This document shows positions 1 to 64,000 of a stretch of 64,000 bases of DNA, one piece after another (within the stretch, counting starts at the first letter, position 1; every line of letters starts with the position of its first letter). The DNA is from Actinomycetes bacterium. GTDB taxonomy: Bacteria > Actinomycetota > Acidimicrobiia > Acidimicrobiales > Palsa-688. The position numbers were made by a program, and so were the translations under genes. The notes below the pieces were generated by a model that saw nothing but the letters and a program-made list of their open reading frames with translations, had not been told where the DNA came from and did not search any database. The DNA lies in contig JAJYLA010000002.1 in NCBI GenBank assembly GCA_021788115.1, positions 20,476 through 84,475 on the forward strand, read 5' to 3'.

Positions 1-671
1 TTCCAGCCGTCCTGGCCCGAGGCGTCGGTCGAGGTGATGGCGGCGAGCCGGGTCCAGCCCTGGCCCTCGGCGTAGTTGATGAACGCCTGGGTCTGGTTGG
101 TGGTCGAGTTGCCCGAGGAGTACACGTAGCTTCCGCGCTTCGGGTGGTCGCCGGGAGACATGTCGTAGGTGACGGGCCCGCTGGAGCCGATGAGGGCGTC
201 CACGGGTCGGTCGACGGTCGTGATGCTGCCGACGATCAGGATCGGCACCTTGCCGATGAGCGGCGACGCCAGCGAAACCGACACCGAGGCGGTGGTCTGG
301 TTGTCGCCCACCTCGAACTTCAGCGGATGCCCGTCGATGCCTCCGCTGGAGTTCACCTGGTTCTGCAGAGCCAGCAGGGCGGTCTTCTCCTCGCCGCCGA
401 GGAAGGATGCCGAGCCGGTCACCGACAGGATGGCGTGGATGACGTACGGCGACCCGGTGGGGGTCGCCGAGGTGGAGGCGGACCCCGGCGAGGAGCCCGA
501 CGTCGGCGTGGTCCCTGATCCCGACGTCGTTGTGGTGGCGTTGGACGACGGGTGGGACGATCCGCAGGCGGCGAGCCCTGTGAGCGCGACGACTCCTGCG
601 ATCGCCATCCCGCGCCGGAGCGTGCGCCGTCCGGGCGAGAAAAGGGCGTTCGGCACCCCCGTTTGACTCAT
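1..671 (-). CDS. ABC-transporter substrate-binding lipoprotein (Leu/Ile/Val-binding-protein-like type I fold); C-terminus cut by the window edge
   Basis: Missing from the ORF track because it is open at the edge. My reverse translation from ATG (671-669) gives MSQTGVPNALFSPGRRTLRRGMAIAGVVALTGLAACGSS..., with lipobox LAAC and a Ser/Thr/Gly linker. It continues PYVIHAILSVTGSASFLGGEEKTALLALQNQVNSSGGIDGHPLKFEVGDNQ. GGAGG lies about 9 nt upstream. Confidence 0.7.
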   Translation of the reverse strand, partial: MSQTGVPNALFSPGRRTLRRGMAIAGVVALTGLAACGSSHPSSNATTTTSGSGTTPTSGSSPGSASTSATPTGSPYVIHAILSVTGSASFLGGEEKTALLALQNQVNSSGGIDGHPLKFEVGDNQTTASVSVSLASPLIGKVPILIVGSITTVDRPVDALIGSSGPVTYDMSPGDHPKRGSYVYSSGNSTTNQTQAFINYAEGQGWTRLAAITSTDASGQDGW

Positions 672-762
672 GTCTGCGGACCTCCAGTGCTGGGCCACGG
701 CTGCGAGCCTGATAGCCGGCAAGACCCCCGGCTGCGCATCCCCCTTGACGTTTCTTCTCGGA

Positions 763-791
763 ATGATAGCCACGGGCAAATGGTCATACAA
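763..791 (-). promoter_or_regulatory. Candidate sigma-70-type promoter for the binding-protein gene (TTGTAT-17 nt-TATCAT on the minus strand)
   Basis: Minus-strand reading shows TTGTAT (791-786), a 17-nt spacer and TATCAT (768-763), about 90 nt upstream of the ATG at 671. Confidence 0.4.
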
Positions 792-861
792 ATAGCGGAC
801 GGATCGAAGGATCACTATTTCTCCCCTTGTTGTTCGGGCTGAGCGGGCCCCGGCGATGCGG

Positions 862-2103
862 CTAGTAGAAGGCGCCCTCCGCGTCGAGTTGGGCGAGCTC
901 CTCCTCGGTCATGCCGAGCAACCCGGCGAAGACCTGGTGGGTGTGCTCGCCGAGAAGGGGCGCCGGCGATTCGATGACGGCCGGGGTTGCGGAGAGCCTG
1001 TAGGGCGGACCCTCGGCGTGGTGATCACCGACCTCGGCGTGGTCGAGGGGGCGCCAGAAGTCGTGGGCGGCGAGCTGGGGGTCGCTGAAAAGGTCGGCCA
1101 TGTCGTTGACGGGCGCAGCGTGGACCACCTGCCCGCGAAGGGCGTCGACGACGGCGTCGCGGGACCTCGAGGCCGTCCAGGCGGCGAGGTGACCGTCGAG
1201 GTCCTCCTCGTTGGCCTTGCGGCCCGCCTGGGAGTCCAGGTCGGGCGTCGCCGCCCACGGGGGGTCCCCCAGGGCGGTTCGCAGCCTGCGCCACTCGTCG
1301 TCGTCGTGGACGCTGATGGCGACCCAGCGCTGCTCGCCCCGGCAGGGGTAGATGCCGTGGGGTGCGGCGGTGGGGTGCCGGTTGCCCGAGCGACCGGCGA
1401 TGCGTCCGTCGGCGAAGTAGCCGAGCAGGGCAGGGGCGACGAACAGAAGCCCGCTCTCGTACTGGGAGAGGTCGATGTGGCAGCCCGCCCCGGTCCGCCG
1501 CCGGCGGTCGAGGGCGGCGAGCACGGCGCAGGCGCCGTAGGCGGCCGCGATGTAGTCGATGTAGGGGCCGAACAGCAGTGAGGGGTCGCGGTCGGGCCAC
1601 CCGGTGACCTCGATGAACCCGCTGAGAGCGGTGAGCTGCGTCCCGAAGCCGGGCTGGCGGGCGCGCGGCCCTGTGGCACCCTGGTTGCAGGTGCTGAGCA
1701 TGACCAGCGACTCGTCGGCCGAGGCGAGGACGTCGTAGCCGAGTCCGAGGCGTTCCATCACCCCCGGGGTGAAGTTCTCGATCACCACGTCCGCCGAGGC
1801 GATCAGCCGCCGGGCGAGGCGGACTCCCGGCTCGGTCTTCAGGTTGAGGGTCACGCCCAGCTTGTTGTCGTTGGTGAAGGCGAACAGGGCGGACCTCTCG
1901 ATGCCGGGCAGGTTGTCCTTGAACGGCGGGTAGTTGGTACGGAACCCGTCGAGGGCCACCCGGCTCTCGATGCGTATCACCTCTGCCCCGTGGTCGGCGA
2001 GGTGCTTGCCCACGCACGGCCCGGCGGCGAAGCCGCCCAGCTCCACCACCCGGACTTCGCTGAGGGCCTGCACGGCGGCCGGGTCGTTCGGGGTGTCGCT
2101 CAT
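862..2103 (-). CDS. Family III (CaiB/BaiF) CoA-transferase, 413 aa; candidate second subunit of a heteromeric aryl-dicarboxylate CoA-transferase
   Basis: Only the C-terminal 413 aa of track ORF 862..3255 look like protein. The sequence starts MSDTPNDPAAVQALSEVRVVELGGFAAGPCVGKHLADHGAEVIRIE, the typical family III N-terminus. The ATG at 2103 overlaps the upstream stop (ATGA). Confidence 0.85.
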   Translation of the reverse strand: MSDTPNDPAAVQALSEVRVVELGGFAAGPCVGKHLADHGAEVIRIESRVALDGFRTNYPPFKDNLPGIERSALFAFTNDNKLGVTLNLKTEPGVRLARRLIASADVVIENFTPGVMERLGLGYDVLASADESLVMLSTCNQGATGPRARQPGFGTQLTALSGFIEVTGWPDRDPSLLFGPYIDYIAAAYGACAVLAALDRRRRTGAGCHIDLSQYESGLLFVAPALLGYFADGRIAGRSGNRHPTAAPHGIYPCRGEQRWVAISVHDDDEWRRLRTALGDPPWAATPDLDSQAGRKANEEDLDGHLAAWTASRSRDAVVDALRGQVVHAAPVNDMADLFSDPQLAAHDFWRPLDHAEVGDHHAEGPPYRLSATPAVIESPAPLLGEHTHQVFAGLLGMTEEELAQLDAEGAFY

Positions 2104-3305
2104 CGCTGGCCGGCGACCGGCTGGCCCAGTATCTCGGCGTCGTGCTCGCCGGGCAGCGGCGCCCGCCGTGCGAGGCGGGGAACCGTCGAGCCGAAGCGGG
2201 GAAAGCCGCTTGGATAGAGGAGGGGGCGCCCGAGCTCGGCAACGGTCACGTCCTGCCAGACCTCCCGGGCGTCGAGCTGGGGGTCCGAGGCGATGTCGTC
2301 GGCGCGTGAGACGGGGTATCCGAGGATGCGCCGGCGGGCGGCTTCCTCGGCGAACTCCCGGCGGGTCAGCGTCGCCACGAAGGGCGCGATCGCCGCCTCG
2401 AGGCGAGCGACCTCCACCGCGGTGAGGGCGGTGACGTCGAAGGTGTCCCAGTCCACGGCGAGCAGCCAGTCGGGCGCCATGCCCCGCTCGGCCATCCACG
2501 ACACCAGGTGGCGGTTCGACGTCCGCCCGGCCACCCCGCCGTAGACGGCGAAGCTGATGTGCCCGTCGCGGCACGCCCACACGTTGCGCATCGCCACCCC
2601 GGCGACGTTGCGGCCGACCAGGAACGGCCCGTGGCGCGCCGGGACCTCCCCGTTCAGGTCGTAGAAGTACGGGGCGTGCGCCAGCGCGGTCACCACGGCG
2701 GCCTGGGCCGACACGTCGACGTGCTGGCCCACCCCGCTGTTCTGCCGGTAGTGGTGGGCCACCAGGGTCCCGAGTGCCGCGTGCAGCGACGCCCAGGCGC
2801 CCGCCTGGGGCTCGGTGATCCGAACCGGGGGCCGGTCGGGGTCCCCCGCCAGCCACGCCGCGCCACCCGCAGCCATGATCTCGAGGTCCGAGGCGGGAGC
2901 CGCGGCGCCGGGGGTGCTCTGGCCGTAGGGGGTGATCGACGTGAGGATGATCCTGGGGTTCACGGCCCGCAGGCGCTCGAAGGAAAGCCCGAGCCGCCCC
3001 AGGTAGCCGGGGGTGAAGCTCTCCAGCACGAAGTCGGACGCTTCCACGAGCCGCAAGAAGCGGTCGCGGTCTGCGTCGTCTTCGAGGTCGAGCACCACGC
3101 TGCGCTTGCCGACGTTGAAGGCGAGCCACGCCAGGCTCACGGAACCGTCGCTGCCGGCGACCGAGGGCTCCGCGCTCCGCCCGGGGTCCCCGCCGGGGGG
3201 TTCGACCTTGATCACGTCCGCCCCCCAGTCGGCGAGGATCTTGCCGCAGAGCCACCCCAGCTCCCCGGTGAGGTCGAGAGCCCGGTACGGCAGCATCGTC
3301 TCCAT
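2100..3305 (-). CDS. Family III (CaiB/BaiF) CoA-transferase, about 401 aa; candidate first subunit
   Basis: Track ORF 2100..3356. The N-terminus METMLPYRALDLTGELGWLCGKILADWGADVIKVEPPGGDPGR is typical of the family. I placed the start at Met18 (3305), downstream of the UbiD stop at 3337. Met21 (3296) is also possible. Confidence 0.85.
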   Translation of the reverse strand: METMLPYRALDLTGELGWLCGKILADWGADVIKVEPPGGDPGRSAEPSVAGSDGSVSLAWLAFNVGKRSVVLDLEDDADRDRFLRLVEASDFVLESFTPGYLGRLGLSFERLRAVNPRIILTSITPYGQSTPGAAAPASDLEIMAAGGAAWLAGDPDRPPVRITEPQAGAWASLHAALGTLVAHHYRQNSGVGQHVDVSAQAAVVTALAHAPYFYDLNGEVPARHGPFLVGRNVAGVAMRNVWACRDGHISFAVYGGVAGRTSNRHLVSWMAERGMAPDWLLAVDWDTFDVTALTAVEVARLEAAIAPFVATLTRREFAEEAARRRILGYPVSRADDIASDPQLDAREVWQDVTVAELGRPLLYPSGFPRFGSTVPRLARRAPLPGEHDAEILGQPVAGQR

Positions 3306-3336
3306 CGGGTCTACCGCCGGCGTCCGCGCGAGCGGA

Positions 3337-4935
<1,599 letters not shown>

Positions 4936-5022
4936 CGCTTCCTCCTCCTCCTCTTCGCCTTCTTTGCCTACTTTGCCGGTAGATCGCTTCCATGTTCCCC
5001 CGCCCGCCCCGGGATCTCGGCC

Positions 5023-5045
5023 TATGGTCTATTGGCCTGACCATA
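5023..5045. promoter_or_regulatory. Perfect 7-bp inverted repeat TATGGTC-N9-GACCATA in the divergent intergenic region
   Basis: Read directly from the sequence: tatggtc (5023-5029), a 9-nt spacer, gaccata (5039-5045). It lies between the UbiD start (4935, minus) and the amidohydrolase start (5111, plus). Confidence 0.4.
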
Positions 5046-5110
5046 TCCTAGCTGTCACACTGATGTCAACGATCACGGGATCCCCCGACCGAGCGGAGAG
5101 GCAGCCGAAC

Positions 5111-6088
5111 ATGTCCAAGATTGTCGACTTCCAGCACCACTACGTGCCCGGCGCTTTGGTGGAGAAGTTCGAGGGGGGCGGCAGCCCCAGCCAGCGGGTA
5201 GGGGCGGGGCAGACGAAAGCGAACCTCAACCGGTTTCTCTCCGACGCCCAGCAGCAGGTCGCCGACATGGACGAGGCCGGCATCGACACCTCCGTGCTGT
5301 CGTGCCTGCTCTCGTGGGACGCGCCGCTCGAGGACTGCCGGGTGACCAACGACGCGTTCGCCGAGCTGCAAGCGCGCTACCCCGGCCGCTTCGCCGGCCT
5401 CGCCCACGTCCCGACCCCCCTCGGCGCCGACAGCCTCGCCGAGCTCGACAGGGCGGTCGACGAGCTGGGGCTGCCGGGCGTGACCATAACGTCGCAGGTC
5501 GGAGGGGACCCCCTCGACTCGCCGAGCCTCTGGGACTTCTACGGGTGGGCCTCGAGGCGACAGGTACCGGTTTTCGTCCACCCGGCCATGCCGCCGACGG
5601 GCTACCGCTGGATCGTCGACCACGACCTGGACCGGATCATCGGCAGAGAGCTCGACCTGGCGCTCCAGACGACGCGGCTGATCGCGGGGGGCGTCCTCGA
5701 TCGCTTCCCCGACCTGCTTCTGGTGATCGCGCACTTCGGTGGCGGGATCGCCGCGCTCAAGGAGCGCCTCGCGGCCAAGGCCTACCGCTTCAACCCGAGC
5801 ATGCCGCGGCGCTTCGAGGAGTACTTCGATCAGCTGTACTTCGACATGTCGGGCTTCGAGGGCGGGGTCGGCGCCCTCCGCTGCGCCCTGACGGGGATCC
5901 GCCCTGACCGGCTGGTGTTCGCCACGGACTACCCCCAGGACTTCACCGGCTCGGCGACCGACACGGGCAAGGGGCCCGGCGCGATCCGCGGCTACGTGTC
6001 GACGATACGGTCGCTGGACCTGGAGCCCGACGCCGTCGAGGGCATGCTCGGCCGCACGGCGGCACGGCTGCTGCACCTCCCCGAGTGA
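5111..6088 (+). CDS. Amidohydrolase-2 family metal-dependent decarboxylase/hydrolase (ACMSD/LigW-like), 325 aa
   Basis: This is the in-frame ATG at 5111 within track ORF 4730..6088. MSKIVDFQHHYVP carries the HxH metal motif. AHFGGG and FATDYPQD near the C-terminus are typical of the family. Confidence 0.75.
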   Translation: MSKIVDFQHHYVPGALVEKFEGGGSPSQRVGAGQTKANLNRFLSDAQQQVADMDEAGIDTSVLSCLLSWDAPLEDCRVTNDAFAELQARYPGRFAGLAHVPTPLGADSLAELDRAVDELGLPGVTITSQVGGDPLDSPSLWDFYGWASRRQVPVFVHPAMPPTGYRWIVDHDLDRIIGRELDLALQTTRLIAGGVLDRFPDLLLVIAHFGGGIAALKERLAAKAYRFNPSMPRRFEEYFDQLYFDMSGFEGGVGALRCALTGIRPDRLVFATDYPQDFTGSATDTGKGPGAIRGYVSTIRSLDLEPDAVEGMLGRTAARLLHLPE

Positions 6089-6093
6089 TCAGA

Positions 6094-7077
6094 TCAGATG
6101 ACAAAGGCTTCGCTGCTCTCGGGGGCGAACAGGTCGCCCGGTTCGTAGAGCCTGGCCGCGAGGCCCTGCTCGTGCGAGTAGCGCAGGAACGTGCGCAGCG
6201 GGGTCTCGTTGGCTGCGACGCCGTAGCTCCAGAAGTCCTGCCCCATCAGCCGCCGGGTGGCCCGCGCATCGTCGTACGCCCAGGGCAGCATCGACGCGGA
6301 GGCGGCGGTCTCCTCGAGCCGGGCGTCGGCGATGGCCTTGGCGTCGGCGAAGGCCTTGAACATCGAGCTGGCGATCCAGCGGTCGTTCTCGTAGACGTCG
6401 CGCCGGATCACGACGGTGTGCATGATCGGGAAGATCCCGGTTCGGGAGAAGTAGCTCTCCTCCTCCGCCCGGGCGTCCGGCCACAGGCGACGAACCGCCG
6501 GATGGCCTGCCAGGAACGGCTCCGGAGTCCTCGGCGTGTACAGCGCGTCGATCTCGCCGCTCACGAGCAGACCTTCGAGGGTGGCGTCATCCTCGATCGG
6601 CAGTATCTCCACCCCGGGCGGACGCACCGCGACCTTCTCCCGCCGGCCGGGGCGGCGCAGGCCCCCGGTCCGGTACGAGACCCCGTCCACGGGCACGCCG
6701 TGGTGTTCGGCGAGGATGCCCCGGATCCACACCGCGGCCGTGACCTGGTACTCCGGCACGCCGACCACCCGCCCGCGCAGGTCGGCCGGCGTGTCGATTC
6801 CGGCGCCAGCGTGCACGTACACGCCGTTGTGGCGGAAGGCCCGGGACGGGAAGACCGGGATCGCGACGAAGGGCGCCCCGTCCGACATGCTCAGCACGTA
6901 GGTCGACAGGGACATCTCGGCGACGTCGAACTCGCGGTGCCGGGCCATCCGGAAGAACGTCTCCTCCACCGGAAGGTCGAGGTAGGTGAGCTCGACGCCC
7001 TCGGGGCGGACGCGGCCGTCGGCGAGGGGCAAGGTCCTGTCGTAGTCCCAGCACGCGAGGCTCAAGCGCCGGGTCAT
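6094..7077 (-). CDS. 4,5-dihydroxyphthalate-decarboxylase-like protein (NMT1/THI5-like periplasmic-binding fold), 327 aa
   Basis: C-terminal part of track ORF 6094..7440. The N-terminus MTRRLSLACWDYDRTLPLADGRVRPEGVELTYLDLPVEETFFRMARHREFDVAEMSLSTY matches my memory of the Pht5/PhtD-type decarboxylase N-terminus. The upstream part of the ORF is Arg/Ser/Pro-rich junk. Confidence 0.6.
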   Translation of the reverse strand: MTRRLSLACWDYDRTLPLADGRVRPEGVELTYLDLPVEETFFRMARHREFDVAEMSLSTYVLSMSDGAPFVAIPVFPSRAFRHNGVYVHAGAGIDTPADLRGRVVGVPEYQVTAAVWIRGILAEHHGVPVDGVSYRTGGLRRPGRREKVAVRPPGVEILPIEDDATLEGLLVSGEIDALYTPRTPEPFLAGHPAVRRLWPDARAEEESYFSRTGIFPIMHTVVIRRDVYENDRWIASSMFKAFADAKAIADARLEETAASASMLPWAYDDARATRRLMGQDFWSYGVAANETPLRTFLRYSHEQGLAARLYEPGDLFAPESSEAFVI

Positions 7078-7165
7078 CGCCCTTGCTCCTCGCGCCGCGG
7101 GTCGGTATGGTGCGTGCGTAGACGGGTTATCCGAAGGATGATAGTGACGCTGCCGGGGAGGGAAC

Positions 7166-8374
7166 GTGGCGGCCGTGGCCGAACCGGCTGAGGAGGGGCT
7201 CATCGTTGTGGGCGGCGGGATAGGAGGGCTGGCCACCGCGCTCGCGGTGGCGGGGGCCGGGTGGTCCGTCCGGGTTCTCGAGCGTTCCCCGGATTTCAGG
7301 GAGATCGGCGCGGGCATCCAACTCGCCCCCAACGCCACACGCCTGCTCGACCGGTGGGGGCTGCTCGACCGGCTGGTCGACGTGGGTGTCCTGCCCAGCC
7401 GGCTGGTGCTGCGCAGCGCCATGTCGGGGCGGGAGCTCACCTGCCTGCACCTCGACGAGAAGTTCCGGGAGACCTACAAAGGCCCCTACATCGTCTTGCA
7501 CCGCAGCGATCTTCTCGCCGCCCTGGTCGACGCGTGCCGCAGCCGGCCGACGATCACTCTCGAGGTTGACAAGACCGTCACAGAGGTCCTCGAAGACGGC
7601 GACGGCGTGGAGGTGACCTGCTCCGACGGATCGCGTCGCACCGCCTCCGCGCTGGTCGGCGCCGACGGCCTGTGGTCGGCGATCCGCCGGCGGATCGTCG
7701 ACGACGAGCCGATCTGCTCAGGGTTCGTCTCCTATCGGGGCGCGGTGCCGTTGGAGGCGGTCAGCGAGCACCCTTCCCTCGACGACGTCGTGGCGTGGAT
7801 CGGTCCGGGGTTGCACTTCGTGCAGTACCCGTTGCGGCGCGGGGAGCTGTACAACCAGGTGGCCGTGTTCCGCAGCGACGAGTACGCCCGCGGCGAGGAG
7901 GACTGGGGCACCCCCGAGGAGCTCGACCGCCGCTTCGCCTCCTGCTGCCCGCAGGTCGTCGCCGCGCTCCCCGCGCTGCGCCGCGACAACCGCTGGGTGA
8001 TGTACGACCGGGAGCCCGTCGCCTCCTGGAGCAGCGGCCGGATAACCCTGGTCGGCGACGCCGCGCACCCCATGCTCCAGTACCTCGCCCAGGGGGCGTG
8101 CCAGGCGTTCGAGGACGCAGCGTGCCTCGGTGCGGCGCTGCAGGGGCGCGGCGCCGACGAGGTGGCCGCCGCCTTCGGCGGCTACTCCGACGCCCGGTCG
8201 CCCCAGGCGTCACGGGTCCAGCGGAGGGCGCGCGTCTGGGGCGACATCTGGCACGTCGACGGAGTCGGTGCACTTCTCCGCGACGAGCTGCTGCTGCAGC
8301 GTGACCCCTACGACTACCGCCACATCGAGTGGCTGTACGGTCCCACGGCTTCGTGTTCCTGGCGGGACGCCTGA
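7166..8374 (+). CDS. FAD-dependent aromatic-ring monooxygenase (3-hydroxybenzoate 6-hydroxylase / salicylate hydroxylase family), 402 aa
   Basis: GTG start. The sequence contains LIVVGGGIGGLATALAVAGAGWSVRVLE (GxGxxG), EIGAGIQLAPNA, and GDAAHPMLQYLAQGACQAFEDA (the GD/FAD-ribityl motif). Confidence 0.8.
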   Translation: MAAVAEPAEEGLIVVGGGIGGLATALAVAGAGWSVRVLERSPDFREIGAGIQLAPNATRLLDRWGLLDRLVDVGVLPSRLVLRSAMSGRELTCLHLDEKFRETYKGPYIVLHRSDLLAALVDACRSRPTITLEVDKTVTEVLEDGDGVEVTCSDGSRRTASALVGADGLWSAIRRRIVDDEPICSGFVSYRGAVPLEAVSEHPSLDDVVAWIGPGLHFVQYPLRRGELYNQVAVFRSDEYARGEEDWGTPEELDRRFASCCPQVVAALPALRRDNRWVMYDREPVASWSSGRITLVGDAAHPMLQYLAQGACQAFEDAACLGAALQGRGADEVAAAFGGYSDARSPQASRVQRRARVWGDIWHVDGVGALLRDELLLQRDPYDYRHIEWLYGPTASCSWRDA

Positions 8375-8436
8375 GCACAAGCGCCGGGGGGCTAGTACCT
8401 TGGGGACACGAATAGCGAAGGAGTGCACCTGCGGCT

Positions 8437-9366
8437 ATGAACATGACGTTGTCGAAGAGGGGCGACTACGTGATGCGCTCCGCGATCTCGCTCGCCCGCG
8501 CGTTCGACAAGGGCTCCCCGCGGAAGATCCGCGAAGTCGTGGCAGACACCGACGTGCCCCAGACGTTCGCGTCCCAGATTCTCGCCGACCTGGTCCGGGC
8601 GGGGCTCGCCACGTCGAAGGCCGGGCGCGACGGCGGCTACCTCCTGAGCCGCCCCCCCGAAGACGTGTCCGTCCTTGAGGTCATCGAGGCTGCGGAGGGG
8701 CCGCTTCGCTCCGAGCGCTGCGCGTTGAGCGACGGGCCGTGCCGGTGGGATGCCGTCTGCCCCCTGCACGAGACGTGGTCCGAGGCGACCATCGTCCTCC
8801 GGGACCTCCTCGGCCGCACGAGCCTGGCGGAGCTGGCGGCACGCGACGAGGCGATCGAAGCGGGCACTTACGCGGTGCCGGCGAACGCCCACCGGTCGCA
8901 TCCACGCGCCGTGACCCTCGCGGACGTCGTGCAGGTCGAGCTTCCCGAAGTCGAGGTCCACCGGATCCTGGGCCGGCCGGGACACCTCCTCGGTTCGGTC
9001 GCCCGCGCGGCCGCCGCGGACCTCGGCGAGGCCGGCGGCGACGGCGTGTCGTCGCGGGGACGCGGGTCGCGGCGCTTTCCGGCCGACGCCTCCCTCGCCC
9101 CTGTCGGCTCGCGCAACTCGAAGGCCGAAGCAGCCCGCTATCTGCTCGTCTGGAGGCTGGCGGTCCGGCCCGACAAGCGCAGCCGTCTCGAGGGCGAGGT
9201 GACGGTCGGGGCCGTCGATCCCTTCCGCAGCGAGTTGCGGGTCGAGGGGACCTGGCATCTCGAAGGCGAGTGGGCCGGCAGCGCGGCGGAGCTGGAGCAG
9301 GAGGCGCGCCGCGGCCTCCGGTCGTTGCTGCGCCACCTGGCGCGGGGGCTCGAGAGCGCTACGTGA
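8437..9366 (+). CDS. Rrf2-family transcriptional regulator with a three-Cys cluster motif and a roughly 160-aa C-terminal extension
   Basis: (MN)MTLSKRGDYVMRSAISLAR... is an Rrf2 winged-helix N-terminus. CALSDGPCRWDAVCP gives C-X6-C-X5-C, as in IscR/NsrR-type Fe-S regulators. Residues from about 150 to 309 form an extra domain. The start may be Met3 (8443). Confidence 0.8.
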   Translation: MNMTLSKRGDYVMRSAISLARAFDKGSPRKIREVVADTDVPQTFASQILADLVRAGLATSKAGRDGGYLLSRPPEDVSVLEVIEAAEGPLRSERCALSDGPCRWDAVCPLHETWSEATIVLRDLLGRTSLAELAARDEAIEAGTYAVPANAHRSHPRAVTLADVVQVELPEVEVHRILGRPGHLLGSVARAAAADLGEAGGDGVSSRGRGSRRFPADASLAPVGSRNSKAEAARYLLVWRLAVRPDKRSRLEGEVTVGAVDPFRSELRVEGTWHLEGEWAGSAAELEQEARRGLRSLLRHLARGLESAT

Positions 9367-10531
9367 AGGCGTTGAGGCCGGTGAGCGCCTGACCGACGAC
9401 AAGGGTGTGCACCTCCGAAGTGCCCTCGTAGGTGAGCACCGATTCGAGGTTGGACGCGTGGCGCATGACGGGGTACTCGAGCGTGATGCCGTTCGCCCCG
9501 AGAATCGTGCGGCAGGTCCGCGCGATAGCGAGAGCCTCGCGGACGTTGTTGAGCTTGCCGAGGCTCACCTGGCGCGGCTGGAGCTTGCCCTCGTCCTTGA
9601 GGCGGCCGAGGTGCAGGGCCAGGAGGAAGCCCTTCTGAAGCTCGAGGGCCATGTCGGCAAGCTTTTCCTGCGTCAGCTGGTAGCCGGCTACCGGCCGGCC
9701 GAAGACCTGCCGGTCGCTCGAATAGGCGATCGCGGCGTCGAGGCAGTCCCGCGCGGCGCCGAGGGCGCCGAAGAGGATGCCGAAGCGCGCCTCGTCGAGG
9801 CACGCGAGGGGCCCGCGCAGCGACGACACGCCGGGCAGGACGGCGTCGGCCGGCAGCCGGACCCCGTCGAGGACGAGTTCGGAGGTCACCGAGGCCCGCA
9901 TCGACAGCTTGCGCGTGATCTCCGGAGCCGAAAAGCCGGGGGTGTCGGTGGGGACGACGAAGCCACGGATGCCTTCGTCGGTCCGGGCCCACACGATCGC
10001 GACGTCGGCGATGGAGCCGTTCGTGATCCACATCTTGGTGCCGTCGAGCACCCAGTCGCTGCCATCGCGGCGGGCGCGGGTCCGCATCCCCGACGGGTCG
10101 CTGCCGAAGTCCGGCTCCGTGAGCCCGAAGCAGCCGACGGTCTCGCCGGCGGCCATCGGAGGAAGCCAGCGGCTCTTCTGCTCCTCGGACCCCCAGCGGT
10201 AGATGGCGAACATGGCGAGGGAGCCCTGCACCGAGACGAAGCTTCTCACCCCGCTGTCGCCGGCTTCGAGCTCCATGCACGCCAGCCCGTAGCTGACGGC
10301 GTTGGTCCCCGCGCAGCCGTATCCCTTCAGGTGCATGCCGAGGAGGCCGAGGGCACCGAAGCTCTTCGCCATCTCCTTGGGCAGGTGACCCTCCTCCCAC
10401 CACCCGCCGAGATTCGGCTTCACCTCGGTGTCGACGAACCGGCGCACGGTGCGCGCGATCTCGTGCTCCTCGGGGCTGAGCAGGTGCTCGACGGCCAACA
10501 AGCTCAGCGGGTCTTCGCCTCCAGTGGTCAT
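9359..10531 (-). CDS. gcdH: Glutaryl-CoA dehydrogenase (acyl-CoA dehydrogenase family), 390 aa
   Basis: The sequence contains GCFGLTEPDFGSDPSGMRTRA, WITNGSIADVAIVWA and LTYEGTSEVHTLVVGQALTG, which together are typical of GCDH-type ACADs. It converges with and overlaps the Rrf2 gene by 8 nt. Confidence 0.8.
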   Translation of the reverse strand: MTTGGEDPLSLLAVEHLLSPEEHEIARTVRRFVDTEVKPNLGGWWEEGHLPKEMAKSFGALGLLGMHLKGYGCAGTNAVSYGLACMELEAGDSGVRSFVSVQGSLAMFAIYRWGSEEQKSRWLPPMAAGETVGCFGLTEPDFGSDPSGMRTRARRDGSDWVLDGTKMWITNGSIADVAIVWARTDEGIRGFVVPTDTPGFSAPEITRKLSMRASVTSELVLDGVRLPADAVLPGVSSLRGPLACLDEARFGILFGALGAARDCLDAAIAYSSDRQVFGRPVAGYQLTQEKLADMALELQKGFLLALHLGRLKDEGKLQPRQVSLGKLNNVREALAIARTCRTILGANGITLEYPVMRHASNLESVLTYEGTSEVHTLVVGQALTGLNAFT

Positions 10532-10696
10532 TGCGGTCCTCCTGCCCGGTGGGCGATGATCTGCGATGGTGGGCTGCGGTGACCTTCACGCGTCAGCGGT
10601 GAGGGCCACTCTAGTTGGGGTTCGGTCCGGCACACATCTCCGTGCGCAGGCGTCGCCGGCCCCGTCCCGGCGGATCCCGACCGCGACGCGACCCTC

Positions 10697-11269
10697 TTAC
10701 GACGGCGCCGGCGACGGGCCGTCGGCCAACACCACCTCGGAGCGGTGAGCGAACCCGACGCTGTTGTCCACGAACAGCAGTCGCGCCGTACGCAGCCGCC
10801 ACAAGCCCACGTCGGCGGTTCGCCCGGCGACCTCCATACGCACCAGTGCGGGACCCCCCCTCGCCGCGTCTTGCGGGTTCGGGCCGGCGCTGCCTACGAC
10901 TCCCCGGAGCATCTCGCGCAGCCACGGGAACCGGGTGATGTACACCTCCAGGGCCGTATCGATCTCCTCGAACCCGAGACGCGCGGCGCCGGCCTCCAGC
11001 TGGACGCCTTTGATGTCGCGCCACCGGGTGGCCTCGGCGCTGATCGTTGCCGCAGCCCGGCCCGTCGCCGCCATGTGCCGCGCGTGGCGCGAGTCGGGTG
11101 CGGAGACGAAGAGGAGGTCGAGTCCCTCCGCGGGGGTGAACGCCGACGCGTAGAAGACGTCCGCCGCCCAGAGATCACCCTCCGCGCAGGTCGCCAGGGT
11201 CATCACGTGATGCTCTGAGAGGAAGGCGAGGGCCCGTTGCCGAAGTTCGTTCACGCCATCGCCCATCAT
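10697..11269 (-). CDS. Pyridoxamine-5'-phosphate-oxidase-like split-barrel flavin-binding protein, 190 aa
   Basis: The N-terminus LRQRALAFLSEHHVMTLATCAEGDLWAADVFYA is typical of PNPOx-like FMN/F420-binding proteins. Confidence 0.6.
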   Translation of the reverse strand: MMGDGVNELRQRALAFLSEHHVMTLATCAEGDLWAADVFYASAFTPAEGLDLLFVSAPDSRHARHMAATGRAAATISAEATRWRDIKGVQLEAGAARLGFEEIDTALEVYITRFPWLREMLRGVVGSAGPNPQDAARGGPALVRMEVAGRTADVGLWRLRTARLLFVDNSVGFAHRSEVVLADGPSPAPS

Positions 11270-11312
11270 GCTTCGACCGACGGGACGCGTGCCACGCCGG
11301 TGCCCTCCATCT

Positions 11313-12056
11313 CTAGCCGGTCACCCGCCTTCTGCGTGGACGCGGCGATCCCGTGCGCCGTGCCCCCGGGGAATCGACGGGAACGGGTCCGCTCTCATGG
11401 AGGATCCCCAGGCGCTGGGCCGTCACCACCGCCTCCACGCGATTGTGGGCGTTGAGCTGGGTGAGCAGGCTCTGGACATAGTTCCTGGCGGTGAAGTAGC
11501 TGATCGACAGGCGCTGCGCGACGGTCTTGGTGTCGAGGCCCTGCCCGAGCAGCTGAAGGACTTCGACCGCGCGGGGGGTGAGGACCACATTCTCGGAGTA
11601 GGCCTTCTCCTGCGCCTGGCGGAGGTCTCCGATGTCCTCTTCGAGGGCGTCGACCAGCCTCCGGAGAAAGTGCGCGGAGATCACGTCCAAAGAGGCGTCG
11701 CGCACCCGGTGGATGACCAGGTCGCCGTCCGAGGTGGTGATCCGCTCGTGGCGCAGGGACCAGGCGCCCAGACCGCGATCGCGCGCGAGAAGGCAACTCG
11801 TGGAGCCCGCGCTGCAGGCCTCGTTGAAGGCTATGCATTCACGGGCGCACGGCAGCGGGTCGCGCACCGGTAGCCGCCGCATCAGGCGGTAACAACCCTG
11901 CCCGAGCGCTTCATCCGGCGGGACCCCGAGGATCCTGGACATACCGGGGCTCCAGCCCACGATGGTCCGGTCACCGTCGGCGACGAAGAATCCCTCGCCG
12001 CCCCGCGACTGTGTGGAAACGACCTCCGCCGCCCATTGGATAGCCGTGTCTTCCAT
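11313..12056 (-). CDS. PAS-domain / LuxR-family HTH transcriptional regulator, 247 aa
   Basis: The N-terminal PAS-like region is GFFVADGDRTIVGWSPGMSRILGVPPDEALGQGCYRLM, followed by a Cys-rich stretch. The C-terminus LTPRAVEVLQLLGQGLDTKTVAQRLSISYFTARNYVQSLLTQLNAHNRVEAV is a LuxR/GerE HTH. Confidence 0.8.
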   Translation of the reverse strand: MEDTAIQWAAEVVSTQSRGGEGFFVADGDRTIVGWSPGMSRILGVPPDEALGQGCYRLMRRLPVRDPLPCARECIAFNEACSAGSTSCLLARDRGLGAWSLRHERITTSDGDLVIHRVRDASLDVISAHFLRRLVDALEEDIGDLRQAQEKAYSENVVLTPRAVEVLQLLGQGLDTKTVAQRLSISYFTARNYVQSLLTQLNAHNRVEAVVTAQRLGILHESGPVPVDSPGARRTGSPRPRRRRVTG

Positions 12057-12169
12057 CGTTCCTCCCCCCGGCCGCCGGGTCCGCGTGGAATCGACGTTAC
12101 GGCTGGCAACCCGCCGACGACAGAGTCGAAGGTCCCGAATAGGGCGGGCGCACCGCCTTTCCGGTCAGA

Positions 12170-13531
12170 TCACGAGGGATCGGGCCCCATGGCATCGACG
12201 CGGACGACGCGCTTGGCTTTGAGCTCGGGGCGAGGCAGCGTCCCTTCCGGGACGGCGAGCGCGTCGACCCTTATACCGAGCCGTATCCTGATCTCCTCGG
12301 CGACCGTCAGAACCTCGCGGTTCCGCTCCTCGGCGCTGGAGCCGGCGTGCAGTTCGAGAAGGACCCGCACCTGGTCCATGTGGTCCTGGCGGAACACCTC
12401 GATGCGGAACTCGTCGACGCTCGGGTGCCGGCGTACGGCGTCCTCGATGGCGCTCGGGAAGACGTTGACGCCGCGCACCACGAGCATGTCGTCGCTGCGA
12501 CCCCGGACACCACCGTCGAGACGGGCAAAAGTTCGCCCGCAGGGGCAGGGATCGCGCACGAGGCGCACACGGTCCCGCGTCCGGTAGCGGATCAGGGGCG
12601 AGCCCCGGCGCCCGAGGTTGGTCACGACCAGTTCACCCTCGCCCTCCGCCGCCACCTCCCCCGAGTCCGGGTCGAGGACCTCCACCACGAACTCCGCCTC
12701 GTTGACGTGAATGCCGCCGGGATGCGCCTGGCACTCGAACCCCATGGCGCCGACCTCGGTGAGCCCGTAGTGGTCGTAGGAAACGGCGCCCCACTGCTCC
12801 TCGATGCGTCGCTTGGTGGCGGGGATGCTGGCACCGGGCTCCCCCGCGTGGATGGTTGTACGGACAGCCGTCGCCGCCGGGTCGATTCCTTCCTCGCGCG
12901 CCACCTCGGCGAGGTGCAGGGCGTACGAAGGGGTACAGACGAGCACGGTGGCGGCGGCGTCGCCGAGCAGGTGAGCGCGCAGCTTGGAGCTCTGCCCGCC
13001 GCCGGGCAGGGTCAGGGCACCGATCGACGAGGCAGCCTCGAACCCGGCCCAGAAACCGATGAACGGTCCGAACGAGAAGCCGAACATGACCCGGTCGCCG
13101 GGCCCGACGCCGGCGGCCCGGAGCACGAAGCTCCAGCAGCGCGTCCACCAGGCCCAGGACTCGCGCGTGTCCAGCCAGCGGATCGGCACTCCTGTGGTCC
13201 CCGACGTCTGGTGGTAGCGGACGTAGTGGTCCAGCGGATAGGTGAGCACCGTGCCGTAGGGCGGATGCTCCAGCTGGTCCACCACGAGCTGGTCCTTGGT
13301 GGTGAGCGGCAGCCGGGCAAGGTCACGCCGGCTCCGGATGACCGGGACTTCCGAAAGGCCGGCCTGATGCCACAGTCGCCGGTAAAAGGCGTTCTCGGCG
13401 CCGACCTCGGCAACCAGGGTCTCGAGTCGCTGCAGGCTCAGGGCCTGCAGCGCGTCAGGGTCGAGGGTCTCAACGGCTCGATTGAAGTAGGTGATCGCCC
13501 CCGGGGCGGCCACCGGCTCGGCCCCTAACAC
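12170..13531 (-). CDS. Phenylacetate-CoA-ligase-like (PaaK / coenzyme F390 synthetase family) aryl-acetate CoA ligase, about 453 aa
   Basis: The sequence contains VETLDPDALQALSLQRLETLV, YHQTSGTTGVPIRW, RYRTRDRV and GRSDDMLVVRGVNVFPSAIE. I prefer the GTG at 13531 because GGGGAG lies 5 nt upstream. The track's Met at 13615 adds an Arg/Ala-rich extension. GTG at 13513 is also possible. Confidence 0.8.
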   Translation of the reverse strand: MLGAEPVAAPGAITYFNRAVETLDPDALQALSLQRLETLVAEVGAENAFYRRLWHQAGLSEVPVIRSRRDLARLPLTTKDQLVVDQLEHPPYGTVLTYPLDHYVRYHQTSGTTGVPIRWLDTRESWAWWTRCWSFVLRAAGVGPGDRVMFGFSFGPFIGFWAGFEAASSIGALTLPGGGQSSKLRAHLLGDAAATVLVCTPSYALHLAEVAREEGIDPAATAVRTTIHAGEPGASIPATKRRIEEQWGAVSYDHYGLTEVGAMGFECQAHPGGIHVNEAEFVVEVLDPDSGEVAAEGEGELVVTNLGRRGSPLIRYRTRDRVRLVRDPCPCGRTFARLDGGVRGRSDDMLVVRGVNVFPSAIEDAVRRHPSVDEFRIEVFRQDHMDQVRVLLELHAGSSAEERNREVLTVAEEIRIRLGIRVDALAVPEGTLPRPELKAKRVVRVDAMGPDPS

Positions 13532-13582
13532 GCAGTCTCCCCGAAGCTCCCCATCGCCGCGAAGACTAGCGCGTGCTCCGGC

Positions 13583-13683
13583 GCGCACCGGTGCTGCGTC
13601 TCGCGGATCAACCATCGCCGATCGGTCACGGGGTCATTCTTCCGGCAGCCCGTTCCGCGCCACAGGGTCGAGCGCACCGGTGC
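13583..13683. promoter_or_regulatory. Two identical copies of GCGCACCGGTGC (core is the 10-bp perfect palindrome GCACCGGTGC) spaced 89 bp start to start
   Basis: The copies sit at 13583-13594 and 13672-13683, in the divergent region between the PaaK-like ligase (minus) and iclR (plus). The second copy ends 12 nt upstream of the -35 listed below. Confidence 0.4.
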
Positions 13684-13695
13684 GAATGCATCCCC

Positions 13696-13724
13696 TTGAC
13701 TTTGCGGCACGGGATTGCTACCGT
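13696..13724 (+). promoter_or_regulatory. Candidate promoter of the iclR-hcrCAB unit (TTGACT-17 nt-TACCGT)
   Basis: TTGACT lies at 13696-13701 and TACCGT at 13719-13724, with a 17-nt spacer. AGAGGA lies upstream of the ATG at 13743. Confidence 0.45.
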
Positions 13725-13742
13725 TCATCCAGAGGACCGAAT

Positions 13743-14591
13743 ATGATTCGATATACCGAACTAACCAGCGAACCTGAGGTGCGGGGAGGCAACGGGCACC
13801 CCCCGCGGCCGCGCGGCAAGGTGCCCTCCGTGGAGCGTGCGATCCGCGTGCTGAACGCCCTCAACGGCGACACCAGCAGCCGGCGTCTGTCCGATCTGAG
13901 CGAGGAGCTCGAGCTCTCCAAGAGCACCCTGTCCGAGCTCCTGTCCACCCTGGAAGGATCCGGATTCGTCGAGCGGGATCCCGACTCCCGGCTCTTCCGC
14001 CTGGGCCCCGCCCTGGTGGAGCTGGGAAGAGCGGCCCGCCGGGACATGAGCCTCACCAGGGTGGCACGCAGGGACCTCGACTGGCTGCACCAGGTATCGG
14101 AGGAGACCGCGATCCTCCACGTCCAAAGCGCAGGAGCCGCGGTGATCGTCGATGCCAGTGAGTCCCGGCATCAGTTGAAGGTCGTCGCTCCCCTGGGTCA
14201 CCGTCTTCCCCCGTTCGGCGGTGCGGTCGCCAAGGTGCTCTTCGCCGCGCTGCCCGAAGACGAGTGGGTGCAGGCGGTCGGCCGGGGACCTCTCCCCGCG
14301 TTCACCGCCCGCTCGATCATCGACCCCGACGCCTACCGCGCCGAGCTGCAGAGGGTCCGGCGGCGGGGCTACGCCACCGACGACGAGGAGTACCTGGCCG
14401 GGACGCGGGCGGTGTCCGCAGGGATCGTGGACGAGACGGGGCGCACCGTGGCCGTGATCACGGTGATCGGCGCGAGCTCCCGCATGGGCCGGGACCGGCT
14501 CCAGACGCTCGCGCACCAGACGGCAGCAGCCGCGGCGAGGATCTCCAAAGGACTCGGTGCGCGGCTGCCGGACGCGGGGGCGCTGCCGTGA
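13743..14591 (+). CDS. IclR-family transcriptional regulator, 282 aa
   Basis: This is the in-frame ATG within track ORF 13491..14591. VPSVERAIRVLNALNGDTSSRRLSDLSEELELSKSTLSELLSTLEGSGFVERD is an IclR HTH, followed by a C-terminal effector domain. The stop overlaps the next start (GTGA). Confidence 0.85.
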   Translation: MIRYTELTSEPEVRGGNGHPPRPRGKVPSVERAIRVLNALNGDTSSRRLSDLSEELELSKSTLSELLSTLEGSGFVERDPDSRLFRLGPALVELGRAARRDMSLTRVARRDLDWLHQVSEETAILHVQSAGAAVIVDASESRHQLKVVAPLGHRLPPFGGAVAKVLFAALPEDEWVQAVGRGPLPAFTARSIIDPDAYRAELQRVRRRGYATDDEEYLAGTRAVSAGIVDETGRTVAVITVIGASSRMGRDRLQTLAHQTAAAAARISKGLGARLPDAGALP

Positions 14592-15109
14592 GCCGCCGGC
14601 TCCTGGTCCTCCGGGTCAACGGCCTGGCGCGGGAGGCCGCGGTGGACGAGCACCACACCCTCCTCGAGGTCCTCCGCGAGGATCTGCACCTGACGGGCAC
14701 CAAGCACGGGTGCGAGCTCGGAGAGTGCGGGGCGTGCACGGTGCTGGTGGACGGCGAGCCGTGGCTGGCCTGCCTCACCCTCGCCGTCGACGTCGAGGGA
14801 TGCGAGATCACCACCGTGGAGGGTCTGGCCGCCCCCGGGCGCCCCGATCCCCTGCAATCTGCGTTCGCCGAGCTCGGAGCCGCCCAGTGCGGGTACTGCA
14901 GCCCGGGCATGCTCGTCTCCGCGCGGGCGCTCCTCGACGCCAACCCTTCCCCCACCCGGGACGAGGTGCGCCACGCGCTGGCCGGCAACCTCTGCCGGTG
15001 CACGGGCTACGAGGCGATCCTCGACGCGGTGCTGCTGGCCGCGGACCGGGACGGCTCCGCCCGCGCCGCGGCACACGTCGCAGGAGGAGGTGACCGAGGT
15101 GACCGTTGA
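14588..15109 (+). CDS. hcrC: [2Fe-2S]-binding small subunit of a molybdenum hydroxylase; 4-hydroxybenzoyl-CoA reductase gamma-like
   Basis: GTG start. CELGECGACTVLVDG is a plant-type 2Fe-2S motif. CGYCSPGM...CRCTGY is the second 2Fe-2S motif. Confidence 0.75.
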   Translation: MSRRLLVLRVNGLAREAAVDEHHTLLEVLREDLHLTGTKHGCELGECGACTVLVDGEPWLACLTLAVDVEGCEITTVEGLAAPGRPDPLQSAFAELGAAQCGYCSPGMLVSARALLDANPSPTRDEVRHALAGNLCRCTGYEAILDAVLLAADRDGSARAAAHVAGGGDRGDR

Positions 15110-17504
15110 CCCGTCGCGGACCGACGACCTGGCGGTGGTCGGCACGCGCCGCCCCAAGATCGACGCGATGGCGCGTCTTACCGGCGAGGCCCGCTACGCC
15201 GACGACCTGTCTATGCCGGGAATGCTCGTGGGCCGCCAGCTTCGGAGCATCCACGCCCACGCCCGGATCCGGTCGGTCGACACGAGCAGGGCGGAGGCCC
15301 TGCCGGGAGTCGTCGCCGTGATCACCGGGCGGGACGTGCCCATCGCGTACGGCGTCCTGCCGGTGAGCCAGGACGAGAACGCGCTGGCCGTCGACCGGGT
15401 CCGCTACGTCGGCGAGCCCGTGGCAGCGGTGGCAGCGGTCGACGAGGAGACCGCCGAGCAAGCCCTGCGGCTGGTGAGCGTCGACTACGAGCCGCTGCCC
15501 GCCGTTCTGTCCATCGAGGACGCGCTGGATCCCTCCGGGGTGCTCATCCACGGCGAGGGCCAGGGTGCCAACGTCCACAAGGCGGTGGCCCTCGAGTTCG
15601 GGGACGTCGACGCGGGGTTCGCGGCTGCCGACCTCGTGCGCGAGGACGTCTTCAGCTTCGCCGGCAACACCCACGCCCCCCTCGAACAGCCCGCCACCCT
15701 CGCGGCCCTCGGTGGCGACGGCCGCCTGACGGTGTGGTCGGCCACCCAGGCACCGCATTATCTGCACCGCGCCCTCGCGCGGGTGCTCGAGCTGCCGTCG
15801 TCGAGGATCCGGGTGGTGGCCCCGCCCGTGGGCGGCGGCTTCGGCGCCAAGACGGACATCCTCCCCCACGAGGTCGCGGCCGCCAAGCTGGCCATGGTGA
15901 CGGGGCGCCCCGTGAAGATCACCCTCACCCGCGAGGAGGTCTTCCACTCGCACCGGGGCCGCCACCCGGTGCAGATGTGGGTGCGCACCGGCTTCACGAG
16001 CGACGGCCGGATCACGGCGATGCACTTTCGATCGCTGCTGGACGGAGGGGCCTACGGAAGCTTCGGCGTCGCCAGCACCTATTACACCGGCGCCCTGCAG
16101 ACGACGACGTACCGCATCCCGGCGTACCGCTTCGAGGGGTTGCGCGTCTTCACGACAAAACCTCCCTGCGGCCCCAAGCGTGGCCACGGCACGCCCCAGC
16201 CGCGCTTCGCCGTCGAGCGCCACCTGGACCGTGCCGCCGAGGAGCTGGGCCTCGACCCGGTCGAGCTGCGCCTGCGGAACGCCGTGGAGCCCTTCAGCCG
16301 GACGGTCAACCACCTTCGCATCACGAGTTGCGGGATGCGTGCCTGCATCGAGGAGGTCGTGTCCGCCTCGGGATATCACGGGAAAAAGGGCCACCTCCCG
16401 CGGGGTCGGGGCGTGGGCTTCGCCGTGAGCGCCTACCTCTCGGGAGCGGGCCTCCCCATCTACTGGAACGACATGCCGCAATCGGAGGTCCACATCAAGG
16501 TGGACCGGGGCGGCGGGGTCACGGTGTTCTCCGGCGCGACCGACATCGGCCAGGGGTCCACCTCGACGCTGGCGACGATCGTGGCCGAGATCCTCGGTCT
16601 GCAGCCCGAAGACCTGGCGATGGTCACGGCGGACACGGATCTCACTCCCGTCGACCTGGGGAGCTACTCGAGCCGGGTGACCTTCATGGCCGGCAACGCG
16701 GCAATCGACGCCGCCAGCAAGCTGGCCCGGCTCGTCGCGGAGGGCGCCGCCCAACGCCTCGGCGTCCCGCCGGAAGAGCTGGTTTTCCGCGGCGGCCAGG
16801 TCGCCGTTCGCGGGGACCCGCGCAAGAGCCTCTCGTGGGCACAGGCGGTCCGCGCCGCTTCCGCCCGCGGCGCGCTCATGACGTCGGGGGTGTACTGGGC
16901 CCCCGAGATGGCAGGGCCCTACCGTGGCTCGGGCGTGGGCATCTCCCCCGCCTACAGCTATTCCGCCGCGGTGGTCGAGGTCGCAACCGATCCCGAGACC
17001 GGTGAGGTCTCCGTCGAGGAGGTCTGGATCGCCCACGACATCGGCAGGGCCATCAACCCGGTTCTGGTGCAGGGCCAGGTCGAGGGAAGCGTGTACATGG
17101 CCGTCGGCGAGGCCTTGATGGAGGAACAGTCCTTCCGTCGCCAGGGCGTCCACCGCGGCCCGTCCCTCCTCGACTACAAGCTTCCCACCACGCTGGAGAC
17201 GCCGAAGATCCACACCATCCTGATCGAGGAACCCGACCCTGAGGGTCCCTTCGGTGCGAAGGAGGCGGGCCAGGGGCCCCTGCTCCCGGTGATCCCCGCC
17301 GTGGCCGCTGCGGTCGAGGATGCCCTCGGCGTGGTCGTCCACGAGGTGCCGATCACCCCCGACCGCCTCCTCCGGGCCCTGCGCGCCGGCCACCGGGGCA
17401 AGGCCCCCGTGATCGGCCCGGCCTCGGTGCCGTCCTTCGAGTTCGGCGAGCCCGAAAGGGTCCAACCTCCGGTGGGTTCGCCGGCGGAGGTGGCGGTCCC
17501 ATGA
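15090..17504 (+). CDS. hcrA: Molybdopterin-binding large subunit of a molybdenum hydroxylase; 4-hydroxybenzoyl-CoA reductase alpha-like, 804 aa
   Basis: The sequence contains RRPKIDAMARLTGEARYADDL, VGGGFGAK, GSYSSRVT and GAKEAGQGPL, typical of the xanthine-oxidase family. GTG start overlaps hcrC by 20 nt. Confidence 0.75.
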   Translation: MTEVTVDPSRTDDLAVVGTRRPKIDAMARLTGEARYADDLSMPGMLVGRQLRSIHAHARIRSVDTSRAEALPGVVAVITGRDVPIAYGVLPVSQDENALAVDRVRYVGEPVAAVAAVDEETAEQALRLVSVDYEPLPAVLSIEDALDPSGVLIHGEGQGANVHKAVALEFGDVDAGFAAADLVREDVFSFAGNTHAPLEQPATLAALGGDGRLTVWSATQAPHYLHRALARVLELPSSRIRVVAPPVGGGFGAKTDILPHEVAAAKLAMVTGRPVKITLTREEVFHSHRGRHPVQMWVRTGFTSDGRITAMHFRSLLDGGAYGSFGVASTYYTGALQTTTYRIPAYRFEGLRVFTTKPPCGPKRGHGTPQPRFAVERHLDRAAEELGLDPVELRLRNAVEPFSRTVNHLRITSCGMRACIEEVVSASGYHGKKGHLPRGRGVGFAVSAYLSGAGLPIYWNDMPQSEVHIKVDRGGGVTVFSGATDIGQGSTSTLATIVAEILGLQPEDLAMVTADTDLTPVDLGSYSSRVTFMAGNAAIDAASKLARLVAEGAAQRLGVPPEELVFRGGQVAVRGDPRKSLSWAQAVRAASARGALMTSGVYWAPEMAGPYRGSGVGISPAYSYSAAVVEVATDPETGEVSVEEVWIAHDIGRAINPVLVQGQVEGSVYMAVGEALMEEQSFRRQGVHRGPSLLDYKLPTTLETPKIHTILIEEPDPEGPFGAKEAGQGPLLPVIPAVAAAVEDALGVVVHEVPITPDRLLRALRAGHRGKAPVIGPASVPSFEFGEPERVQPPVGSPAEVAVP

Positions 17505-18472
17505 TGCGCCTTCCGCCTTTTGCACGCCTGGCCCCGCGCACCCTCGCCGAGGCCGTCGAGATGCTCGCCGACCAGGGGCCCGGCGCGGCCGTGGTCGCCG
17601 GAGGGACCGACCTGTACCCGAACATGAAGCGGCGCCAGGTGGAGCACCACGCGCTCGTCGACCTCCGGGCGGTCGAGGGCATGCGGGGCATCCGCGAGGA
17701 GCCCGGCGGGGGGATCTCGATCGGGGCGACGACCCGGCTGTCCCACCTCGCCGGCTCTTCCGCCGTGCCCCGCGCCCTGGCGCACGCGGCGTCGGTGATC
17801 GCGAGCCCCCAGATCCGCAACATGGGAACCGTCGGGGGAAACCTCTGCCTCGACACCCGCTGCAGCTGGTACAACGAGCCGGAGGACTGGCGCACCGCTG
17901 TCGGCTTCTGCCTCAAGGCCGCCGGCGACGTCTGCCGGGTCGCTCCCGCGAAGTCCCACTGCTGGGCGGTCGCCTCCTCGGACCTGCCGCCCGTCGCGAT
18001 CGCCCTCGGGGCGTCGGTCCGTGCGGTCGGCCCCGGCGGAGAGCGCACCTTCCCCGTCGCCGACCTCTACCGCGACGACGGCATCGACCACCTCGCCCTG
18101 CTCCCGGGCGAGATCGTCGCCGAGCTTCTCGTGCCGCCCGTCGACGGCTTGCGGGTCACCTACCGCAAGATCCGGCGGCGGGGCTCCATCGACTTCCCCG
18201 AACTGGGCGTGGCCGCCTCCGTCCGCCTGGCACCCGAGGGCATCTGCGAGGCGGCCACCATCGTCCTCGGATCGGTCGCATCGGCCCCCGTGCGCTGCCG
18301 GGAGGCCGAAGACCTCCTCGCCGGCCGGCCCCTCACGCCCGAGGTTATCGAGGAGGCGGCCGCGGCGGCGGCCCACCCCGCCAAGCCCCAGGACAACACC
18401 GACCTCTCCCACGTCTACCGCAAGTGGGTCATCCCGATCCACGTGTCGCGCGCCCTGCAGAGCCTGTCCTGA
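17501..18472 (+). CDS. hcrB: FAD-binding medium subunit with an inserted Cys-rich loop; 4-hydroxybenzoyl-CoA reductase beta-like, 323 aa
   Basis: VVAGGTDLYPNMK and GTVGGNL are FAD-binding CODH-medium-subunit motifs. Residues 116-154 form the insert CLDTRCSWYNEPEDWRTAVGFCLKAAGDVCRVAPAKSHC. ATGA overlap with hcrA. Confidence 0.75.
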   Translation: MMRLPPFARLAPRTLAEAVEMLADQGPGAAVVAGGTDLYPNMKRRQVEHHALVDLRAVEGMRGIREEPGGGISIGATTRLSHLAGSSAVPRALAHAASVIASPQIRNMGTVGGNLCLDTRCSWYNEPEDWRTAVGFCLKAAGDVCRVAPAKSHCWAVASSDLPPVAIALGASVRAVGPGGERTFPVADLYRDDGIDHLALLPGEIVAELLVPPVDGLRVTYRKIRRRGSIDFPELGVAASVRLAPEGICEAATIVLGSVASAPVRCREAEDLLAGRPLTPEVIEEAAAAAAHPAKPQDNTDLSHVYRKWVIPIHVSRALQSLS

Positions 18473-18514
18473 CCGGGCGGTGACCGACGCCGGCAGGCGC
18501 TTACACTACATCGC

Positions 18515-19420
18515 ATGGACGGCCGTCTCGAAGAGATAGAGGGTTGGCCGGATGGTTCGTCGCCGCAGGACCGATTCCTCCAGGGCGGTCCGAGCGCCCG
18601 CTCTCTGCTGCTGACCATCCTCGGGGAGTACGTGCTGCCCCGCGGGCAGGCGGTGTGGACCGCGACGCTGCTCGAGGCGCTCTCCCTGCTCGGAGTCGAG
18701 GACAAGGCCGGCCGTCAGGCGCTCGCCCGCGCCGCCAAGGGCGGCTGGCTGTCCGCCGAGAGGATCGGCCGCGCCGCCCGATGGACGCTCACGGACCGTG
18801 CACGGTCCGTGCTCTCCGACGGCGCCGAGCGCATCTACGGGTTCGACCCGACGAGAGCCGGCTGGAACGGCAAGTGGCTGCTGCTCATGGTCTCCGTGCC
18901 CGAGGAGCGCCGCGCCGACCGCCACGTGCTTCGGACCCGGCTCGCCTGGTCCGGCTTCGGCTCCCTCGGCCAGGGCGTCTGGATCTCGCCCGACACGTCA
19001 CGCCAGGCCGAGGTGGGGGCCCTCCTCGGCGGCGTCGAGCCGCCCACGCGGGCGGTCACGTTCGTCGCGGAGCTCGGCGTCCTCGGCGACGCGGCGACCC
19101 TCGTCCGCCAGGCGTGGGACCTCGGCGCGCTCGACGAGCGCTACGCCGTGTTCGTCGCCGCCTTCGAAGGCGCGCCGGGCCGGCCGGCGGAGGGGCACGC
19201 CGCCGAGGCCTTCGCCACCAAGACCAGGATCGTCCACGAGTGGCGGAAGTTCCCTTTCATCGACCCGGGGCTGCCGACTGAGTTCCTGCCGAGCGGGTGG
19301 TCGGGGGGCAAGGCCCGCGCCCTGTTCCGCCGGCTGCACAGCCAGCTCGCTCCTGCCGCCGACGCGTGGTTCGACGGGAGCAGGCGCCAGGTGGAGGCCC
19401 GCCGGCAGCCGGTTCTCTAG
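18515..19420 (+). CDS. paaX: PaaX-family transcriptional repressor (phenylacetyl-CoA-responsive family), 301 aa
   Basis: The sequence contains ARSLLLTILGEYVLPRGQAVWTATLLEALSLLGVEDKAGRQALAR, GKWLLLMVSVPEERRADRHVLRTRLAWSGFGSLGQGVWISP and EWRKFPFIDPGLP. All three are PaaX-type segments. Confidence 0.8.
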   Translation: MDGRLEEIEGWPDGSSPQDRFLQGGPSARSLLLTILGEYVLPRGQAVWTATLLEALSLLGVEDKAGRQALARAAKGGWLSAERIGRAARWTLTDRARSVLSDGAERIYGFDPTRAGWNGKWLLLMVSVPEERRADRHVLRTRLAWSGFGSLGQGVWISPDTSRQAEVGALLGGVEPPTRAVTFVAELGVLGDAATLVRQAWDLGALDERYAVFVAAFEGAPGRPAEGHAAEAFATKTRIVHEWRKFPFIDPGLPTEFLPSGWSGGKARALFRRLHSQLAPAADAWFDGSRRQVEARRQPVL

Positions 19421-19827
19421 TCCTCGCCGAGCGCGCCGCGGGCCGCGGGGAACAGGGCCTGGTCCTCGCGGTCGATGTGCCCGCCCAGCAGGTCGCACAG
19501 CTCCAGGCACACGCCCGCGGCGTTCGGGCCGGTTTCTCCGCTGTACAGGGCGTCGCGCAGCGAGAGGATCCGTTCGTGCTCCCCGGCGAAGACGCCGACC
19601 ATCTCTGCGCCGAGGAACTCCTCGAGAGCCGGGAAGAGGGTCTCGTCCTCCAGTTGGCTGTGCTCGTCGAGCGCCGGCCCGAGGACGGCGGCGAAATCCG
19701 GCAGCCTCGCGGCGAGCTGCTCCACGTCGCCGGCATCGGCCGGCGCGCCCAGGGCGGCGAGCGCTTGGCGCACCTCGACGTGCTCGCGCTCGAGACGGTC
19801 GATCAGCACGAGCAAGGCGTCGCTCAC
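19417..19827 (-). CDS. Hemerythrin HHE cation-binding domain protein, about 136 aa
   Basis: Repeated H/E ligand motifs are present: LEREHVEV, DEHSQLEDETLFPALE, GEHERI and HIDREDQALFP. The GTG start at 19827 overlaps the upstream stop (GTGA). The convergent stop shares CTAG with paaX. Confidence 0.7.
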   Translation of the reverse strand: MSDALLVLIDRLEREHVEVRQALAALGAPADAGDVEQLAARLPDFAAVLGPALDEHSQLEDETLFPALEEFLGAEMVGVFAGEHERILSLRDALYSGETGPNAAGVCLELCDLLGGHIDREDQALFPAARGALGED

Positions 19828-20081
19828 CGGGCGACCCCCGCTTCGGGGCGTCGCGTGTAGAGCACGACGTAGCGCTCGCAGGCCACCAGCACGCACCCGG
19901 CGCACTGGGGACCGAAACCACCGGGGTCTATCGGCCGGGTCTCCACCTCGTATCCGAGGCTCTCGTACAGTTCGGTGAGCTCCCCGACCCTGGCGACGGG
20001 CGCCTCGAAGCGCCGTTCCCATCCCGACGCCTCGAGGTCCCCGGCAGGCTCGCGCACCGTCACTTGGATCGCGCCTGGCAT
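19824..20081 (-). CDS. Small conserved-looking hypothetical protein with a CxxC...C motif, 85 aa
   Basis: The sequence is MPGAIQVTVREPAGDLEASGWERRFEAPVARVGELTELYESLGYEVETRPIDPGGFGPQCAGCVLVACERYVVLYTRRPE. Composition is balanced. It lies 13 nt downstream of the crotonase and is translationally coupled to the hemerythrin. Confidence 0.55.
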   Translation of the reverse strand: MPGAIQVTVREPAGDLEASGWERRFEAPVARVGELTELYESLGYEVETRPIDPGGFGPQCAGCVLVACERYVVLYTRRPEAGVAR

Positions 20082-20094
20082 CCCCGCCGCTCCC

Positions 20095-21168
20095 CTACTC
20101 CGCCGAGGCCGGGGTGTCGGCCGGCTTGCCGTCGCTCAGGGGATGGCCACACTTGCCGCAATAGAGGAACTCCGAGGGCAGGTAGCGGGCGCCGCAGCTG
20201 GGGCAGGTCTTGGCGTACGGCCCCCAGCGGAACTCCGACGATCCACCCGAGGCCGCACGGTGGCGCAGCATCTTGTAGTCGGGCTGGCGCTTCTCCACGA
20301 ACGCGCCCATGCCCTCGAGCGGCTCCAGGCTCGTGTAGTGGACGGACAGCCAGTCACGGGCGTGGCCGACCGTCTGGTGCCACGCCAGCCCCTTCCAGAA
20401 GTTCACCTGCTCCTTGGTGTAGCGGGTGCACTCGGGGAACTGCTCGATCAGGTCACGGGTCAGCCCGTCGACCGCCTCGTCGAGCTTCGACAGGTCGATC
20501 GAGTACCCGTCACGGTTCTTCTTGGCCAGGGCGATCTGCTCGGGCGTCGCGTGAACGATGAATTCTCCGTCCTTGACGACCGAGGGGACCACCTCGTTGA
20601 CCAGGCCCCACTCCAGCGCCTGGTACGCAGGGACCGGCCGGTTGAGCATGAGCATCCAGCGGGCGCGGCGGTCGCCGACGAAGACCGGCAGCCACTGGGT
20701 GGCGCCACCGGCGGCCACGCTGCCGACCCGGGTCCCGACCTGGCCCACGTAGGCGTGCTCTGCGATCACGGAGAGATCACAGGCGAGGTGGCTCTCGTTG
20801 CCGCCGCCGACGGCCATGCCGTTGACCCGGGCGATGACCGGCTTCCCGGTGTTGAGGATGCTCTCGATGTACGCGCTGAAGAGGCCCATGTACTTCCAGT
20901 AGTCGTGGGGCGACTGTGTGTAGAGGCTCTCGTACTCCTTGACGTCCCCCCCGGTGCAGAACGCCGCCGTGCCGCTGCCGGTGAACACGATCACCGCAAC
21001 CTCGTCGTCGAACGCCGCCTCCCGGAACGCCGCAGCGAGCTCGATCAGCGCCCGGGTGCTGTACGCGTTGTAGGCCTCGGGCCGCTGGATGGTGATCGTG
21101 GCCACCCAATCCTGTTTGCTGTAACCGATCTCGGTGTACTCGACGGAGGGGAGCTTCTCGAACGTCAT
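20095..21168 (-). CDS. Crotonase-superfamily enzyme, BamA/Oah-like (6-oxocyclohex-1-ene-1-carbonyl-CoA hydrolase candidate), with a C-terminal zinc ribbon, 357 aa
   Basis: The sequence contains FTGSGTAAFCTGGDVKEYESLY..YWKYMGLF..KPVIARVNGMAVGGGNESHLACDLS..GSVAAGGATQWLP. Its long C-terminal part includes FPEC, which fits my memory of ring-cleaving Oah/BamA rather than short ECHs. The tail CPSCGARYLPSEFLYCGKCGHPL is a CxxC-X11-CxxC ribbon. AGGAGG lies upstream. Confidence 0.6.
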   Translation of the reverse strand: MTFEKLPSVEYTEIGYSKQDWVATITIQRPEAYNAYSTRALIELAAAFREAAFDDEVAVIVFTGSGTAAFCTGGDVKEYESLYTQSPHDYWKYMGLFSAYIESILNTGKPVIARVNGMAVGGGNESHLACDLSVIAEHAYVGQVGTRVGSVAAGGATQWLPVFVGDRRARWMLMLNRPVPAYQALEWGLVNEVVPSVVKDGEFIVHATPEQIALAKKNRDGYSIDLSKLDEAVDGLTRDLIEQFPECTRYTKEQVNFWKGLAWHQTVGHARDWLSVHYTSLEPLEGMGAFVEKRQPDYKMLRHRAASGGSSEFRWGPYAKTCPSCGARYLPSEFLYCGKCGHPLSDGKPADTPASAE

Positions 21169-21215
21169 GGTGGCCTCCTGGGACTCGGCAGCGATGAGAC
21201 GATGATCTACGAATC

Positions 21216-21244
21216 ATTTATTGTCGTCCCGCAACTGTAGTCAA
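21216..21244 (-). promoter_or_regulatory. Candidate promoter of the BamA-like operon (TTGACT-17 nt-ATAAAT on the minus strand)
   Basis: Minus-strand TTGACT lies at 21244-21239 and ATAAAT at 21221-21216, with a 17-nt spacer. This is about 48 nt upstream of the ATG at 21168. Confidence 0.45.
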
Positions 21245-21273
21245 TCATCCGGGGCGGGGCATCGTCAAGATGC

Positions 21274-21302
21274 TTGCACTACGTGTACCGCTGCGCTATA
21301 CT
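21274..21302 (+). promoter_or_regulatory. Candidate promoter of the benzoyl-CoA reductase operon (TTGCAC-17 nt-TATACT)
   Basis: TTGCAC lies at 21274-21279 and TATACT at 21297-21302, with exactly a 17-nt spacer, inside the most AT-rich patch of the intergenic region. Confidence 0.5.
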
Positions 21303-21307
21303 CGATT

Positions 21308-21335
21308 TTAGTCTACCGGACAGAAGGTAGAATAA
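21308..21335. promoter_or_regulatory. Operator candidate: inverted repeat TTAGTCTACC-N8-GGTAGAATAA (9 of 10 positions pair) just downstream of the -10
   Basis: Read directly from the sequence. The arms are 21308-21317 and 21326-21335, and the core TCTACC/GGTAGA pairs perfectly. The position suits a repressor blocking the bcr promoter. Confidence 0.45.
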
Positions 21336-21397
21336 ATGCCGAGGGACCCGCAGGGCGACCTGGGGTCCGCGACCCGCTTGGGGAGGATGAGGTGCCG

Positions 21398-22564
21398 ATG
21401 ACAGTTCGCCTGCTCGACGATTGGGAGGATCTCCCACTCGACGACCTCCTGCGCTACTGCCGTGACGTCGTCGAGGATCCCGATTACCCGACGGTCAAGC
21501 GCTGGCGAGAGGCCGGCGGCAAGGTCGTCGGTCACTTCCAGGTCTACTTCCCGGAGGAGATCGTGGAAGCCGCCGGTCTGCTTCCCGTCAAGGTCCAGGG
21601 CGCCACGGTTGAGCCGCGCCAAGGCGACGCCCACTTCGGAGCCTACCTGTGCTCCATCGTCAAGACCTCCCTGGAGCTCGGGCTGTCGGGCCGCCTCGAG
21701 CTGGACATGTTCGTCTCGCACCCGATCTGCGACACGGCGCGCAACCTGGCGGCCGTCTGGGGGCGCAACTTCTCGTACCCCTGCGAGGTCCTCTACCTGC
21801 CGCAGAACCCGAACTCGGCCCATTCGGTGGCCTACCTGCGCGGCGAGTACGACCGCCTGCGGCGCGGCATCGAGGAGATCGCCGGCCGGTCGGTCACCGA
21901 CGACGACCTGCGCGCCGCGATCGCGGTCTTCAACGAGAACCGGCGCCTGCTGCGCCGGCTCTACGACATCAAGCGCGAGTCGCCGTGGCTCCTTGCCGTG
22001 GACGAGGCGTACGTCCTCGTGGCCCTGGGCGGCCGGATCCCTCGCTCCGAGCACAACCGGCTGCTGAAGGCGGCGATCCCGATGATCGAGAAGCGCGACG
22101 CGGCGCCCCAGGACCGGATGCGGCTCGTGTTCGAGGGTGGGTTCTGCGAGCAGCCGCCCCTCGACCTGCTGACCACGATCGCCCAATCCTCCTACGTGGT
22201 CGACGACGACTTGCTCATCGGCCTGCGATGGCTCACCGACGACGTCGCCGCCGACGGCGACCCCCTCGAAACCCTCGCCCGGGCCTACCACGAGCAGTCC
22301 AGCTACAGCGCTGTGCAGCACGACCTCCGCAAGCCGAAGGAGGTCATGCTCCTCAAGCGGATCCGTGAGTCCGGCGCCGGCGCCGCGGTGATCAGCGCCG
22401 CCAAGATGTGCGAGCCGGGTCTCGACGAGCTGGTTCCCCACATGAAGGCCCTCGACGAGGAGGGAATCCCCTATTTCGTCAACGAGTTCGAGGAGAACAT
22501 GACGAGCTTCGACACCCTGCAGATCCAGCTCGAGACCTTCATCGAGAACGTCCTCTTCGCGTGA
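21398..22564 (+). CDS. bcrC: Class I benzoyl-CoA reductase subunit C-like (BcrC/BadD/BzdO family; 2-hydroxyacyl-CoA dehydratase fold), 388 aa
   Basis: This is the in-frame ATG within track ORF 21221..22564, preceded by GGGGAGGATGAGG. The sequence contains VVGHFQVYFPEEIVEAAGLLPVKV, HPICDTARNL and AAKMCEPG. Confidence 0.8.
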   Translation: MTVRLLDDWEDLPLDDLLRYCRDVVEDPDYPTVKRWREAGGKVVGHFQVYFPEEIVEAAGLLPVKVQGATVEPRQGDAHFGAYLCSIVKTSLELGLSGRLELDMFVSHPICDTARNLAAVWGRNFSYPCEVLYLPQNPNSAHSVAYLRGEYDRLRRGIEEIAGRSVTDDDLRAAIAVFNENRRLLRRLYDIKRESPWLLAVDEAYVLVALGGRIPRSEHNRLLKAAIPMIEKRDAAPQDRMRLVFEGGFCEQPPLDLLTTIAQSSYVVDDDLLIGLRWLTDDVAADGDPLETLARAYHEQSSYSAVQHDLRKPKEVMLLKRIRESGAGAAVISAAKMCEPGLDELVPHMKALDEEGIPYFVNEFEENMTSFDTLQIQLETFIENVLFA

Positions 22565-22576
22565 ACGGAGACCCCG

Positions 22577-23929
22577 ATGAGCACTGACACAACCAACCAA
22601 TCCAGCCGGCCCGGCGAGCCCGACGCCCAGCACGACTCCATAGTGGGTCGAGGCAACCGAGAAGGCAGCCGGCTCTTCCGCCAGTGGTACGAAGAGCTGA
22701 CGACCGCCCCCGAGCGCGGCGAGAAGGCCGCCTACGTCTTCGTGATGGGGAGCCTCGCCGAGCTGCTGAACTCGTTCAATCTCAACCTCGTGTTCCCCGA
22801 GATCAACGGCCTGCAGACCGCCGTCCGCCACGTCTCGGAGTCCTACATCACCCAGGCCGAGGACTACGGCTACAACTCGGACGTCTGCGGGTACGTGAAG
22901 GCGGATCTCGGGCTGCAGCTGCGCGGCGGCGACCACCCGATGGGCAGGATCCCCCGGCCGGACATCGCCGTCTACACCGGCGCCTGCAACACCTACATCA
23001 AGTGGGCGGAGATCTGGGAGCGGCTCTACGGCATCCCGATCTTCACCCTCGACGTCCCCGGGCCTCGAGCGGCCGGGCGGCTGCCCGGGCGCGGCCACGT
23101 CGACTACGACAACGACCTGCGCTACGTCGCCGGCCAGATCGAGGAGCTGATCTCGGTGCTGGAGAACGTCACCGGCACGCGCTTCGACGTCGACCGCCTC
23201 CGGGAGGCGATGGCCTACGCCAACACCATGACGACAGCCTGGGTGAAGATCCTCGAGCTCAACCAGAGCCGCCCCGCCGTCTACGACGCGGTGACCGACG
23301 GCACGTCGTACCTCGGCGTGGCGAACGGCTTCCGGGGTCGGCCCGAGGGGGCCCGCTACTTCGAGGAAGTCCTCGAGGAGCTCGAGTACAAGGCGGCGAC
23401 AGGCATCGGCACCTCCCACGACCAGCGCCACCGACTGGCTTTCGTCGGCGTTCCCTGCTATCCGATCTACCGGCGCTTCAGCGAGATGTTCACCGAGCGG
23501 GGCGGGGTGTTCGTCGGGTCGACCTACACCTGGTTCGCCTCCGGCGGGTGGAACTCCGGCTACCTCTACGACCTGGACAACCCCCTCGAGAGCCTCGCCG
23601 AGGGGACGCTGATCACCTCCCGCGAGGCGATGAACGACATGTTCCACGCGGACCGGCTGCTGGCCGACATGGTCGAGCCGTTCGGGCTCGACGGGGTCGT
23701 CTTCCACGGCATCAAGTCGTGCCGGACGGTGTCCTCGGGCCTGGCCGACTCACGGCGAGCGGTCATGGAGCTGGCCGACGTGGGGACCCTGCTGATCGAC
23801 TCCGACCACATGGACCCGCGGTCGGTTTCCGAAGCACAGATCAAGAACCGCGTCGACGCTTTCTTCGAAGGTCTCGAGACGCGCAAGCTGCTCGCCGCAG
23901 CAGGCGAGCCGGAAGGGAGCCGGCGATGA
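22577..23929 (+). CDS. bcrB: Class I benzoyl-CoA reductase subunit B-like (BcrB/BadE/BzdN family), 450 aa
   Basis: The sequence contains [52 protein letters not shown] and [11 protein letters not shown], typical of the BcrB/HgdB fold. Confidence 0.8.
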
Positions 23930-24744
23930 CCTACGCAGCCGGAGTGGACGTGGGCTCCACTCAGACCAAAGCCGTCATCATCGACGGCGACCTCCGGATC
24001 GTGGGCCGGGCGCTGATCGATACCGGATCGAGCGTCACCCTCGCCGCCGAGCGCGCCTACGAGATCGCGCTCACCGAGGCGGACATCCGGGAGGAACAGG
24101 ACGGCGTCGGCTACATCATCGGCACCGGCTACGGCCGGTACAGGGTGACCTTCGGCGACTCCCAGACGACGGAGATCTCCTGCCACGCGCGCGGTGCGGT
24201 GCACATGTTCCCCGGCACCCACACGGTGCTCGACATGGGCGGGCAGGACACCAAGGCGATCAAGGTGAACCCCAACGGGGAGGTCCTCGACTTCTCGATG
24301 AACGACAAGTGCGCAGCGGGGACCGGACGCTTCCTCGGAGCGGCCTCCGCCGCCCTGGAAATCCCCCTCGACGATCTGGGCCCCACGGCGCTTCTGTCCG
24401 ATCGGCCCGTCAAGATCTCCACAACCTGCACGGTGTTCGCGGAATCGGAGATCTTGTCGTGGCTCGGCAAGGGCAAGAAGACCGAGGACATCCTGCTCGG
24501 CGTCCACCAGTCCGTCGGGTCGCGCGCCCTCGCCCTGCTTCGCCGGGTGGGCATCGAACGCGAAGTGACCTTCACGGGAGGGGTTGCGCGCAACTCCGGC
24601 ATGGTCGAGGTGATCTCGGGTCTCCTCGGCTTTCCCGTCAACTACAGCGAGGAGTCCCATTTCATGGGCGCCCTCGGGGCGGCGCTGTTCGCCATGGACC
24701 GCATCCGCAGCCGGCAGGTGCCGGCCATGACCTCGGAGGCCTGA
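23926..24744 (+). CDS. Benzoyl-CoA reductase ATPase subunit (BadF/BadG/BcrA/BcrD ASKHA family), 272 aa
   Basis: ATGA overlap with bcr[14 protein letters not shown] is the ATP phosphate-1 motif. [11 protein letters not shown] is also present. [11 protein letters not shown] and [10 protein letters not shown] provide the two Cys residues expected to ligate a bridging [4Fe-4S] cluster. Confidence 0.8.
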
Positions 24745-24746
24745 TC

Positions 24747-25559
24747 ATGAGTCACATCGTGGGCGTCGACGTTGGATCGACCTATACGAAAGCCGTGGTG
24801 ATCTCGGAGGAGGGCGCCCTCGTCGGGCGGTCCCTCCGCCGCACGGGCTTCAAGCTCGCCGAGGCCGCGCAGGAAGCGCTCGACGGGGCGCTCGAGGCTG
24901 CAAAGCTCGAGAGGAGCGACGTTGCCTACATCTCGACGACCGGGTACGGGCGCTTCCAGCTCGGGAGCCGGCAGCTCAATGTGACCGACCTCACGGCATC
25001 CGCCTGGGGGGCGCGCTTCCTCTACCCGGGGACCCGCACCGTCCTCGACGTGGGAGGCCAGACCATGAAGGCCAGCCGCATCGACGAGAACGGGCGCGTG
25101 CAGTCGTTCCGCCTCAACGACAAGTGCGCGGCCGGTACGGGCGCGTTCCTCGAGAAGACGGCCCGCTACATGGGCTACAGCACCGACCAGGTCGGGCCGC
25201 TGGCGGCTACGTCACGCGAGAACGTGCCGATCTCCGGCGTGTGCGCCGTGTTCGCCGAGGCCGAGGTGATCAACCACCTGTCGCAGGGAGTGGCCCCCGC
25301 CGACATCATGCAGGGAGCCATCTCCTCGCTCGTCACCCGCTCCGTGCAGCTGATGAAGCGGGTCAAGATGGAGCCCGAGTTCACCCTGGTCGGCGGGATC
25401 CTCCGCTTCGAGACGATGGCAGAGCTGCTCCGGGGCAGGCTCGGAGCCGACGTGCACGTCCCCGAGGGCGACATGGTGCAGTACGTGCTCGCTCTGGGCG
25501 CCGCGCTGCTCGGCCGGCGCCGGCTGCAGAAGCTCGCCCTCGAGGGGGCGGCCGCCTGA
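24747..25559 (+). CDS. Second, distinct benzoyl-CoA reductase ATPase subunit (BadF/BadG/BcrA/BcrD family), 270 aa
   Basis: The sequence contains [35 protein letters not shown] and GVCAVFAEAE. It is a clearly diverged paralogue of the preceding gene. Confidence 0.8.
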   Translation: MSHIVGVDVGSTYTKAVVISEEGALVGRSLRRTGFKLAEAAQEALDGALEAAKLERSDVAYISTTGYGRFQLGSRQLNVTDLTASAWGARFLYPGTRTVLDVGGQTMKASRIDENGRVQSFRLNDKCAAGTGAFLEKTARYMGYSTDQVGPLAATSRENVPISGVCAVFAEAEVINHLSQGVAPADIMQGAISSLVTRSVQLMKRVKMEPEFTLVGGILRFETMAELLRGRLGADVHVPEGDMVQYVLALGAALLGRRRLQKLALEGAAA

Positions 25560-25579
25560 GAGTGCGGCCGGATCCACGG

Positions 25580-25598
25580 ACCGGCGTGCCGGTAGGAT
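25580..25598. promoter_or_regulatory. Palindrome ACCGGC-GT-GCCGGT abutting a TAGGAT -10-like hexamer, immediately upstream of the TetR gene
   Basis: ACCGGCGTGCCGGT lies at 25580-25593 with perfect 6-bp arms. TAGGAT lies at 25593-25598, 8 nt before the ATG at 25607, which suggests a short-leader or leaderless transcript. Confidence 0.35.
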
Positions 25599-25606
25599 CT
25601 GGGAGC

Positions 25607-26344
25607 ATGCCAGGCTCGGCGAGTCACCCGACCGATCCCGGGCCGTTGGGTGACGCCGCGGGGGCACCCCCGCGGCGTCACCCCGGGCGGCCCCGCCACA
25701 CCGAGCCGAGCGCCGAGTACCAGGCGCGCATGACCGAGATCGTCGAGACGGCCGCCCGCGTGTTCCGCGAGAAGGGCTACGACGCCGGCTCCCTCGACGA
25801 CGTGGCAGGCGCGCTCGGCCTGCGCAAGGGCAGCCTGTACTACTACGTGCGCTCCAAGGCCGAGCTGCTGTACCTGGTCTTCAACCGGGCGATCTCGAGG
25901 TCGCTCGACCGGCTCGATGAGTGCGAGCAGATCGAAGACCCGCGTGACCGGCTGGCCGCCTTGATCCGGCACCAGGCGGTCAGCGTCGCGGAGGAGCCGA
26001 GCTTCTTCTCGGTGTTCTTCGACCAGCGCCCCCGCCTGGCCGCCACTTATGAAACGGAGATCCGGGTCAAGGAGCGCCACTACCTGCACGTCTTCGCCGA
26101 GGCCGTGGCCGCGGCGGTGAAAGAAGGCACGATCATTCCCGTGGAGCCCCGCTACGGTGCGCAGGCCCTCCTCGGCATGACCAGCTGGGTGTACAAGTGG
26201 TTCGAGCCCGGCCGCGACGACATCGAGCAGTTCGTCCAGAGCTGCGTCGATCTCCTCCTGTGCGGCGGCCGGGCGACCAATGGACGGCGCCCCCGGTCGG
26301 ATTCACGCCGTCGAGCGATCGGGGCCGGCGCGCGCCCCCAGTGA
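25607..26344 (+). CDS. TetR-family transcriptional regulator, about 245 aa
   Basis: IVETAARVFREKGYDAGSLDDVAGALGLRKGSLYYYVRSKAELLY is a TetR HTH. The start could instead be the internal MTEIVE. The 3' end overlaps the convergent ligase gene by 42 nt. Confidence 0.8.
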   Translation: MPGSASHPTDPGPLGDAAGAPPRRHPGRPRHTEPSAEYQARMTEIVETAARVFREKGYDAGSLDDVAGALGLRKGSLYYYVRSKAELLYLVFNRAISRSLDRLDECEQIEDPRDRLAALIRHQAVSVAEEPSFFSVFFDQRPRLAATYETEIRVKERHYLHVFAEAVAAAVKEGTIIPVEPRYGAQALLGMTSWVYKWFEPGRDDIEQFVQSCVDLLLCGGRATNGRRPRSDSRRRAIGAGARPQ

Positions 26345-27862
26345 GCGCAGCACGTGGCGGCGGAGCTTGCCCGTCGACGTGCGCGGCAGCTCGTCCACGA
26401 ACTGGACGGATCGCGGCACCTTGTAAGGAGCCAGGTGGCGCCGCGCCAGCAGGATGATCTCGGCCTCCAGCGCCTCCGAGCCGCTCACGCCCGCACCCGG
26501 GACGACGAACGCGCGCAGCCGCGTCGCGCCGAGGTGATCGGGCACGGCGGCAACGGCCACCTCCCCGACGTGCGGGTGTGAGGCGAGGACCGTCTCGACC
26601 TCGACGGGAGAGACGGAGATGCCCCCGACCATCTCGATGTCGTCGGCGCGGCCTTTGTGGTGGACGAAGCCGTCGTCATCGACGTACGCACGGTCGCCCG
26701 TGTGCAACCAGCCTCCCACCAGCACCCGCTCCGTCTCCTCGGGGCGCCCGTGGTAGCCGGTCATGAGGGTCGGGCCCCGCACCCACAGGGATCCGACGCT
26801 CCCGGGGGGAAGGTCCTCCCCCTGGGCGTCCCGCACGCTGATCTCGTAGCCGGGCAGGACGACCCCGCAGGTCCCCGGCCGCTGCCGCTCGAGCGTGTTC
26901 GCGATGAACAGGTGCCCCACCTCGCTCGAGCCGAGGGCGTCGAGAACGGGGACACCGAGGAAGTCCGATACGCGGGCGCACAGGGCGGGCGACATCACCT
27001 CGCCGGCGGAGACGGCCACGCGAAGCGAGCGGAAGCACCCCGGGTCCCCGTCGGCGAGCAGCATGGCGTAGAAGCTGGGCACGGCGAAGAAGACCGTGGG
27101 GTGGGTCCGGCACGCCAGCGCCGACACGGAGGCGACGGTCGGGCGGCCCGGCTCGAGGACCGCCGTGGCGCCGGACGAGAGCGTGGTGAACACGGTGTTG
27201 CCGAGGCCGTAGGAGAAGAAGGCTCGCGACACCGAGTACAGCACGTCGTCGGGGACGATTCCCAGCGCCGCCCTCGAGACTGCGGCGGAGTGCCAGCGGA
27301 TATCCGAGTGCCGGTGAAGCACGAGCTTCGGCCGACCTGTCGTGCCCGAGGTGTAGAGCCCGTAGAGTGCAGCCCCGTCGCCGGGGTCTGCAGGCTCGGC
27401 CGGGGAGCGGGACAGGCCGGCGGCCTCGAGCTCTGCTCCCGACACGGCGGGAGTGCCCGGAAAGGCCGGCGCGAGCTCCGGCTCGCACACGACCAGCGAC
27501 GGGGCGGCGTCGTGCGCGATGTACTCGAACTCCTCGGGAACCAGGCGGGGGTTTATCGGCACGGCCGTGGCACCGAGGCGCGCCACCCCGAGGAAAGCCA
27601 GAAGGAAGGCGACGCGGTCGTGAAGCGCGATCAGGACACGGTCGCCCTGCGCGACGCCGCGCTCGGCCAGAAGGCCCGAGCTGGACGCCACGGCGTCGTA
27701 AAGCTCGCGGTAGGTCCAGACGCGCTCGGATTCGATGAACGCGCGCCGCTCCAGCCACCCCGAGGCGGCCGCCAGCTCGGCGAGCTCGACGGCCGCGTTG
27801 CGGTAGGCAACCCCCTGCGCGGCGCTCTGCGGAGTGGCCGGTGCTGTCAGCGCCCTTGCCAT
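26303..27862 (-). CDS. Benzoate-CoA-ligase-family AMP-forming aryl-CoA ligase (benzoate / 4-hydroxybenzoate type), 519 aa
   Basis: The sequence contains YTSGTTGRPKLVLHRH, SFYAML, TGDRAYVDDDGFVHHKGRADDIEMVGGISVSPVEVE and PRTSTGKLRR. Confidence 0.75.
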   Translation of the reverse strand: MARALTAPATPQSAAQGVAYRNAAVELAELAAASGWLERRAFIESERVWTYRELYDAVASSSGLLAERGVAQGDRVLIALHDRVAFLLAFLGVARLGATAVPINPRLVPEEFEYIAHDAAPSLVVCEPELAPAFPGTPAVSGAELEAAGLSRSPAEPADPGDGAALYGLYTSGTTGRPKLVLHRHSDIRWHSAAVSRAALGIVPDDVLYSVSRAFFSYGLGNTVFTTLSSGATAVLEPGRPTVASVSALACRTHPTVFFAVPSFYAMLLADGDPGCFRSLRVAVSAGEVMSPALCARVSDFLGVPVLDALGSSEVGHLFIANTLERQRPGTCGVVLPGYEISVRDAQGEDLPPGSVGSLWVRGPTLMTGYHGRPEETERVLVGGWLHTGDRAYVDDDGFVHHKGRADDIEMVGGISVSPVEVETVLASHPHVGEVAVAAVPDHLGATRLRAFVVPGAGVSGSEALEAEIILLARRHLAPYKVPRSVQFVDELPRTSTGKLRRHVLRSLGARAGPDRSTA

Positions 27863-28674
27863 TCGGGTGGCCTCTTGGCGTTGAACGCGGCGTGGAACTC
27901 TGCGTAGTCCTCGCTGTTCATCAAAAGCGCCTGGGTCATCGCCTCGAGCTCGATGGCACCCGACAGCGGCATGTCGAGCTCACGCGAGAGCAGCGACTTC
28001 GTCTGCGCGTACGCGAAGAAGGGCCCGCCGGCCAGCCGGCGTGCGAGAGCGCCGACGGCCTCTTCAATGGCGTCGTCGTCGACGAGCTGGCTGACCAGCC
28101 CGTAGCGATCCGCCGTCTCGGCGTCGATCGTGTCGCCGAGCATGAGCAGCTGGGTGGCCCGCCCGAGACCGACGATCCTCGGGAGCAGGTACGCCGAGCC
28201 CATGTCGGCTCCCGCCAGCCCGACCTTGGTGAAGAGGAAGGCGAACCGGGCGGACCGGGTGAGGATGCGGAAGTCCGACGCGAGGGCGATGACCGATCCG
28301 GCTCCGGCCGCGATGCCGTGCACCGCCGCGATCACCGGCAGCGGGCATTCGCGTATCGCCTTGACGACGTCGCCGGTCATCCGGGTGAACTCGAGCAGCT
28401 CGTCCGGCCGCATCTTCAGAAGCTCGCCGATGATCTCGTTGACATCGCCTCCGGAGCAGAACGCCTTGCCCTCTCCCCGGATCACCAGCACCCGGACGTC
28501 TTCGTGGTACGGAAGCTCGCGGATCAGGTCGCGCAGGTCCGCGTAGCTCTCGAAGGTCAACGCGTTGAGCTTGTCGGGGCGGTTGAGAGTGACCGTCGCC
28601 ACGTGCTCGGCGACGTCGAAGCGGAAGTGCTGCCACGTCGCGGTGAACGGGACGGAACCTCGGAACGGGCTCAT
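27847..28674 (-). CDS. Enoyl-CoA hydratase/isomerase family protein, 275 aa
   Basis: The sequence contains VATVTLNRPDKLNALT, GEGKAFCSGGDV, PVIAAVHGIAAGAGSVIALASDFRI and a C-terminal EFHAAFNAKRPP. Confidence 0.8.
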   Translation of the reverse strand: MSPFRGSVPFTATWQHFRFDVAEHVATVTLNRPDKLNALTFESYADLRDLIRELPYHEDVRVLVIRGEGKAFCSGGDVNEIIGELLKMRPDELLEFTRMTGDVVKAIRECPLPVIAAVHGIAAGAGSVIALASDFRILTRSARFAFLFTKVGLAGADMGSAYLLPRIVGLGRATQLLMLGDTIDAETADRYGLVSQLVDDDAIEEAVGALARRLAGGPFFAYAQTKSLLSRELDMPLSGAIELEAMTQALLMNSEDYAEFHAAFNAKRPPEWQGR

Positions 28675-28723
28675 GCGGGGATGCCTCCTGTCGGCTTGGG
28701 GGGTGGGTTCCGGCGCACGCCGC

Positions 28724-29506
28724 TCAACCGGCCATGGTCAGGCCGCCGCTGGCGCTCAGCACCTGACCGGTGACGTAGGACGCTTCGGCGGAGGCCAGGA
28801 AGGCGACGACGTAGGCGATCTCCTCGGGCCGGCCGAAACGGCGCATCGGGATGGCCCGAAGCAGCGCCTCTTGTATCTTCTCGGGCTGAGCCCGGAGCAA
28901 CGGGGTGTCGGTCGGGCCCGGCGCGACGCAGTTGACGTTGATCCCGTGGCGGGCCATTTCGCGCGCGAGCGACTTGGTGAAGGCGATCACCCCGCCCTTG
29001 GCACCCGCGTACACGGTCTCGCCCAGGCTTCCCACACGCCCGGCATCGCTCGAGACGTTGACGACCCGGCCCGGCATCCCGGACCGCACGAGCGGCGTCA
29101 GGAAGGTGCGGCAGACCATGACGGGACCGAGAAAGTTGAGTGCGGTGACGTTCTCGATGAAGTCGGGTTCGTTGTCGAGGAACGGGTGCCCGCGGTTCCA
29201 GCCGGCACCGTTGACGATGATGTCCACGAGGCCGAACTCCTTCTCGATCATCGCCTGCAGATGCTCGATACTCTCCCGGCTGCGCACGTCGACCAGGAAT
29301 CCGCGCGCCTTTCCTCCCTGCTCCTCGATCGCGGCGGCGGTGGCGTCGGCCGAGGGCAGGTCGATGTCGGCAGCGGCGACCGTCGCACCCGATCCGGCGA
29401 GCACCCGGGCGATGGCTGCCCCGATACCCGACCCCGCACCGGTCACCACGGCGGTGTGCCCACTCAGATCGATGTTCACGCTCTCTCTTCCTTTCTCCGG
29501 GACCAC
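28724..29506 (-). CDS. SDR-family dehydrogenase, BadH-like (2-hydroxycyclohexanecarboxyl-CoA-dehydrogenase-like), about 250-260 aa
   Basis: The sequence contains VVTGAGSGIGAAIA, NGAGWNRGHPF, SSDAGRVGSLGETVYAGAKGGVIAFTKSLAREMARHGINVNCVAPGPTDTPLL and GQVLSASGGLTMAG. These closely follow the BadH pattern as I remember it. The start may be the GTG at 29479. Confidence 0.7.
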   Translation of the reverse strand: MVPEKGRESVNIDLSGHTAVVTGAGSGIGAAIARVLAGSGATVAAADIDLPSADATAAAIEEQGGKARGFLVDVRSRESIEHLQAMIEKEFGLVDIIVNGAGWNRGHPFLDNEPDFIENVTALNFLGPVMVCRTFLTPLVRSGMPGRVVNVSSDAGRVGSLGETVYAGAKGGVIAFTKSLAREMARHGINVNCVAPGPTDTPLLRAQPEKIQEALLRAIPMRRFGRPEEIAYVVAFLASAEASYVTGQVLSASGGLTMAG

Positions 29507-29664
29507 GCCCGGCTCGCACCGGCCCCCGGCACGGCCCTGGCGCCCCTCCTAAATTGAGTAGTCATTCGTATTGACTGAACCCTCGCTCACTTCCTCAAGA
29601 ATAGGGTTCCCGCCGGCTCGAGTCAAGAGATGCCGCGGTCGGCGCCGCCCGTTAGACTCCCGGC

Positions 29665-30348
29665 GTGGCTGAGCCTCTGGATCTCGAGGAGTACCTGCGT
29701 CCCACCTGGTTCCTGGACTGGGACACGCCTGCCGTGCGGGCGTACGCAGAAGACGTGGTCGCGGGCGCGACGACCGACGAGCAGCGCGTCGTGAGGCTCT
29801 ACTACGCGGTGCGCGACTGGATCCGCTACGACCCCTACCTCATCAGCTCGGAGCCCGCCGACTACAGGGCGAGCACGGTGCTCGAGCGGCGTCGGTCGTA
29901 CTGCATACCGAAGGCCGTGCTCCTCACCGCTCTGGCGCGCTCGGTGGGGGTTCCCGCCCGGCTCGGCTTCGCGGACGTGCGCAATCACCTCGCGAGCGAG
30001 AAGCTGCTCGCCTGGATCGGGAGCGACGTCTTCGTCTTCCACGGCTTCAGCGAGTTCTGGGTGGGCGACCGGTGGGTGAAGGCGACGCCCGCTTTCAATA
30101 TCGAGTTGTGTGAGCGCTTCGGCGTGCGGCCCCTCGAGTTCGACGGCCGCGCCGACGCCCTCTTCCACGAGTACTCGCTCGACGGCCAGCGTCACATGGA
30201 GTACATCGCCCAGCGCGGCAGCTTCGGGGACCTCCCGCTCGAGGAGATACTCCGTACCTTCGGGCAGACCTACGGGAACGGCGTCGCGGCGGGAGGCCCG
30301 CAAGAGCGCGACGAGATGTTCCACGGCGCGGCCACATCCGGATCCTGA
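29665..30348 (+). CDS. Transglutaminase-like cysteine-protease-fold protein, 227 aa
   Basis: GTG start. RRSYCIPKAVLLTALARSVGVPARL carries the catalytic-type Cys. FHGFSEFWVGDRWV carries the His, with an Asp downstream. Confidence 0.65.
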   Translation: MAEPLDLEEYLRPTWFLDWDTPAVRAYAEDVVAGATTDEQRVVRLYYAVRDWIRYDPYLISSEPADYRASTVLERRRSYCIPKAVLLTALARSVGVPARLGFADVRNHLASEKLLAWIGSDVFVFHGFSEFWVGDRWVKATPAFNIELCERFGVRPLEFDGRADALFHEYSLDGQRHMEYIAQRGSFGDLPLEEILRTFGQTYGNGVAAGGPQERDEMFHGAATSGS

Positions 30349-30363
30349 GGATCGTGTTACGAT

Positions 30364-30390
30364 CGTTCAGTTCGAATGAACGGTCGTTCA
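30364..30390. promoter_or_regulatory. Three alternating half-sites, CGTTCA-N7-TGAACG-GT-CGTTCA, forming two overlapping perfect palindromes upstream of the TetR gene
   Basis: CGTTCA lies at 30364-30369, TGAACG at 30377-30382 and CGTTCA at 30385-30390. The ATG of the TetR gene is at 30404. Confidence 0.5.
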
Positions 30391-30403
30391 CCGGAGGCGC
30401 GAG

Positions 30404-31129
30404 ATGATGACGCCATCCAGCCGCCCCGGCGGTCCTGAGGCGATCAAGGCCGCCCGCACCACCTGGCGCCGAAGCCAGATAGTGGAGAGCGCGGCCCGCC
30501 TGATGGAGGAGCACGGCTTCCATGACATGTCCGTCAGCGCCCTCGCCAGGGAGGCGGGCATCAGTGTCGGCACCGTATACCAGTACGTCGACAACAAAGA
30601 AGACGTGCTGCTCCTCGTGATCGAGGACATCCTCAAGGCCTATGCGCAGCAGGTCCCCCAGGCGATGTCCGGCATCGCCGACCCGCTGGAGCGGCTGGCG
30701 GCCGGGTTCTTGAGCTACTGCGGGGTGGTCGACAGCTATCAGACCGCGACCCTGCTGGCGTACCGGGAGAGCCGGTCGCTCAGCAGGTCGGGGCTGCACT
30801 CGGTGATCAGCCACGAGATCGAGACGACCGGGCTGCTCGTGGCCGAGCTCGACGCCGCGGTAGCCGCCGGGACCCTCCGCACCCACGACACTGCGCTGGT
30901 CGGGTCGGACCTCGTCTTCCTCGCCCACATGTGGGCGCTCAAGCGGTGGCAGCTACGCGACCGCATGACCGTCGAGGCGTACGGACGGGCCCAGCTCGGC
31001 CTGGTCCTGGGCGGGCTGATCGACGCGAAGCAGCGGGAGCGCTACGCGCACCTGCTCGCCGTGCCCGGCGCAGCGAGCGCGCCCGCCCGCGCCGCAGCGA
31101 GAACCCGCGCCGGCGGAGGCCGCCGGTAA
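30404..31129 (+). CDS. TetR-family transcriptional regulator, 241 aa
   Basis: IVESAARLMEEHGFHDMSVSALAREAGISVGTVYQYVDNKEDVLLL is a TetR HTH. Confidence 0.85.
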   Translation: MMTPSSRPGGPEAIKAARTTWRRSQIVESAARLMEEHGFHDMSVSALAREAGISVGTVYQYVDNKEDVLLLVIEDILKAYAQQVPQAMSGIADPLERLAAGFLSYCGVVDSYQTATLLAYRESRSLSRSGLHSVISHEIETTGLLVAELDAAVAAGTLRTHDTALVGSDLVFLAHMWALKRWQLRDRMTVEAYGRAQLGLVLGGLIDAKQRERYAHLLAVPGAASAPARAAARTRAGGGRR

Positions 31130-31165
31130 CTCGACGGCCGGCGGGGTAGCTAGGGTGCTCGCACG

Positions 31166-32116
31166 GTGCCCCGAGATACCCGCACGCCGGACCCTCCCCC
31201 GATCGTCACGCCATCGGCGGAGGTCCACCGAGCCCTCCGAGGAGGGGAGCCTGTCGTCGCCCTCGAGTCGACCCTCCTCTCCCACGGGCTGCCCCGCCCC
31301 CTCAACCGGCAGATCGCCCGCGACATGGAGGACCTCGTGCGGGCCGGCGGCGCCGTGCCGGCCACCGTCGCCGTCCTCGACGGCGTCCCGCTGGTCGGCC
31401 TCGAGGCCGACCAGCTGGACCGGATCACCTCCGAGGGGGGCCTGCGCAAGATCAGCCGGCGCGACGTCCCTGTTGCCTGGGCGCGGCGCTCGAGCGGCGG
31501 CACCACCGTCGCCGCCACCGCGTTCCTCGCCTCCGTCGCCGGCATCCGGGTCTTCGCCACGGGCGGTCTCGGCGGTGTCCATCGCGGATGGCACGAGAAC
31601 CGGGACGAATCCGCCGACCTGCAGACGTTGAGCGCGACACCCATCACCGTGGTGTGCGCCGGGGTGAAGTCCATCCTCGACGTCGGGGCCACGCTACAGA
31701 AGCTGGAGACTCTCGGGGTCACGGTCGTCGGCTACCGGACGGACGCCTTCCCCGGCTTCTACCTGCGCGACTCGGGCCACCCGGTGGACTGGCGGGTGGA
31801 CTCACCCGAGGAGGTCGCCGCGATCATGTCCGCCCAGACCCGCCTGGGCGGCGCACCCGCCGCCGTCGTGGTCGCCAACCCGCTGCCCGCCGAGGCGCAG
31901 CTCGACCCGACGCTGCACGACGCGGTGCTCGAGCAGGCGCTCGCGGCGGCGGACCGTGACGGTGTCCGGGGGCAGGGCCTCACCCCGTACCTCCTGCAGT
32001 ACATGGTGGACGGCACCGGCGGGGCGTCGCTCGACGCCAACCTGGCGGCCGTCCGATCGAACGTCGAGCTGGCCACGCGCATCGCGGTGGCCTGGCACGC
32101 CCGCCAGGGCGCGTGA
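31166..32116 (+). CDS. psuG: Pseudouridine-5'-phosphate glycosidase, 316 aa
   Basis: The sequence contains PVVALESTLLSHGLPRP, SGGTTVAATAFLASVAGIRVFATGGLGGVHRG and ADLQTLS, which are characteristic of YeiN/PsuG. Confidence 0.85.
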   Translation: MPRDTRTPDPPPIVTPSAEVHRALRGGEPVVALESTLLSHGLPRPLNRQIARDMEDLVRAGGAVPATVAVLDGVPLVGLEADQLDRITSEGGLRKISRRDVPVAWARRSSGGTTVAATAFLASVAGIRVFATGGLGGVHRGWHENRDESADLQTLSATPITVVCAGVKSILDVGATLQKLETLGVTVVGYRTDAFPGFYLRDSGHPVDWRVDSPEEVAAIMSAQTRLGGAPAAVVVANPLPAEAQLDPTLHDAVLEQALAAADRDGVRGQGLTPYLLQYMVDGTGGASLDANLAAVRSNVELATRIAVAWHARQGA

Positions 32117-32219
32117 GTCCCGGGGGTTCGTGAGCGGTGCCAGTGACATCGAGCGCGGCGGCGATATCGAGGTGTTACCGGGTGGCCACCTCGGACCGAC
32201 ACGGCCTTGTCGGTCGTAT

Positions 32220-33122
32220 ATGACCGCAGGCGACACCGGCGGCCCTCCGGGCGAGCATGACGGGCGGTCCTCCCCAGCGCGCGTCGTCACCCTCGGCGAC
32301 GCGGCGATCGACGTCATCGTCGAGCCCGCCCGTCTCGAGGTGCCAGACGACGACGTGCCCGCCGCCATCCGCCTGGAGGCCGGCGGGCAGGCGAGCAACG
32401 TGGCCGCCTGGTGCTCCCACCTGGGAGGCTCCGCCGGCGTCATATCGGTACTCGGCGATGACCCGGCGGGGAGGCTGATCCGCGAGATGCTCGCGTCGCG
32501 AAACGTTGCTGTCATGGGGCCGCCGGGAACCGGCCGCTCCGCGGTGATCGTCTCCCTCGTGGGACCCGGCGGGCGACGGACCATGCTGTCGGACCGCGGG
32601 GCCTCGGCGACGCTGACAGCGGAGGACCTGAACCCTGAGTGGTTCGCCGGCGCGCGGTGGCTGCACCTGTCGGGCTACTCGCTGTTCGGTCCTCGCGGGC
32701 CGGAACCGGCGATAGCCGCCGCCGGGCTGGCCGCGGCGGCGGGCGCGAGGGTCAGCGTCGACCTCTCCTCGGCGACCCTGCTCGCCGGCCTCCCCCGGGC
32801 GCGCGTCCGCGGCCTCGTGGCGGACGTCCGCGCCGAGGTCGTCCTCGGCAACGAGCTCGAGGTGGCCGCCGCGGGACACTTGCGCGTATCGGAGCTCGTC
32901 GTCAAGAGAGGCGCCGCCGGCTGCCGGGTTATCGCCGGGGGGGCGAGCGTCGACCTGCCGGGCGTTCCGCCCGCCGCTGTTCGCGACTCCACGGGTGCAG
33001 GCGACGCCTTCGCCGCCGGCTGGCTCCTGGGCGGCGCTCCGCTGGCCATGGAGGCGGCGCGCCGGTGCGTCGCCCGGCTGGGCGCGATGCCTCCCACCGC
33101 CGAGCCGCTCGCCGGCGCCTGA
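32220..33122 (+). CDS. PfkB-family carbohydrate kinase (pseudouridine-kinase-like), about 300 aa
   Basis: The sequence contains VVTLGDAAIDVIV and RDSTGAGDAFAAGWL (the DTxGAGD anion-hole motif). It follows psuG as in psuGK pairs. The start is uncertain: ATG at 32220 or GTG at 32130. Confidence 0.7.
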   Translation: MTAGDTGGPPGEHDGRSSPARVVTLGDAAIDVIVEPARLEVPDDDVPAAIRLEAGGQASNVAAWCSHLGGSAGVISVLGDDPAGRLIREMLASRNVAVMGPPGTGRSAVIVSLVGPGGRRTMLSDRGASATLTAEDLNPEWFAGARWLHLSGYSLFGPRGPEPAIAAAGLAAAAGARVSVDLSSATLLAGLPRARVRGLVADVRAEVVLGNELEVAAAGHLRVSELVVKRGAAGCRVIAGGASVDLPGVPPAAVRDSTGAGDAFAAGWLLGGAPLAMEAARRCVARLGAMPPTAEPLAGA

Positions 33123-33188
33123 AACGCCGGCTGGGCTGCGGGCCCGATTCGGCGGCGGAGCGGTCGGCTCGGCGCGCCCCGGCGACCG

Positions 33189-34373
33189 CTATCCGCTCAG
33201 CGCGCCCGCCGGGACGAAGGCCGTTCCGTCCATCAGCTTGCGGGCCGTGCGGCTGTACGCCGCGCGCTCGACGACGACCTCGCCGCCGGCGCCGGCGTCC
33301 ACGGCCACGTCGACCTCGATGCGGCCACTCGGGTGCCCGATCCGGACGGGGCGGTCGGAGGGCGGCACGTACGCAACGGTGCCGGGAACCCGCGCCGCCA
33401 CGGCGAGGGTCACGCCGGCCCCGCCGGGGAAGGCCTTGTGCAGCACGAGCGGCTGGCCGCCGATGACCTCCGCGACGAGGTCGACGTCGGCGGCGCCGAC
33501 CGGCTCACCGCCGGTCAGCGTCCGGTAGTCGTGCGGAGCGCCGACGAGGACGGGCACGGGAACCAGGGTTCCCTCGGCCACCCCGACGCGGCGGGCCACG
33601 AAGCGCTGGAGCCGGTCGACCCGCTCGAGCAGCGCCGCATCGGGGGCGACGGGCAGCGAGCCCTCGGCCACGCCGAGATCCGCGGCCCGGACCATCACGC
33701 ACAGGTAGGCGATGTCCACGACGGAAATCTCGACCCGGCCGACGCCGGGCACGTCGAAGGTGTCGAGCGGCGACCCGGTCGGCAGCAGGCTGCCCGTGAC
33801 CCCACCGACGGTTTCGCGCATGTCGATGAGGATCTCGGCCCCCGAACCGGGGACACCGTCGACCCGGCAGGCTCCCTGCACGCGCGCGTGGCCGCCGGCG
33901 ACGGGCACCTCCGCGTAGAGCATGCGGTCGGTGTTGACGTTGTGGATCCGCACCGTGGCGGTGCGGGCGCCGGGCGCCGCGGGAGGAACGAGTCCTCGCT
34001 CGACGGCGTAGACGCCGACCGCTGCGGAGATGTTCCCGCAGTTGATGTCGGTGTCGACACGGGCGTCCCGCACGCTCACCTGTGCGAACGTGTAGTCCAA
34101 GTCGGCGTCCGCGACGGTCGGCGGCCCGATGATGGCGACCTTGCTCGTCAGCAGGTCGGCGCCGCCCAGCCCATCGATCTGGCGGGGGTCGGGGCTGCCC
34201 ATGAGCGCGAGCAGGAACCGGTCGCGCTCGTCGGGCTTCTCGGGGACCACCGCCTCGTCGAGGAACACGCCCTTGCTCGTCCCGCCGCGCAGGATCGAGC
34301 AGGGGACGGCGACGAGCTCCCCTTCCTCGCGCCACCCGGCGCCGGCGGGAGGCGGGTCCCCCACGGCGGTCAC
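33189..34373 (-). CDS. PrpF-family isomerase (2-methylaconitate isomerase / 4-oxalomesaconate tautomerase family), 394 aa
   Basis: The sequence contains VPCSILRGGTSKGVFLD, SPDPRQIDGLGGADLLTSKVAII and INCGNISAAVG, typical of PrpF/AcnD-accessory proteins. Confidence 0.75.
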   Translation of the reverse strand: MTAVGDPPPAGAGWREEGELVAVPCSILRGGTSKGVFLDEAVVPEKPDERDRFLLALMGSPDPRQIDGLGGADLLTSKVAIIGPPTVADADLDYTFAQVSVRDARVDTDINCGNISAAVGVYAVERGLVPPAAPGARTATVRIHNVNTDRMLYAEVPVAGGHARVQGACRVDGVPGSGAEILIDMRETVGGVTGSLLPTGSPLDTFDVPGVGRVEISVVDIAYLCVMVRAADLGVAEGSLPVAPDAALLERVDRLQRFVARRVGVAEGTLVPVPVLVGAPHDYRTLTGGEPVGAADVDLVAEVIGGQPLVLHKAFPGGAGVTLAVAARVPGTVAYVPPSDRPVRIGHPSGRIEVDVAVDAGAGGEVVVERAAYSRTARKLMDGTAFVPAGALSG

Positions 34374-34377
34374 CGGA

Positions 34378-35529
34378 CTAGACCGTCAGGATGTTGACGG
34401 TGCACGCCGTGCCCTCCACGCCCTGCGCCTTGCCGCCGCGGCAGTGGGCGAGGCCCACCTTGGCGCCGGGGATCTGGCGGTCGCCGGCCTCCCCGCGGAG
34501 CTGGCGGACGACCTCCACGACCTGCGCCACACCCGTCGCTCCGAGCGGGTGGCCCTTGCCGAGCAGTCCGCCGCTGCCGTTGACCGGAAGGCGCCCGTCG
34601 AGGTCGGCTTCACCCTTCACGACCCGTGCGGGGTATTCGCCTCGGGGGAACAGGCCGAGGCCTTCGACCCGTAGCGCCTCGGCGATGCTGAAGCAGTCGT
34701 GGACCTCGGCGAAGCGGATCTCCTCGGGGCCGATCCCCGAGACGGCGTACGCCTCCTCGGCGGCGCGGTGGGTGAGGTCCTCGAAGGTCATTTCCGGGAG
34801 GCCGACCTCCTTGCGGCCGCTCTTCAGCACGGACGCAGCCAGGCGGATCGCCCGGCCGCGGCCGAGCTGGTCCCTCTTGGCCTTGCTCACCAGCACGACC
34901 GCCGAGGCGCCGTCGCTGACGGGGGCGCACTCCTGGAGGTGCAAGGGATCGGCGATCATGCGCGACGCCAGAACCTCCTCGACCGTCACCGGCTTCTTGA
35001 ACTGGGCGAGCGGGTTGAGCGCGGCGTTGCGCTTGTTCTTCGACGCGATGGCCGCCAGCTGCTCGGTCGTCGTGCCGAACTCGGCGAAGTGACGCTGGGC
35101 GCGCATGGCGTACACGGAGGGCATGGTGAGCCCGCGCTGGGCCTCTATGTCGCTCTCGTCCGGCGTGAAGGCGCCGCGGAACTGGCCGGTGAGATGCTCC
35201 ACGCCGAGGGCGATCACCACCTCGTAGACGCCGGCGCGGATGGACATCGCCGCGTCCCAGATCGCGGTCGACCCGCTGCTGCAGGCGTTCTCCACGTTGG
35301 TGATCGGTATCCCCGAGATACCTCCGTCGCCGAGGGCCCGCTGGCCCATCGCCATGCCCTGGAACACGCTGCCGACCCAGGCCGCCTCGATGTCGGCGAG
35401 AGCCACGCCGGCGTCGTCGAGCGCCTCGAGCACCGCCGCGGCGCCCAGATCGGCGGCCGTCCGGTCGGGATGTTTGCCGAAGGGGGTCATCCCCGCCCCG
35501 AGCACGTAAACGTCATCCATCGTGTTCAC
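34378..35529 (-). CDS. Thiolase-superfamily protein of the SCP-x / BbsB-like type that pairs with a DUF35 protein, 383 aa
   Basis: VYVLGAGMTPFGK and NVENACSSGSTAI (active-site Cys) are present, as are HDCFSIAE and GHPLGATG. The start may be Met4 (35520). Confidence 0.8.
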   Translation of the reverse strand: MNTMDDVYVLGAGMTPFGKHPDRTAADLGAAAVLEALDDAGVALADIEAAWVGSVFQGMAMGQRALGDGGISGIPITNVENACSSGSTAIWDAAMSIRAGVYEVVIALGVEHLTGQFRGAFTPDESDIEAQRGLTMPSVYAMRAQRHFAEFGTTTEQLAAIASKNKRNAALNPLAQFKKPVTVEEVLASRMIADPLHLQECAPVSDGASAVVLVSKAKRDQLGRGRAIRLAASVLKSGRKEVGLPEMTFEDLTHRAAEEAYAVSGIGPEEIRFAEVHDCFSIAEALRVEGLGLFPRGEYPARVVKGEADLDGRLPVNGSGGLLGKGHPLGATGVAQVVEVVRQLRGEAGDRQIPGAKVGLAHCRGGKAQGVEGTACTVNILTV

Positions 35530-35920
35530 TCCTTTCTGCGGCCGTCCGGGCGTGCGGCATGTCGATGAGCTGTCCGTCCTTCACGCGGGGCCCCGGGGCG
35601 AGCACGATGTCCACCTGCTCGCCGATGACGGGGTAGCCCTCCCCCAGCGCGGGCAGCATCACCCGCACGTTCTCGGGGAAGTCCGCGTACACGAGGTCGT
35701 AGGGCGCCTGGAAGTCGGGCGTCGACTGGTGCACCCGCGTGTAGGTGTAGACGGTCGCCGTCGGCGCCAGCAGGATCTCGTCGAGACCCCGATGCCCGCA
35801 CGCGGCGCACACGGTCCCCGTCGGGCAGAACACGGCCCCGCAGTCCGGGCAGCGCCCGGCGCGCAGGCGCACCCGGTCCTCCTCAAGGTCGTACTCGCTG
35901 TTCGCTTCAACCACGGTCAT
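35513..35920 (-). CDS. DUF35 zinc-ribbon / OB-fold protein (BbsA-like thiolase partner), 135 aa
   Basis: CPDCGAVFCPTGTVCAACG is a rubredoxin-like ribbon, followed by an OB-fold-like segment. It lies immediately upstream of, and overlaps, the thiolase gene. Confidence 0.75.
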   Translation of the reverse strand: MTVVEANSEYDLEEDRVRLRAGRCPDCGAVFCPTGTVCAACGHRGLDEILLAPTATVYTYTRVHQSTPDFQAPYDLVYADFPENVRVMLPALGEGYPVIGEQVDIVLAPGPRVKDGQLIDMPHARTAAERSEHDG

Positions 35921-35936
35921 TGTCCCTGCTCCTCTC

Positions 35937-36683
35937 TCAGGCCGCCCCGATGCTCCGCCCGCCGCACACGTAGAGCAGCTGGCCGGTGATGTACCACGAC
36001 TCGTCCGCGGCGAAGAACGCCACGGCCTCGGCGATCTCCTCCACGCCGCCGATCCTGCCGACGGGGATGGTGCTGATCAGCCGCTGCTGCACCTCTTCCT
36101 TCAGCCCCCGGAACAGCGGCGTGTCGACAAGGGCGGGGGCGACGGCGTTGGCGGTGATCTGGTACTTGGCGAACTCCAGCGCGAGCGTGCGGGTGAAGGA
36201 CACCACGCCGCCCTTGGAGGCGCTGTAGTTCGCCTGGCCGGCGCCGCCGAGCCAGGCGCGCGAGGCGATGTTGACGATCCTCCCGTACCCGGCGTCCATC
36301 ATGTGGGCGGCGGCCGCCTTGGTGCAGAGGAACTGTGACTTCAAGTTGACGTTGATCACCTGGTCCCAGTCCTCTTCCGACATGCGCACGAGCCACTTGT
36401 CGCGGGCGATGCCGGCGTTGTTGACCAGGATGTCGATCTGCCCGAACTCCTCCATTGCACGGTCGACGAGCCCTTGAGCGCCCTCCGCCACCGACACGTT
36501 CCCGGCGAAGTAGGCGACGTCGGCGCCCTGCTCGGCCAGGGCGGCGGCCGCCTTGGCGACGCGCTCCTCGTCGACGTCGTTGAGCACCACCCGCGCGCCG
36601 CCGGCGGCCAGCCGGCGGGCGATCCCCTCGCCGATGCCCTGCCCGCTCCCGGTTACGACGGCCACCCGTCCCGAAACGCCCAT
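35937..36683 (-). CDS. SDR-family 3-hydroxyacyl-CoA / 3-oxoacyl reductase (FabG-like), 248 aa
   Basis: This is the internal ATG of track ORF 35937..37121. The sequence contains VAVVTGSGQGIGEGIA, NNAGIARD and YSASKGGVVSFTRTLALE. Confidence 0.8.
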   Translation of the reverse strand: MGVSGRVAVVTGSGQGIGEGIARRLAAGGARVVLNDVDEERVAKAAAALAEQGADVAYFAGNVSVAEGAQGLVDRAMEEFGQIDILVNNAGIARDKWLVRMSEEDWDQVINVNLKSQFLCTKAAAAHMMDAGYGRIVNIASRAWLGGAGQANYSASKGGVVSFTRTLALEFAKYQITANAVAPALVDTPLFRGLKEEVQQRLISTIPVGRIGGVEEIAEAVAFFAADESWYITGQLLYVCGGRSIGAA

Positions 36684-36691
36684 CTGCTCCG

Positions 36692-37474
36692 TCACCTTCC
36701 TTCGAAGCGGGGTTGCCGCTTCTCCACGAACGCCCGCATGCCCTCTTCCCTGTCCTTCGTGCCGCGCAGGAACGCGTGGCACTGGGCCTCGAAGTCGAGG
36801 CCGGTCTGGAGGTCGCTGCTGAGCGCCACCTGCACCGACCGCTTTATACACCCAATCGACAGCGGCGCCCTCCCGGCGATCTGGCGCGCGAGGCGCTCGG
36901 CCTCCGCGACGGCCTCGCCTGCCGGCACCACCGCGTTGACGAGCCCGATCCGCAGCGCCTCCTCCGCGTCGATGCGGTCCGGCAGCAGCATGAGCGCCAG
37001 GGCGGAGCCCGGGCCCACGAGGCGGGTGAGGCGCTGGGTGCCCCCCGCGCCCGGCATGCTGCCGACCGTCGCCTCGGGCAGGCCGAAGCGCGCCGTGGTG
37101 TCGGCGACGCGCAGGTCGCACGCGAGCGCGAGCTCGAGGCCGCCGCCCAGAACGTAGCCGGCCAGGGCGGCGACGACGGGCTTCGACATCCTCTCGATGA
37201 AGGAGAACAGCCCCCGGATGATGTCCCCGAGGGGGTCCCTGCCGCCGCCGGTGTCGTACTCGGCGACCCGGCCCTTGATGTCCGCGCCGACGGAGAAGGC
37301 GCGGGCCTGCCCGGCCAGGACGACCGCCCGGCAGGTCCCGTCCGCGTCGAGCTCGCCCAGGTGGTCCCGGAGCCCCATCAGCATCTCCGGCGTCATCGCG
37401 TTGAGCGCCGACTCGCGGTTGATGGTGACGCGGGCGATCTGGTCGAGGCGCTCGACGACGATCAGCTCGTCCAT
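36692..37474 (-). CDS. Enoyl-CoA hydratase/isomerase family protein, 260 aa
   Basis: This is the internal ATG of track ORF 36692..38314. The sequence contains [50 protein letters not shown] and [14 protein letters not shown]. Confidence 0.8.
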
Positions 37475-38706
37475 GTGCTCGTGCTCCTCTCTCCGGCCGC
37501 GGCCGGTTCCGGCGTCAATTGCACGACCACCCCGGAGTCGAGGAGGTCGCCGATGCTCGCGTCGGAGTAGCCCCCGTCGCGCAGGATCTCGATGCTGTGC
37601 TCCCCCGGCAGCGGGGCCGGGCGTCCCGGCACGGCCGGCGTCGCCGACAGCCTCGCCGGTACCGCCACCCCCGGGACCGGTCCGACCACGGGGTGGTGCA
37701 GCTCGAGCAGGCGCCCGGGCGCGACATCCTCGAGCCGGCGTGCCAGCGACGCGTAGTCGTTTATCTCGGCGCAGAGGATGTCGGCCTCGCCGAGCGCGGC
37801 CAGCCAGTGGGCCGTGGGAAGCGCCCGGAAGCGCGGCGACAGCTCGGCGCGCAGCTCGGCCCGGTTGGCGACCCGGTCGGCGCCGGAGGCGAAACGGGGG
37901 TCGTCGGCGAGCTCGGGGCAGCCGAGCACCGCGACCAGCGCCCGCCACCGGTCGGGCCAGTAGGCGGCGACCATCACGTAGCCGTCCGCCGTCGGGAAGG
38001 CCTCGTTGGGGGCGGCGTAGGGGGCGGCGCTGCCATGCCGGCCGGGCGACGCGCCGCTGGCGAGGAACATCGACAGCGGCACCGTCTGGAACATGAGCAT
38101 CGCGTCCAGCAGGGACACGTCGACGCGCTGGCCTCGTCCGGTGCGCTGGCGGCCGAGGAGGGCGAGGAGCACCCCCTGCACGGCGGCCATGGCGCCCATC
38201 GTGTCCGCTGCAGGCACCCCGACCTTCACGGGGCTGCCGTCCGGCTCGCCGGTGACGCTCATGATCCCGCTCGTCGCCTGGACGATGCCGTCCACGCCGG
38301 GCTTGTCGCGCCATGGCCCGTCCTGCCCGAACGCGCTGATCGAGCAGTACACCAGGCCCGGGTCGTCGGCCGACAGGACGTCGTAGCCGAGCCCCGCCCG
38401 GTCGAGGACGCCGGGGCGGAAGCTCTCGAGCAGCACGTCACAGCCGCGGGCCAGCTGCCGGAGGACGTCGGCACCACCGGGCCGCTTCAAGTCGACGACC
38501 ACCGACCGCTTGTTGCGGTTCATGCCGAAATAGGCGGCCGCCTGGCCCCCCACGAACGGGGGCCCCAGGTTGCGGCCCCACTCCCCGCCAGGGGGGTCCA
38601 CCTTGATGACCTCGGCGCCGTAGTCGCCGAGCACCATCCCGGCGATGGGGCCCGCCGCCCCCTGGGAGAGGTCGAGGACGCGCGTCCCTTCAAGCACTGA
38701 CGGCAT
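37462..38706 (-). CDS. Family III (CaiB/BaiF) CoA-transferase, 414 aa
   Basis: This is the internal ATG of track ORF 37462..38778. The N-terminus is [45 protein letters not shown]. Confidence 0.85.
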
Positions 38707-39295
38707 GCCCGACCAAGCTCCCGTCGAACACCGATCCGTGGGCGGCCGCCATGTCCCATCCCCGCCGCACCGCGGCACGGTTGACCGGGCGGAACGCCTC
38801 GGGCGACCGCTTGGCCACCGCTTCTTCGATGGCGTCGCGGGAGAACCTGCCCGAGACGCACGCGAAAGCGCCGACGCCGATCATGTTCGCGACGACCTTC
38901 GCCCGCAGTTCCGTGCGGGCCGCCGCCTCGAACGGCAGCGCCAGGATCCCCGCCACGCCCGGCTCGACCCGGACGAGGTCGGCGTCGACCAGGGCGGTGC
39001 ACCGGCCCTCGGCGAGCGCCGCCATCACGGCGGGCCGGGTCCGGGCGAACTTGTGCCACGCCTTGTCGTGCAGCGCCAGAAGGATGTCGGGAATGCCGCA
39101 CTGCGGGTTGGCGATCGGCTCGTCCGAGAGGACGACGTCGGCGCGGCTCGCTCCTCCCCGCGCCTCGGGTCCGTACTCCTGGGTGAGCGCGACCGCGTAC
39201 CCCGACGCCAGGCCGGCCTCTGCGACGACCACGGCGGCGAGGGCCAGGCCCTGACCGCCGGCGCCGGCGAAACGCGAGTCGACCCGCCAGGTCAT
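38690..39295 (-). CDS. 2-oxoacid:ferredoxin oxidoreductase gamma subunit, 201 aa
   Basis: This is the internal ATG of track ORF 38690..40180. FAGAGGQGLALAAVVVAEAGLASGYAV..QEYGPEARGGASRADVVLS is typical of the Por/Kor gamma subunit. ATGA overlap with the beta subunit. Confidence 0.8.
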   Translation of the reverse strand: MTWRVDSRFAGAGGQGLALAAVVVAEAGLASGYAVALTQEYGPEARGGASRADVVLSDEPIANPQCGIPDILLALHDKAWHKFARTRPAVMAALAEGRCTALVDADLVRVEPGVAGILALPFEAAARTELRAKVVANMIGVGAFACVSGRFSRDAIEEAVAKRSPEAFRPVNRAAVRRGWDMAAAHGSVFDGSLVGHAVSA

Positions 39296-40128
39296 CGCGC
39301 ACCCCCGACGAGGCCCATCGCCTCTTCCAGGGTGCTCCGCCGGCTGCGGTGGAGAACGCCCGTCGCCAGCGTAGGCCGGGTCCGCTTCTCGGGCACCGGC
39401 CGCAGGGTGGGGCGCGTCGCGAGGTCGGCGTCGACCGCCGGCTCCTCCCGGCCCTGGGCGAAGAGGAGGTCGGCGCCGGTGCCCAGGTGGTTGGTGCGGC
39501 CGAAGTACTCGGTGCAGTCGGTCAGCACCTCGACGAAGGAGAACCCGGGGTGGTCGAGCGCCTCTGCGAAGACCTCTTCGAACAGCCTGGTCCGGAAGCT
39601 CTGCGCCCGCGCCACAAACGTCGCACCGGCCGCCTCCACGAGCCGCGCGGCATCGAAAGGCTCTTCGTGGTTCCCCTCCGGCGACGTGGAGGTGAACGCG
39701 CCCGGCACGGTGGTCGGCGCCAGCTGCCCGCCGGTCATGCCGTAGATCTCGTTGTTGAAGAGCACGCACGTGAGATCGATGTTGCGCCGGGCGGCATGGA
39801 TCAGGTGATTGCCGCCGATGGAGAGGCCGTCCCCGTCGCCGGTGACGACGATCACCTTCAGATCGGGCCGGGCGAGCTTGAGGCCGGTCGCGAACGTGAG
39901 CGGCCGGCCGTGGGTCGTGTGCATGGTGGCGGAGTCGACGTAGCCGACGACGCGGCTCGAGCAGCCGATCCCGGCCACGAACGCGACGCCGTCGAGGGTT
40001 TCGTAGCGACGGGCGAGCACGCGAAGCATCGCGTCGAAGACGATGCCGTGCCCGCAGCCGGGGCAGAGCATGTGCGGCATCATGTCGAGGCGAAGCAGCC
40101 GCTTCTCGGTGGGGGCGGCTTCGATCAT
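39292..40128 (-). CDS. 2-oxoacid:ferredoxin oxidoreductase beta (TPP-binding) subunit, 278 aa
   Basis: LCPGCGHG is present. VVTGDGDGLSIGGNHLIHAARRN is the TPP GDG-X-GGN motif. ATGA overlap with the alpha subunit. Confidence 0.85.
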   Translation of the reverse strand: MIEAAPTEKRLLRLDMMPHMLCPGCGHGIVFDAMLRVLARRYETLDGVAFVAGIGCSSRVVGYVDSATMHTTHGRPLTFATGLKLARPDLKVIVVTGDGDGLSIGGNHLIHAARRNIDLTCVLFNNEIYGMTGGQLAPTTVPGAFTSTSPEGNHEEPFDAARLVEAAGATFVARAQSFRTRLFEEVFAEALDHPGFSFVEVLTDCTEYFGRTNHLGTGADLLFAQGREEPAVDADLATRPTLRPVPEKRTRPTLATGVLHRSRRSTLEEAMGLVGGAR

Positions 40129-41273
40129 GCGAGCACCCCCTCGCGCGTCGCGGCGAGCACGTGCTCGACCAGCTCCTCAACGGAGATGATGCTCCCGCCG
40201 GCCTTCAGGTAGGGCGCCAGGGGCACCTGCCGGCCCGCCACCCTCTCCACCTCCAGCGACCACTGCCCACGGTTCATCTCCGCGGCCACCACCAGCTCCG
40301 CCGGGGCGATCGCCTCCTCGAGGGCGGCGACGGGGACCGGCCACAGCAGCCGCGGGCGCAGCAGGCCCGCCGGGATGCCGCGTTCGCGGAGCACGTCGAC
40401 GGCGGCGCGCGCCATGCGGGCGGTTATGCCGTACGCGATCAGCACGACCGTCGCGTCCTCGAGCCGGTAGCGCTCCGGGGGCAGCGCGTCGAGCGCCGCG
40501 TCGGTCTTCCTCTCGAGCCGTTCGAGGAGCGCAGCGACCGTGGCGGGATCCGACGTGGGGTAGCCCCGCTCGTCGTGCATGAGACCGGTCACGTGGAAGC
40601 GGTAGCCGCGCCCGAAGTCGGGGACCATGGCCACCCCTTCCGCGTTGGGGCGGTACGCGGAGCGGAACGACGGCCCCGGCGGCTCGCCCGGCACCGGGCG
40701 CCCAGCCGAGCCGGCCGGGGGGGCGGCCAGGGTGACGCCTTCGCGCATGTGGCCGATCACCTCGTCGAAGAGCACCACGACCGGGGTGCGCAGCCGCTCC
40801 GCGAGCGCGAAGGCGGTGCCCGTCAGGTCGTGGACCTCCTGCACGCTCGCCGGGGCGACCACCACCGTCGCCCGGTCGCCGTGCGACCCCCAGCGGGCCT
40901 GCATCACGTCGCCCTGGGAGGGGGACGTGGGCAGCCCGGTGCTCGGGCCCCCCCTCATGACGTCCACCACGACGCAGGGAATCTCCGCCAGGGACGCGTA
41001 CCCGAGGTGCTCCTGCATCAGCGTGAAACCCGGCCCGGACGTCGCGGTCATCGCCCGCGCCCCGCCCATGGCGGCGCCGAGCACGGCGCCGAGCGACGCC
41101 ATCTCGTCTTCCATCTGGATGAACACCCCGCCCCGCCGGGGAAGCGCCCGCGCCAGCGCCTCGGCGATCTCCGACGAGGGCGAGATCGGGTACCCGGCGA
41201 AGAACCGGCACCCCGCAGCGAGCGCCCCCAGGGCGCAAGCCTCGTTACCTTGGACCAGCTGCAGCGTGGACAT
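40125..41273 (-). CDS. 2-oxoacid:ferredoxin oxidoreductase alpha subunit, 382 aa
   Basis: This is the internal ATG of track ORF 40125..41762. The N-terminus is MSTLQLVQGNEACALGALAAGCRFFAGYPISPSSEIAE, and ATSGPGFTLMQE is also present. Confidence 0.85.
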   Translation of the reverse strand: MSTLQLVQGNEACALGALAAGCRFFAGYPISPSSEIAEALARALPRRGGVFIQMEDEMASLGAVLGAAMGGARAMTATSGPGFTLMQEHLGYASLAEIPCVVVDVMRGGPSTGLPTSPSQGDVMQARWGSHGDRATVVVAPASVQEVHDLTGTAFALAERLRTPVVVLFDEVIGHMREGVTLAAPPAGSAGRPVPGEPPGPSFRSAYRPNAEGVAMVPDFGRGYRFHVTGLMHDERGYPTSDPATVAALLERLERKTDAALDALPPERYRLEDATVVLIAYGITARMARAAVDVLRERGIPAGLLRPRLLWPVPVAALEEAIAPAELVVAAEMNRGQWSLEVERVAGRQVPLAPYLKAGGSIISVEELVEHVLAATREGVLA

Positions 41274-42093
41274 GTTCCTCCTGGGCCTGATATGAGACGT
41301 CGATGGCGAGGTCCGGGCACAGCCACGAGCACAGCTGGCAGCCGGTGCAGCGCTCTGGGTGGGCGAAGACGGCGACGTCGAAGCGGTCCAGCTCGAGGCA
41401 GCGCTCCGGGCAGACAGCGACGCAGATGTTGCACCCCTTGCACCATGCCGCCTCGATGCTGACCAGGGCCGGCGGGCGGGCGACGACGGGGGCCTGCCGC
41501 AGTCGGGTGGGGGACGCCGGCTTGTGCGCCCTGCCGCGCTCGAACGCGGTGATGTTCTCCTCGACGGTCTTCGGCGGAACCCACGAGCGGATCGCCGTGT
41601 GCCACGCCTCAGCCGGGAAGGGCAGCCGCGCGGCCACGGCGCCGAGGAGCACGGTCTGGGCCACCGCGGCTCTCGTGGCGGCAGCGTCGCCCGCCACGGC
41701 AGCGGTGTCGATCGCCACGACCCCCCTCGGGGACGCGTCCGCGGCCGGATAGGCGAGGGCACCGCCCCGGTGGTCGCTCATGGACGCGGGGGGGAGCCGC
41801 CGCTCGGTGCTGACGAAGGCGACACCCTCGTCGGCGAGGTAGGGCAGGGCCCGCAGGCCCTCCTCCCACTCGAAGGCGACGACCCAGTCGGCCGTTCCCG
41901 GCTCGACGGTCACCGAGTGGACGTCGTGGCCGAACCGCACATGGCTGACGACGGTCCCGCCCCTCTGGGACATGCCGTGGACCTCGGACTTCTTCACGTC
42001 GAACCCGGCGTCGAGCAGCACCTGGGCGATGACGTTGCTCGCCATGATCACGCCCTGGCCGCCGACACCCGCGACGACGATGTTGCCCGACAC
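41245..42093 (-). CDS. Indolepyruvate:ferredoxin oxidoreductase beta subunit (IorB-like) fused in frame to a 2x[4Fe-4S] ferredoxin (OFOR delta-like) domain, about 282 aa
   Basis: The frame of track ORF 41245..42519 has no stop between the IorB-like part (VSGNIVVAGVGGQGVIMASNVIAQVLLDAGFDVKKSEVHGMSQRGG...) and the C-terminal CKGCNICVAVCP...CTGCQLCSWLCP. I prefer the GTG at 42093 because AAGAGG lies 8 nt upstream. The GTG at 42141 overlaps the iorA stop. Confidence 0.7.
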   Translation of the reverse strand: MSGNIVVAGVGGQGVIMASNVIAQVLLDAGFDVKKSEVHGMSQRGGTVVSHVRFGHDVHSVTVEPGTADWVVAFEWEEGLRALPYLADEGVAFVSTERRLPPASMSDHRGGALAYPAADASPRGVVAIDTAAVAGDAAATRAAVAQTVLLGAVAARLPFPAEAWHTAIRSWVPPKTVEENITAFERGRAHKPASPTRLRQAPVVARPPALVSIEAAWCKGCNICVAVCPERCLELDRFDVAVFAHPERCTGCQLCSWLCPDLAIDVSYQAQEEHVHAAAGPR

Positions 42094-42137
42094 AGGAGAC
42101 GCCTCTTTCTCGCTGGTCGGCTCGGCCGTCCTGGCGC

Positions 42138-43949
42138 TCACAGCGCGCCTCCGGCGGCCGCCGCGGGGACTTCCTCGTGGACCGACACGATGGCGCGGTT
42201 CGGGCAGAGCTGGGCGCAGACGGTGCATCCGGAGCACAGCGATGCGTCGATGCGCACCCGGGGAGGCGACACGCCGGCGTCCGTATCCCACGCGATGGCC
42301 GGACAGCCGAGCCCCATGCACGCCTGGCAGCCGTCGCACAGCTCCGCGCGGACCGTGTAGACGGGTCCGCGGCTCTTGACCGGGGCTTCGACGCACGCCC
42401 GGGTGGTCACCACGACCGAAACCCCGCGCCGTCCCGTCGCCTCCCGGATGGCCCTGCGGGTGGCGGCGAGGTCGTAGGGGTCGACGACCGTCACGGAGTG
42501 CACGCCGGCGGCCCGGCACAGCTCGACGATGTCGGCACGCGGTAGCGTCTCCCCGCGGATCCCGACCGACACGCCGGGGTGGGGCTGCCCGCCGGTCATG
42601 GCGGTGATGCCGTTGTCGAGCACGACGACGGTGACGTCCGCTTGGCGGTGCACGGCGTCGATCAACGCGGGCACCCCGGCGTGGAGGAACGTCGAGTCGC
42701 CGATGGTGGCGACCACGGGCTGGCCCGGCACGCCGGCGAGCGACAGGCCTACCGCCATCCCGATGCTCGATCCCATGGCCAGGCAGGTGTCCATCGCCGC
42801 GATCGGCGGCCCCGCGGCGAGCGTGTAGCAGCCGATGTCGCCGGCCACGACGGCGTCGAGCTCACGCAAGGCGAGGAAGGGCGTCGAGTGGGGGCAGCCC
42901 GGGCACAGCACGGGTGGGCGTGGGCCTGCGGCGGGAGCCGGCCGGGCGGCCGCCGGCGGGCGCTGGTCCAGGAGGCCGGCCTTCTCGAAACCCTTGCGGA
43001 CCTCTTCGGGCGAGAGCTCCCCGTCCCGGGGGAACCATTTCTTGCCTTCGACGGCGATGCCGAGCCTGCGGACCTCGTCCTCGAGGTAGGGCTCGAGCTC
43101 TTCGACGACGATCAGCCTTTGCACCTGGGCGGCGAAGCGGCGGATCAGGTCCTCAGGCAGGGGGAACGCGACGCCGAGCTTGAGCACGCTCGCCTCGGGC
43201 AGCACTTCGCGCACGTTGTGGTAGGCGATGCCGGAGGTGATGACGCCGACGTCGCGCGAGCGGATCTCCTGCGCGTTGAGAGGGCTGTGCTCCGCCCACT
43301 CGCGCATCCTCTCCAGGCGTTCGATGTGCACGGCGTGGCGTCTGCGGGCGAACGCCGGCAGCATGACGTACTTGCTCGGGTTGCGCTCGAAGCCGGACGC
43401 CGCAGGGCGCTCGAGTCGGTCTCCCGCCTCGAGCGAGGAGCGGGCGTGGGAAGTCCGTGTCGTGGTGCGCAGCATGCAGGGCAGGTCCCACTCCTCGCTC
43501 ACGTCGAACGCGGCGCGGACGAAGTCGTAGGCCTCCTGGCTGTCCGCCGGCTCGAACACCGGGATGCCGGCGAATCGGCCGACGTAACGGTTGTCCTGCT
43601 CGTTTTGCGAACTGTGCATCCCGGGGTCGTCGGCGCTCATCACGACGAGGCCGCCCCTGACCCCGAGGAAGGCGCTCGTCATGAGGCTGTCCATCGCCAC
43701 GTTGACCCCGACGTGCTTCATCGTGACCAGGACACGCGCTCCCGCGAGGGCGGCGCCCACGGCGACGTCGAGGGCCACCTTCTCGTTGGTCGCCCACTCC
43801 ACGTCCACGTCGCCCGCCGGCGAGATGCGCGCCAGGTACTCGAGAACCTCGGTGCTCGGCGTACCCGGGTAGCCGGTCGCCACCGAAATGCCGGCGTGGT
43901 AGGCGCCGAGGGCGATCGCCTCGTTCCCCGACAGCAGCGTCGAGCTCAC
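42138..43949 (-). CDS. iorA: Indolepyruvate (arylpyruvate):ferredoxin oxidoreductase alpha subunit, 603 aa
   Basis: The sequence contains LLSGNEAIALGAYHAGISVATGYPGTPSTE, LCPGCPH, IGDSTFLHAG and a C-terminal CDGCQACMGLGCP...CSGCTVCAQLCP. The GTG start overlaps the upstream stop (GTGA). Confidence 0.8.
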   Translation of the reverse strand: MSSTLLSGNEAIALGAYHAGISVATGYPGTPSTEVLEYLARISPAGDVDVEWATNEKVALDVAVGAALAGARVLVTMKHVGVNVAMDSLMTSAFLGVRGGLVVMSADDPGMHSSQNEQDNRYVGRFAGIPVFEPADSQEAYDFVRAAFDVSEEWDLPCMLRTTTRTSHARSSLEAGDRLERPAASGFERNPSKYVMLPAFARRRHAVHIERLERMREWAEHSPLNAQEIRSRDVGVITSGIAYHNVREVLPEASVLKLGVAFPLPEDLIRRFAAQVQRLIVVEELEPYLEDEVRRLGIAVEGKKWFPRDGELSPEEVRKGFEKAGLLDQRPPAAARPAPAAGPRPPVLCPGCPHSTPFLALRELDAVVAGDIGCYTLAAGPPIAAMDTCLAMGSSIGMAVGLSLAGVPGQPVVATIGDSTFLHAGVPALIDAVHRQADVTVVVLDNGITAMTGGQPHPGVSVGIRGETLPRADIVELCRAAGVHSVTVVDPYDLAATRRAIREATGRRGVSVVVTTRACVEAPVKSRGPVYTVRAELCDGCQACMGLGCPAIAWDTDAGVSPPRVRIDASLCSGCTVCAQLCPNRAIVSVHEEVPAAAAGGAL

Positions 43950-45238
43950 CGGGGCACCAGGGTGGAGCTGGCCGGGTGGGCGGCGGCCTCGAGGGCCTCG
44001 ATGATGTGGGTGGCTTCCTCGTCGGCGAGCACGTGGCTGGTGTGCTTCGCCGCTTCGAGGATGGCCTCCGTCCGCTCGGGCGTCGGGTCGAACCCGTGCT
44101 CGCGCAGCCAGAACAGCACGTTCGACTTACCGCTCATCGGTCCGACCGAGATGTGCTGGCGCCTCCCGACCAGGGACGCGGGAACCGCGCTGTACACCCG
44201 GTCCGCGAGCCACGCGTCACCCTTGGTGTAGGCCTTGGCGACCGCTGCGGCGTGCACGCCGGTGCTGGTGGCGAAGGCGTCCTCGCCGAGGACGGGGTAG
44301 TTGTTCGGGACGGCGACGCCGGTCATCTCGCTCGCCACCCTGCAGTACTCGGGGAGCCGGGTCAGATCCACCTGCTTCCAGCCGAGAAGGGCGACGTTGA
44401 CCAGGACGAGGTCGAGCGCTGTGTTGCCGACGCGCTCGCCGATGCCGAGGGCGCAGCCGTGCACCCGGGTCGCACCCGCAGAGAGGGCGGCGAGCGCGTT
44501 GACGACGTCGAGGCCCCGGTCGCGATGGCCGTGCCAGTCGATGGCCGTTCCGTCGAAGCCGTGGCTGGACAGCTGCTCGGCGAGGAAATGCACGATGCGT
44601 TGCACCCCGCCGGGGGTCGCCTGGCCCACCGTGTCGGAGATGCAGAACCGGCTGGCCCCGGCGTTCGCGGCGGCCAGGTAGAGAGCCTCGATGTCCTCGC
44701 CGCGGGCCCTCGTGGTGTCCTCGGTCACGAACATCACATCCATGCCGGCCTTCACGGCGTAGCCGACCGCTTCCTCGGTGATCCGCACCAGGGTCGGGAT
44801 ATCCCAGCCCTCCACCCACTGGCGGATCGGGCTCGACCCGATGAACAGCGCCGCCTGTATGGCCACGCCGGATCGCTCCTGAGCCTCACGGATCGGGTCG
44901 ATGTCGTGGACGTGGGTGCGGCCGGCACAGTTCGGCTCGATCGGGAGGTGTTCGTCGGCGATGGTCTTGGCCAAGGTGACGACGTCGTCGAGGAGACCCT
45001 CGCTCGCGCCGGCGTAGCCGATGTCCGCGCACGTCACCCCGACGGGCACCAGGGATCGAAGGAAGACCTGCTTCTGCTCGACCGTCGGCTGCAGCACCGA
45101 TGGGCCCTGAAGCCCGTCCCGGAGCGTTTCGTCGTTGAGGATGATCTCCGCGGGCGGGTCGAGCGTGCAGCTGCGCGGCGCCAGTTCGTTCCAGTCGAAG
45201 ATGAGATCGGCGATGTCCGGATCTCCCGTGTTGTCCAC
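43946..45238 (-). CDS. 2-isopropylmalate synthase / homocitrate synthase family (DRE-TIM metallolyase) protein, about 430 aa
   Basis: LNDETLRDGLQ and WHGHRDRGLDVVNALAALSAGATRVHGCALGIGERVGN are HxH metal-site motifs. I placed the start at the GTG at 45238 because GGGAGGAA lies about 6 nt upstream. The track's Met at 45286 adds 16 Arg-rich residues. Confidence 0.75.
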   Translation of the reverse strand: MDNTGDPDIADLIFDWNELAPRSCTLDPPAEIILNDETLRDGLQGPSVLQPTVEQKQVFLRSLVPVGVTCADIGYAGASEGLLDDVVTLAKTIADEHLPIEPNCAGRTHVHDIDPIREAQERSGVAIQAALFIGSSPIRQWVEGWDIPTLVRITEEAVGYAVKAGMDVMFVTEDTTRARGEDIEALYLAAANAGASRFCISDTVGQATPGGVQRIVHFLAEQLSSHGFDGTAIDWHGHRDRGLDVVNALAALSAGATRVHGCALGIGERVGNTALDLVLVNVALLGWKQVDLTRLPEYCRVASEMTGVAVPNNYPVLGEDAFATSTGVHAAAVAKAYTKGDAWLADRVYSAVPASLVGRRQHISVGPMSGKSNVLFWLREHGFDPTPERTEAILEAAKHTSHVLADEEATHIIEALEAAAHPASSTLVPR

Positions 45239-45287
45239 CCCAGGTTCCTCCCTCTGCCGGCGCGCCGCTCGCGTCGTGCACGCCATC

Positions 45288-45309
45288 TCACTGTGATGCA
45301 GTGACTATA
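45288..45309 (-). promoter_or_regulatory. Candidate -10 element (TATAGT on the minus strand) fused to the palindrome TCACTG-N5-CAGTGA, upstream of the synthase/OFOR operon
   Basis: Plus-strand tcactg lies at 45288-45293 and cagtga at 45299-45304. Minus-strand TATAGT is plus-strand 45304-45309. This sits in the only AT-rich gap (45239-45362) of the 17-kb co-directional block. No good -35 was seen. Confidence 0.3.
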
Positions 45310-45362
45310 CGTAGACCACTGAACTTTTTATTACGTGAGAGAGTTTAGGTTAGACTGCCCGG

Positions 45363-45923
45363 TCAGTCAAGGTCTTGGGCAGGGTTTCCCTCGGCCTCTG
45401 CCAGGGCGGCGAGCAGCGGCTCGATGCCCCCGTGGCGGAGCACGTCGAGCATCGGCTCGGGGATCCGGTCGGCCTCGAGCTCGCGCCGGACCGACCCTTC
45501 GGACCCCTGCTGTTCGACGGTCACGACGCCGGCGACGATGTAGACGTCGACCACGTCGCCGTCGGCCACCGCGGCGCTGACGCCCGGGCAGCTGAGGGCA
45601 GGCAAGCCGATGGCGATCGCGTTGCGGGCGAAGATCCGGGCGAGCGAGTCGGCCACCACCGCAGCGACACCGAGGTCCTTGAGGTGCTGGGGGGCGGACT
45701 CCCGGCTCGAGCCGCACCCGAAGTTCGGTCCCGCGACGACGATGTCGCCGGCGCGAACCTGACCGGCGAACTCGGGGCGGGCCGACTCGAGCACGTGGCG
45801 CAGCCGCACCTCGGGCGGGTCGTGGACGTACTGTCCCGGCGAGAGCATGTCGGTGCTGATGTCCGCGCCGAACAGCCATGCCCGGCCCGCGAGACGGGCG
45901 ACGTCACCGCTGGGATTGCTCAC
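45363..45923 (-). CDS. Aconitase-family small subunit (LeuD / homoaconitase small-subunit-like), 186 aa
   Basis: GPNFGCGSSRESAP is the LeuD signature. The GTG start overlaps the large-subunit stop (GTGA). Confidence 0.8.
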   Translation of the reverse strand: MSNPSGDVARLAGRAWLFGADISTDMLSPGQYVHDPPEVRLRHVLESARPEFAGQVRAGDIVVAGPNFGCGSSRESAPQHLKDLGVAAVVADSLARIFARNAIAIGLPALSCPGVSAAVADGDVVDVYIVAGVVTVEQQGSEGSVRRELEADRIPEPMLDVLRHGGIEPLLAALAEAEGNPAQDLD

Positions 45924-47197
45924 CGCACGTCCTCCTCTTTCCCCGCCTCCTCCTCGTCGGCCGCGGCGAAGCTACGGGGATCGGTGATCTCACCGGCCAG
46001 CGCGGAGGCGGCGGCCGTCGCCGGCGAGCCCAGGTAGATCTCGGCCTCGGGGCTTCCCATGCGACCCCGGAAGTTCCGGTTGTGCGTGCCGAGGCAGCGC
46101 TCGCCGGGCGCCAGCAGCCCCATGTGGCCGCCGAAGCACGGGCCGCAGCCCGGTCCCTCAACGATCGCCCCCGCCTCCACGAGATCGGAGAGGATCCCCT
46201 CTGCGAGCGCCTGGCGGTACACCTCCGACGACGCCGGGGTGACCACCATCCTCACGCCGGACGCGATCCGTCGCCCGCGCATGATCCGGGCGGCCTGGCG
46301 GAGGTCCTCGAGGCGCCCGTTGGTGCAGGAGCCGAGAAACACCTGGTCGAGGCGCACGCCGGCGACTTCGTCGACCCCGACGACGTTCTCGACGTGGTGG
46401 GGTACGGCCACCTGGGGCGCGAGGGACCCCAGGTCGACGGTGTGGGTCGCCGCGTACGACGCCCCGGGGCGCATGGTGTCGACGTCGCCCGCCGGGAACA
46501 GCGAGAACTTCGCCCCCATCTCGACGCCCATGTTGGCGACCGTCATTCGCTCGGGCAAGCCGAGGGTCGCCACACCGGGGCCGCCGTGCTCGACGGAGCG
46601 GTACTGCGCCTCGGCGGAGCCCACCTCGCGCATCAGGTAAAGGACGAGATCCTTCGCCGTCACCATCGGCTGCAGCCGGCCCTCCAGCACGACCAGCACC
46701 GTCTCGGGGACCTTGAACCACAGGCGCCCGGTGGCCAGCGCATACGCCATCTCGGAGCTGCCGATCCCGCAACCGGCAGCCCCGAGCGCCCCGTAGGTGG
46801 TGCTGTGGGAGTCCGTCCCCACGACGAGGTCCCCGGGCCGGAAGCGGCCCTCCTCCACCATCACCTGGTGGCAGATTCCCCGGCCGACTTCGAAGAACGC
46901 CTCGATGCCGTAGCGCTTCACGAGGCGCCTGGCCGCCGCCTGGTGCTCGGCCGCGGCGACCGAGGGGGCGGGAACCATGTGGTCGAACACCACCGACGCC
47001 CGGCTCGGGTCGTGGAGCCGGCGGACCCCGACACGCTGGAGCATTCCGAGCACGTCGGCGGCGAAGATGTCGTGCATCATCATGGCGTCGACCTCCGCCA
47101 CGACGTATTCGCCGGGGACCACGCGCGGCACGCCGGCAGCCCGCGCGAGGACCGACTCCGCCGCCGTCATCGGCGCGTCCGCGATGGGCCCGCCCAT
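45920..47197 (-). CDS. Aconitase-family large subunit (LeuC / homoaconitase large-subunit-like), 425 aa
   Basis: The sequence contains GTDSHSTTYGALGA, FLGSCTNGRLEDL and GCGPCFG, which supply the three Cys ligands of the dehydratase [4Fe-4S] cluster. The start may be Met10 (47170). Confidence 0.8.
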   Translation of the reverse strand: MGGPIADAPMTAAESVLARAAGVPRVVPGEYVVAEVDAMMMHDIFAADVLGMLQRVGVRRLHDPSRASVVFDHMVPAPSVAAAEHQAAARRLVKRYGIEAFFEVGRGICHQVMVEEGRFRPGDLVVGTDSHSTTYGALGAAGCGIGSSEMAYALATGRLWFKVPETVLVVLEGRLQPMVTAKDLVLYLMREVGSAEAQYRSVEHGGPGVATLGLPERMTVANMGVEMGAKFSLFPAGDVDTMRPGASYAATHTVDLGSLAPQVAVPHHVENVVGVDEVAGVRLDQVFLGSCTNGRLEDLRQAARIMRGRRIASGVRMVVTPASSEVYRQALAEGILSDLVEAGAIVEGPGCGPCFGGHMGLLAPGERCLGTHNRNFRGRMGSPEAEIYLGSPATAAASALAGEITDPRSFAAADEEEAGKEEDVR

Positions 47198-47198
47198 C

Positions 47199-47963
47199 TC
47201 AGAGCATGCTCAGGCCACCGTTGACGCTCAACGTCTGGCCCGTGATGTAGTCGGCGTGGGAAGAGGCGAAGAACAGGACGGCCTGGGCGACCTCCTCGGG
47301 GGTCCCGACCCGGCCGAACGGGATCGAGCGGATGATCGCCGACATCAGCCGCTCGTGGCCCTCGCTCACGTCGGCGAGCATCGCCGTGTCGGTCAGGCCC
47401 GGGGCGACACAGTTGACGTTGATGCCCTGGCGCGCGGTCTCGCGGGCGAGCCCCTTGGCGAAGGCGATCACGCCGCCCTTGGCGCCCGAGTAGACGACCT
47501 CGCCGCTCGATCCGACCCGCCCGGCGTCGGAGGCGACGAAGACGAGCTTGCCCGCGCCCCTTTCGATCATGTGGGGCAGCACGGCGTGCGCGCAGGCGAG
47601 GTGGCCGCGCAGGTTGACGGCGATCACCCTGTCCCACAGTGTCTCGTCCGTCTCGATGAACGGCATGACCTTGTCCCACCCGGCGTTCGAGACGAGCACG
47701 TCGATGCCGCCGAAGTGCCCGAGGGCCGCTTCCACCATGGCGCGCACCGCGGCGGTGTCGGCGACGTCGACCTCGACCGGAAGCGCGTTCCCGCCCGCCG
47801 ACGCGATCTCCTCGGCCACCGTTTTCGCCCGGTCAGCCGACAGATCCCCGATCACCACCCCGCCGCCCTCCTGGGCGATGCCGAGGGCCACGGCGCGGCC
47901 GATCCCGCTGCCGGCGCCCGTGACGACCGCCGTCCTGCCGCCGAACCTGCCGTCACCTGTCAT
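47199..47963 (-). CDS. SDR-family dehydrogenase, second BadH-like paralogue, 254 aa
   Basis: The sequence contains VVTGAGSGIGRAVA, SNAGWDKVMPF, ASDAGRVGSSGEVVYSGAKGGVIAFAKGLARETARQGINVNCVAPGLTDTAML and GQTLSVNGGLSM. Confidence 0.7.
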   Translation of the reverse strand: MTGDGRFGGRTAVVTGAGSGIGRAVALGIAQEGGGVVIGDLSADRAKTVAEEIASAGGNALPVEVDVADTAAVRAMVEAALGHFGGIDVLVSNAGWDKVMPFIETDETLWDRVIAVNLRGHLACAHAVLPHMIERGAGKLVFVASDAGRVGSSGEVVYSGAKGGVIAFAKGLARETARQGINVNCVAPGLTDTAMLADVSEGHERLMSAIIRSIPFGRVGTPEEVAQAVLFFASSHADYITGQTLSVNGGLSML

Positions 47964-47965
47964 TC

Positions 47966-48757
47966 CTACCGTCCTTTCAGCACACCGTTTGAGTCGAGTT
48001 CACGCACGATAGCCAGCTGGTCCGGGGTCGGGGCCACCGTGGTGGGCACCGGGTCACGCACGATCAGGTCGAAGCCGGTGGCGTCGCGAACCTCTTCCAC
48101 GGTCACACCCGGGTGCACCGACACCAGGCGCATCCGCAGGCTATCGGGGTCGAAGTCCATCGTGGCGAGGGACGTCACCACCAGTGCGGGTCCCCCGCCG
48201 GCCAACCCGGCCGCCGACCACTCCTCGGGCCCGCCGAGGAACCCGGGGCCGCCGAGGAAGTCCACCCGCTCCACGAATGTCCGCCGGTTGTGCGACATCG
48301 AGTAGATGAGCACCCGTCCCACACGCGAGAGGAACGGCAATCCCACCGTCCCGGGGCCGCGAAGGCTCGGGCGGGACCAGTCCCCCACCGAGACGAGGTT
48401 GCAGTTCCCGTGGGCGTCGATCTGGAGACCGCCGGCAAAGAAGACGCTGAACACGTCGGCACGGCCCTCCATCAGCACCACATCACCAAGGGGCAGCGCG
48501 GTGTCCGCACGCAGAAGGTCGTAGTCGCAGCACGAAGGAACCACGGGATCGAGGTGGGGGTTCACCGAGGAGGTCCCGCCGGCGACGTACCACAGGCCGG
48601 GCGCGGTGGTGAGCTGGGCGAGCCGGCAGGCCACCTGGGGCAGAGCGCTGGCGGTGCCCATCACCGCGACATCGTCGTCGCGAAGACGCGCGGCCAGCTC
48701 TACCGCCATCAGCTCGCCCACCGACCAGTTGCCGGCGGCGCCGTCACCCGCCGTCAC
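47966..48757 (-). CDS. Class I CoA-transferase subunit B (glutaconate CoA-transferase GctB-like), 263 aa
   Basis: This is the C-terminal part of track ORF 47966..49879. The GTG at 48757 overlaps the subunit A stop (GTGA). The sequence contains ELMAVELAARLRDDDVAVMGTASALPQVA and FFAGGLQIDAHGNCNLV. Confidence 0.7.
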   Translation of the reverse strand: MTAGDGAAGNWSVGELMAVELAARLRDDDVAVMGTASALPQVACRLAQLTTAPGLWYVAGGTSSVNPHLDPVVPSCCDYDLLRADTALPLGDVVLMEGRADVFSVFFAGGLQIDAHGNCNLVSVGDWSRPSLRGPGTVGLPFLSRVGRVLIYSMSHNRRTFVERVDFLGGPGFLGGPEEWSAAGLAGGGPALVVTSLATMDFDPDSLRMRLVSVHPGVTVEEVRDATGFDLIVRDPVPTTVAPTPDQLAIVRELDSNGVLKGR

Positions 48758-49686
48758 CGGCGCGTCGCCTCCCCGGGTGTCGCCGACGCCGCAGCGGCCG
48801 CCGGCGCGTACCGCAGGGCGCCGACCCTGCCGGCTGTCGCCGCCCGGTATCCGTCCTCGCTCTGGCCGGTGACCAGCTCCTCGATGTAGGACGCCACCCC
48901 GGTGGCGTCGCGCGCTCGTGCCAGGTACGTCATCAGGTGCTCCTCGTCGTAGCGGTAGGCCCCGTGCGAGGCCGTGGGGTGGCACCCTCCGGGCGCCTCG
49001 ATGACAGCCTGTACCAGGAAGCCCGGGATCGTGGTCCCGGGCGCGTGGCGGGCGATCTCCCCGAAGCCGACGACCTCCTCCACCTGCACGAGCACCGTCT
49101 TGGCGGCGAGCGCCATCGAGCGGTCGACGAAGTGGGCTCCCGCGATCACGGCGTTGCCGCGCTCGTCGGCCTGCAGGGCGTGGAGCAGCGCGACGTCGGG
49201 CCGGAGGGGCGCGCCCGACAGCACCCGCGCGCCCGTGAAGGGGTCCTCCACCATGCGGTAGTACTCCGGGTTCACCTTCGACACGTCGGAGATCTCGAGT
49301 CCGACGGGCAGGGGGACGTAGGGCAGTCCGCCCGCTCCGGCGTACAGGCCATGGGTGATGTACGCCTCGTCGCACTCGAGGACCCGGATCGATCCCGACT
49401 CGACGGCCCGCCGGAAGCAGGGGGCGAGCCCGAGGTGCTCGAACCCCACGTAGGACGTGGCGATCTCGTCGACCAGGCCGGCGCCGATCAGGAGATCGGC
49501 GTTGAGCGCCCCGCACGGGCTGGTGAGGAGGCGCCGCACGCGGCGGTGCTGGCGGATGACCTCCCTGACCAGCGCCATCGCGTTGTTGTGGAGGTGCATG
49601 CCGCCGACCGCCAGAAGCCCGACACCGTCGGGCACGAACCGCTCGACGGCGGACTCCAGACTGACCACTTTGCTCACGTGTGCCAC
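48754..49686 (-). CDS. Class I CoA-transferase subunit A (glutaconate CoA-transferase GctA-like), 310 aa
   Basis: KVVSLESAVERFVPDGVGLLAVGGMHLHNNAMALVREVI is typical of the AtoD/GctA N-terminus. Confidence 0.7.
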   Translation of the reverse strand: MAHVSKVVSLESAVERFVPDGVGLLAVGGMHLHNNAMALVREVIRQHRRVRRLLTSPCGALNADLLIGAGLVDEIATSYVGFEHLGLAPCFRRAVESGSIRVLECDEAYITHGLYAGAGGLPYVPLPVGLEISDVSKVNPEYYRMVEDPFTGARVLSGAPLRPDVALLHALQADERGNAVIAGAHFVDRSMALAAKTVLVQVEEVVGFGEIARHAPGTTIPGFLVQAVIEAPGGCHPTASHGAYRYDEEHLMTYLARARDATGVASYIEELVTGQSEDGYRAATAGRVGALRYAPAAAAASATPGEATRR

Positions 49687-50393
49687 CTGCTTGTTCTAGC
49701 CGACCTGGCCCGGCGTGTCTCTGGCGGCGGCCCCGCCACGGCGGCCCTCGGGGGGGCCTCGCCCGCGTTGAGCAGATACGCGAGGACAGCGCTGGTGCAG
49801 GCTCGCTTGTACCACTCATGGCGGCTCTCCCAATCGTCCTCCTGCAGCCACTGGAAGTGCAGCCCCTCGATGATCGCACGCACCGCGGTCGCGGCCTCGT
49901 CGACGTCGGCCACCCGGAAGCTCCCGTCCGCCAGGCCGCCGCGTATGACCTCGGCGTACACCTCGTTGACCGTCGAGCGGAAGGCGGCGCTCAGCTGCTC
50001 GAATCCTGTGACGCGCGCGGCGTGGTCGATGAGGTCCAGGTAGGTGAGATAGAAGCGGCGGCTCTGCTCCGGCCCGAGGAAGATCGTCTCGATCATCGTC
50101 CTCACCGACTCCTCGGGCGTGCTCGTCCGGCTCACCTCCTGGCGGACCCGGTCGCCGATCTCGTCGAGCACCCAGGACATCGTGGCCATCACCAGTTCGT
50201 CCTTGGTCTTGAAGTAGTACAGGATGATGCTCTTGCTGACCCCGGCTGCGGCGGCGATCTCGTGGACGGGTACGCGCTGCACGCCCTTCTCCGCGAAGAC
50301 GCGGTAGGCACAGCGCACGATGTGCACCTGCCGGGCGGAGAGCGCGCCGCCCGGGCGCGGCTCCCCGGGTCGCCGGGACTCCTCGACTGTCAC
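49674..50393 (-). CDS. TetR-family transcriptional regulator, 239 aa
   Basis: IVRCAYRVFAEKGVQRVPVHEIAAAAGVSKSIILYYFKTKDELV is a TetR HTH. It overlaps the CoA-transferase A start by 13 nt. Confidence 0.85.
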   Translation of the reverse strand: MTVEESRRPGEPRPGGALSARQVHIVRCAYRVFAEKGVQRVPVHEIAAAAGVSKSIILYYFKTKDELVMATMSWVLDEIGDRVRQEVSRTSTPEESVRTMIETIFLGPEQSRRFYLTYLDLIDHAARVTGFEQLSAAFRSTVNEVYAEVIRGGLADGSFRVADVDEAATAVRAIIEGLHFQWLQEDDWESRHEWYKRACTSAVLAYLLNAGEAPPRAAVAGPPPETRRARSARTSRWHT

Positions 50394-50424
50394 TGCGTCA
50401 CCCGCTCAGGTCCCGCCGCGCCCT

Positions 50425-50901
50425 TCACCGCGCCCGCAGGGCCGGGTCGAGCTGCCCCTCGAGCGTCGAGGCGACCTGGCTGAGGAAGGAGCGCACCGTC
50501 GACTGGGCCAGGTGGTGCAACAGGGCCGTATCGAGGGCCCGCCCCAGGTCTCCGAAGGGGGGGGCGTAGGAGGCCGACAGGGTCAGACGGCACACGTCGG
50601 GCCCGAGCGGAGCCAGCTCGAGGTCGCCGTTGAGCGCCGGGAAGAGCGCCGAGTGCTCGGTCGCCTCCCACGCCAGCGGCACCACGACAGCGTCTCCCCG
50701 CTGGCGCGCCGGGCCGAGCCGCACGCGCACCTCCCGCGTCAGGCCACGCCCCGGCCCACGGGGCCCGACCCGCAGCCGCAGGGTCTCGCCGTCGTCCGCC
50801 GCCGTGTTCGCCAGAGGTGCCAACCAGGCGTCGTCGCCCGTGAAACTCCCCCGAACTGCAGCGAGCGGCAGGGCTACATCGACGAAATCCTCGACAAACA
50901 C
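50425..50901 (-). CDS. Hypothetical protein, 158 aa; same domain type as the C-terminal extension of the Rrf2 regulator (possibly an SRPBCC-like ligand-binding fold)
   Basis: The composition is protein-like. By-eye collinear similarity to Rrf2 residues from about 150 to 309 covers three segments: FVEDFVDVALPLAAV vs LADVVQVELPEVEV, NGDLELAPLGPDVCRLTL vs EGEVTVGAVDPFRSELRV, and STVRSFLSQVASTLE vs RGLRSLLRHLARGLE. Confidence 0.5.
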   Translation of the reverse strand: MFVEDFVDVALPLAAVRGSFTGDDAWLAPLANTAADDGETLRLRVGPRGPGRGLTREVRVRLGPARQRGDAVVVPLAWEATEHSALFPALNGDLELAPLGPDVCRLTLSASYAPPFGDLGRALDTALLHHLAQSTVRSFLSQVASTLEGQLDPALRAR

Positions 50902-51014
50902 GTCTCTCGACCCACGTGGAACCCCCGGAACTAGCGGTGCCCCTCACCTTACGGTTCGTCGCCATGGGTGCCCTAGGGCCCAAAGTCCCGTCGCTGCGGA
51001 GTCGTCCGGGCCGT

Positions 51015-52310
51015 TCAGGCGGTGATCTCGAAGACCCGCTTGGCCTTGCCGGTCTCGGAGCGTTCGATCGAGCCCGGGTCGCGAACTTCCACCAGCACCC
51101 GCACGCGCAGCCTGTCCATGAGGGCGCGGCGCAGCCGCTCCGCCACGCCCTGGCGTGCCCCCACCAGCCCCTGCCCGGCCAGCTCGACTTCCACGACCAG
51201 CTCGGCCATCGTCGAGCGGCGGTCGAGCAGGATCCGGTAGTGCCCGCTCACCGACTCGTCCTGGAGCACCACCGCCTCGATCTCGCTCGGGAAGACGTTG
51301 ATCCCGCGGACGACGAGCATGTCGTCGGTCCGCCCCGAGAGGCGGGCGATCCGCCGGAGCGTCCGCCCGCAGGAGCACGGCCGGTCGACGAAGTGCGTGA
51401 TGTCCCCGGTACGGAAGCGCAGGACCGGTAGGGCCTCCTTGGTGAGGGTCGTGATCACGAGCTCCCCGAGCTCTCCGGGCCCGACCGGGAGGCCCGTCTG
51501 GGGGTCGACGATCTCGGGGAAGAAGTGGTCCTCGCACACGTGGAGGGCGCCCTTGCCCTGCCGGCACTCGCCGGCCACACCTGGACCCATGACCTCCGAC
51601 AGCCCGTAGATGTCACACGCGTCGATGCCACCCCAGGCGGCCTCCAACTTGCTCCGGAACCCCTCCGACCACGGCTCGGCCCCGAAGGCCCCGAAGCGCA
51701 GCGTGCGGCGGATGTCGTCGAGGACGCCTTCCTGTTCCGCCCGCTCCGCCAGCAGCAACCCGAACGAAGGGGTGCTGAGCAGGCCGTTCGCTCCGAGATC
51801 GGCCATCATGCGGACCTGGAGCGACGTGTTGCCGCCCGATGCCGGCACGACCGTGGCGCCCAGGCGCTCCGCCCCGTAGTGGAGCCCGAGCCCCCCGGTG
51901 AACAGGCCGTACCCGTACGCGTTGTGCATCACGTCGCTGGAAACGCCGCCGGCGCCGGCGATGCAGCGCGCGTTCGCCTCGGCGAAGACCTCGACGTCCG
52001 CCGCCGTGTAGGCGACCACGGTCGCCTTGCCTTTCGTCCCCGACGACGCGTGCACCCGGACGGTGTCGGCCAGCGGGACCGCGAGCATCCCGAAGGGGTA
52101 CGTGTCACGCAGCTCGGACTTCGCCGTGAACGGCAGGAGCGCGATGTCGTCGATGTCGTGGACGGCCGGTACGTCCTGCAGCTTCGCCTGCCAGTAGGGC
52201 GAGGCCGATCGCCGCAGCCGCTCCAGCAGCGAAACCAACCGTTCGCTCTGCAGCTTCCACCGGTCGTCCGGATCCATGCACTCGATGCCGGCGTCGAAAA
52301 TACTGTCCAC
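51015..52310 (-). CDS. paaK: Phenylacetate-CoA ligase, about 431 aa
   Basis: The sequence contains ECMDPDDRWKLQSERLVSLLERL, VHASSGTKGKATVV, RFRTGDI and GRTDDMLVVRGINVFPSEIE. I placed the start at the GTG at 52310 because GGGAGGGA lies 6 nt upstream. Confidence 0.8.
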   Translation of the reverse strand: MDSIFDAGIECMDPDDRWKLQSERLVSLLERLRRSASPYWQAKLQDVPAVHDIDDIALLPFTAKSELRDTYPFGMLAVPLADTVRVHASSGTKGKATVVAYTAADVEVFAEANARCIAGAGGVSSDVMHNAYGYGLFTGGLGLHYGAERLGATVVPASGGNTSLQVRMMADLGANGLLSTPSFGLLLAERAEQEGVLDDIRRTLRFGAFGAEPWSEGFRSKLEAAWGGIDACDIYGLSEVMGPGVAGECRQGKGALHVCEDHFFPEIVDPQTGLPVGPGELGELVITTLTKEALPVLRFRTGDITHFVDRPCSCGRTLRRIARLSGRTDDMLVVRGINVFPSEIEAVVLQDESVSGHYRILLDRRSTMAELVVEVELAGQGLVGARQGVAERLRRALMDRLRVRVLVEVRDPGSIERSETGKAKRVFEITA

Positions 52311-52363
52311 CGCCCGTCCCTCCCTGGTCTCGTGCGGGCTACCACGCTGAGCATCCCCCAAAC

Positions 52364-52377
52364 TGACCGTTCGGTCA
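52364..52377. promoter_or_regulatory. Palindrome TGACCG-TT-CGGTCA about 54 nt upstream of paaK
   Basis: Read directly from the sequence. The 6-bp arms are perfect, flanked as ACTGACCGTTCGGTCAAT. Confidence 0.45.
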
Positions 52378-52460
52378 ATCCTCCGAATGGCTCATCTCCA
52401 TGATGCACCCGCACCATCCCGGCCCGCCACGGGTGGCGTCGCGACCCCTCGGGCGCGGCG

Positions 52461-53168
52461 CTAGCTGCGGTGCTTGAGCGCGACGGCGACCGCCTCGAGC
52501 CGGCTGTGCGCGTCCAGCTTGTCCATCAGGTGCTGGATGTGATTGCGGGCCGTCGCGCGCGAGACCCCCAGCCGGGCTGCGATGCCGCCGGTGCCCGCTC
52601 CCTCCATCAGGAGACGGAGCACGTCGCGCTCGCGCGCCGTCAGGGCGTCGAGGGGCGTGTGCCGTGCCGGCGCGTCGCCGTCGGGTGCCTGCCCGTCGCC
52701 GTCGACCGACGACGAGGCCGCGGGGGCGACCCCGCCCGAGACGAGCCGGTCCGCCAGCATCCGTCCCAGGCGGGGCGGTAGCGACGCCTCCCGCATGAAG
52801 TGCACGAGGCGCCACGTCGAGCGGCTTGCGGGGGCTGCGACGAGGGTGCTGACCGACAGCCACACGCTGTCACCGCCCCTCGTGCGGCCCATCACCTCCC
52901 TCGCCTCGAGCAGTTCGCCGGCCGCCGCCCGGGCATACCCGCGGCAGTCGGTATCGCAGACGGCGTTGCCGCACCCGTCGTGCCACGCCAGCACCTCGCT
53001 GCACGCACGGCCGATAGCGTCCTCAGCGCTGAACCCGAGAAGCCGGGAGGCCGCCTCGTTCCACGCCACGATGCGCGCCCGGTCGTCGATCGCCGCCATT
53101 CCGTCGGCTGTCCGGCCGAAAACGTCCAGCAGGTCTCTGCCGGCGCCCGGATCGTTGGTTGTTCTCAT
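52461..53168 (-). CDS. PAS-domain / LuxR-family HTH transcriptional regulator (paralogue of 11313..12056), about 235 aa
   Basis: The sequence contains GMAAIDDRARIVAWNEAASRLLGFSAEDAIGRACSEVL, the Cys-rich stretch WHDGCGNAVCDTDCRGY, and LTARERDVLRLLMEGAGTGGIAARLGVSRATARNHIQHLMDKLDAHSRLEAV. I placed the start at Met20 (MRTTND). Confidence 0.8.
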   Translation of the reverse strand: MRTTNDPGAGRDLLDVFGRTADGMAAIDDRARIVAWNEAASRLLGFSAEDAIGRACSEVLAWHDGCGNAVCDTDCRGYARAAAGELLEAREVMGRTRGGDSVWLSVSTLVAAPASRSTWRLVHFMREASLPPRLGRMLADRLVSGGVAPAASSSVDGDGQAPDGDAPARHTPLDALTARERDVLRLLMEGAGTGGIAARLGVSRATARNHIQHLMDKLDAHSRLEAVAVALKHRS

Positions 53169-53333
53169 GGCGGGGCTCCCGCGGCCGACCACGCCGGAGA
53201 CCGGCCACCGGCGGTCGCGATTCATTCTTGTCCAGCTTGCCCCGTCTAGCTTGCCAGCCCGAGCATCGGGTCACCAACCGGGGGCACCCGGTCCCGAGGC
53301 GTAGCTGCAGGATCGTGGCCAGATGTCCTACCT

Positions 53334-55409
53334 TCATCCCACGCCGAGGGAGCGCTTCAGGAACTCGAGCTCGAGCTTCAACCGATTCTCCGCGATCTCT
53401 TCCTGGGGGGTCATGTGCGTGACGCCGCTCAGCGGCACGACGCAGTGCGGCCGCCCCGCCGCCGTCAGGGCGGCGGACAGCCGCAGGGTGTGCGCGACGA
53501 CGACGTTGTCGTCGGCCAGCCCGTGGATGAGCATGAGGGGGCGCGTCAGCTTCGCGGCGTCGTCGATCAGCGACGAGTGGCGGTAGTGCTCCGGCTCCTC
53601 GTCCGGGTGGCCCAGGTAACGCTCCTGGTAGTGGGTGTCGTAGAGCCGCTGGTCGGTGACCGGGGCACCGGCGACCGCAGCGTGGAACACGTCGGGCCGG
53701 CGCAGCACCGCCAGCGCCGCCAGGTAGCCGCCGAAGGACCACCCGCGGATCGCCACCCGGCCGAGATCGAGGTCGGGGTTGGCGGCGGCGACCTCGTGGA
53801 GCGCCTCGATCTGGTCGTCGAGCACCGGCGTGGCGATGTCACCCCGCACGGCGCGATCCCACGCGGGTCCCCTGCCCGGGACGCCCCGGCCGTCGACGAC
53901 CAGGACCGCGAAGCCCTGGTCTGCGAACCACTGGGACACCAGATACGAATCACGCGCGGCCACCACCCGCTGAAGGGCCGGGCCGCCGTAGGGGTCGAGC
54001 AGCACCGGAAGCAGCCCGGAGCCGGTCCGGTGGTCCGAGGGCCACAGCAGGGCCGTGCGGAGCTCCCGCGGTCCGTAGGCAGCGATCGTCACGCGCGGCG
54101 TGAGGACCGGCGTCTCCGCGGACGATTCGATCCGCGCGACCTGCGCGGCGCCACGCCACACGGTCACCTCGGTGCCGTGTCGCCCGAGCGTGCGGGCGAG
54201 GATGACGGTGGTGCCGCCGGAGCGGCGTGCCGAATAGACGCCCGCCTCGGTGGTCTGCTGCTCGAGGCCCGCGGGCGACAACGTCCACAGGTGGGTCTCG
54301 GTCGGCTCCCGGGAGGCGGCGAACAGGACGGTGTCGCCGTCCACGTCGAGGACCGAGCGGACCTGCAGCCCCGGGGGGGTGACGAGCCGCTCTCCGACGA
54401 GGAGGCGCCGAGTGTCGTCGTCGTTGAGCGTCCATACCAGCGTGGCGTCATCCAGGAGGGCCGGCGTCCCCCCGACGATGTCGAGGAACAGCGGGTCGGA
54501 GTCTTCCCGCAGCAGACGGGTGGATCCCGTCGACGGATCCACTTCGAGGACCTGCATCCGACGCTGGTCGCGGCTCTGCACGACCACGACCAGCCCGGCA
54601 TCCTCCCACCGGACGGACACCAGGTACTCGAAGCCCGCACGGTCCCACCTGACCTCGGTGCAAGACCCGTCGAGCCCGACGAGCCAGAGGGAGACGTCGG
54701 CGTTGGAGGTTCCCGCCGCCGGGTAGGCGACCTCGCGGGGGGGACGGTCGGGGTGGGCGGGATCGGCGACGTACCAGCGGGACACCGGGGAGGTGTCGAC
54801 GCGCGCGACGGCCAGTACGTCTCCTCGCGGCGACCACCAGTAGCCACGCGTCCTTCCCATCTCCTCGGCCGCCACGAACTCTGCCAGCCCGTAGGTCACC
54901 TCCGGCGCACCCGGCTCCGCCAGTGCCCCGTCGCCGCTCCCGTCGGCGGCGACCACCCGCAGGGCCCCGCCGCTCACGTACGCAACCCGTCGCCCCGTGG
55001 GGTCCGGCCGCGGATCGAGCACGGGGCCGGCGACAGCAAGCTCCCGGGTGTCGCCGCCGTCCCCGGCCAGCCAGAGGCGGCCCGAGAGAGCGAAGGTGGC
55101 GATCCGCGCCGTTCTGTCGGTGGCGTAGTCGACGATCCCCGCGCTGTGCTCGCGGAGCCGTTCCCGCCGGGCCATCTCTTCGGGGGGGACGGCCTCCTCT
55201 GCGGGCACCAGCCGGGCGGGGTCGGCCAGCAGGCGCTCCTCGCCGCTGGGCGCGTCGAGGGACCACAGACAGGTCACGGGGTCGTCGCCGGCGCGCGACC
55301 GCAAGAAGAGGACCCGGTCGCCGTCGGGGGCCACCACAGGCTGACGCGCCACCCCGAGGCTGAAGCGCCTGGTGCGCGCGTACTGACGGGGAAAAGACAC
55401 CTGGTTCAC
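53334..55409 (-). CDS. S9-family serine peptidase (dipeptidyl-peptidase IV / prolyl-oligopeptidase-like: N-terminal propeller plus alpha/beta hydrolase), 691 aa
   Basis: The catalytic domain shows IRGWSFGGYLA (GxSxGG nucleophile), HGLADDNV (Asp) and GVTHM (His). The long N-terminal region resembles a beta-propeller. Confidence 0.8.
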   Translation of the reverse strand: MNQVSFPRQYARTRRFSLGVARQPVVAPDGDRVLFLRSRAGDDPVTCLWSLDAPSGEERLLADPARLVPAEEAVPPEEMARRERLREHSAGIVDYATDRTARIATFALSGRLWLAGDGGDTRELAVAGPVLDPRPDPTGRRVAYVSGGALRVVAADGSGDGALAEPGAPEVTYGLAEFVAAEEMGRTRGYWWSPRGDVLAVARVDTSPVSRWYVADPAHPDRPPREVAYPAAGTSNADVSLWLVGLDGSCTEVRWDRAGFEYLVSVRWEDAGLVVVVQSRDQRRMQVLEVDPSTGSTRLLREDSDPLFLDIVGGTPALLDDATLVWTLNDDDTRRLLVGERLVTPPGLQVRSVLDVDGDTVLFAASREPTETHLWTLSPAGLEQQTTEAGVYSARRSGGTTVILARTLGRHGTEVTVWRGAAQVARIESSAETPVLTPRVTIAAYGPRELRTALLWPSDHRTGSGLLPVLLDPYGGPALQRVVAARDSYLVSQWFADQGFAVLVVDGRGVPGRGPAWDRAVRGDIATPVLDDQIEALHEVAAANPDLDLGRVAIRGWSFGGYLAALAVLRRPDVFHAAVAGAPVTDQRLYDTHYQERYLGHPDEEPEHYRHSSLIDDAAKLTRPLMLIHGLADDNVVVAHTLRLSAALTAAGRPHCVVPLSGVTHMTPQEEIAENRLKLELEFLKRSLGVG

Positions 55410-55471
55410 CTTCCCAGCCTGCCATGACCCCTGGCGGGCGGGTGGCGGCGGCCGGCGGGGGGACGGGAAGC

Positions 55472-57205
55472 TCAGGATCCTGCCGTCGTGGAGGTGGCCG
55501 CCCTGCCGCCGAGGGCGGTGGCCGCCCTGCCGCCGAGGGCGGTGGCCGCCGAGCGCGCCGGCCGCTCCGGCCGGACGATGTAGACGTCACATTGGGCCCG
55601 GTGCACGAGGTGCCGGGACAAGTTGGCGTCGAACAGCGCAGCGAGGGCCGGGTCCGCCGGGCTGCCGATGACGACGAGGAGGGCATGGCGGTCGTTGGCG
55701 AACCGGGCGATCTGGCGCCCGGTCTCGGCGTGATCGTTGACGACCCGAAGCACGTGCCCGCTCGCGGGGGTTCCCAGGGCCGCCAGACGCTCCACGCTGC
55801 GGGCGACCAGTTCCTCTCCGGCGCCGACGCCGCCGCGCTCGATGGCGTCCTCGCCCGCCACATTCGTCTCCAGCACGTGGAGAACCTCGACAGGAGCGTC
55901 GAGCAGGTGGGCGAGGTCGGCCGCCGCCGTCAGCAACGGCTCTGCGTGCGCGAGCGTGTCGAGGGCCACCACGACAGGGGCGCTTTCCTGCGCCGCGCTT
56001 GCCCGCGTGGCGACAACGGCGATCTCCCGGACCGCCGGCCCGACGCCCTCGAGCCGGCGGCGGCCGGAGTAGAGCACGCCCATGCCGACGACCACGGCCG
56101 CGGCCCCGACGTAGAAGGGGACGTGGACGTCGAAATGCGCCGCCAATTTACCGGCGCAGAAGGGGGCGAGGCCCCCGCCGATGAAGCGCACGAACCCGTA
56201 CGCCGCCGAGGCGACCGAACGCTCGACCGGGGCCACCTCCATCACCGCCTGGGTTGTCAGCGTGTTGTTGAGGCCGACGAACATCCCCGAGGCGATGACC
56301 GCGACGATCACCGCGTTTCTCGACGACGTGAACGCGCCGATCACCACGAGGTCGACCGCGAGCAGCCCGAGGTTCACGAGCAGGGTCCGCGCCGCCCCGT
56401 AGCGGGCCTTCAGCCTCGGGGCGGCGAACACGGCGAACAGGCCTACGAGGACACCCCAGCCGGTGAACACATAGCCCAGCTGGTGGACGCCCAGCCGCAT
56501 CGTGAACGGCGTGTACGCCAGGAGCGTGAAGAAACCCCAGTTGTAACAGAGAGCCATGACGCTCATGGTCGCCAGCCCGCCGTGGCGCAAGGCGGCCAGA
56601 GGCTCCCGGATCGAGCTGCGACGGGCGGGGGGCGGGAGGGGGTCGAGGAACACCACGGTGGCGACCAGCGAGACGCCCATCAGCACGGACACGCCGAAGA
56701 AGGGGCCTCGCCAGCTGATGCCGCCGAGCTCCCCCCCGACGAGGGGCCCGAGGGCGAAGCCGAGCCCCAGAGCCGTCTCGTAGAGCATGATCGCCCCCGC
56801 GAATCCGCCGCTCGCCGCGCCCACGATCACCGCCAGGGAAGTCGCGATGAACAGGGCGTTGCCGAGCCCCCAGCCCGCCCGGAACCCGACGATCTGGCTG
56901 ATCGAATGGGACAGCCCTCCGGCAGCGGAGAACACCACGATCAAGGAGAGCCCGCCCACCAGAGTCCGCTTGGCACCCAGGCGGCTCGACACCCAACCCG
57001 TCACCAGCATGGCCACCGCGGTGATCAGCAGATAACTGGTGAAGAGCAGCTCGACCGTGCTCGGCGACGCCTTCAGCTGGGTAGCCAGCGCCGGCAGGAT
57101 CGGGTCCACCAGGCCGATCCCCATGAACGACACCACGCACGCGAAGGCGACCGCCCACACAGCCTTCGGCTGGCGGAACGGGCTGGGCGCCGGGCTCCCG
57201 GTCAC
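55472..57205 (-). CDS. MFS transporter fused to a C-terminal universal-stress-protein (USP) domain, about 577 aa
   Basis: About 12 hydrophobic segments are present (VAFACVVSFMGIGLVDPILPAL ...). They are followed by PVVVALDTLAHAEPLLTAAADLA..VEVLHVLE..LLVVIGSP, which is USP-like. I prefer the GTG at 57205, which overlaps the marR stop (GTGA). The track's Met is at 57235. Confidence 0.7.
   Translation of the reverse strand: MTGSPAPSPFRQPKAVWAVAFACVVSFMGIGLVDPILPALATQLKASPSTVELLFTSYLLITAVAMLVTGWVSSRLGAKRTLVGGLSLIVVFSAAGGLSHSISQIVGFRAGWGLGNALFIATSLAVIVGAASGGFAGAIMLYETALGLGFALGPLVGGELGGISWRGPFFGVSVLMGVSLVATVVFLDPLPPPARRSSIREPLAALRHGGLATMSVMALCYNWGFFTLLAYTPFTMRLGVHQLGYVFTGWGVLVGLFAVFAAPRLKARYGAARTLLVNLGLLAVDLVVIGAFTSSRNAVIVAVIASGMFVGLNNTLTTQAVMEVAPVERSVASAAYGFVRFIGGGLAPFCAGKLAAHFDVHVPFYVGAAAVVVGMGVLYSGRRRLEGVGPAVREIAVVATRASAAQESAPVVVALDTLAHAEPLLTAAADLAHLLDAPVEVLHVLETNVAGEDAIERGGVGAGEELVARSVERLAALGTPASGHVLRVVNDHAETGRQIARFANDRHALLVVIGSPADPALAALFDANLSRHLVHRAQCDVYIVRPERPARSAATALGGRAATALGGRAATSTTAGS
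55493..55550. repeat. Tandem 24-bp direct repeat (2 full copies plus 10 nt) within the 3' end of the MFS::USP gene
   Basis: ggtggccgccctgccgccgagggc occurs at 55493-55516 and identically at 55517-55540, and then restarts. It encodes AATALGGR AATALGGR AAT at the protein C-terminus. Confidence 0.9.
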
Positions 57206-57657
57206 CGGCCCCTCTCCTGCGCCCGTACAGGACAAGCGTCGGCCAGGTCGAGCAGGCGCCGCACGGCCGGACCCGCCGCGAGCAGCGCCCTCGCGTCCTC
57301 ACGTGGGAGCCGCCCGATCCGCGCGGAGAACCCAGCGGCGACAGCCCGGCGCCCCCGATCGAGGTGCGCGCGACCCGCCGGCGTGATCGACACCAGCACT
57401 CCCCGACCGTCGTCGGGGTCGCGCCGGCGCTCGACGAGCCCACGCTCCTCGAGGTGGGTCACCAGCGTGGTCATCGAGGGCTGGGTGACACCCTCGCCGA
57501 CCGCAAGCTCACCCAGCCGGCGCGGCCCGGCCCGGTCCAGAGCCGCCAGCGTGGACATGGCAGTGAGGCTCAAGTCCCGTGGCCGCTGGGCGAGCAGCAG
57601 TGAGGCCAAGACGTAGGCGACCTGCCCGATGTCCCCTGTCGTCGGATCGTTCGACAT
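57202..57657 (-). CDS. MarR-family transcriptional regulator, about 151 aa
   Basis: LTAMSTLAALDRAGPRRLGELAVGEGVTQPSMTTLVTHLEERGLVERRRDPDDGRGVLVSITPAG is a MarR winged helix. The track start at 57660 is a TTG. The ATG is at 57657. Confidence 0.85.
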   Translation of the reverse strand: MSNDPTTGDIGQVAYVLASLLLAQRPRDLSLTAMSTLAALDRAGPRRLGELAVGEGVTQPSMTTLVTHLEERGLVERRRDPDDGRGVLVSITPAGRAHLDRGRRAVAAGFSARIGRLPREDARALLAAGPAVRRLLDLADACPVRAQERGR

Positions 57658-57666
57658 CAATATTGA
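57657..57666. promoter_or_regulatory. Perfect 10-bp palindrome TCAATATTGA overlapping the marR start codon, next to a TATATATAT tract
   Basis: Read directly from the sequence. On the minus strand a TAGACT hexamer sits 7 nt upstream of the TTG/ATG, which is compatible with a leaderless marR transcript. Confidence 0.4.
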
Positions 57667-57822
57667 TTAGTCTATATATATTTCACGCTGTAGCCCGGCG
57701 ACGCGGCCGGTGGCCGGCCGGCAGGCCGCGGAGTCCGTCGCTGCGCTCGCACGGGGCCCGCACGAAGACACAATCCACGGTGGCCCCTTGTCCCCGTGGT
57801 CCCGGCGCGCGAACGTAGGCAC

Positions 57823-60630
57823 ATGGCCCGGGGGAAGGCCCTGGTCGGGCTTTCTGGTGTCGCCCTGTTGGTGCTCTTCGGACCGGTCGTGCCCGGCCGC
57901 TGGGGGCGGGCGCAGCCCGCCGGTGCCACGGCGACGGCCGGCTACCGGCTTCCCAACGGCTGGGCCCTCGACCCGGCGGGAAGGACGGTCGAGACCTCGC
58001 GCAGCCCGACCGGGCTGGCGGTGTCTCCGGACGGCCAGACGGTGGCCGTGGTAGGCAGCGGCGTGTACGACGAGGACGTCGCCGTGCTCAACGCCCGGAC
58101 GCTCACCGCCTGGTACACGCCGGCGTCCCAGCTGTGGCAGGGGGTCGCCTTCGACGGCAACCGGAGGGTGTGGGTGTCAGGCGGCTCCTTCGACGCCGTC
58201 TTCCCCTATCGGCTCGAGGGCGGGGCGGCCGTACCGAGCGGCGGGGGGATCGCGGTCCCGGGCTACCCGGGCAACATGCTCGCCGGCCCCGACGGCACCC
58301 TCTACGTGCTCGGGAACATCAGCATGCCGGCTTCCGGAGGCGCCGGCACGTGTCCGGGCAGCGACATCTGCTCGGTCGTCAGCATCATCAGCCCGCCGTC
58401 GACGGCTCGCTCCCCGGTGCGAGTCCCGGTGGGTCGCGACGCCTACGGCCTGGCCCTCAACCCGCATGCGGGGGTGCTGTACGTCACCAACTGGGCGGAT
58501 TCGACCAATCCGGCCCGCGCCGGCGGGACGGGCACCGTGTCGGTCGTGGATGTGGCCGACCCGGCCACGGCCCGCGAGGTCCAGGTGATCCCCGTCGGCC
58601 ACGACCCGACAGGGATCGCCCTGTCGCCCGACGGCCGCGAGCTGGTCGTGACGAACTCCGCCGACGACAGCCTGTCCGTCATCGAGCTCGACGGACACGG
58701 ACGAGCCCGTTCCACCCGCACGGTGTCGCTTCGGGTCAGCCGCGGGGCGCCGCTCGGTACGACCCCCCTGGCGGTGGCCTTCGGCGCCAGGGGAAGCCGG
58801 CTCTTCGTCGATCTCGCCGGGCTCAACGCGGTGGAGGTCCTCACCGGCAGCGGCCGGCCCATCCCGCAGCACGTCACCGTGGGCGGGTCCGCCATGACCG
58901 TGGCTCACACCTGGATTCCGACCGGCTGGTACCCCGACGCGCTCGCTGTGGCTCCGAACCCGACGGGGACGGGCTCCCGGCTCTACGTCACCAACCTGAA
59001 AGGTGTGGGCTCCGGCCCGGGCACCTACCAGCAGCTCTCCCCGGTCGTCGGGACGATGACCGAGGGCAGTCTTTCCGTGGTCGACCTGCCCGCCAGCCTG
59101 TCGGCGCCACCCTTCGCCGCATGGACGGGACAGACCGTGGCCAACGATCACCTCGCCCCGGTCTTCGACCGGAACCTGCCCGACCCGGCGACCGACCCGT
59201 GCCTGCCGGCGCCGCTGCCGGGCGGGGCGGGGGTGACCAGCCAGCTGCTGTGCGCCGCGTCCCACCATCAGATCGATCCGCGGACGCTGCACGTGGTGAT
59301 CATCAACAACGAGAACAAGGACTTCGACGACTACTTCGGCGACATCGGCAGCGTGCTCCCGGGCGCCAACGCCGACCCGGCGTTCACGCGTTACGGGGCA
59401 GCGGTCACGACGAACCAGCACGCCCTGGCCGAGACGTTCGCGCTGGACGACAACTTCTTCTCCGACGGGGAGTCGTCGGTGCTCGGTCACAGCTGGCTGA
59501 CGGCGGGGTACACGACGGAGTACAACGAGCTGACCTGGGGTCCCGAATACGACCTCGGGCTACGCGGCGACCGGAGCGCAGGGGAGTACTCCGGCAATGC
59601 CTACCTGGCGGCTCAGGGGGTCGCGCCACAGACCGACCCGCGGGTGGCGGCCGAGGAGAAAGCGATGGTCGAACCGCGCCAGAGGATCTTCGACGTCCTG
59701 GCCGACCCCGCCACCAACCCGCTCCGGCTCAGCGAACGCATCTACTCCGACGACCTCAACCCCGCCTCGGCCGCGACCCCTGACCAGGTGCCGCTGGCGC
59801 TGTGGGGCCTCGGTCCCGACGCCATCGGCGGAAGCGACATCACATTCCCCGACGTCGATCGAGCCGAGATGTTCCTCCACGGAAAGACCACTTCCCACGC
59901 GTGGGACCTCCTCAAGTTCAGGACCGGCCCGCCGGCCACGTTTGGTAAGACGATCTCGTTCAATCCGGCCGATCAGGCAAAGTTCACCCTCGACGGCTGG
60001 ACGGGAGCGTACGACCGGTGCCGCGCCGCCGGGGGCAGCGACGCCACGTGCCAGCGGGCTATGCCCAATCTGAGCTACCTGGTCTTCCCCGAAAACCACA
60101 CCTACGTCATCGATTTCGCCTACAACCCCCTCGACCCGAGCCGCCCGGCGATGGTGGCCGACAACGATTACGCCATCGGACTGGTGACGCAGGGTCTGTC
60201 CCGCAGCCCGTTCTGGAAGAACACGCTCGTGCTGCTCACCGAGGACGATCCCCAGAACTCCGGCGACCATGTCGACATCCACCGGACGTTCGTGCTCGCC
60301 TCCGGAGGCCTCGCCCGCCGCCTCGGTCAGGACGCGACGGTCTCCTCGCAGGTCGGCTCCTACCCCTCGATCCTGAAGACAGCCGAGACGCTGCTCGGGA
60401 TCCCGCCGATGACCCTGTTCGACTGGAGGGCCATCCCTCTGGCGAGCCTCGTCGCGCCGGACCAGGCCTACGCGGCCAGCGCCCCTTCCTACAGCGCGGT
60501 GCCGCCCTCGACCCCGTTCCTGGTCTCACCGCCGGTCACCGCGCTCCCCCCGGACTTCCCAAGCACCCTCGTCCAGCAGGCAGAAGCCACCCTGCTCTCC
60601 GAGATCGGCAAACCGACCCGGACCCCGTAG
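57823..60630 (+). CDS. Secreted fusion protein: N-terminal YVTN-type beta-propeller plus C-terminal phosphoesterase-family (phospholipase C / acid phosphatase AcpA-like) domain, about 935 aa
   Basis: MARGKALVGLSGVALLVLFGPVV is a signal peptide or anchor. LYVTNWADS, LVVTNSADDSLSVIEL and LYVTNLKG are YVTN repeats. HVVIINNENKDFDDYFG and LVLLTEDDPQNSGDHVDIHR are phosphoesterase-family motifs. Confidence 0.7.
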   Translation: MARGKALVGLSGVALLVLFGPVVPGRWGRAQPAGATATAGYRLPNGWALDPAGRTVETSRSPTGLAVSPDGQTVAVVGSGVYDEDVAVLNARTLTAWYTPASQLWQGVAFDGNRRVWVSGGSFDAVFPYRLEGGAAVPSGGGIAVPGYPGNMLAGPDGTLYVLGNISMPASGGAGTCPGSDICSVVSIISPPSTARSPVRVPVGRDAYGLALNPHAGVLYVTNWADSTNPARAGGTGTVSVVDVADPATAREVQVIPVGHDPTGIALSPDGRELVVTNSADDSLSVIELDGHGRARSTRTVSLRVSRGAPLGTTPLAVAFGARGSRLFVDLAGLNAVEVLTGSGRPIPQHVTVGGSAMTVAHTWIPTGWYPDALAVAPNPTGTGSRLYVTNLKGVGSGPGTYQQLSPVVGTMTEGSLSVVDLPASLSAPPFAAWTGQTVANDHLAPVFDRNLPDPATDPCLPAPLPGGAGVTSQLLCAASHHQIDPRTLHVVIINNENKDFDDYFGDIGSVLPGANADPAFTRYGAAVTTNQHALAETFALDDNFFSDGESSVLGHSWLTAGYTTEYNELTWGPEYDLGLRGDRSAGEYSGNAYLAAQGVAPQTDPRVAAEEKAMVEPRQRIFDVLADPATNPLRLSERIYSDDLNPASAATPDQVPLALWGLGPDAIGGSDITFPDVDRAEMFLHGKTTSHAWDLLKFRTGPPATFGKTISFNPADQAKFTLDGWTGAYDRCRAAGGSDATCQRAMPNLSYLVFPENHTYVIDFAYNPLDPSRPAMVADNDYAIGLVTQGLSRSPFWKNTLVLLTEDDPQNSGDHVDIHRTFVLASGGLARRLGQDATVSSQVGSYPSILKTAETLLGIPPMTLFDWRAIPLASLVAPDQAYAASAPSYSAVPPSTPFLVSPPVTALPPDFPSTLVQQAEATLLSEIGKPTRTP

Positions 60631-60751
60631 CAGGACGCCCACCGCACCGTCACCGTCCACGTCCGGGCTCGGCCGTGGTCACGGCTGAGGTAGCCTCGGG
60701 GCCGACCCAGAGGGACATACCTGAACGCGGGAGTGCGTCATCGCCTACAGC

Positions 60752-61204
60752 GTGGACTTCAACCATGTTTCGACGGTCGGCCTGGAATCGTCGCCGGTCG
60801 CGGCAGCGCTCGCCGGTCTGCGGGCGAACGAGGCCCGCTACTTCAAGAACAAGTACGACCACGTCTTCACGGTGGAGCCTGCCCGCAACGCGAAGGCCAC
60901 GATCGACTGGGTGCACCACATCCTGGAAGAAGAACGCGGCATCGTCATCTCATCCCGACCTCTCGAGGCTACGGCTTTCCAGGTCGAGAACATCCGAATG
61001 GCGTACGTCTTCTACGAGAGCGGTCTGTCGATCAACGTGATGTACACGGTGGACGACCCAAAGAAGCGGGCTGTCGGGTTGAAGCTCTCCGAAGGGATGG
61101 ACGTCCCCGCGGAGCTCGCCTCGCAATTCAAGTTCGCCCGACAGAAGTCGAAGCTGGCCGGAACCATCCGCGGTTCCTTCTTCGTCCTCAAGAACGAGTA
61201 CTGA
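60752..61204 (+). CDS. Hypothetical protein, 150 aa; no family recognised
   Basis: GTG start. The composition is protein-like and comparatively Lys/Asn/Phe/Tyr-rich (FKNKYDHVFTVEPARNAKATIDWVHHILEEERG...FFVLKNEY). Local GC is visibly lower than in the rest of the window. Confidence 0.5.
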   Translation: MDFNHVSTVGLESSPVAAALAGLRANEARYFKNKYDHVFTVEPARNAKATIDWVHHILEEERGIVISSRPLEATAFQVENIRMAYVFYESGLSINVMYTVDDPKKRAVGLKLSEGMDVPAELASQFKFARQKSKLAGTIRGSFFVLKNEY

Positions 61205-61271
61205 TCCCCGGCCCGGCGAACAGAACGCCGCCCGGCAGCAAAGGGGGCGCGACTCGCTCCCAGCGAGCACC

Positions 61272-61880
61272 TCAGGTGACCGGTGACGTAGAACGCCCTG
61301 CTGCGAGGGCCGCTTTGGCTGCGAGGAGCACTGGAGCATCCAGGTGACGGGGCGGGGGTTTGCCGGCGAGTAGATAGCGACGAATGGCTCCCGAGGGGAG
61401 GTCGAGCACGGCGAAGGTCACGACTCGTCGGTGCGCTTTGGCGCTGTCGCCGTACCAGCGGACGGTGAAGGCGTCCAGTGCTCTTATGAGGTCGTCGTTC
61501 ACGGTTTGCAGGTCGTTGTCCAACTCGCTCGGCCAGCGAGGACTGACCTGTTCCCGCCCCAATCCGGCGAGGATCTGTGCTGTGGCTGTCTCGATTCGCG
61601 CCCACCGGGGATAGTGGAGCACGGCCTCCTCGAGCGCACACTCCCGATCTTCCAACTGAAGGCTCTTCAGTAGCCCTGCCTGGCCCGCCCGCGCCGACCG
61701 GAGCCACAGCGCAGCAAGGAGGTGATCCTTGGTCGGGAACCGGTAGTAGATCGACCCGATGTGGCCGCCCATTCGGGCCGCCACCGTTTCGGTGGTGAGC
61801 TTCGTCGGGCCGGCGCCCACGACGATCTCCAGGGCAGCATTGAGGATCGCGTCCTGGTCAAAGCGCGATGGCCTCGGCAC
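61272..61880 (-). CDS. TetR-family transcriptional regulator, 202 aa
   Basis: ILNAALEIVVGAGPTKLTTETVAARMGGHIGSIYYRFPTKDHLLAAL is a TetR HTH. Confidence 0.8.
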   Translation of the reverse strand: MPRPSRFDQDAILNAALEIVVGAGPTKLTTETVAARMGGHIGSIYYRFPTKDHLLAALWLRSARAGQAGLLKSLQLEDRECALEEAVLHYPRWARIETATAQILAGLGREQVSPRWPSELDNDLQTVNDDLIRALDAFTVRWYGDSAKAHRRVVTFAVLDLPSGAIRRYLLAGKPPPRHLDAPVLLAAKAALAAGRSTSPVT

Positions 61881-61907
61881 GACCCTCAGCCTACTAGCGA
61901 TCCCGAA

Positions 61908-61929
61908 TAGTTGAGCGTAGGCTCAACTA
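61908..61929. promoter_or_regulatory. 22-bp operator candidate: perfect 9-bp inverted repeat TAGTTGAGC-GTAG-GCTCAACTA in the divergent TetR/MBL intergenic region
   Basis: Read directly from the sequence. It is centred between the TetR start (61880, minus) and the MBL hydrolase start (61975, plus). Confidence 0.55.
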
Positions 61930-61974
61930 CGTGAACGGCATGCACAACCGAGAGATGACGAATCGAGGTGCGGC

Positions 61975-62961
61975 ATGAGCGGAAGGGCCGAGCTGCCGAG
62001 CTGGGCGCACTGGAAGTCCCGACCGTTTCCCGACGCCAATCTTCTGCTGCTCTCCGGCCGACGACCCGCGTTGGTGGACACCGGCTTCGTAGGGCATGCC
62101 GGTCTGACCCGTGACTGGGCCCTGGCCCAGGCCGGCGGTCGGATTGAAGTGGTCGTCAACACGCACTGGCATGCTGATCATGTCGGCGGCAATGCCGCCA
62201 TGCAGGAGCACGGGGCCGAGATCATGGCCAGCTCACACGACGCTGAAGCCGTCCAACGCCGCCATCCCGGTTGTTGCCTGGCCGAGTACCTGGACCAGCC
62301 CGTTGCGCCGTACAGCGTCGATCGTGGCGTCGGCGACGGCGACATCCTCCTTCTCGGGGAGACCGAGTGGCAAGTGATCGCCACCCCCGGCCACACTCCC
62401 GGGCACCTCAGCCTCTGGCAGCCCGACGAGCAGGTCCTCGTCGCCGGTGACGTGCTGTCGGACTACGACGTCGGTTGGGTGGCCTCGGCTCTGGACGGCC
62501 CCGACGCGGCCACCGTGGCGGTGGCCTCCATAGAGAAGCTCGACGCGCTCCACCCGCGCCTCCTGCTCACCGCCCACGGTCCGTTGCCCGCGGACGCCCC
62601 CGCGGTGCTCGCAACCGCCCACCGCCGCGCCAGCCGGCTCGTCGAGGACCCCGAGGGGGCCGTGTGGTACGCGGCGCGGCGCATCTTCGCCTACGCGCTG
62701 ATGATCCACGGCGGACTGCCGGTCAAAGAAGTCCCGGGGTACCTGCTGGCCCGAGCCTGGCTGGCGGACTCCGCAAAGCAGCTCAACCGTTCCGCGGTCG
62801 ACGTTGCCGCCGAGCTCGTCGAAGCTATGCGCAGGAGCGGCGCAGTGACCGAGCAGGACCAGACGCTGATCGCCAACGCCCGCCACACCCCCGTGCCCTC
62901 CCACAGTCTCAAACAACCGTGGCCCCGGATGTGGCCCCCGGTGAAGAAGGCAGCTCGATGA
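61975..62961 (+). CDS. Metallo-beta-lactamase-fold hydrolase, 328 aa
   Basis: VVNTHWHADHVGGN is the HxHxDH motif. ATPGHTPGH and VAGDVL are also present. Confidence 0.8.
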   Translation: MSGRAELPSWAHWKSRPFPDANLLLLSGRRPALVDTGFVGHAGLTRDWALAQAGGRIEVVVNTHWHADHVGGNAAMQEHGAEIMASSHDAEAVQRRHPGCCLAEYLDQPVAPYSVDRGVGDGDILLLGETEWQVIATPGHTPGHLSLWQPDEQVLVAGDVLSDYDVGWVASALDGPDAATVAVASIEKLDALHPRLLLTAHGPLPADAPAVLATAHRRASRLVEDPEGAVWYAARRIFAYALMIHGGLPVKEVPGYLLARAWLADSAKQLNRSAVDVAAELVEAMRRSGAVTEQDQTLIANARHTPVPSHSLKQPWPRMWPPVKKAAR

Positions 62962-63410
62962 AACCTCAGACGAAACGAGAGATTCGCAATCCGGACTACG
63001 TCCAAGGCGTGCGGGACAGCTTCTACCGCCAGGGCCTTATGCGCACCTTCAACGCGCAACTCGTGCGCATCGAACCTGGCGCGGTCGAGATCAGCGTTCC
63101 GTTCACCTCGCACCTGACCCAGCAAGACGCCTTCTTCCACGCCGGGGTCGGGATCGCCCTCCTCGACACGGCCTGCGGCTACGCGGCGTTCACTCTCATG
63201 GCGCCCGACCTACGGGTCCTGACCGTCGAACTGAAAGTCAACCTCCTGTCCCCCGCTGTCGGTGAACGCCTGCGGGCCGTCGGAGAGGTCATCCGGCCCG
63301 GGAGAAGTCTGACCGTGTGCCGAGGCGACGCCTTCACCGTCTCCGGCACCGGCGAGAAGCACGTCGCAACGATCCTCGCCACGATGACCGCCGTCCCGCA
63401 GGCCGCCTGA
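62958..63410 (+). CDS. PaaI-family hotdog-fold acyl-CoA thioesterase, 150 aa
   Basis: This is the internal ATG of track ORF 62475..63410, overlapping the MBL stop (ATGA). The sequence contains GAVEISVPFTSHLTQQDAFFHAGVGIALLDTACGYAA and LTVELKVNLLSPA. Confidence 0.7.
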   Translation: MKPQTKREIRNPDYVQGVRDSFYRQGLMRTFNAQLVRIEPGAVEISVPFTSHLTQQDAFFHAGVGIALLDTACGYAAFTLMAPDLRVLTVELKVNLLSPAVGERLRAVGEVIRPGRSLTVCRGDAFTVSGTGEKHVATILATMTAVPQAA

Positions 63411-64000
63411 GTCGCCCACCGGCGCCGAGCCGTCCGCAGCAGAACCCTCGCCCAACTATCGCCAGACTCGAGGTCACCGGGTACGAGGCGCTCGTCCTCG
63501 GGTGTCGCACACCTGCCCTGAAAAGCCGCCTGCCGGACGCCATCGGACTTGCTACGGCGCCTGCTGGCGGAGGTGACGTCGTCGGGCGCACGGTCTCGTG
63601 CACGTTCGTCCTCCGGCCCGTCTCCGGGTCGGTGCCGGCCGCCACGACCAGCCCAGGACTTTCGTGGAACTGCTGAGATGGGGAACGAGCTCAGGGGGCT
63701 GCTTCGACATCAGTGACGGCAGCAATGGCTGGGGCCAAAGAGCCCGACTGACTTTGCGTCGCCGTTAGTCATGCTCGCGGTACTGCGCAGGTCGGCGCCG
63801 GGGCGGGAAATCAGGGAGGCGGCTATGACCCAGCTCGCCTACCGGTGCGGCATGCCCGTTTCAGGATGGGCTACTGAACAGCATGGGCCCTCCAGCACCG
63901 CCACTGGGCCGGGCGGTGGAGGACAGCACGGGCGTACCCGGGGGAGCCGAGGCGACTGAGCCCTCCGGTGACGGGCTGAGCATCACCGGGCAGGACGTAC

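Follow-up and report, generated by a model that had tools for sequence, protein, structure and literature searches.

[quoted passage not shown] Class I benzoyl-CoA reductases are ATP-driven enzymes that break aromaticity in the oxygen-free degradation of aromatic acids, and the MBR-type subclass (MbdONQP) shows activity on 3-methyl- and 3-halobenzoyl-CoA.

All four genes lie on the forward strand in the order N-O-Q-P, which corresponds to the bcrCBAD order (gamma, beta, alpha, delta) and is kept in all 73 complete related loci. The original prediction had described these genes with a 12-nt gap between A and B, an ATGA overlap between B and C and a 2-nt gap between C and D, and both the coordinates and the junctions were reproduced exactly. 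Third-position GC reaches 0.87-0.93 in the frames scored (genes A and B), and the long antisense ORFs are an artefact that DNA of 70% GC commonly produces. Two different HGD-D-type subunits (PF06050, about 210 bits each, 209 for A) are encoded together with two different BcrAD/BadFG ATPases (PF01869, 203 bits for alpha and 177 bits for delta).

Table. Positions of the reductase genes and neighbouring features in the window
Feature	Positions	Strand	Length	Description
HcrCAB-like block	14594-18472	+		4-hydroxybenzoyl-CoA reductase-like; HcrC 14594-15094, HcrA 15090-17504, HcrB 17501-18472
PaaX-family regulator	18515-19420	+		PaaX, PaaX_M and PaaX_C domains
Hemerythrin-domain protein	19417-20022	-		PF01814
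Oah-like ring hydrolase	20095-21168	-		crotonase family, C-terminal zinc ribbon; divergent from operon
Promoter/operator-like element	21297-21332	+		TATACT then TAGTCTACC-N8-GGTAGAA; 58% GC intergenic region upstream of operon
Gene A	21398-22564	+	388 aa	gamma subunit, MbdN/BcrC-like
Gene B	22577-23929	+	450 aa	beta subunit, MbdO/BcrB-like
Gene C	23926-24744	+	272 aa	alpha subunit, MbdQ-like ASKHA ATPase
Gene D	24747-25559	+	270 aa	delta subunit, MbdP-like ASKHA ATPase
Stem-loop after operon	25648-25683	+		perfect 17-bp stem, arms 100% complementary; terminator-like, without T tract
TetR-family regulator	25730-26344	+		TetR_N and TetR_C_24; candidate operon repressor
Benzoate-CoA ligase family protein	26303-27862	-		TIGR02262, 367 bits (cut-off 375)
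Enoyl-CoA hydratase	27847-28674	-		NF006107, 422 bits (cut-off 330, exceeded); generic family
BadH-like short-chain dehydrogenase	28724-29506	-		best match TIGR03206 benzo_BadH, 246 bits (cut-off 431)
Candidate ferredoxin-reducing block	39292-43949	-		IorA, IorB fusion, 2-oxoacid:acceptor oxidoreductase alpha and beta; Fer4 motifs
IorA	42138-43949	-
IorB fused to 2x[4Fe-4S] domain	41245-42081	-
2-oxoacid:acceptor oxidoreductase alpha	40125-41240	-
2-oxoacid:acceptor oxidoreductase beta	39292-40128	-

Because all four subunits match MbdN, MbdO, MbdQ and MbdP far best (300-530 bits, 51-67% identity), we assign the enzyme to the MBR type rather than to the Bzd type. The top PDB matches are 9g87_B (MbdN, 530 bits, 58% identity) for gamma, 9g87_A (MbdO, 477 bits, 51%) for beta, 9gai_D (MbdQ, 387 bits, 67%) for alpha and 9gai_C (MbdP, 300 bits, 54%) for delta. 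E-values against solved homologues range from 1e-88 to 1e-158 across the four subunits, far beyond chance; for comparison, the catalytic subunits of 2-hydroxyacyl-CoA dehydratases or BzdNO give about 90-136 bits. The subunits also agree in length with those of the Mbd enzyme (PDB 9g87, 9gai, 9gal, 9gba; 388/388, 450/445, 272/269 and 270/273 aa here/Mbd), both ATPases are short, and a TetR-family regulator is encoded nearby in each case. The operon differs from the mbd cluster, which has been described previously (PMC4424350), in its gene order, in the absence of an MbdM-type ferredoxin gene, in its linkage to an Hcr module and in its host, which is betaproteobacterial for Mbd.

The original prediction had likened the short ATPases to those of the Bzd type, but they do not make this a Bzd enzyme: the catalytic subunits reach no more than 91-104 bits to BzdO/BzdN (28% identity to BzdO), well below the Mbd matches, and 97-104 bits to the NCBIfam bzd models versus 212-256 bits to the Thauera-type models. 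BzdNOPQ (Aromatoleum sp. CIB; PDB 8s02; PMC11971306) does share the short ATPases and, in the catalytic subunit, the three-cysteine [4Fe-4S] site and the thioester tyrosines, but of the six BzdN cysteines for the [8Fe-9S] double cubane, just three align with cysteines in subunit A. BcrCBAD/BadDEFG of Thauera aromatica and Rhodopseudomonas palustris (TIGR02259-02263) share the gene order, and this is the best NCBIfam family for the catalytic subunits and, among equivalog models, for both ATPases; however, the scores of 139-256 bits lie below the cut-offs of 313-578, and identity to true BcrB is about 35%. All four subunits thus remain below the equivalog cut-offs of the Thauera type (TIGR02259/60/61/63; 256 versus 421 for gamma with TIGR02263 benz_CoA_red_C, then 212 versus 487, 198 versus 578 and 139 versus 313) as well as those of the bzd type (TIGR03190/91/92; 104 versus 454, 97 versus 449 and 181 versus 380). 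For the ATPases, a broader model, TIGR00241 for the acyl-CoA dehydratase activase domain, outscores the equivalog models, and the match of alpha to the BcrA model (432 positions) is confined to the model's C-terminal half.

The residues expected of such an enzyme are in place. Gamma, all six cysteines of which are also present in MbdN, is predicted to transfer electrons to the catalytic subunit as its Fe-S partner, and beta is the predicted substrate-binding catalytic subunit. In beta, Cys104/137/382, Glu75, Tyr106 and Tyr317 are invariant across 119 homologues and common to MbdO and the BcrB representatives that pass TIGR02260. The three cysteines, which are the cluster ligands, align with BzdO Cys95/128/380 and Tyr106/317 with BzdO Tyr97/298, and Glu75, within an FPEIN motif, is probably equivalent to BzdO Glu65; the roles of the cluster cysteines, the conserved glutamate and the thioester-binding tyrosines in the catalytic subunit have been reported (PMC11971306). 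At position 140, beside the catalytic cluster, this enzyme has Tyr where MbdO (Phe132) and BcrB have Phe and BzdO has His (His131). Because of Tyr140 and an identity of only 51%, the enzyme may differ from MbdO in its substrate range and in proton delivery. Both ATPases retain the [4Fe-4S]-bridging cysteine motifs that had originally been noted, DKCAAGTG together with C-x-VFAE(S/A)E (CTVFAESE in alpha and CAVFAEAE, as GVCAVFAEAE, in delta), and these align with MbdQ/MbdP and with the activators of 2-hydroxyacyl-CoA dehydratases (HAD).

The same motifs, the two shared Pfam families and membership of one radical-enzyme superfamily raise the question of whether a 2-hydroxyacyl-CoA dehydratase with its activator has been misread as a reductase, and the ATPases indeed match solved HAD activators with 157-218 bits. 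That reading is effectively refuted. The catalytic subunits score 110 and 136 bits to HadB and HadC versus 477 and 530 bits to MbdO and MbdN, and the HadB/HadC equivalog models give 145 versus a cut-off of 750 and 164 versus 700. The 2-hydroxyisocaproyl- and 2-hydroxyglutaryl-CoA dehydratases (PDB 3o3m, 4eht, 1hux) use a separate homodimeric activator, whereas two distinct ATPases are encoded within this operon, and the surrounding genes belong to aromatic catabolism rather than to amino-acid fermentation. In a simple distance (neighbour-joining) tree of the beta subunit only, B falls within the same clade as MbdO; this clade has true BcrB as its sister and is well separated from HadB-like sequences. 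The PDB and NCBIfam scores and this tree therefore bear out the original assignment to a complete four-subunit class I aryl-CoA reductase outside the dehydratases.

Because the operon is flanked in the window by genes for producing benzoyl-CoA and for opening the ring, the neighbourhood supports the reductase function. HcrC, HcrA and HcrB have TIGR03193/4/5 as best matches (188, 891 and 260 bits); HcrB matches PDB 1rm6_B, and all five cysteines of the 4-HBCR-specific loop are conserved. The Oah-like protein is best matched by TIGR03200 dearomat_oah (218 bits, cut-off 464; BadI 158 bits), and 26 of 80 loci contain an orthologue of it (≥55% identity), in 19 cases directly upstream of the operon and co-directional. 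The enoyl-CoA hydratase, a candidate dienoyl-CoA hydratase, has 82% identical copies linked to the operon in related loci L003/L004, and the BadH-like protein could serve as the hydroxyacyl-CoA dehydrogenase of the ring pathway. Because the Oah-like, BadH-like and HcrB-like proteins score below the NCBIfam cut-offs, the downstream route can be given only in outline.

From this gene content we infer the following route. The adjacent CoA ligase would activate aromatic acids, and the HcrCAB-like molybdenum enzyme would dehydroxylate 4-hydroxybenzoyl-CoA to benzoyl-CoA. Reduced ferredoxin would then pass an electron onto a [4Fe-4S] cluster held between the different ATPases by two cysteines from each, and ATP hydrolysis would drive this electron at very low potential via the gamma Fe-S cluster to the beta cluster, predicted to be a three-cysteine [4Fe-4S]-water cluster. 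Two such rounds would convert benzoyl-CoA, or a close ring-substituted analogue, to cyclohexadienoyl-CoA, and the nearby hydratase, BadH-like dehydrogenase and Oah-like hydrolase would open the ring.

The physiological substrate could instead be a ring-substituted aryl-CoA, e.g. 3-methyl-, 3-halo- or 3-hydroxybenzoyl-CoA, to the exclusion of benzoyl-CoA. We consider this unlikely. In its favour, the closest enzyme with a characterised function carries the name 3-methylbenzoyl-CoA reductase, the adjacent ligase is similar to hydroxybenzoate ligases as well (FadD22 354 bits, HbdA 323 bits), and the active-site Tyr140 is clade-specific; however, the identity to MbdO is too low for the name of the Mbd enzyme to carry over, the Hcr block, whose product would be benzoyl-CoA, is linked to the operon both here and in loci L001-L006, and no other class I or class II reductase for benzoyl-CoA is visible in the window. 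It is very improbable that the enzyme is an ATP-dependent reductase of this family whose substrate is a partly reduced or non-benzenoid CoA ester, either tetrahydronaphthoyl-CoA-like or alicyclic, or that it serves biosynthesis instead of catabolism. The scores below the equivalog cut-offs and several unlabelled clades between the MBR and Thauera types would leave room for such an enzyme, but the Hcr block, the ligase and the Oah-like hydrolase indicate monoaromatic catabolism, and the window shows no genes of polyketide, non-ribosomal-peptide or naphthoyl-CoA type.

For the MBR-type benzoyl-CoA reductase, the source of electrons is less open than the original prediction stated, because a ferredoxin gene of about 95 aa (7Fe type) adjoins hcrC in the close relatives L001-L006 and because the window encodes IOR and 2-oxoacid:ferredoxin oxidoreductases. 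The dedicated ferredoxin (fdx/bzdM/mbdM) of canonical bcr/bzd/mbd clusters is absent from this cluster, as had been noted, and no stand-alone ferredoxin ORF was found in the window or in ~17 kb of extra flank (about 81 kb), nor any CxxCxxCxxxC ORF beyond the domains of the IOR/OFOR proteins. The IOR/2-oxoacid oxidoreductase block exceeds the cut-offs of TIGR03336 (696 bits, cut-off 651) and NF006412 (473 bits, cut-off 411), and may be linked to the reductase as a plausible supplier of reduced ferredoxin.

The nearest operons, syntenic and 68-79% identical, are found in Acidimicrobiales/Actinomycetes MAGs. The nearest relatives, with identities of 68-84%, are Actinomycetota MAGs that have TetR, Hcr, PaaX, Oah-like and aconitase-like flanking genes in common with the window, and all named relatives of the neighbouring PsuG gene are Actinomycetota. 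These findings support the actinobacterial host proposed originally. A recent transfer from a proteobacterium, or a chimeric contig, would make the actinobacterial setting an artefact; in line with this, GC is slightly lower in the operon (67.7%) than in the window as a whole (70.8%), and some 4 kb past the window's 3′ end there is a gene resembling a recombinase/relaxase. Such an origin is nonetheless highly improbable given these relatives and the independent assembly of the same sequence in Logan contigs of SRR13170411. Moreover, MbdONQP, the one characterised MBR-type enzyme compared and of proteobacterial origin (PMC4424350, PMC11971306), is only 51-67% identical. The claim that this is an unusual home for a class I enzyme holds for cultured, biochemically studied organisms only. 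The host is not unusual for this operon, of which GTDB species genomes contain at least 536 occurrences, spread over Chloroflexota, Acidobacteriota, Gemmatimonadota and Actinomycetota; among the best 80 of these, 10 are Actinomycetota and the rest mostly belong to the other three phyla. The operon type is thus already known, with near-identical operons in hundreds of uncultured soil and sediment genomes, and the literature already lists class I bcr genes for MAGs from phyla of this sort, Acidimicrobiia among them (PMC6472368, PMC11704145, PMC12008989).

The element upstream of the operon, which overlaps an inverted repeat at 21307-21336, may act as a promoter/operator; the same TATACT-TAGTCTACC-N8-GGTAGAA motif precedes the operon in the actinobacterial loci L001-L006, and a sigma-70 scan gave no match at this element. 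The TetR-family regulator, homologues of which (65-72% identical) are encoded near the operon in L001-L006, probably controls the operon as a repressor acting on this conserved, operator-like element. It is not an MbdR orthologue, with a match of 27 bits confined to the helix-turn-helix region. The region between the operon and the TetR gene (25560-25729), which contains the stem-loop, folds with z = -4.98 versus shuffles. Copies of the PaaX-family regulator are 62-64% identical near the operon in L002, L007 and L008, and hemerythrin homologues lie near it in L007 (47%), L008 (56%) and L021 (≥50%).

The four reductase genes (A-D) lie on the plus strand where the original prediction had placed them, with a 12-nt gap between A and B, an ATGA overlap between B and C and a 2-nt gap between C and D. 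Because third-position GC was 0.87-0.93 in the frames of A and B, the two frames that were scored, we consider both genes to be coding. Both ATPases, C and D, contain the DKCAAGTG and C-x-VFAE(S/A)E cysteines, and the predicted function, a class I reductase, was right at the class level. Class I reductases split into the three types BCR, MBR and BZD (PMC11971306). When the four products were compared with all PDB sequences, the subunits of the solved 3-methylbenzoyl-CoA reductase (Mbd; PDB entries 9g87, 9gai, 9gal and 9gba) were the best matches by a wide margin: MbdN for A (530 bits, 58% identity), MbdO for B (477 bits, 51%), MbdQ for C (387 bits, 67%) and MbdP for D (300 bits, 54%). Judged by sequence, the enzyme is thus predicted to be an MBR-type class I reductase. 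The placement agreed with a crude neighbour-joining tree of the beta subunit alone, built from full-length representatives together with MbdO, BzdO and HadB, in which B grouped with sequences from Actinomycetota MAGs, next with Chloroflexota/Tectimicrobiota and then with MbdO. The group of B and MbdO was sister to a group containing two representatives that pass TIGR02260, and HadB-like sequences were distant.

The Bzd subtype originally proposed did not hold: it was based on ATPase length, yet the lengths of MbdQ and MbdP are likewise close to 270 aa. BzdO and BzdN reached 91-104 bits in the PDB comparison, and only three of the six ligands of the BzdN [8Fe-9S] cluster align with cysteines in A, so that A is not expected to hold a double cubane like that of the Bzd type; all six cysteines of A are common to MbdN. 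Membership in the Bzd type was rejected on these grounds. The best NCBIfam equivalog models for A, B, C and D were the Thauera-type subunits C, B, A and D, but all four scores were well below the curated cut-offs (256 vs 421, 212 vs 487, 198 vs 578 and 139 vs 313 bits), and for both ATPases the general activase domain model TIGR00241 outscored the Thauera-type equivalogs. Against the bzd-type models the catalytic subunits scored lower still. A 2-hydroxyacyl-CoA dehydratase was also rejected, given the tree position of B and the 110-136 bits of the 2-hydroxyisocaproyl-CoA dehydratase subunits versus 477-530 bits for MbdO and MbdN. We infer the substrate specificity of the reductase, its redox partner and the downstream route, Thauera-like versus Rhodopseudomonas-like.

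Residue roles for the MBR type were derived from the BzdNO paper, which describes the catalytic site of BzdO (PMC11971306). Cys104, Cys137 and Cys382 of B align with the BzdO cluster ligands Cys95, Cys128 and Cys380, and Tyr106 and Tyr317 with the thioester-binding Tyr97 and Tyr298. Together with Glu75 of the FPEIN motif, these residues showed no variation among 119 close homologues and were also found in MbdO and in two representatives passing the BcrB equivalog model. Tyr140 of B (about 22994-22996), likewise invariant in the 119 homologues, occupies the position of BzdO His131, which lies beside the iron-bound water (catalytic Fe-OH2), whereas MbdO and the true BcrB representatives have Phe there.

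Among 1.84 billion cluster representatives searched, only 155 clusters matched at E <= 1e-30, and in a genome scan a relative was encoded at no fewer than 536 places. The best 80 of these loci (handles such as L037; 61-79% identity), MAGs throughout, comprised 10 from Actinomycetota, 24 from Chloroflexota, 20 each from Acidobacteriota and Gemmatimonadota, and 6 others. The compact gene order was kept in 73 of the 73 loci with all four genes, and an Oah-like orthologue lay directly upstream of the operon in 19 loci. The sole proteobacterial label among the best 80 was that of L037, a 2.6-kb contig from a MAG named Pseudomonas sp. (DATDTH010000464.1), probably the result of misbinning and not a genuine Pseudomonas operon. 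Given this spread through uncultured phyla, the suggestion that an actinobacterium is an unusual home for the operon is weakened. Class I bcr genes have been published from MAGs of Chloroflexi, Acidobacteriota, Bathyarchaeota and others (PMC6472368, PMC11704145), and bcrBC from Acidimicrobiia UBA5794 (PMC12008989). Our literature search found no biochemical work on class I bcr of such MAG phyla, and the close relatives that the protein and genome searches listed by name included no cultured strain. There is a small chance that Actinomycetota, Chloroflexota, Acidobacteriota and Gemmatimonadota share a distinct sub-lineage of class I reductases. It would be marked by the invariant Tyr at the catalytic cluster, by an Oah-like hydrolase with a zinc-ribbon tail and by a dehydrogenase of the SDR type, and in actinobacteria also by a ferredoxin of the 7Fe type together with an Hcr module. 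In that case, dearomatisation driven by ATP would be commonplace in soil lineages that are largely aerobic or facultative, and the proton-delivery chemistry or redox partner might differ from proteobacterial models.

Textbooks link class I benzoyl-CoA reductases to facultatively anaerobic Proteobacteria, and to our knowledge their biochemistry is limited to a few members of that group. The window provides a complete actinobacterial example in context, with genes for a ligase, a 4-hydroxybenzoyl-CoA reductase, the reductase itself, ring opening and ferredoxin reduction; by comparison, its clade occurs widely among uncultured phyla of soil and sediment. Since such genes currently carry the label '2-hydroxyacyl-CoA dehydratase family', this is useful for annotation, and the example can guide the choice of a Gram-positive enzyme to express. 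The known mechanism stays unchanged, and no new class is opened.

Because the relatives of the beta subunit, the common flanking genes and a housekeeping-type neighbour all point the same way, we assign the operon to an uncultured actinobacterium, as had been suggested. The closest beta subunits came from Acidimicrobiales/Actinomycetes MAGs (68-79% identity), whose loci share with the window the genes for TetR (65-72% identity), Hcr, PaaX, the Oah-like hydrolase and aconitase-like proteins; the named relatives of the pseudouridine-5'-phosphate glycosidase were all Actinomycetota (63-68% identity). These MAG relatives with common flanking genes also led us to reject a recent transfer from Proteobacteria. 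Exact proteins were recovered in a 128,002-bp ENA contig (ERZ27233565 k141_1657048) and were also assembled from SRR13170411; exact-protein look-ups of subunit B (twice) and of the UbiD-like and CoA-transferase genes (longest starts) gave no match. Scanning the window for Rfam families and tRNAs returned nothing, so RNA genes provided no taxonomic markers. A tblastn search against plasmids gave distant matches alone (<= 27% identity) and hence neither reference sequences nor any sign of plasmid carriage. About 4 kb past the 3′ end of the window, a 689-aa protein combining Resolvase and Replic_Relax domains (L082, 13416-15485) adjoins the island, which may be a hint that the region is a mobile element or lies at the edge of one.

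The window holds an aromatic-catabolism island with predicted anaerobic and aerobic routes. HcrB aligns to PDB 1rm6_B, with five of the five cysteines of the 4-HBCR-specific insertion conserved. The Oah-like hydrolase has a zinc-ribbon tail at its C-terminus (CPSCG..YLP..F.YCGKCG). Relatives from Actinomycetota and Chloroflexota, encoded in the upstream regions of L007-L016, L024 and L027, conserve this tail, and the region that the canonical Oah model matches in the window protein stops short of it. The hemerythrin-domain protein, whose gene neighbours the oxygen-sensitive reductase operon in several actinobacterial loci, could serve as an O2/redox sensor or buffer. The layout of CoA-transferase pair and UbiD gene is reminiscent of anaerobic phthalate degradation by succinyl-CoA:phthalate CoA-transferase and phthaloyl-CoA decarboxylase, which likewise yields benzoyl-CoA. 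Because a 3-hydroxybenzoate 6-monooxygenase-like gene lies in the same island, an oxygen-dependent aromatic route appears to stand beside the anaerobic one.

Features of the window and of related loci (ferredoxin positions are those of the respective locus)
Feature	Position	Strand	Remark
Family-III CoA-transferase pair	862-2103, 2100-3305	-	adjoins UbiD gene; L084 1122-3565
UbiD-family decarboxylase	3337-4935	-	next to CoA-transferase pair
3-Hydroxybenzoate 6-monooxygenase-like	7166-8374	+	402 bits vs 459 cut-off
HcrC/A/B-like	14594-18472		upstream of operon; HcrA 891 bits vs 994 cut-off
PaaX regulator			upstream of operon
Hemerythrin-domain	19417-20022	-	adjoins operon; also in L007, L008, L021
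Oah-like crotonase	20095-21168	-	divergent from operon; best NCBIfam 6-oxocyclohexene-carbonyl-CoA hydrolase, 218 bits vs 464 cut-off
Gene A	21398-22564	+	388 aa, PF06050 (HGD-D)
Gene B	22577-23929	+	450 aa, PF06050 (HGD-D)
Gene C	23926-24744	+	272 aa, PF01869 (BcrAD_BadFG)
Gene D	24747-25559	+	270 aa, PF01869 (BcrAD_BadFG)
Strong hairpin	25648-25683		downstream of operon
TetR regulator			downstream of operon
Benzoate-CoA-ligase family			downstream of operon; 367 bits vs 375 cut-off
Crotonase			downstream of operon
BadH-like dehydrogenase			downstream of operon
Pseudouridine-5'-phosphate glycosidase	31166-32116		housekeeping-type
Two PaaK-like ligases			farther off in window
IorA			farther off in window
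IorB with fused two-cluster ferredoxin domain	41245-42081	-	POR gamma domain; C-terminal domain with two CxxCxxCxxxCP motifs
Relatives' ferredoxin	L001 10098-10538; L002 9377-9673; L003 14129-14494; L004 14354-14650; L005 4786-5109; L006 4734-5084

The absence of an adjacent ferredoxin gene, also predicted, was confirmed: we found no stand-alone ferredoxin ORF in the window, 7.7 kb upstream or 9 kb downstream of it, and a local search for a pseudogenised copy with the relatives' ferredoxin as query matched only the Fer4 domain of IorB. Each of the six closest actinobacterial loci (L001-L006) encodes a roughly 95-aa ferredoxin at a distance of 1.3-5 kb from the operon. In L001-L004 the ferredoxin gene immediately precedes hcrC, and in L005 and L006 its distance to the operon is 3.7 kb; in its place the window has an IclR regulator gene. 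The motif of these ferredoxins (TYVIG..C..D.SCV.VCPVDCI ... CIDCAACVEPCP) is one that we take to be of the 7Fe type, and the L002 protein, FdxA-like and apparently of the 7Fe type, reads MAYVIGAACIDTLDRSCVDVCPVDCI... Because such a gene is present in the six closest loci and none lies near the window operon, the electron donor is likely such a ferredoxin, whose gene would lie elsewhere in the genome and which the IOR/OFOR enzymes (39292-43949) would reduce. The IorB gene is flanked by a bona fide IorA gene on one side and by the alpha/beta pair of a 2-oxoacid:acceptor oxidoreductase on the other, and its C-terminal domain has the look of a fused 'delta' ferredoxin subunit, either shared with the downstream enzyme or part of it.

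The 229-bp region 5′ of gene A has 58% GC and contains, at 21297-21332, TATACT followed by TAGTCTACC-N8-GGTAGAA. This motif recurs 5′ of the operon in L001-L006, all of which keep the TetR gene; a sigma-70 promoter scan detected nothing near the operon. We hypothesize that the window TetR protein, which is not an orthologue of MbdR, would repress the operon with an aryl-CoA as inducer. In the Anaerolineae loci L011, L013, L028 and L029, heptamer-like tandem repeats (CAGTAAT/CAGTGAT/CTGATAA) lie about 100-150 nt 5′ of the first reductase gene.

Follow-up and report, generated by a model that had tools for sequence, protein, structure and literature searches.

Ferredoxin-dependent 2-oxoacid oxidoreductases (OFORs) with a delta subunit combine an alpha subunit of domains I-II only with a separate gamma subunit, and those without delta have domains III, I and II fused, in this order, in one subunit (PMC5020499). 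In the Helicobacter pylori enzyme OorDABC (PDB 8ys5; OorDABC/KorDABG type), the medial and distal clusters belong to delta, which sits where OorB and OorC meet (PMC12307629). A single chain with domain III ahead of domain V is found in the c subunit (domains III-V) of the Moorella thermoacetica oxalate oxidoreductase (MtOOR; PMC5020499) and in single-chain PFOR, with both domains serving one protomer. Two further systems are close to the locus described here: the two-subunit indolepyruvate:ferredoxin oxidoreductase IorAB, and PadEFGHI, the phenylglyoxylate:acceptor oxidoreductase of anaerobic phenylacetate degradation in Azoarcus evansii, with five polypeptides, an extra ferredoxin-like component and one TPP-binding catalytic unit.

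The stretch of DNA analysed (64 kb, hereafter the window) encodes a conserved OFOR module of five genes and two enzymes, iorA, iorB::Fd (IorB::delta), alpha, beta and gamma, on the minus strand throughout. It resembles IorAB in an IorA above the equivalog cut-off, the iorA-iorB order, the IorB-type N-domain and a PaaK-like ligase neighbour, the last as in most unfused loci. It differs in the extra C-terminal 2x[4Fe-4S] domain on IorB, in the constant presence of a second OFOR (OFOR2), and in the separate IorA/IorB clade. With OorDABC/KorDABG it shares the delta-alpha-beta-gamma order and the subunit sizes, but delta is the C-terminus of the other enzyme's subunit instead of a free protein, and the OFOR2 substrate is a putative assignment. 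Unlike MtOOR and PFOR, the locus combines an IorB-type domain III with a separate gamma and two TPP enzymes. The five polypeptides, the aromatic context and the extra ferredoxin-like component recall PadEFGHI, but orthology by the Pad models was not found, and there are two TPP-binding catalytic units instead of one. The new aspect is that a domain III-V fusion would bridge two different OFORs; III-V fusion as such was already known.

The IorB-ferredoxin fusion gene

The fusion gene (41245..42141, minus strand) has its stop end at 41245 and starts either at GTG 42141 (298 aa), which forms a GTGA overlap with the iorA stop, or at GTG 42093 (282 aa), preceded by GAAAGAGG. The encoded protein comprises an IorB-type domain III (41530..42084, about residues 20-204; Pfam POR, PF01558, at residues 27-204). 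This is directly followed by a Pro/Ala-rich linker of about 20 aa, HKPASPTRLRQAPVVARPPALV (41467..41529, about residues 205-225), and by a delta-type 2x[4Fe-4S] ferredoxin domain matching Pfam Fer4 families (41287..41466, about residues 226-285). The latter contains two CxxCxxCxxxCP motifs, CKGCNICVAVCP (nt 41407-41442) and CTGCQLCSWLCP (nt 41314-41349). Alignment of 24 homologues revealed that WCKGCxICVxVCPE and CTGCxLCxxLCPD are invariant in their ferredoxin domains, and that the spacing from the invariant G203 to W233, across the linker, ranges from 29 to 66 aa. In the predicted structure, linker residues 214-218 had a pLDDT below 50.

The fusion is genuine. GC3 in its frame was 0.87-1.00 in each 30-codon block, linker included, and two independent assemblies cross the IorB-linker-ferredoxin junction with neither a stop nor a frameshift, which excludes an artefact. 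The Logan assembly of SRR13170411 was 100% identical across 41994-40054, and the ENA contig from ERZ27236914 was 99.94% identical, its one SNP resulting in a V to A change in the linker. The same architecture was present in at least 120 database clusters (90% identity), with 43-67% identity to the window protein. An earlier note on this DNA had proposed the fusion from an open frame spanning 41245..42519, of which the frame stood and the 5' extension proved spurious. It had also called for a check of the junction for a stop or frameshift and for a database search for like fusions; both are answered by these assemblies and clusters. The note knew of no characterised IorB-ferredoxin fusion, and our literature search found none either, but the Moorella III-V subunit and the number of clusters show that the architecture has more precedent than the note implied.

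Subunit assignment and co-inheritance of the two enzymes

The iorA gene (42138..43949, minus strand, 603 aa) encodes an indolepyruvate-type OFOR alpha with TPP pyrimidine and pyrophosphate domains and a C-terminal 2x[4Fe-4S] domain V (Pfam POR_N, TPP_enzyme_C and Fer4). It scored 696 bits on TIGR03336 (IOR_alpha; cut-off 651). The Cys motifs of its own ferredoxin domain were conserved in an alignment of 18 fused-clade sequences, a few of which, owing to HSP limits, do not cover the second motif completely. The top 12 NCBIfam matches of the fusion N-domain were all IorB models, the best at 185 bits vs an equivalog cut-off of 237, while gamma-subunit models gave at most 40 bits. The domain was 40-47% identical to IorB of unfused iorAB loci. 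IorA of the fused loci formed one clade, and so did IorB. Judged by sequence, the N-terminal domain of the fusion remains the IorB partner of IorA; a search for a solved IOR structure returned none.

Alpha of OFOR2 (domains I and II; 40125..41273, minus strand) starts at ATG 41273 after AGGAGG, and its first 29 nt lie within the end of the fusion gene. It scored 487 bits on NF006412 (cut-off 411) and, among PDB entries, matched 1yd7 with 330 bits and H. pylori OorA (8ys5_A) with 275 bits. Beta (domain VI, with TPP and the proximal [4Fe-4S] cluster; 39292..40128, minus strand) had the 2-oxoglutarate ferredoxin oxidoreductase beta model NF007207 as its best NCBIfam match (249 bits). Its Cys22, Cys25, Cys56 and Cys205 correspond to the OorB cluster ligands Cys19, Cys22, Cys53 and Cys202 (PMC12307629). 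Gamma (domain III, Kor/Oor type; 38690..39295, minus strand) scored 110 bits on NF006323, 42 bits on OorC and at most 34 bits on IorB models. For beta and gamma, as for IorB, every NCBIfam match lay under the equivalog cut-off. ATGA overlaps connect alpha to beta (40128/40125) and beta to gamma (39295/39292).

Alpha, beta and gamma have no Pfam Fer4 domain, and the ferredoxin domain of the fusion is the sole domain V available to them. It scored 36-38 bits on the NCBIfam models OorD, PorD_KorD and OGOR_delta, and its best PDB sequence match was H. pylori OorD (8ys5_D, 1e-8). Since IorA has a domain V of its own and alpha-beta-gamma have none, the ferredoxin domain is likely the missing delta (domain V) of an Oor/Kor-type OFOR2. 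The OorDABC-type gene order agrees with the earlier observation that it occupies the delta position of a four-subunit OFOR.

Among the 600 rows of matches listed, alpha-beta-gamma lay directly downstream in 17/17 distinct fused loci, gamma included in all 17, vs 0/67 loci with unfused iorAB (p = 3.9e-18, Fisher test). Of these 67, 62 had iorA closely upstream of iorB, and the remaining five had no IorA match in the stored flank. The fused module was found, among the matches listed, in phototrophs, Actinomycetota, Dormibacterota, Rokubacteria, SAR324 and Gammaproteobacteria; the unfused loci listed were mostly from Clostridia, and also from Treponema, Desulfobulbaceae and some other phyla. Such conservation across many phyla suggests an uncharacterised twin enzyme, which may hand electrons directly from one active site to the other. 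For a fusion always inherited along with the second OFOR, the most parsimonious reading is that it physically links the two enzymes, as put forward previously.

Possible coupling of the two enzymes and competing readings

If the ferredoxin domain is the delta of OFOR2 and the N-domain is IorB, the linker (about 20-60 residues) would tether both TPP enzymes, and we consider it somewhat probable that IOR and OFOR2 are physically coupled. In such a putative supercomplex, a chain of six [4Fe-4S] clusters would join the two TPP sites. OFOR2 would oxidatively decarboxylate 2-oxoglutarate, or possibly pyruvate, and pass the electrons directly to the IOR half. IOR could then convert arylacetyl-CoA, supplied by the co-clustered PaaK-like ligase, to arylpyruvate by reductive carboxylation, with no requirement for a free low-potential ferredoxin pool. 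The reductive-carboxylation coupling is a tentative proposal. It has a parallel in M. maripaludis, which, according to work cited in PMC4162585, makes aromatic amino acids from aryl acids in an IOR-dependent manner.

The genes around the module would accommodate the product. An IPMS/homocitrate-synthase-like (HMGL) enzyme condensing acetyl-CoA with a 2-oxoacid (43946..45286, minus strand) has a 4-nt overlap with iorA. Its hydrophobic pocket contains Met and Val at the positions of Arg133 and Ser135 of T. thermophilus homocitrate synthase. IPMS homologues using phenylpyruvate are known (HphA; PMC12961565), and the window enzyme resembles this benzylmalate synthase both in its IPMS-like nature and in the hydrophobic pocket. 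On the other side, still within the same overlapping operon, the stretch 33189..38706 (minus strand) encodes a CoA-transferase III of the succinyl-CoA:dicarboxylate type, an enoyl-CoA hydratase, a BbsD-like SDR, a BbsA-like DUF35 protein, a BbsB-like thiolase and a PrpF-like isomerase. Compared with BbsAB/BbsCD/BbsEF/BbsH, the best or near-best solved matches of the thiolase, SDR and DUF35 protein were BbsB (best, 275 bits), BbsD (best, 245 bits) and BbsA, respectively, likenesses that exceed generic thiolase/SDR scores only modestly. This gene set was kept in loci L001, L004, L005, L014 and L016, where an Hcr-like Mo enzyme also adjoins the module, and partly in L012, whose contig ends within the cluster. 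In Actinomycetota and Thermaerobacter, the module is accompanied by IPMS-like synthase, LeuCD-like, PrpF-like and Bbs-like beta-oxidation genes.

Based on this gene content, arylpyruvate and acetyl-CoA may be condensed to benzylmalate by the IPMS-like enzyme, and LeuCD-like dehydration with PrpF-like isomerisation would give phenylitaconate. After its activation by the family III CoA-transferase, the Bbs-like hydratase, dehydrogenase and thiolase would process it to (4-hydroxy)benzoyl-CoA and succinyl-CoA, the former possibly passing to Hcr-like and Bcr-like enzymes whose genes lie in other parts of the window. In contrast to the Bbs pathway, the operon lacks a glycyl-radical benzylsuccinate synthase and a BbsG-type dehydrogenase, and entry would be through benzylmalate instead of benzylsuccinate. 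For the whole reading, a bridged two-OFOR module with OFOR2-driven reductive carboxylation and a benzylmalate route, we estimate a probability of about 0.4.

The strongest competitor is that both OFORs are catabolic, converting arylpyruvate to arylacetyl-CoA and 2-oxoglutarate to succinyl-CoA. Their electrons would go to soluble ferredoxin or to a class I benzoyl-CoA reductase, and the fusion would merely secure stoichiometric co-assembly or co-localisation. This corresponds to the first of the two roles proposed in the earlier note. The window encodes BcrCBAD-like, Oah-like and Hcr-like genes besides the PaaK-like one, and its class I BCR-like enzyme depends on a donor of low potential, in keeping with an oxidative supply of electrons; the full ferredoxin domain of IorA could simply serve soluble ferredoxin. 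In Thauera, the BCR ferredoxin is reduced by a 2-oxoglutarate:ferredoxin oxidoreductase, a precedent for the Oor/Kor-like OFOR2 in such a role. The free ferredoxin gene reported as missing was indeed absent from all 64 kb. However, a tethered ferredoxin cannot shuttle among enzymes, and about 17 kb separate the module from the bcr genes, which are on the opposite strand. An oxidative IOR and the translationally coupled IPMS-like enzyme would also be competitors for one 2-oxoacid, and the AMP-forming ligase feeds the IOR reaction from the acyl-CoA side. Moreover, the gene lists for related loci contain no annotated bcr-like genes, the neighbours there being a PaaK-like ligase, an ABC transporter or an IPMS/Bbs-like cluster. 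A PaaK-like ligase was present within 10 kb in 9/18 fused loci, window included. In these loci the module accompanies the PaaK-like ligase and shows no tie to bcr genes. We regard oxidative electron supply as rather unlikely. The suggestion that the fusion substitutes for the ferredoxin absent beside bcr is weakened by these related loci and by the non-diffusible nature of the domain.

In a second alternative, the fusion supplies domains III and V to alpha/beta as in MtOOR, giving a three-subunit OFOR (gamma-delta/alpha/beta) with no inter-enzyme bridge and with the trailing gamma pairing with IorA or being spare. The top Foldseek match was the M. thermoacetica III-V subunit (5c4i_E, E = 2e-12), so the intra-enzyme arrangement is structurally natural. 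Canonical OFOR domain V packs beside the domain III of its own protomer, delta touches gamma in OorDABC (PMC12307629), and gamma-delta-alpha-beta is the canonical PFOR/Por domain and gene order. Nevertheless, the superposition on MtOOR was globally poor (TM 0.40, rmsd 14 A), and the linker is disordered and variable in length. The model scores assign the N-domain to IorB and the trailing gamma to the Kor/Oor type, and iorA, near iorB in most unfused loci, overlaps the fusion gene here. Both domain III proteins would have to swap partners, whereas bridging needs the loss of one stop codon. This arrangement appears improbable.

The second role proposed earlier was a funnel in which IOR yields arylacetyl-CoA and OFOR2, as a phenylglyoxylate:acceptor oxidoreductase, yields benzoyl-CoA. 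The PaaK-like, Hcr-like and Bcr-like setting and the five polypeptides reminiscent of PadEFGHI would be compatible with it. Yet alpha, beta and gamma scored 79, 32 and 35 bits on PadG, PadI and PadE, far under the cut-offs of 700, 700 and 300, and a PadBCD-type phenylacetyl-CoA:acceptor oxidoreductase gene was not seen in the cluster or related loci. The conserved IPMS-like, LeuCD-like, PrpF-like and Bbs-like genes would be left unaccounted for. We consider the funnel very unlikely.

Finally, an artefact in which iorB and delta are two genes set apart by an overlooked stop or frameshift, for which the one generic caveat is that the window is apparently a metagenome-assembled contig, is effectively refuted by the unbroken GC3, the two concordant assemblies and the recurrence of the fusion in many phyla. 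Database entries of the IorB::Fd form are common, and their annotation is merely generic.

The IorB-ferredoxin fusion and its operon

Genes in the window (G+C ~71%) were called by third-position GC. The fusion belongs to a long operon on the minus strand, in which most neighbouring genes overlap by 4-29 nt. LeuC-like (47197..45920), LeuD-like (45923..45363) and IPMS/HMGL-like (45286..43946) genes come first, followed by iorA (43949..42138), by the fused gene iorB::Fd (start at 42141 or 42093, end at 41245) and by the alpha (41273..40125, with the ATG at 41273 behind an AGGAGG), beta (40128..39292) and gamma (39295..38690) genes of a second 2-oxoacid oxidoreductase, hereafter OFOR2. The operon continues with genes for a family III CoA-transferase (38706..37462), an enoyl-CoA hydratase (37474..36692), an SDR (36695..35937), a DUF35 protein (35920..35513), a thiolase (35529..34378) and a PrpF-like protein (34373..33189). 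The 29-nt overlap between the fusion gene and alpha, as well as the two ATGA junctions, were found as the earlier note had them. The ORF 41245..42519 quoted there had the right frame, but its 5' extension is non-coding, with a GC3 of ~0.6; along the fusion frame, GC3 climbs from this value to >0.87 only past 42141.

The fusion protein has 298 aa and carries a ferredoxin domain in addition to IorB. Pfam placed a POR domain at residues 27-204, followed by the linker HKPASPTRLRQAPVVARPPALV, and a dicluster ferredoxin domain at residues 226-285, with the motifs CKGCNICVAVCP (nt 41407-41442) and CTGCQLCSWLCP (nt 41314-41349). The N-domain is of the IorB type, the top 12 models being all IorB, with a best score of 185 bits vs a cut-off of 237. 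The iorA product passed the IorA equivalog TIGR03336 (696 bits vs a cut-off of 651) and showed POR_N, TPP_enzyme_C and Fer4 domains in Pfam. It thus has the TPP pyrimidine, pyrophosphate and C-terminal 2x[4Fe-4S] domains of an IorAB alpha subunit, whereas the beta subunit, normally a stand-alone domain III of ~190-200 aa, is here part of the longer fusion.

The possibility of a frameshift or missed stop at the junction was checked in two independent assemblies. The Logan assembly of SRR13170411 (100% identical) and an ENA contig (99.94% identical, with one SNP in the linker) both read through the IorB-ferredoxin junction, and the in-frame GC3 of the fusion gene was 0.87-1.00 per 30-codon block, linker included. 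Together with the widespread homologues described below, the uninterrupted frame and the agreement of the two assemblies ruled out an assembly or annotation artefact: the in-frame fusion is real, far beyond chance. An AF2 monomer model had a mean pLDDT of 82 (<50 in the linker); its domains were good and their relative orientation uninformative.

Conservation and linkage to a second oxidoreductase

A search of 5.8 billion proteins for the same domain fusion retrieved at least 120 clusters with 43-67% identity to the fusion protein, nearly all of them with the POR + Fer4 architecture. The fused clusters were named only "IorB" or "2-oxoacid:acceptor oxidoreductase family protein." In 24 aligned homologues, the motifs WCKGCxICVxVCPE and CTGCxLCxxLCPD were invariant, and the invariant G203 and W233 were 29 to 66 residues apart. 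The fused clade is compact, with few fused members among the ~2300 IorB-like representatives obtained by clustering at 50% identity.

We have then mapped the window proteins by tblastn onto 85 loci, taken from four context look-ups and from GTDB species genomes among the matches listed. The sample comprised 17 distinct fused loci (L001-L018, L002 duplicating L001). Among the matches listed, alpha, beta and gamma lay directly downstream in all 17 distinct fused loci, as against 0/67 loci whose iorB is of the ordinary kind (Fisher p = 3.9e-18); within this sample, fusion and second OFOR strictly go together. In NJ trees, the IorA and the IorB domain of fused loci each formed a clean clade, and this points to one origin of the fusion followed by retention. 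No unfused iorAB-delta-alpha-beta-gamma intermediates were present among the matches listed (85 loci).

The fused module occurred in Acidimicrobiia, Microthrix, Gaiellales, Thermaerobacter, Dormibacterota, Rokubacteria, SAR324 and Gammaproteobacteria, and its cultured carriers included the phototrophs Blastochloris sulfoviridis DSM 729, Rhodopseudomonas telluris KCTC 23279 and Afifella pfennigii. Among the matches listed, most unfused loci were from Clostridia, with Treponema, Desulfobulbaceae and some other phyla also represented. In a SAR324 MAG (L018, 13641-20785), both types of IOR are present at the same locus: directly after the fused module come an unfused iorA-iorB pair of the ordinary kind (37% and 31% identity) and a Mo-hydroxylase.

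Assignment of the ferredoxin and probable coupling of the two enzymes

OFOR2 alpha scored 487 bits on NF006412 (cut-off 411) and gamma 110 bits on NF006323. Pfam detected POR_N and PFOR_II in alpha, TPP_enzyme_C in beta and POR in gamma, and no ferredoxin domain in any of the three. OFORs without delta carry a fused III-I-II subunit, an I-II alpha with a separate gamma being the mark of the four-subunit, delta-containing class (PMC5020499). OFOR2 has the separate alpha (I-II), beta (VI) and gamma (III) of a four-subunit Oor/Kor-type enzyme; the difference is that the delta, free-standing and upstream in such enzymes, is represented at that position by a delta-type domain fused in frame to IorB. 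The best solved sequence match of this domain was 8ys5_D, the OorD of Helicobacter pylori OorDABC (1e-8), and OorD, PorD_KorD and OGOR_delta were among its strongest ferredoxin-only NCBIfam matches. OFOR2 alpha aligned to OorA of 8ys5 with 275 bits, and Cys22, Cys25, Cys56 and Cys205 of OFOR2 beta correspond to the OorB proximal-cluster ligands Cys19, Cys22, Cys53 and Cys202 (PMC12307629). In OorDABC, delta holds the medial and distal clusters and sits at the OorB/OorC interface (PMC12307629). Since IorA retains its own two-cluster domain, in the window and in other fused-clade sequences, and OFOR2 alpha, beta and gamma have none, domain bookkeeping assigns the fused ferredoxin to the second enzyme.

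The best model of OFOR2 beta was OGOR beta (249 bits vs a cut-off of 364), and alpha scored 362 bits vs 579 on OorA-type models; homology points to a putative specificity for 2-oxoglutarate. The phenylglyoxylate enzyme put forward in the earlier note did not hold: the scores on PadG (79 bits), PadI (32) and PadE (35), vs cut-offs of 700, 700 and 300, eliminated a PadEFGHI identity of OFOR2.

We consider it rather probable, at roughly 60%, that the fused ferredoxin physically couples IOR (IorA with the IorB domain) and OFOR2. As the PDB holds no solved IOR structure, this coupling is something that we infer. The top Foldseek match of the AF2 fusion model was the Moorella oxalate oxidoreductase subunit in which a single chain comprises domains III and V (PMC5020499). 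Because a III-V fusion is thus already known, an arrangement within one enzyme has to be weighed, in which the fused protein would serve alpha and beta, and the trailing gamma would serve IorA. The Foldseek match speaks for such an arrangement, which we nevertheless regard as less likely, since the fusion N-domain scored as an IorB orthologue (185 bits vs at most 40 on gamma models), the trailing gamma was of the Kor/Oor type (110 bits vs at most 34 on IorB models), and iorA and iorB were adjacent in 62/67 unfused loci among the matches listed. Both domain III proteins would, moreover, have to change partner, whereas the coupling of two enzymes requires only that an ancestral iorAB-oorDABC array lost one stop codon. 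Oxalate oxidoreductase also differs in having no gamma besides its III-V chain, while an additional gamma was found in 17/17 distinct fused loci among the matches listed. On the oxalate oxidoreductase alpha and beta models, OFOR2 reached only 41 and 36 bits.

IOR, Oor/Kor-type OFORs and the III-V fusion are known parts; what would be new is an inter-enzyme fusion tying two different OFORs into a conserved five-gene unit. Neither the IorB-ferredoxin fusion nor an arylpyruvate-benzylmalate pathway was found described in our literature search. Even when read conservatively, the module represents an OFOR architecture that is distinct and uncharacterised, and its annotation is only generic.

Proposed electron flow and possible pathway of the large cluster

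Few enzymes other than OFORs fix CO2 onto acyl-CoA, and OFORs require very low-potential electrons to do so. The mechanism that we tentatively favour is that OFOR2 oxidation powers a reductive IOR. One TPP site would decarboxylate 2-oxoglutarate (or pyruvate) oxidatively and so supply low-potential electrons. These would pass through a tethered chain of six [4Fe-4S] clusters, with no free ferredoxin involved, to the other TPP site, where IOR, fed by an AMP-forming PaaK-like ligase, would reductively carboxylate arylacetyl-CoA to arylpyruvate. The reductive direction is favoured because, in the oxidative one, IOR and the translationally coupled synthase would compete for arylpyruvate. It fits the observation that several lineages carrying the fused module do not belong to the classical strict anaerobes, and IOR has been documented to run in reverse with aryl acids in M. 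maripaludis, according to work cited in PMC4162585. If true, this would be a new principle, carboxylation driven without a ferredoxin pool, would explain the use of an IOR-type enzyme by organisms other than strict anaerobes, and would offer an engineering template.

The main rival explanation is an oxidative module that delivers electrons to ferredoxin or to a benzoyl-CoA reductase (BCR), as in Thauera, where KGOR supplies electrons for BCR. Compatible with this, the window contains divergent BcrCBAD-like genes and no free ferredoxin gene within its 64 kb. The set at 20095-25559 consists of an Oah-like hydrolase gene (-) and four class I BCR-like genes of the BcrC/B/A/D type (+), with no ferredoxin gene nearby; it is called divergent because all its members scored well below the NCBIfam equivalog cut-offs, and it looks like a putative divergent BCR in an apparently actinobacterial genome. 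The partnership of the module with the bcr genes, as proposed in the earlier note, was not borne out: in those related loci for which the genes were listed, none was annotated as bcr-like.

Two contexts of the fused module were observed. In the minimal one, found for example in Afifella, in Rhodopseudomonas telluris and in a Dormibacterota MAG, it is accompanied by a PaaK-like ligase and in some cases also by an ABC transporter. In L001, L004, L005, L014 and L016, the gene content is identical to that of the window operon, and part of this large cluster is present in L012; the cluster often adjoins a 4-hydroxybenzoyl-CoA-reductase-like Mo enzyme and, also often, a PaaK-like ligase.

In homocitrate synthase, Arg133 and Ser135 bind the distal carboxylate of 2-oxoglutarate. 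The IPMS-like enzyme has Met and Val in their place, so its substrate should be, as predicted from these residues, a hydrophobic 2-oxoacid. With Met in place of Arg133, homocitrate synthase or 2-oxoadipate chemistry is disfavoured as the function of the HMGL-like and LeuCD-like genes. An IPMS homologue using phenylpyruvate is known, HphA (PMC12961565); for the equivalent of HphA Ala73, alignments to 6ktq, 3rmj and 2ztj conflict in that region. The LeuCD-like enzyme scored above subfamily cut-offs and the PrpF-like enzyme is akin to double-bond isomerases. The CoA-transferase was closest to succinyl-CoA:dicarboxylate enzymes (SUGCT 271 bits, BbsEF 132-140 bits), the best PDB match of the SDR was BbsD (245 bits), the thiolase best matched BbsB (275 bits) and the DUF35 protein matched BbsA.

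The large cluster may be read as a complete chemical sequence, with every step covered and no enzyme in surplus. Arylpyruvate and acetyl-CoA would give benzylmalate, then benzylmaleate, phenylitaconate and phenylitaconyl-CoA, and the latter would be converted via aroyl-succinyl-CoA to aroyl-CoA ((4-hydroxy)benzoyl-CoA) and succinyl-CoA. The operon at 33189-47197 (-), shared with the large-cluster loci including L012, thus reads as an undescribed arylpyruvate-to-aroyl-CoA route; literature searches on benzylmalate with IOR, with benzoyl-CoA, or on bbs with isopropylmalate returned nothing relevant. Being conserved around the module, the operon also suggests that arylacetates or aromatic amino acids are converted to benzoyl-CoA by an anaerobic route so far unrecognised. 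The full combination, a hard-wired redox transcarboxylase of five proteins together with an arylacetate route to benzoyl-CoA via benzylmalate, we hold to be possible though unlikely. If true, the arylacetate route would bypass the Mo-dependent alpha-oxidation carried out by PadBCD and PadEFGHI; to our knowledge, phenylacetate degradation by anaerobes without PadBCD is still unsettled.

Immediately upstream of the LeuCD-like genes, at 47199-49686 (-), lie a BadH-like SDR gene (290 bits vs a cut-off of 431) and the genes of a two-subunit family I (Gct-like) CoA-transferase. A three-subunit Mo-hydroxylase, a second PaaK-like ligase and an IclR-like gene stand side by side at 14588-18472 (+) and 12170-13531 (-). 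The Mo-hydroxylase was closest to 4-hydroxybenzoyl-CoA reductase (alpha 891 bits vs a cut-off of 995), and in related genomes the Mo enzyme directly adjoins the twin-OFOR cluster. At 862-4935 (-), two genes for family III CoA-transferases precede one for a UbiD-like decarboxylase, an arrangement reminiscent of the anaerobic phthalate module, which consists of succinyl-CoA:phthalate CoA-transferase and phthaloyl-CoA decarboxylase.

Follow-up and report, generated by a model that had tools for sequence, protein, structure and literature searches.

The window, by which we mean the whole analysed stretch of 64,000 nucleotides, carries a minus-strand block in which a LeuC-like gene is followed on its 3' side by a LeuD-like gene, a gap of 124 nucleotides, a condensing enzyme of the IPMS/homocitrate synthase (HCS) family and two ferredoxin-dependent 2-oxoacid oxidoreductases (OFORs). 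The block comprises:

47199-47963, SDR upstream of the LeuC-like gene (Pfam-type domain match)
45920-47197, minus strand, LeuC-like large subunit of an aconitase-family hydro-lyase, 425 aa (Pfam Aconitase, NF001614)
45363-45923, minus strand, LeuD-like small subunit (Aconitase_C; TIGR02087)
45239-45362, minus strand, AT-rich intergenic gap containing an imperfect palindrome and, before the synthase, a ribosome-binding site (sequence reading)
43946-45238, minus strand, IPMS/homocitrate-synthase-family condensing enzyme, 430 aa (HMGL-like domain, motifs, pocket residues)
42138-43949, minus strand, IorA, alpha subunit of an indolepyruvate/arylpyruvate:ferredoxin oxidoreductase (TIGR03336)
41245-42141, minus strand, IorB fused to a 2x[4Fe-4S] ferredoxin domain (profile matches)
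40125-41273, minus strand, second OFOR, alpha (profile matches)
39292-40128, minus strand, second OFOR, beta (profile matches)
38690-39295, minus strand, second OFOR, gamma (profile matches)

A preliminary description of this DNA had outlined the same LeuC/LeuD/synthase block, and every element was found in its place on the minus strand. Its further structural claims hold as well: letter-by-letter reading confirms a GTGA overlap of synthase stop and iorA start (CGGTGAGC), the Pfam search of the synthase returned an HMGL-like domain only and no LeuA_dimer regulatory domain, the neighbouring redox enzymes (47199-47963 and 35937-36683) are SDRs according to their domain matches, and a genome-wide profile search gave no Iso_dh (LeuB/HICDH) match on the contig of the window (C134). 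Read in the same way, the LeuC/LeuD junction is another GTGA overlap and the SDR stop passes into the LeuC start as TGA-G-ATG. At its full extent the reading frame of the synthase covers 43946-45286; the GTG at 45238 (430 aa), downstream of a GGGAGGAA ribosome-binding site, is more probably the start. The gap reads CAGTGGTCTACGTATAGTCACTG, then GGGAGGAA, then the GTG.

The synthase and the LeuCD-like pair

The synthase misses every equivalog cut-off of NCBIfam (best score 183 bits against 517), falls in no named clade and is distinct from the LeuA and CimA-like proteins of the same genome. It has the R-D and HxH motifs, and aldolase models give only 47-60 bits. It groups with the Claisen-condensing IPMS/HCS enzymes, whose post-barrel GVH histidine it keeps. 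The pocket signature A/M/V/C/H is retained in 77 of 84 members of the synthase family, with Met at the position of the HCS arginine and Val at that of the IPMS glutamate. The substrate-gating position is occupied by Ala73 in the benzylmalate synthase HphA, by His in HCS and by Leu in IPMS (PMC12961565); here it is Ala as in HphA, whereas the rest of the pocket differs (M/V/C/H against D/A/M/S). We propose that the protein is an arylpyruvate:acetyl-CoA benzylmalate synthase. Solitary homologues with the same pocket occur in genomes of Vicinamibacterales, Gemmatimonadota and Ktedonobacteria that have neither a Mii-like gene nor a LeuC orthologue, so the synthase works also outside the pathway proposed below.

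The LeuC-like protein (Pfam Aconitase 312 bits; NCBIfam NF001614 516 bits, cut-off 385) contains all three Fe-S cysteines (C291, C351, C354). It belongs to the archaeal LeuC/HacA subfamily and stays below the equivalog cut-offs of both LeuC and HacA; the AcnD model gives 57 bits (cut-off 1420). Its small partner matches TIGR02087, the "LeuD/DmdB family", with 146 bits (cut-off 109). Eight of 9 cluster genomes have a LeuC orthologue of at least 54% identity and the ninth has one of 49%, and none of the 12 solitary-synthase genomes gave a LeuC match above 46%. The proposed function of the pair is that of a predicted benzylmalate dehydratase.

These genes are not the housekeeping set for leucine or lysine. 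The search for leu genes on other contigs found a long LeuA (C206), a CimA-like gene beside a LeuB-type gene (C106) and a bacterial-type LeuC (C159), besides a short HMGL paralogue (C30) and an HMG-CoA-lyase-like gene (C25); the Iso_dh matches of the genome lie on contigs C127, C106 and C99.

The isomerase and the Bbs-like module

Downstream of the OFOR genes the cluster continues with:

37462-38706, minus strand, family III CoA-transferase (Pfam CoA_transf_3, 407 bits)
36692-37474, minus strand, enoyl-CoA hydratase, proposed BbsH-like role (generic crotonase, conserved in the cluster)
35937-36683, minus strand, SDR, proposed BbsCD-like role (solved-structure comparison)
35513-35920, minus strand, DUF35 zinc-ribbon/OB protein, proposed BbsA-like thiolase partner (Pfam zf-ChsH2 and OB_ChsH2_C)
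34378-35529, minus strand, SCP-x-type thiolase, proposed BbsB-like role (solved-structure comparison)
33189-34373, minus strand, PrpF-family isomerase, nearest to 3-methylitaconate delta-isomerase (Pfam PrpF, 318 bits)

3-Methylitaconate isomerase (Mii) is the partner of a LeuCD-like hydratase in Eubacterium barkeri. Among solved structures the PrpF-like protein scores 274 bits with Mii (3g7k) and 190 bits with PrpF (2pvz); it is 45% identical to Mii over 361 positions, and the SKG lysine and CGN cysteine are conserved in the alignment. Eight of 9 cluster genomes carry its gene, as against none of 12 solitary-synthase genomes. Mii interconverts itaconate-type and maleate-type acids (PMC4720413); for the protein of the cluster we propose the role of a benzylmaleate/phenylitaconate isomerase.

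The best solved relative of the CoA-transferase is SUGCT (9br7, 271 bits), a succinyl-CoA:dicarboxylate transferase, ahead of BbsE/F (9fn0, 140 and 132 bits), and we propose it as a predicted succinyl-CoA:arylitaconate CoA-transferase. The SDR, 60-81% identical across clusters, is closest to BbsD (7pcs_B, 245 bits), which stands above all FabG proteins, and the thiolase to the benzoylsuccinyl-CoA thiolase BbsB (7pxp_C, 275 bits). The DUF35 protein gives 34.6 bits with 6esq_E and 32.4 bits with BbsA (7pxp_A). Judged by sequence, these proteins are not orthologues of Bbs: the thiolase reaches 297 bits in the NCBIfam BbsB model (cut-off 750), the hydratase is generic, and the CoA-transferase resembles SUGCT more closely than BbsEF.

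The two oxidoreductases

IorA clears the IOR equivalog cut-off (TIGR03336, 696 bits against 650.9) and the second OFOR matches NF006412 with 487 bits (411). The gene set of the latter (38690-41273) holds no delta gene of its own; its delta-type ferredoxin domain is the one fused to IorB. This fusion is seen in 22 of 22 loci with a second OFOR downstream and in none of the 5 loci with IorAB but without it. A POR gamma gene occupies the gamma position of the second OFOR in loci L081 and L086. Models of PadG and PadI give only 79 and 32 bits with the OFOR subunits (cut-offs 700). Most likely, IorAB acts before the synthase and not after it, and the second OFOR oxidises a central 2-oxoacid (2-oxoglutarate or pyruvate) and thereby supplies low-potential electrons.

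Conservation and catabolic context

The gene arrangement is not due to chance, as it recurs in many unrelated MAGs, and the gene set, widely conserved in uncultured bacteria, occurs in Actinomycetota, Bacillota (Sulfobacillus), Armatimonadota and one Ca. Thermofontivivens MAG. The recurring set consists of the synthase, IorA, IorB-ferredoxin, the OFOR alpha, beta and gamma subunits, family III CoA-transferase, enoyl-CoA hydratase, SDR, DUF35 protein and thiolase, the PrpF-like protein and LeuCD. Within the class of the host, PrpF-thiolase-DUF35 divergent from synthase-IorA-IorB/ferredoxin-OFOR alpha/beta/gamma-CoA-transferase-hydratase-SDR-LeuC-LeuD was found in 7 of 7 genomes with enough contig; one of the 7 complete clusters has all parts in shuffled order. 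A beta-decarboxylating dehydrogenase or an acyl-CoA dehydrogenase belongs to the conserved set in none of these 7.

The same set was found in Sulfobacillus and other Bacillota. Loci of Armatimonadota and Ca. Thermofontivivens show the LeuCD-PaaK-synthase-IorAB-OFOR part, up to the end of the fetched stretch or of the matches, and both genomes have a PrpF-like gene too. Loci L014 and L029 retain synthase, LeuCD, CoA-transferase, hydratase and SDR (L014 also thiolase, DUF35 and PrpF) with no OFORs nearby. Anaerolineales loci have the order IorAB-synthase-LeuCD, and the one Anaerolineales genome searched gave no Mii-like gene. Solitary synthase homologues are spread over many aerobic soil phyla.

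Further genes of the window point to aromatic compounds:

51015-52361, minus strand, PaaK-like arylacetate-CoA ligase, proposed entry step (Pfam AMP-binding and AMP-binding_C_2)
21221-25559, plus strand, class I benzoyl-CoA reductase (BCR) genes (accessory context)
20095-21168, minus strand, large crotonase-family gene (accessory context)
18515-19420, plus strand, PaaX-like regulator (accessory context)
15090-18472, plus strand, 4-hydroxybenzoyl-CoA-reductase-like (Hcr-like) Mo and FAD subunits (accessory context)

The ligase scores 461 bits in the PaaK model TIGR02155 (cut-off 646), and in the loci of Sulfobacillus and other Bacillota, of Armatimonadota and of Ca. Thermofontivivens its orthologue is placed between LeuD and the synthase. 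Of 10 related genomes, 8 have Hcr-like genes immediately next to the PrpF-like gene; in locus L081 such genes stand beside LeuCD. Co-occurrence was counted in 201 genomes of the host's class, 11 with and 190 without the synthase. BCR is present in 11/11 of the former and 1/190 of the latter (Fisher p = 3e-17, a statistic that ignores kinship), BoxB in 9/11 and 5/190 (counts that likewise ignore kinship). The BCR-like matches in Bacillota genomes, with no more than 38-39% identity, could belong to other members of the BCR family. A PaaA/PaaC epoxidase was not found in the genome, where the sole family match falls inside the BoxB match.

Proposed pathway and its alternatives

From homology and gene context, we consider it somewhat probable, at slightly better than even chances, that the gene set converts phenylacetate- or tyrosine-type compounds to (4-hydroxy)benzoyl-CoA and succinyl-CoA. 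A route of this kind from arylacetate or arylpyruvate was not found in the searched literature. Its substrates would be phenyl and/or 4-hydroxyphenyl arylacetates or arylpyruvates. The PaaK-like ligase would form arylacetyl-CoA, which IorAB, working in the reductive direction, would carboxylate to arylpyruvate; alternatively, arylpyruvate might come straight from Phe or Tyr by transamination. The synthase would condense it with acetyl-CoA to 2-benzylmalate, an exergonic step that would pull the carboxylation, in keeping with the translational coupling between synthase gene and iorA. LeuCD, acting as dehydratase only, would yield benzylmaleate, and the Mii-like protein would shift the double bond to give benzylidenesuccinate (phenylitaconate). 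With succinyl-CoA as donor the CoA-transferase would produce phenylitaconyl-CoA, which the hydratase, the BbsD-like SDR and the BbsB-like thiolase with its DUF35 partner would turn into aroyl-CoA and succinyl-CoA. A para-hydroxyl group would then be taken off by the Hcr-like enzyme, and ring opening would fall to benzoyl-CoA reductase (or Box). No LeuB-type dehydrogenase would be needed because the pathway departs from the leucine logic at the alkylmaleate stage. In this model each conserved gene has a role, and the cluster itself supplies all enzymes needed. Against this benzylmalate route, the second OFOR is only auxiliary in it, though tightly conserved and tethered to IorB, and the reductive use of IOR needs electrons of very low potential. 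The pocket positions that differ from HphA, the solitary synthases, the Bbs-like proteins that are not orthologues and the low identity of the BCR-like matches in Bacillota likewise count against it.

The preliminary description was right in taking the enzyme set as other than housekeeping and in placing it in aromatic catabolism, amid which it sits and with which it co-occurs genome-wide; its two reaction schemes find only partial support, and neither is supported in the form given. The first, in which synthase and isomerase precede an oxidative decarboxylation by an OFOR, is in its specific form the main rival, albeit an unlikely one. Here 2-benzylmalate from arylpyruvate and acetyl-CoA would be isomerised by LeuCD to 3-benzylmalate and oxidised by a dehydrogenase to 2-oxo-4-phenylbutyrate, the second OFOR would form 3-phenylpropionyl-CoA, and ordinary beta-oxidation (acyl-CoA dehydrogenase, hydratase, SDR, thiolase) would end in benzoyl-CoA and acetyl-CoA. 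Such a one-carbon homologation has a precedent in the HphABCD pathway (PMC12961565). It gives the second OFOR a direct role, feeding the reductive IOR step through the IorB-fused ferredoxin domain, and accounts for that fusion wherever both occur. However, the two dehydrogenases are missing from all 7 complete clusters and Iso_dh from the contig, the always-present Mii-like isomerase and CoA-transferase are left unexplained, the remaining genes persist in L014 and L029 with no OFOR nearby, and thiolase and SDR are nearest to the succinyl-branched BbsB and BbsD. The scheme may hold where a genome possesses the synthase but not the rest of the set, and solitary synthases could draw on housekeeping LeuCD and LeuB; the Anaerolineales loci, with no Mii-like gene in the one genome searched, agree with it.

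The chemistry of the benzylmalate route works with any R-CH2 group, and Met, Val and Cys in the pocket are no proof that the substrate is aromatic. An aliphatic R-CH2-CO-CoA such as propionyl-CoA could be carboxylated to the 2-oxoacid, condensed with acetyl-CoA, dehydrated, isomerised and beta-oxidised to R-CO-CoA and succinyl-CoA, and aliphatic acids would in this way have a bypass for assimilation or alpha-oxidation. The solitary homologues of aerobic soil phyla favour this; we hold it to be quite improbable in view of the IorA score, the PaaK-like and PaaX-like genes of the window, the adjoining Hcr-like genes and the distribution of BCR. Still less probable is the second scheme, the reverse direction, in which LeuCD would hydrate an aryl- or alkyl-itaconate or malate, the DRE-TIM enzyme (the synthase-family protein), acting as a lyase, would release 2-oxoacid and acetate, and IorAB would make the acyl-CoA. 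Lyases do occur within this fold, IOR usually runs oxidatively, and the scheme resembles the Mii-DmdAB-Dml segment of nicotinate fermentation; the pair of Mii and LeuCD-like hydratase runs from itaconate to malate in E. barkeri. Yet the synthase groups with the condensing enzymes, thiolase and IPMS-type condensation would have to run backwards with the Bbs-like module forced into biosynthesis, the PaaK-like ligase has no role, and arylacetyl-CoA, the product, would have yet to be converted to benzoyl-CoA. Ordinary leucine, isoleucine or lysine biosynthesis, merely adjacent to catabolic genes, has family membership in its favour and is scarcely credible: it is contradicted by the paralogues elsewhere, the absent dehydrogenase gene, the missed cut-offs, the pocket without IPMS and HCS residues and the restriction of the synthase gene to 11 of 201 class genomes, all BCR carriers.

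Comparison with known systems

In the anaerobic phenylacetate route of Thauera and Aromatoleum (PaaK/PadJ, phenylacetyl-CoA:acceptor oxidoreductase PadBCD, phenylglyoxylate:acceptor oxidoreductase PadEFGHI) a molybdenum enzyme oxidises the alpha-carbon and C1 is lost as CO2. Both routes start from arylacetyl-CoA, end in benzoyl-CoA and involve an OFOR-family enzyme, whereas the one proposed here would add CO2 and acetyl-CoA and recover the side chain as succinyl-CoA. With the Bbs pathway of anaerobic toluene degradation via benzylsuccinate (BbsEF, G, H, CD, AB) the cluster shares the family III CoA-transferase, crotonase, SDR and DUF35/SCP-x thiolase in one operon as well as the proposed products, benzoyl-CoA and succinyl-CoA. 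It differs in having one SDR gene instead of two, a thiolase under the BbsB orthologue cut-off and no BbsG acyl-CoA dehydrogenase; the enoyl intermediate would arise as free acid by dehydration and isomerisation, and the substrate from arylacetate or arylpyruvate rather than by addition of fumarate to toluene.

The 2-methylcitrate cycle likewise combines an aconitase-family dehydratase (AcnD) with a PrpF-family isomerase acting on an unsaturated intermediate, but the large subunit here is of LeuC/HacA type and the isomerase is nearer to Mii. In the nicotinate fermentation of E. barkeri, DmdAB, a LeuCD-like dimethylmaleate hydratase, works with Mii and adds the malate-type acid to the interconversion. 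The present pair of isomerase and hydro-lyase resembles it, with the opposite direction proposed (malate to maleate to itaconate type) and benzyl instead of methyl as substituent; the malate-type acid would be made by an IPMS-type synthase, while there it is cleaved by a lyase of the isocitrate lyase family. The Mii side of this interconversion is documented (PMC4720413).

The cyanobacterial homophenylalanine pathway serves biosynthesis and leads from the benzylmalate synthase HphA through the benzylmalate isomerase HphCD to HphB, a dehydrogenase of LeuB type; here such a dehydrogenase is absent, the context is CoA-ester catabolism with benzoyl-CoA reductase, and four of the five pocket positions differ from HphA. 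Common to both are an IPMS-family enzyme that joins arylpyruvate and acetyl-CoA (here predicted), a LeuCD-type enzyme thereafter and the gate alanine (PMC12961565).

Organization of the gene string

Third-position G+C, reading-frame analysis and searches with Pfam and NCBIfam served to locate the genes of the window (G+C content 71%). These genes include a single long co-directional string on the minus strand that extends from a PaaK-like ligase (transcribed first) to a gene of the PrpF family (transcribed last):

51015-52361, minus strand: PaaK-like ligase
50425-50901, minus strand: 158-aa protein, no function assigned
49674-50393, minus strand: TetR
48754-49686 and 47966-48757, minus strand: class I CoA-transferase A and B
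47199-47963, minus strand: BadH-like SDR
45920-47197, minus strand: LeuC-like
45363-45923, minus strand: LeuD-like
45239-45362, minus strand: 124-nt AT-rich gap
43946-45238, minus strand: IPMS/HCS-family synthase
42138-43949, minus strand: IorA
41245-42141, minus strand: IorB fused to a 2x[4Fe-4S] domain
40125-41273, 39292-40128 and 38690-39295, minus strand: second OFOR (ferredoxin-dependent 2-oxoacid oxidoreductase), alpha, beta and gamma
37462-38706, minus strand: family III CoA-transferase
36692-37474, minus strand: enoyl-CoA hydratase
35937-36683, minus strand: SDR
35513-35920, minus strand: DUF35
34378-35529, minus strand: SCP-x-type thiolase
33189-34373, minus strand: PrpF-family protein

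The gene junctions claimed in the preliminary description are real, and the stop of the synthase overlaps the iorA start in GTGA. LeuC and LeuD overlap in GTGA as well, and the SDR preceding them is one base apart from LeuC. The most likely start of the synthase is the GTG at 45238, preceded by a GGGAGGAA site, which is also the start of the 430-aa database protein. The AT-rich stretch 45239-45362 is the only sizeable gap of the string. It carries an imperfect palindrome, CAGTGGTCTACGTATAGTCACTG, centred on TACGTA and located just 5' of the GGGAGGAA ribosome binding site of the synthase, and is a candidate for an internal promoter or operator.

Inclusion of TetR, class I CoA-transferase A/B and the BadH-like SDR (47199-50393) in the LeuCD unit was considered and rejected; they are treated as a separate module because in none of the other loci examined does this trio lie next to LeuC. 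In the related locus L086 the same trio is found on the opposite strand, apart from LeuC and with an acyl-CoA dehydrogenase and a 349-aa crotonase as neighbours. It probably represents a module of the lower benzoyl-CoA pathway. An Aib-like isovaleryl-CoA route, in which thiolase and DUF35 would be followed by an archaeal-type HMG-CoA synthase, was dropped since the third gene belongs to the PrpF family.

Family, clade and pocket of the synthase

The synthase contains an HMGL-like TIM barrel (PF00682, 150 bits). Its R-D/E and HxH metal motifs (ETLRDG and DWHGHRD) align with those of 6ktq and 3rmj and are conserved in the alignment of the synthase family. Behind the barrel STGVHAAAV of the synthase corresponds to AGVHVAGV of homocitrate synthase (HCS, 6ktq) and to SGIHQDGV of isopropylmalate synthase (IPMS, 3rmj); the conserved histidine of this G-x-H element in the post-barrel subdomain serves in the condensation. 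The long regulatory domain of LeuA, earlier described as missing, is indeed absent: in Pfam the 430-aa protein shows no match to LeuA_dimer, the C-terminal domain of long LeuA and CimA forms, and the HMGL-like domain alone is detected.

Clade placement was based on HMM scores against curated models and on a tree with three paralogues of the host genome as outgroups. The synthase falls below the cut-off of every named clade (LeuA, CimA, NifV, LysS and archaeal LEU1 models), scoring 183 bits with the IPMS model (cut-off 517) and 172, 162, 160 and 105 with the other clade models (cut-offs 485, 463, 414 and 450, respectively). In the tree the synthases linked to the conserved gene set form a single cross-phylum clade with a support of 0.99. 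Thousands of metagenomic proteins with 50-80% identity are found as database relatives, and those with a name carry “LeuA family protein” or “2-isopropylmalate synthase”. They occur in Acidimicrobiia and other Actinomycetota, Bacillota (Sulfobacillus), Armatimonadota, Chloroflexota, Acidobacteriota, Gemmatimonadota and other phyla.

The pocket was read by aligning the synthase to 6ktq and 3rmj, the structures used in PMC12961565. In that work five pocket positions are A73/D157/A159/M186/S242 in the benzylmalate synthase HphA, H/R/T/S/H in HCS and L/E/S/N/E in IPMS, and A73 controls the substrate choice of HphA (PMC12961565). The synthase presents A/M/V/C/H, which is neither the IPMS nor the HCS set; 77 of 84 homologues share this signature. 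In the alignment its gate alanine, within ...NCAGR..., stands opposite His105 of 6ktq and the leucine of SLSR in 3rmj; a small gate residue (Ala) is shared with the HphA-type benzylmalate synthase, known here from its published positions. The arginine that binds the distal carboxylate in HCS is missing, and hydrophobic residues take the place of polar ones in IPMS and HCS. As read from these residues the pocket is suggestive of, but not proof for, a bulky non-polar 2-oxoacid as substrate.

The LeuCD-like pair and its paralogues in the host genome

The LeuC-like large subunit has three cysteine ligands of a [4Fe-4S] cluster (GSC291TNGR and GC351GPC354), and a separate small subunit is present. 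Both pass broad subfamily models of the archaeal LeuC/HacA and “LeuD/DmdB” type, the large subunit NF001614, TIGR01343 and TIGR02086 and the small one TIGR02087. LeuC remains below the equivalogs LEU2 (423 versus 611) and HacA_Meth (413 versus 550). The partner beta-decarboxylating dehydrogenase was sought as an Iso_dh gene and is found neither on contig C134, which carries the window, nor in any related cluster; the earlier statement that no LeuB-type dehydrogenase accompanies the set therefore stands.

The host MAG comprises 3.58 Mb in 238 contigs and is 94% complete. A whole-genome search revealed four further HMGL-like genes outside the window:

C206: long LeuA
C106: CimA-like gene, about 1 kb from a LeuB-type gene
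C30: short HMGL paralogue
C25: HMG-CoA-lyase-like gene

A bacterial-type LeuC is located on C159, two aconitases were also found, and the Iso_dh genes of the genome are restricted to C127, C106 and C99. Had the window contained the only leuA/leuCD genes of this organism, merely adjacent biosynthesis would have been indicated according to the preliminary description; this is not the case since further LeuA, CimA-like and LeuC genes lie on other contigs.

Mii-like and Bbs-like partners

The last gene of the string encodes a PrpF-family protein (PF04303, 318 bits) which matches Mii (3g7k) with 274 bits versus 190 for true PrpF and shares 45% identity with Mii across 361 positions. The lysine of TSKG and the cysteine of NCGNISA, both conserved in the alignment with Mii, are reportedly the catalytic pair of this isomerase (Velarde et al. 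2009). In nicotinate fermentation Mii acts beside the LeuCD-like hydratase DmdAB, a pairing that is reflected in the NCBI name of the LeuD-like small-subunit model, “LeuD/DmdB family”. The reaction of Mii is the interconversion of methylitaconate and dimethylmaleate, and itaconate is also accepted (PMC4720413).

Several other products resemble the Bbs proteins of benzylsuccinate degradation. The best solved relative of the thiolase is the benzoylsuccinyl-CoA thiolase BbsB (7pxp, 275 bits; next match 231), with 297 bits in the NCBIfam BbsB model (cut-off 750) and a DUF35 gene adjacent, for which BbsA is the second-best solved match (32 bits). For the SDR it is BbsD (7pcs, 245 bits), exceeding every FabG. 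Whereas the Bbs module has a BbsCD-type SDR, only one SDR gene is present here, and whereas it employs the CoA-transferase BbsEF, the CoA-transferase here is nearer to the succinyl-CoA:dicarboxylate transferase SUGCT (271 bits) than to BbsE/F (140 and 132). The acyl-CoA dehydrogenase BbsG of the Bbs module has no counterpart in the window set and seven complete related clusters. None of the Bbs-like proteins exceeds an NCBIfam orthologue cut-off, and they are therefore claimed to work like Bbs enzymes and not to be them. In general, NCBIfam equivalog cut-offs are passed by IorA alone, with the synthase, LeuCD, thiolase, PrpF-like and PaaK-like proteins all below.

Two OFORs and a fused ferredoxin domain

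IorA passes the equivalog model of IorAB (IOR) with 696 bits versus 650.9 (TIGR03336). IorB stays below its cut-off (185 bits versus 237) and has an extra ferredoxin domain. This 2x[4Fe-4S] domain is found at the C-terminus of IorB in all 22 loci with a three-gene second OFOR downstream and in none of the five loci that have IorAB without a second OFOR (survey of window 41245-42141, the related loci L001-L012 and L081-L086, and the regions G039-G215 from the class sample). The second OFOR consists of alpha, beta and gamma genes and has no delta gene. Since the fused domain tracks the second OFOR across loci and the latter lacks this gene, the domain is most simply interpreted as its putative delta subunit tethered to IOR. 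Such tethering suggests direct electron transfer from oxidation of a 2-oxoacid to a reductive IOR reaction. The 2-oxoacid could be 2-oxoglutarate, as in Thauera, where a KGOR serves benzoyl-CoA reductase, or pyruvate, which would deliver also acetyl-CoA and CO2.

Conservation of the gene set

The gene set was compared by tblastn of window proteins against 86 related loci and by comparing the same proteins with the ±20 kb around the synthase in ten other carriers among 201 genomes sampled from the class of the host (Acidimicrobiia). All seven class genomes with enough contig contain the whole set, with PrpF-thiolase-DUF35 divergent from synthase-IorA-IorB/Fd-OFOR alpha/beta/gamma-CoA-transferase-hydratase-SDR-LeuC-LeuD; in one of them (G079) all parts are present in rearranged order. 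In the Sulfobacillus locus L005, which derives from a MAG, and in another Bacillota MAG the layout is LeuC-LeuD-PaaK-synthase-IorAB-OFOR-CoA-transferase-hydratase-SDR-DUF35-thiolase, followed immediately by a PrpF-like gene. Neither an acyl-CoA dehydrogenase nor a LeuB-type dehydrogenase belongs to the conserved set of the window and the seven complete related clusters.

Link to aromatic metabolism

Besides the string the window contains a second PaaK-like ligase, a PaaX-like regulator, Mo and FAD subunits resembling 4-hydroxybenzoyl-CoA reductase (Hcr), a large crotonase-family gene and a class I benzoyl-CoA reductase (BCR). At 15090-19420 the Hcr-like Mo and FAD subunits are followed by the PaaX-like regulator in an aromatic island of anaerobic type. 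Hcr-like genes directly adjoin the PrpF-like gene in eight of ten class relatives and LeuCD in locus L081. In at least six of the eight cluster genomes with a BCR-like match these genes share the contig of the cluster.

The class sample is an even one of 201 species genomes, of which 11 possess the synthase and 12 BCR, and the synthase carriers cover at least six families. BCR was detected in 11 of 11 carriers versus 1 of 190 non-carriers (Fisher p = 3e-17, a value that ignores phylogeny), and the aerobic benzoyl-CoA epoxidase BoxB in 9 of 11 versus 5 of 190 (p = 9e-11, likewise ignoring phylogeny). Four genomes (G001, G191, G195 and G039) carry BoxB, BCR and the cluster on one contig. In the host genome BoxB (C75:2883-4277) is found well above cut-off together with class I BCR, and the ring epoxidase PaaA/PaaC is absent from it, the single weak match falling within the BoxB match. 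The host seems to be equipped for both oxic and anoxic breakdown of benzoyl-CoA.

A possible benzylmalate route and its rivals

From these data we tentatively propose a “benzylmalate route”. In its farthest-reaching form, to which we give a somewhat less than even chance, arylacetyl-CoA would undergo what is formally an anaerobic alpha-oxidation that needs no molybdenum enzyme, and the pathway would be common among uncultured bacteria of the Actinomycetota, Bacillota and further phyla. In this form IOR would be tethered via the ferredoxin domain of IorB to the second OFOR, with electrons from a central 2-oxoacid, possibly also the source of CO2 and acetyl-CoA, driving carboxylation. In the mechanism proposed for the route, the PaaK-like ligase would activate an arylacetate, and IorAB would reductively carboxylate arylacetyl-CoA to arylpyruvate, which might alternatively originate from transamination of phenylalanine or tyrosine. 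IOR-type enzymes of anaerobes and methanogens are known to carboxylate aryl acids reductively. The synthase would then condense arylpyruvate with acetyl-CoA in an exergonic step to 2-benzylmalate, LeuCD would act as dehydratase to yield benzylmaleate, and the Mii-like isomerase would form phenylitaconate by moving the double bond to a position conjugated with the ring. Finally, CoA-transferase, hydratase, SDR and thiolase/DUF35 would perform a beta-oxidation as in benzylsuccinate degradation, forming (4-hydroxy)benzoyl-CoA and recovering the side chain as succinyl-CoA. Each step has an enzymological precedent, namely HphA, HphCD or DmdAB, Mii and Bbs.

The benzylmalate model employs every conserved gene and none from outside the cluster, and it explains the missing dehydrogenases as well as the GTGA coupling of synthase and iorA. 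Its main rival is homologation followed by beta-oxidation, a specific form of the first scheme put forward in the preliminary description (synthase, isomerase, OFOR). It would provide a direct role for the second OFOR with 2-oxo-4-phenylbutyrate as substrate, but two enzymes it requires are never part of the set and two always-present genes are left idle. The same chemistry might act on aliphatic acids, though this fits poorly to the links with IOR, PaaK, PaaX, Hcr and BCR. The cleaving direction, also raised in the preliminary description, is considered unlikely. The same is true for ordinary amino-acid biosynthesis, which was rejected because the clade cut-offs are missed and housekeeping paralogues lie on other contigs.

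A full-text literature search found no description of such a pathway (one matching paper on a Geobacter genome was irrelevant), and the route would be a new pathway that draws on enzyme families already known. We know of no route by which anaerobes form benzoyl-CoA from phenylacetate, phenylalanine or tyrosine without the molybdenum enzyme PadBCD, and the gene set would offer a concrete and testable answer. It would combine three modules each known only elsewhere, i.e. from amino-acid chain extension, nicotinate fermentation and toluene degradation. This would represent a third physiological use of IPMS/LeuCD-type enzymes, catabolic and stopping at the alkylmaleate, as well as a reductive use of an OFOR within a degradative pathway, and it may include two OFORs wired by a fused ferredoxin domain. 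Functions would be given to thousands of metagenomic entries named “LeuA family protein” or “2-isopropylmalate synthase”, and genome-scale models that read those proteins as leucine biosynthesis would be corrected.

Partial sets and outlying loci

Two loci, L014 (Thermoleophilia) and L029 (Acidobacteria), contain synthase, LeuCD, CoA-transferase, hydratase and SDR with no OFOR nearby, the former additionally thiolase, DUF35 and PrpF. In Anaerolineales IorAB is followed by the synthase and, in one locus, by LeuCD; a Mii-like gene is absent from the one genome searched. Solitary synthase homologues with the same A/M/V/C/H pocket and 49-67% identity occur in Vicinamibacterales, Gemmatimonadota and Ktedonobacteria (loci L011, L015, L017-L080, e.g. 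L034, L044, L050, L057 and L058, as well as L083 and L084). All 12 solitary-synthase genomes searched lack a Mii-like gene and a LeuC orthologue, and eight of them have BoxB above cut-off. Clustering and annotation of the genes around the solitary homologues showed unrelated housekeeping functions (SpoIIE phosphatase, M28 peptidase, rhomboid, PhoU, citrate synthase), and thus this context gives no functional clue. Because of the solitary homologues and the Anaerolineales loci, the synthase may be an entry enzyme shared by more than one downstream route.

In L085 (9425-14233 of an ENA contig) the gene calls divide both IorA and the alpha subunit of the second OFOR into two separate genes, with POR_N apart from TPP_enzyme_C/Fer4 and from PFOR_II, respectively; these splits are either real or frameshift errors of the assembly. 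In four Acidobacteriota loci (L036, L039, L053 and L075) a synthase homologue lies 1.5-7 kb downstream of genes that are 35-40% identical to the BcrB/C-like subunits of the window; a large crotonase and a BadH-like SDR are found there as well. At such identity the BcrB/C-related genes could encode either a benzoyl-CoA reductase or a 2-hydroxyacyl-CoA dehydratase.
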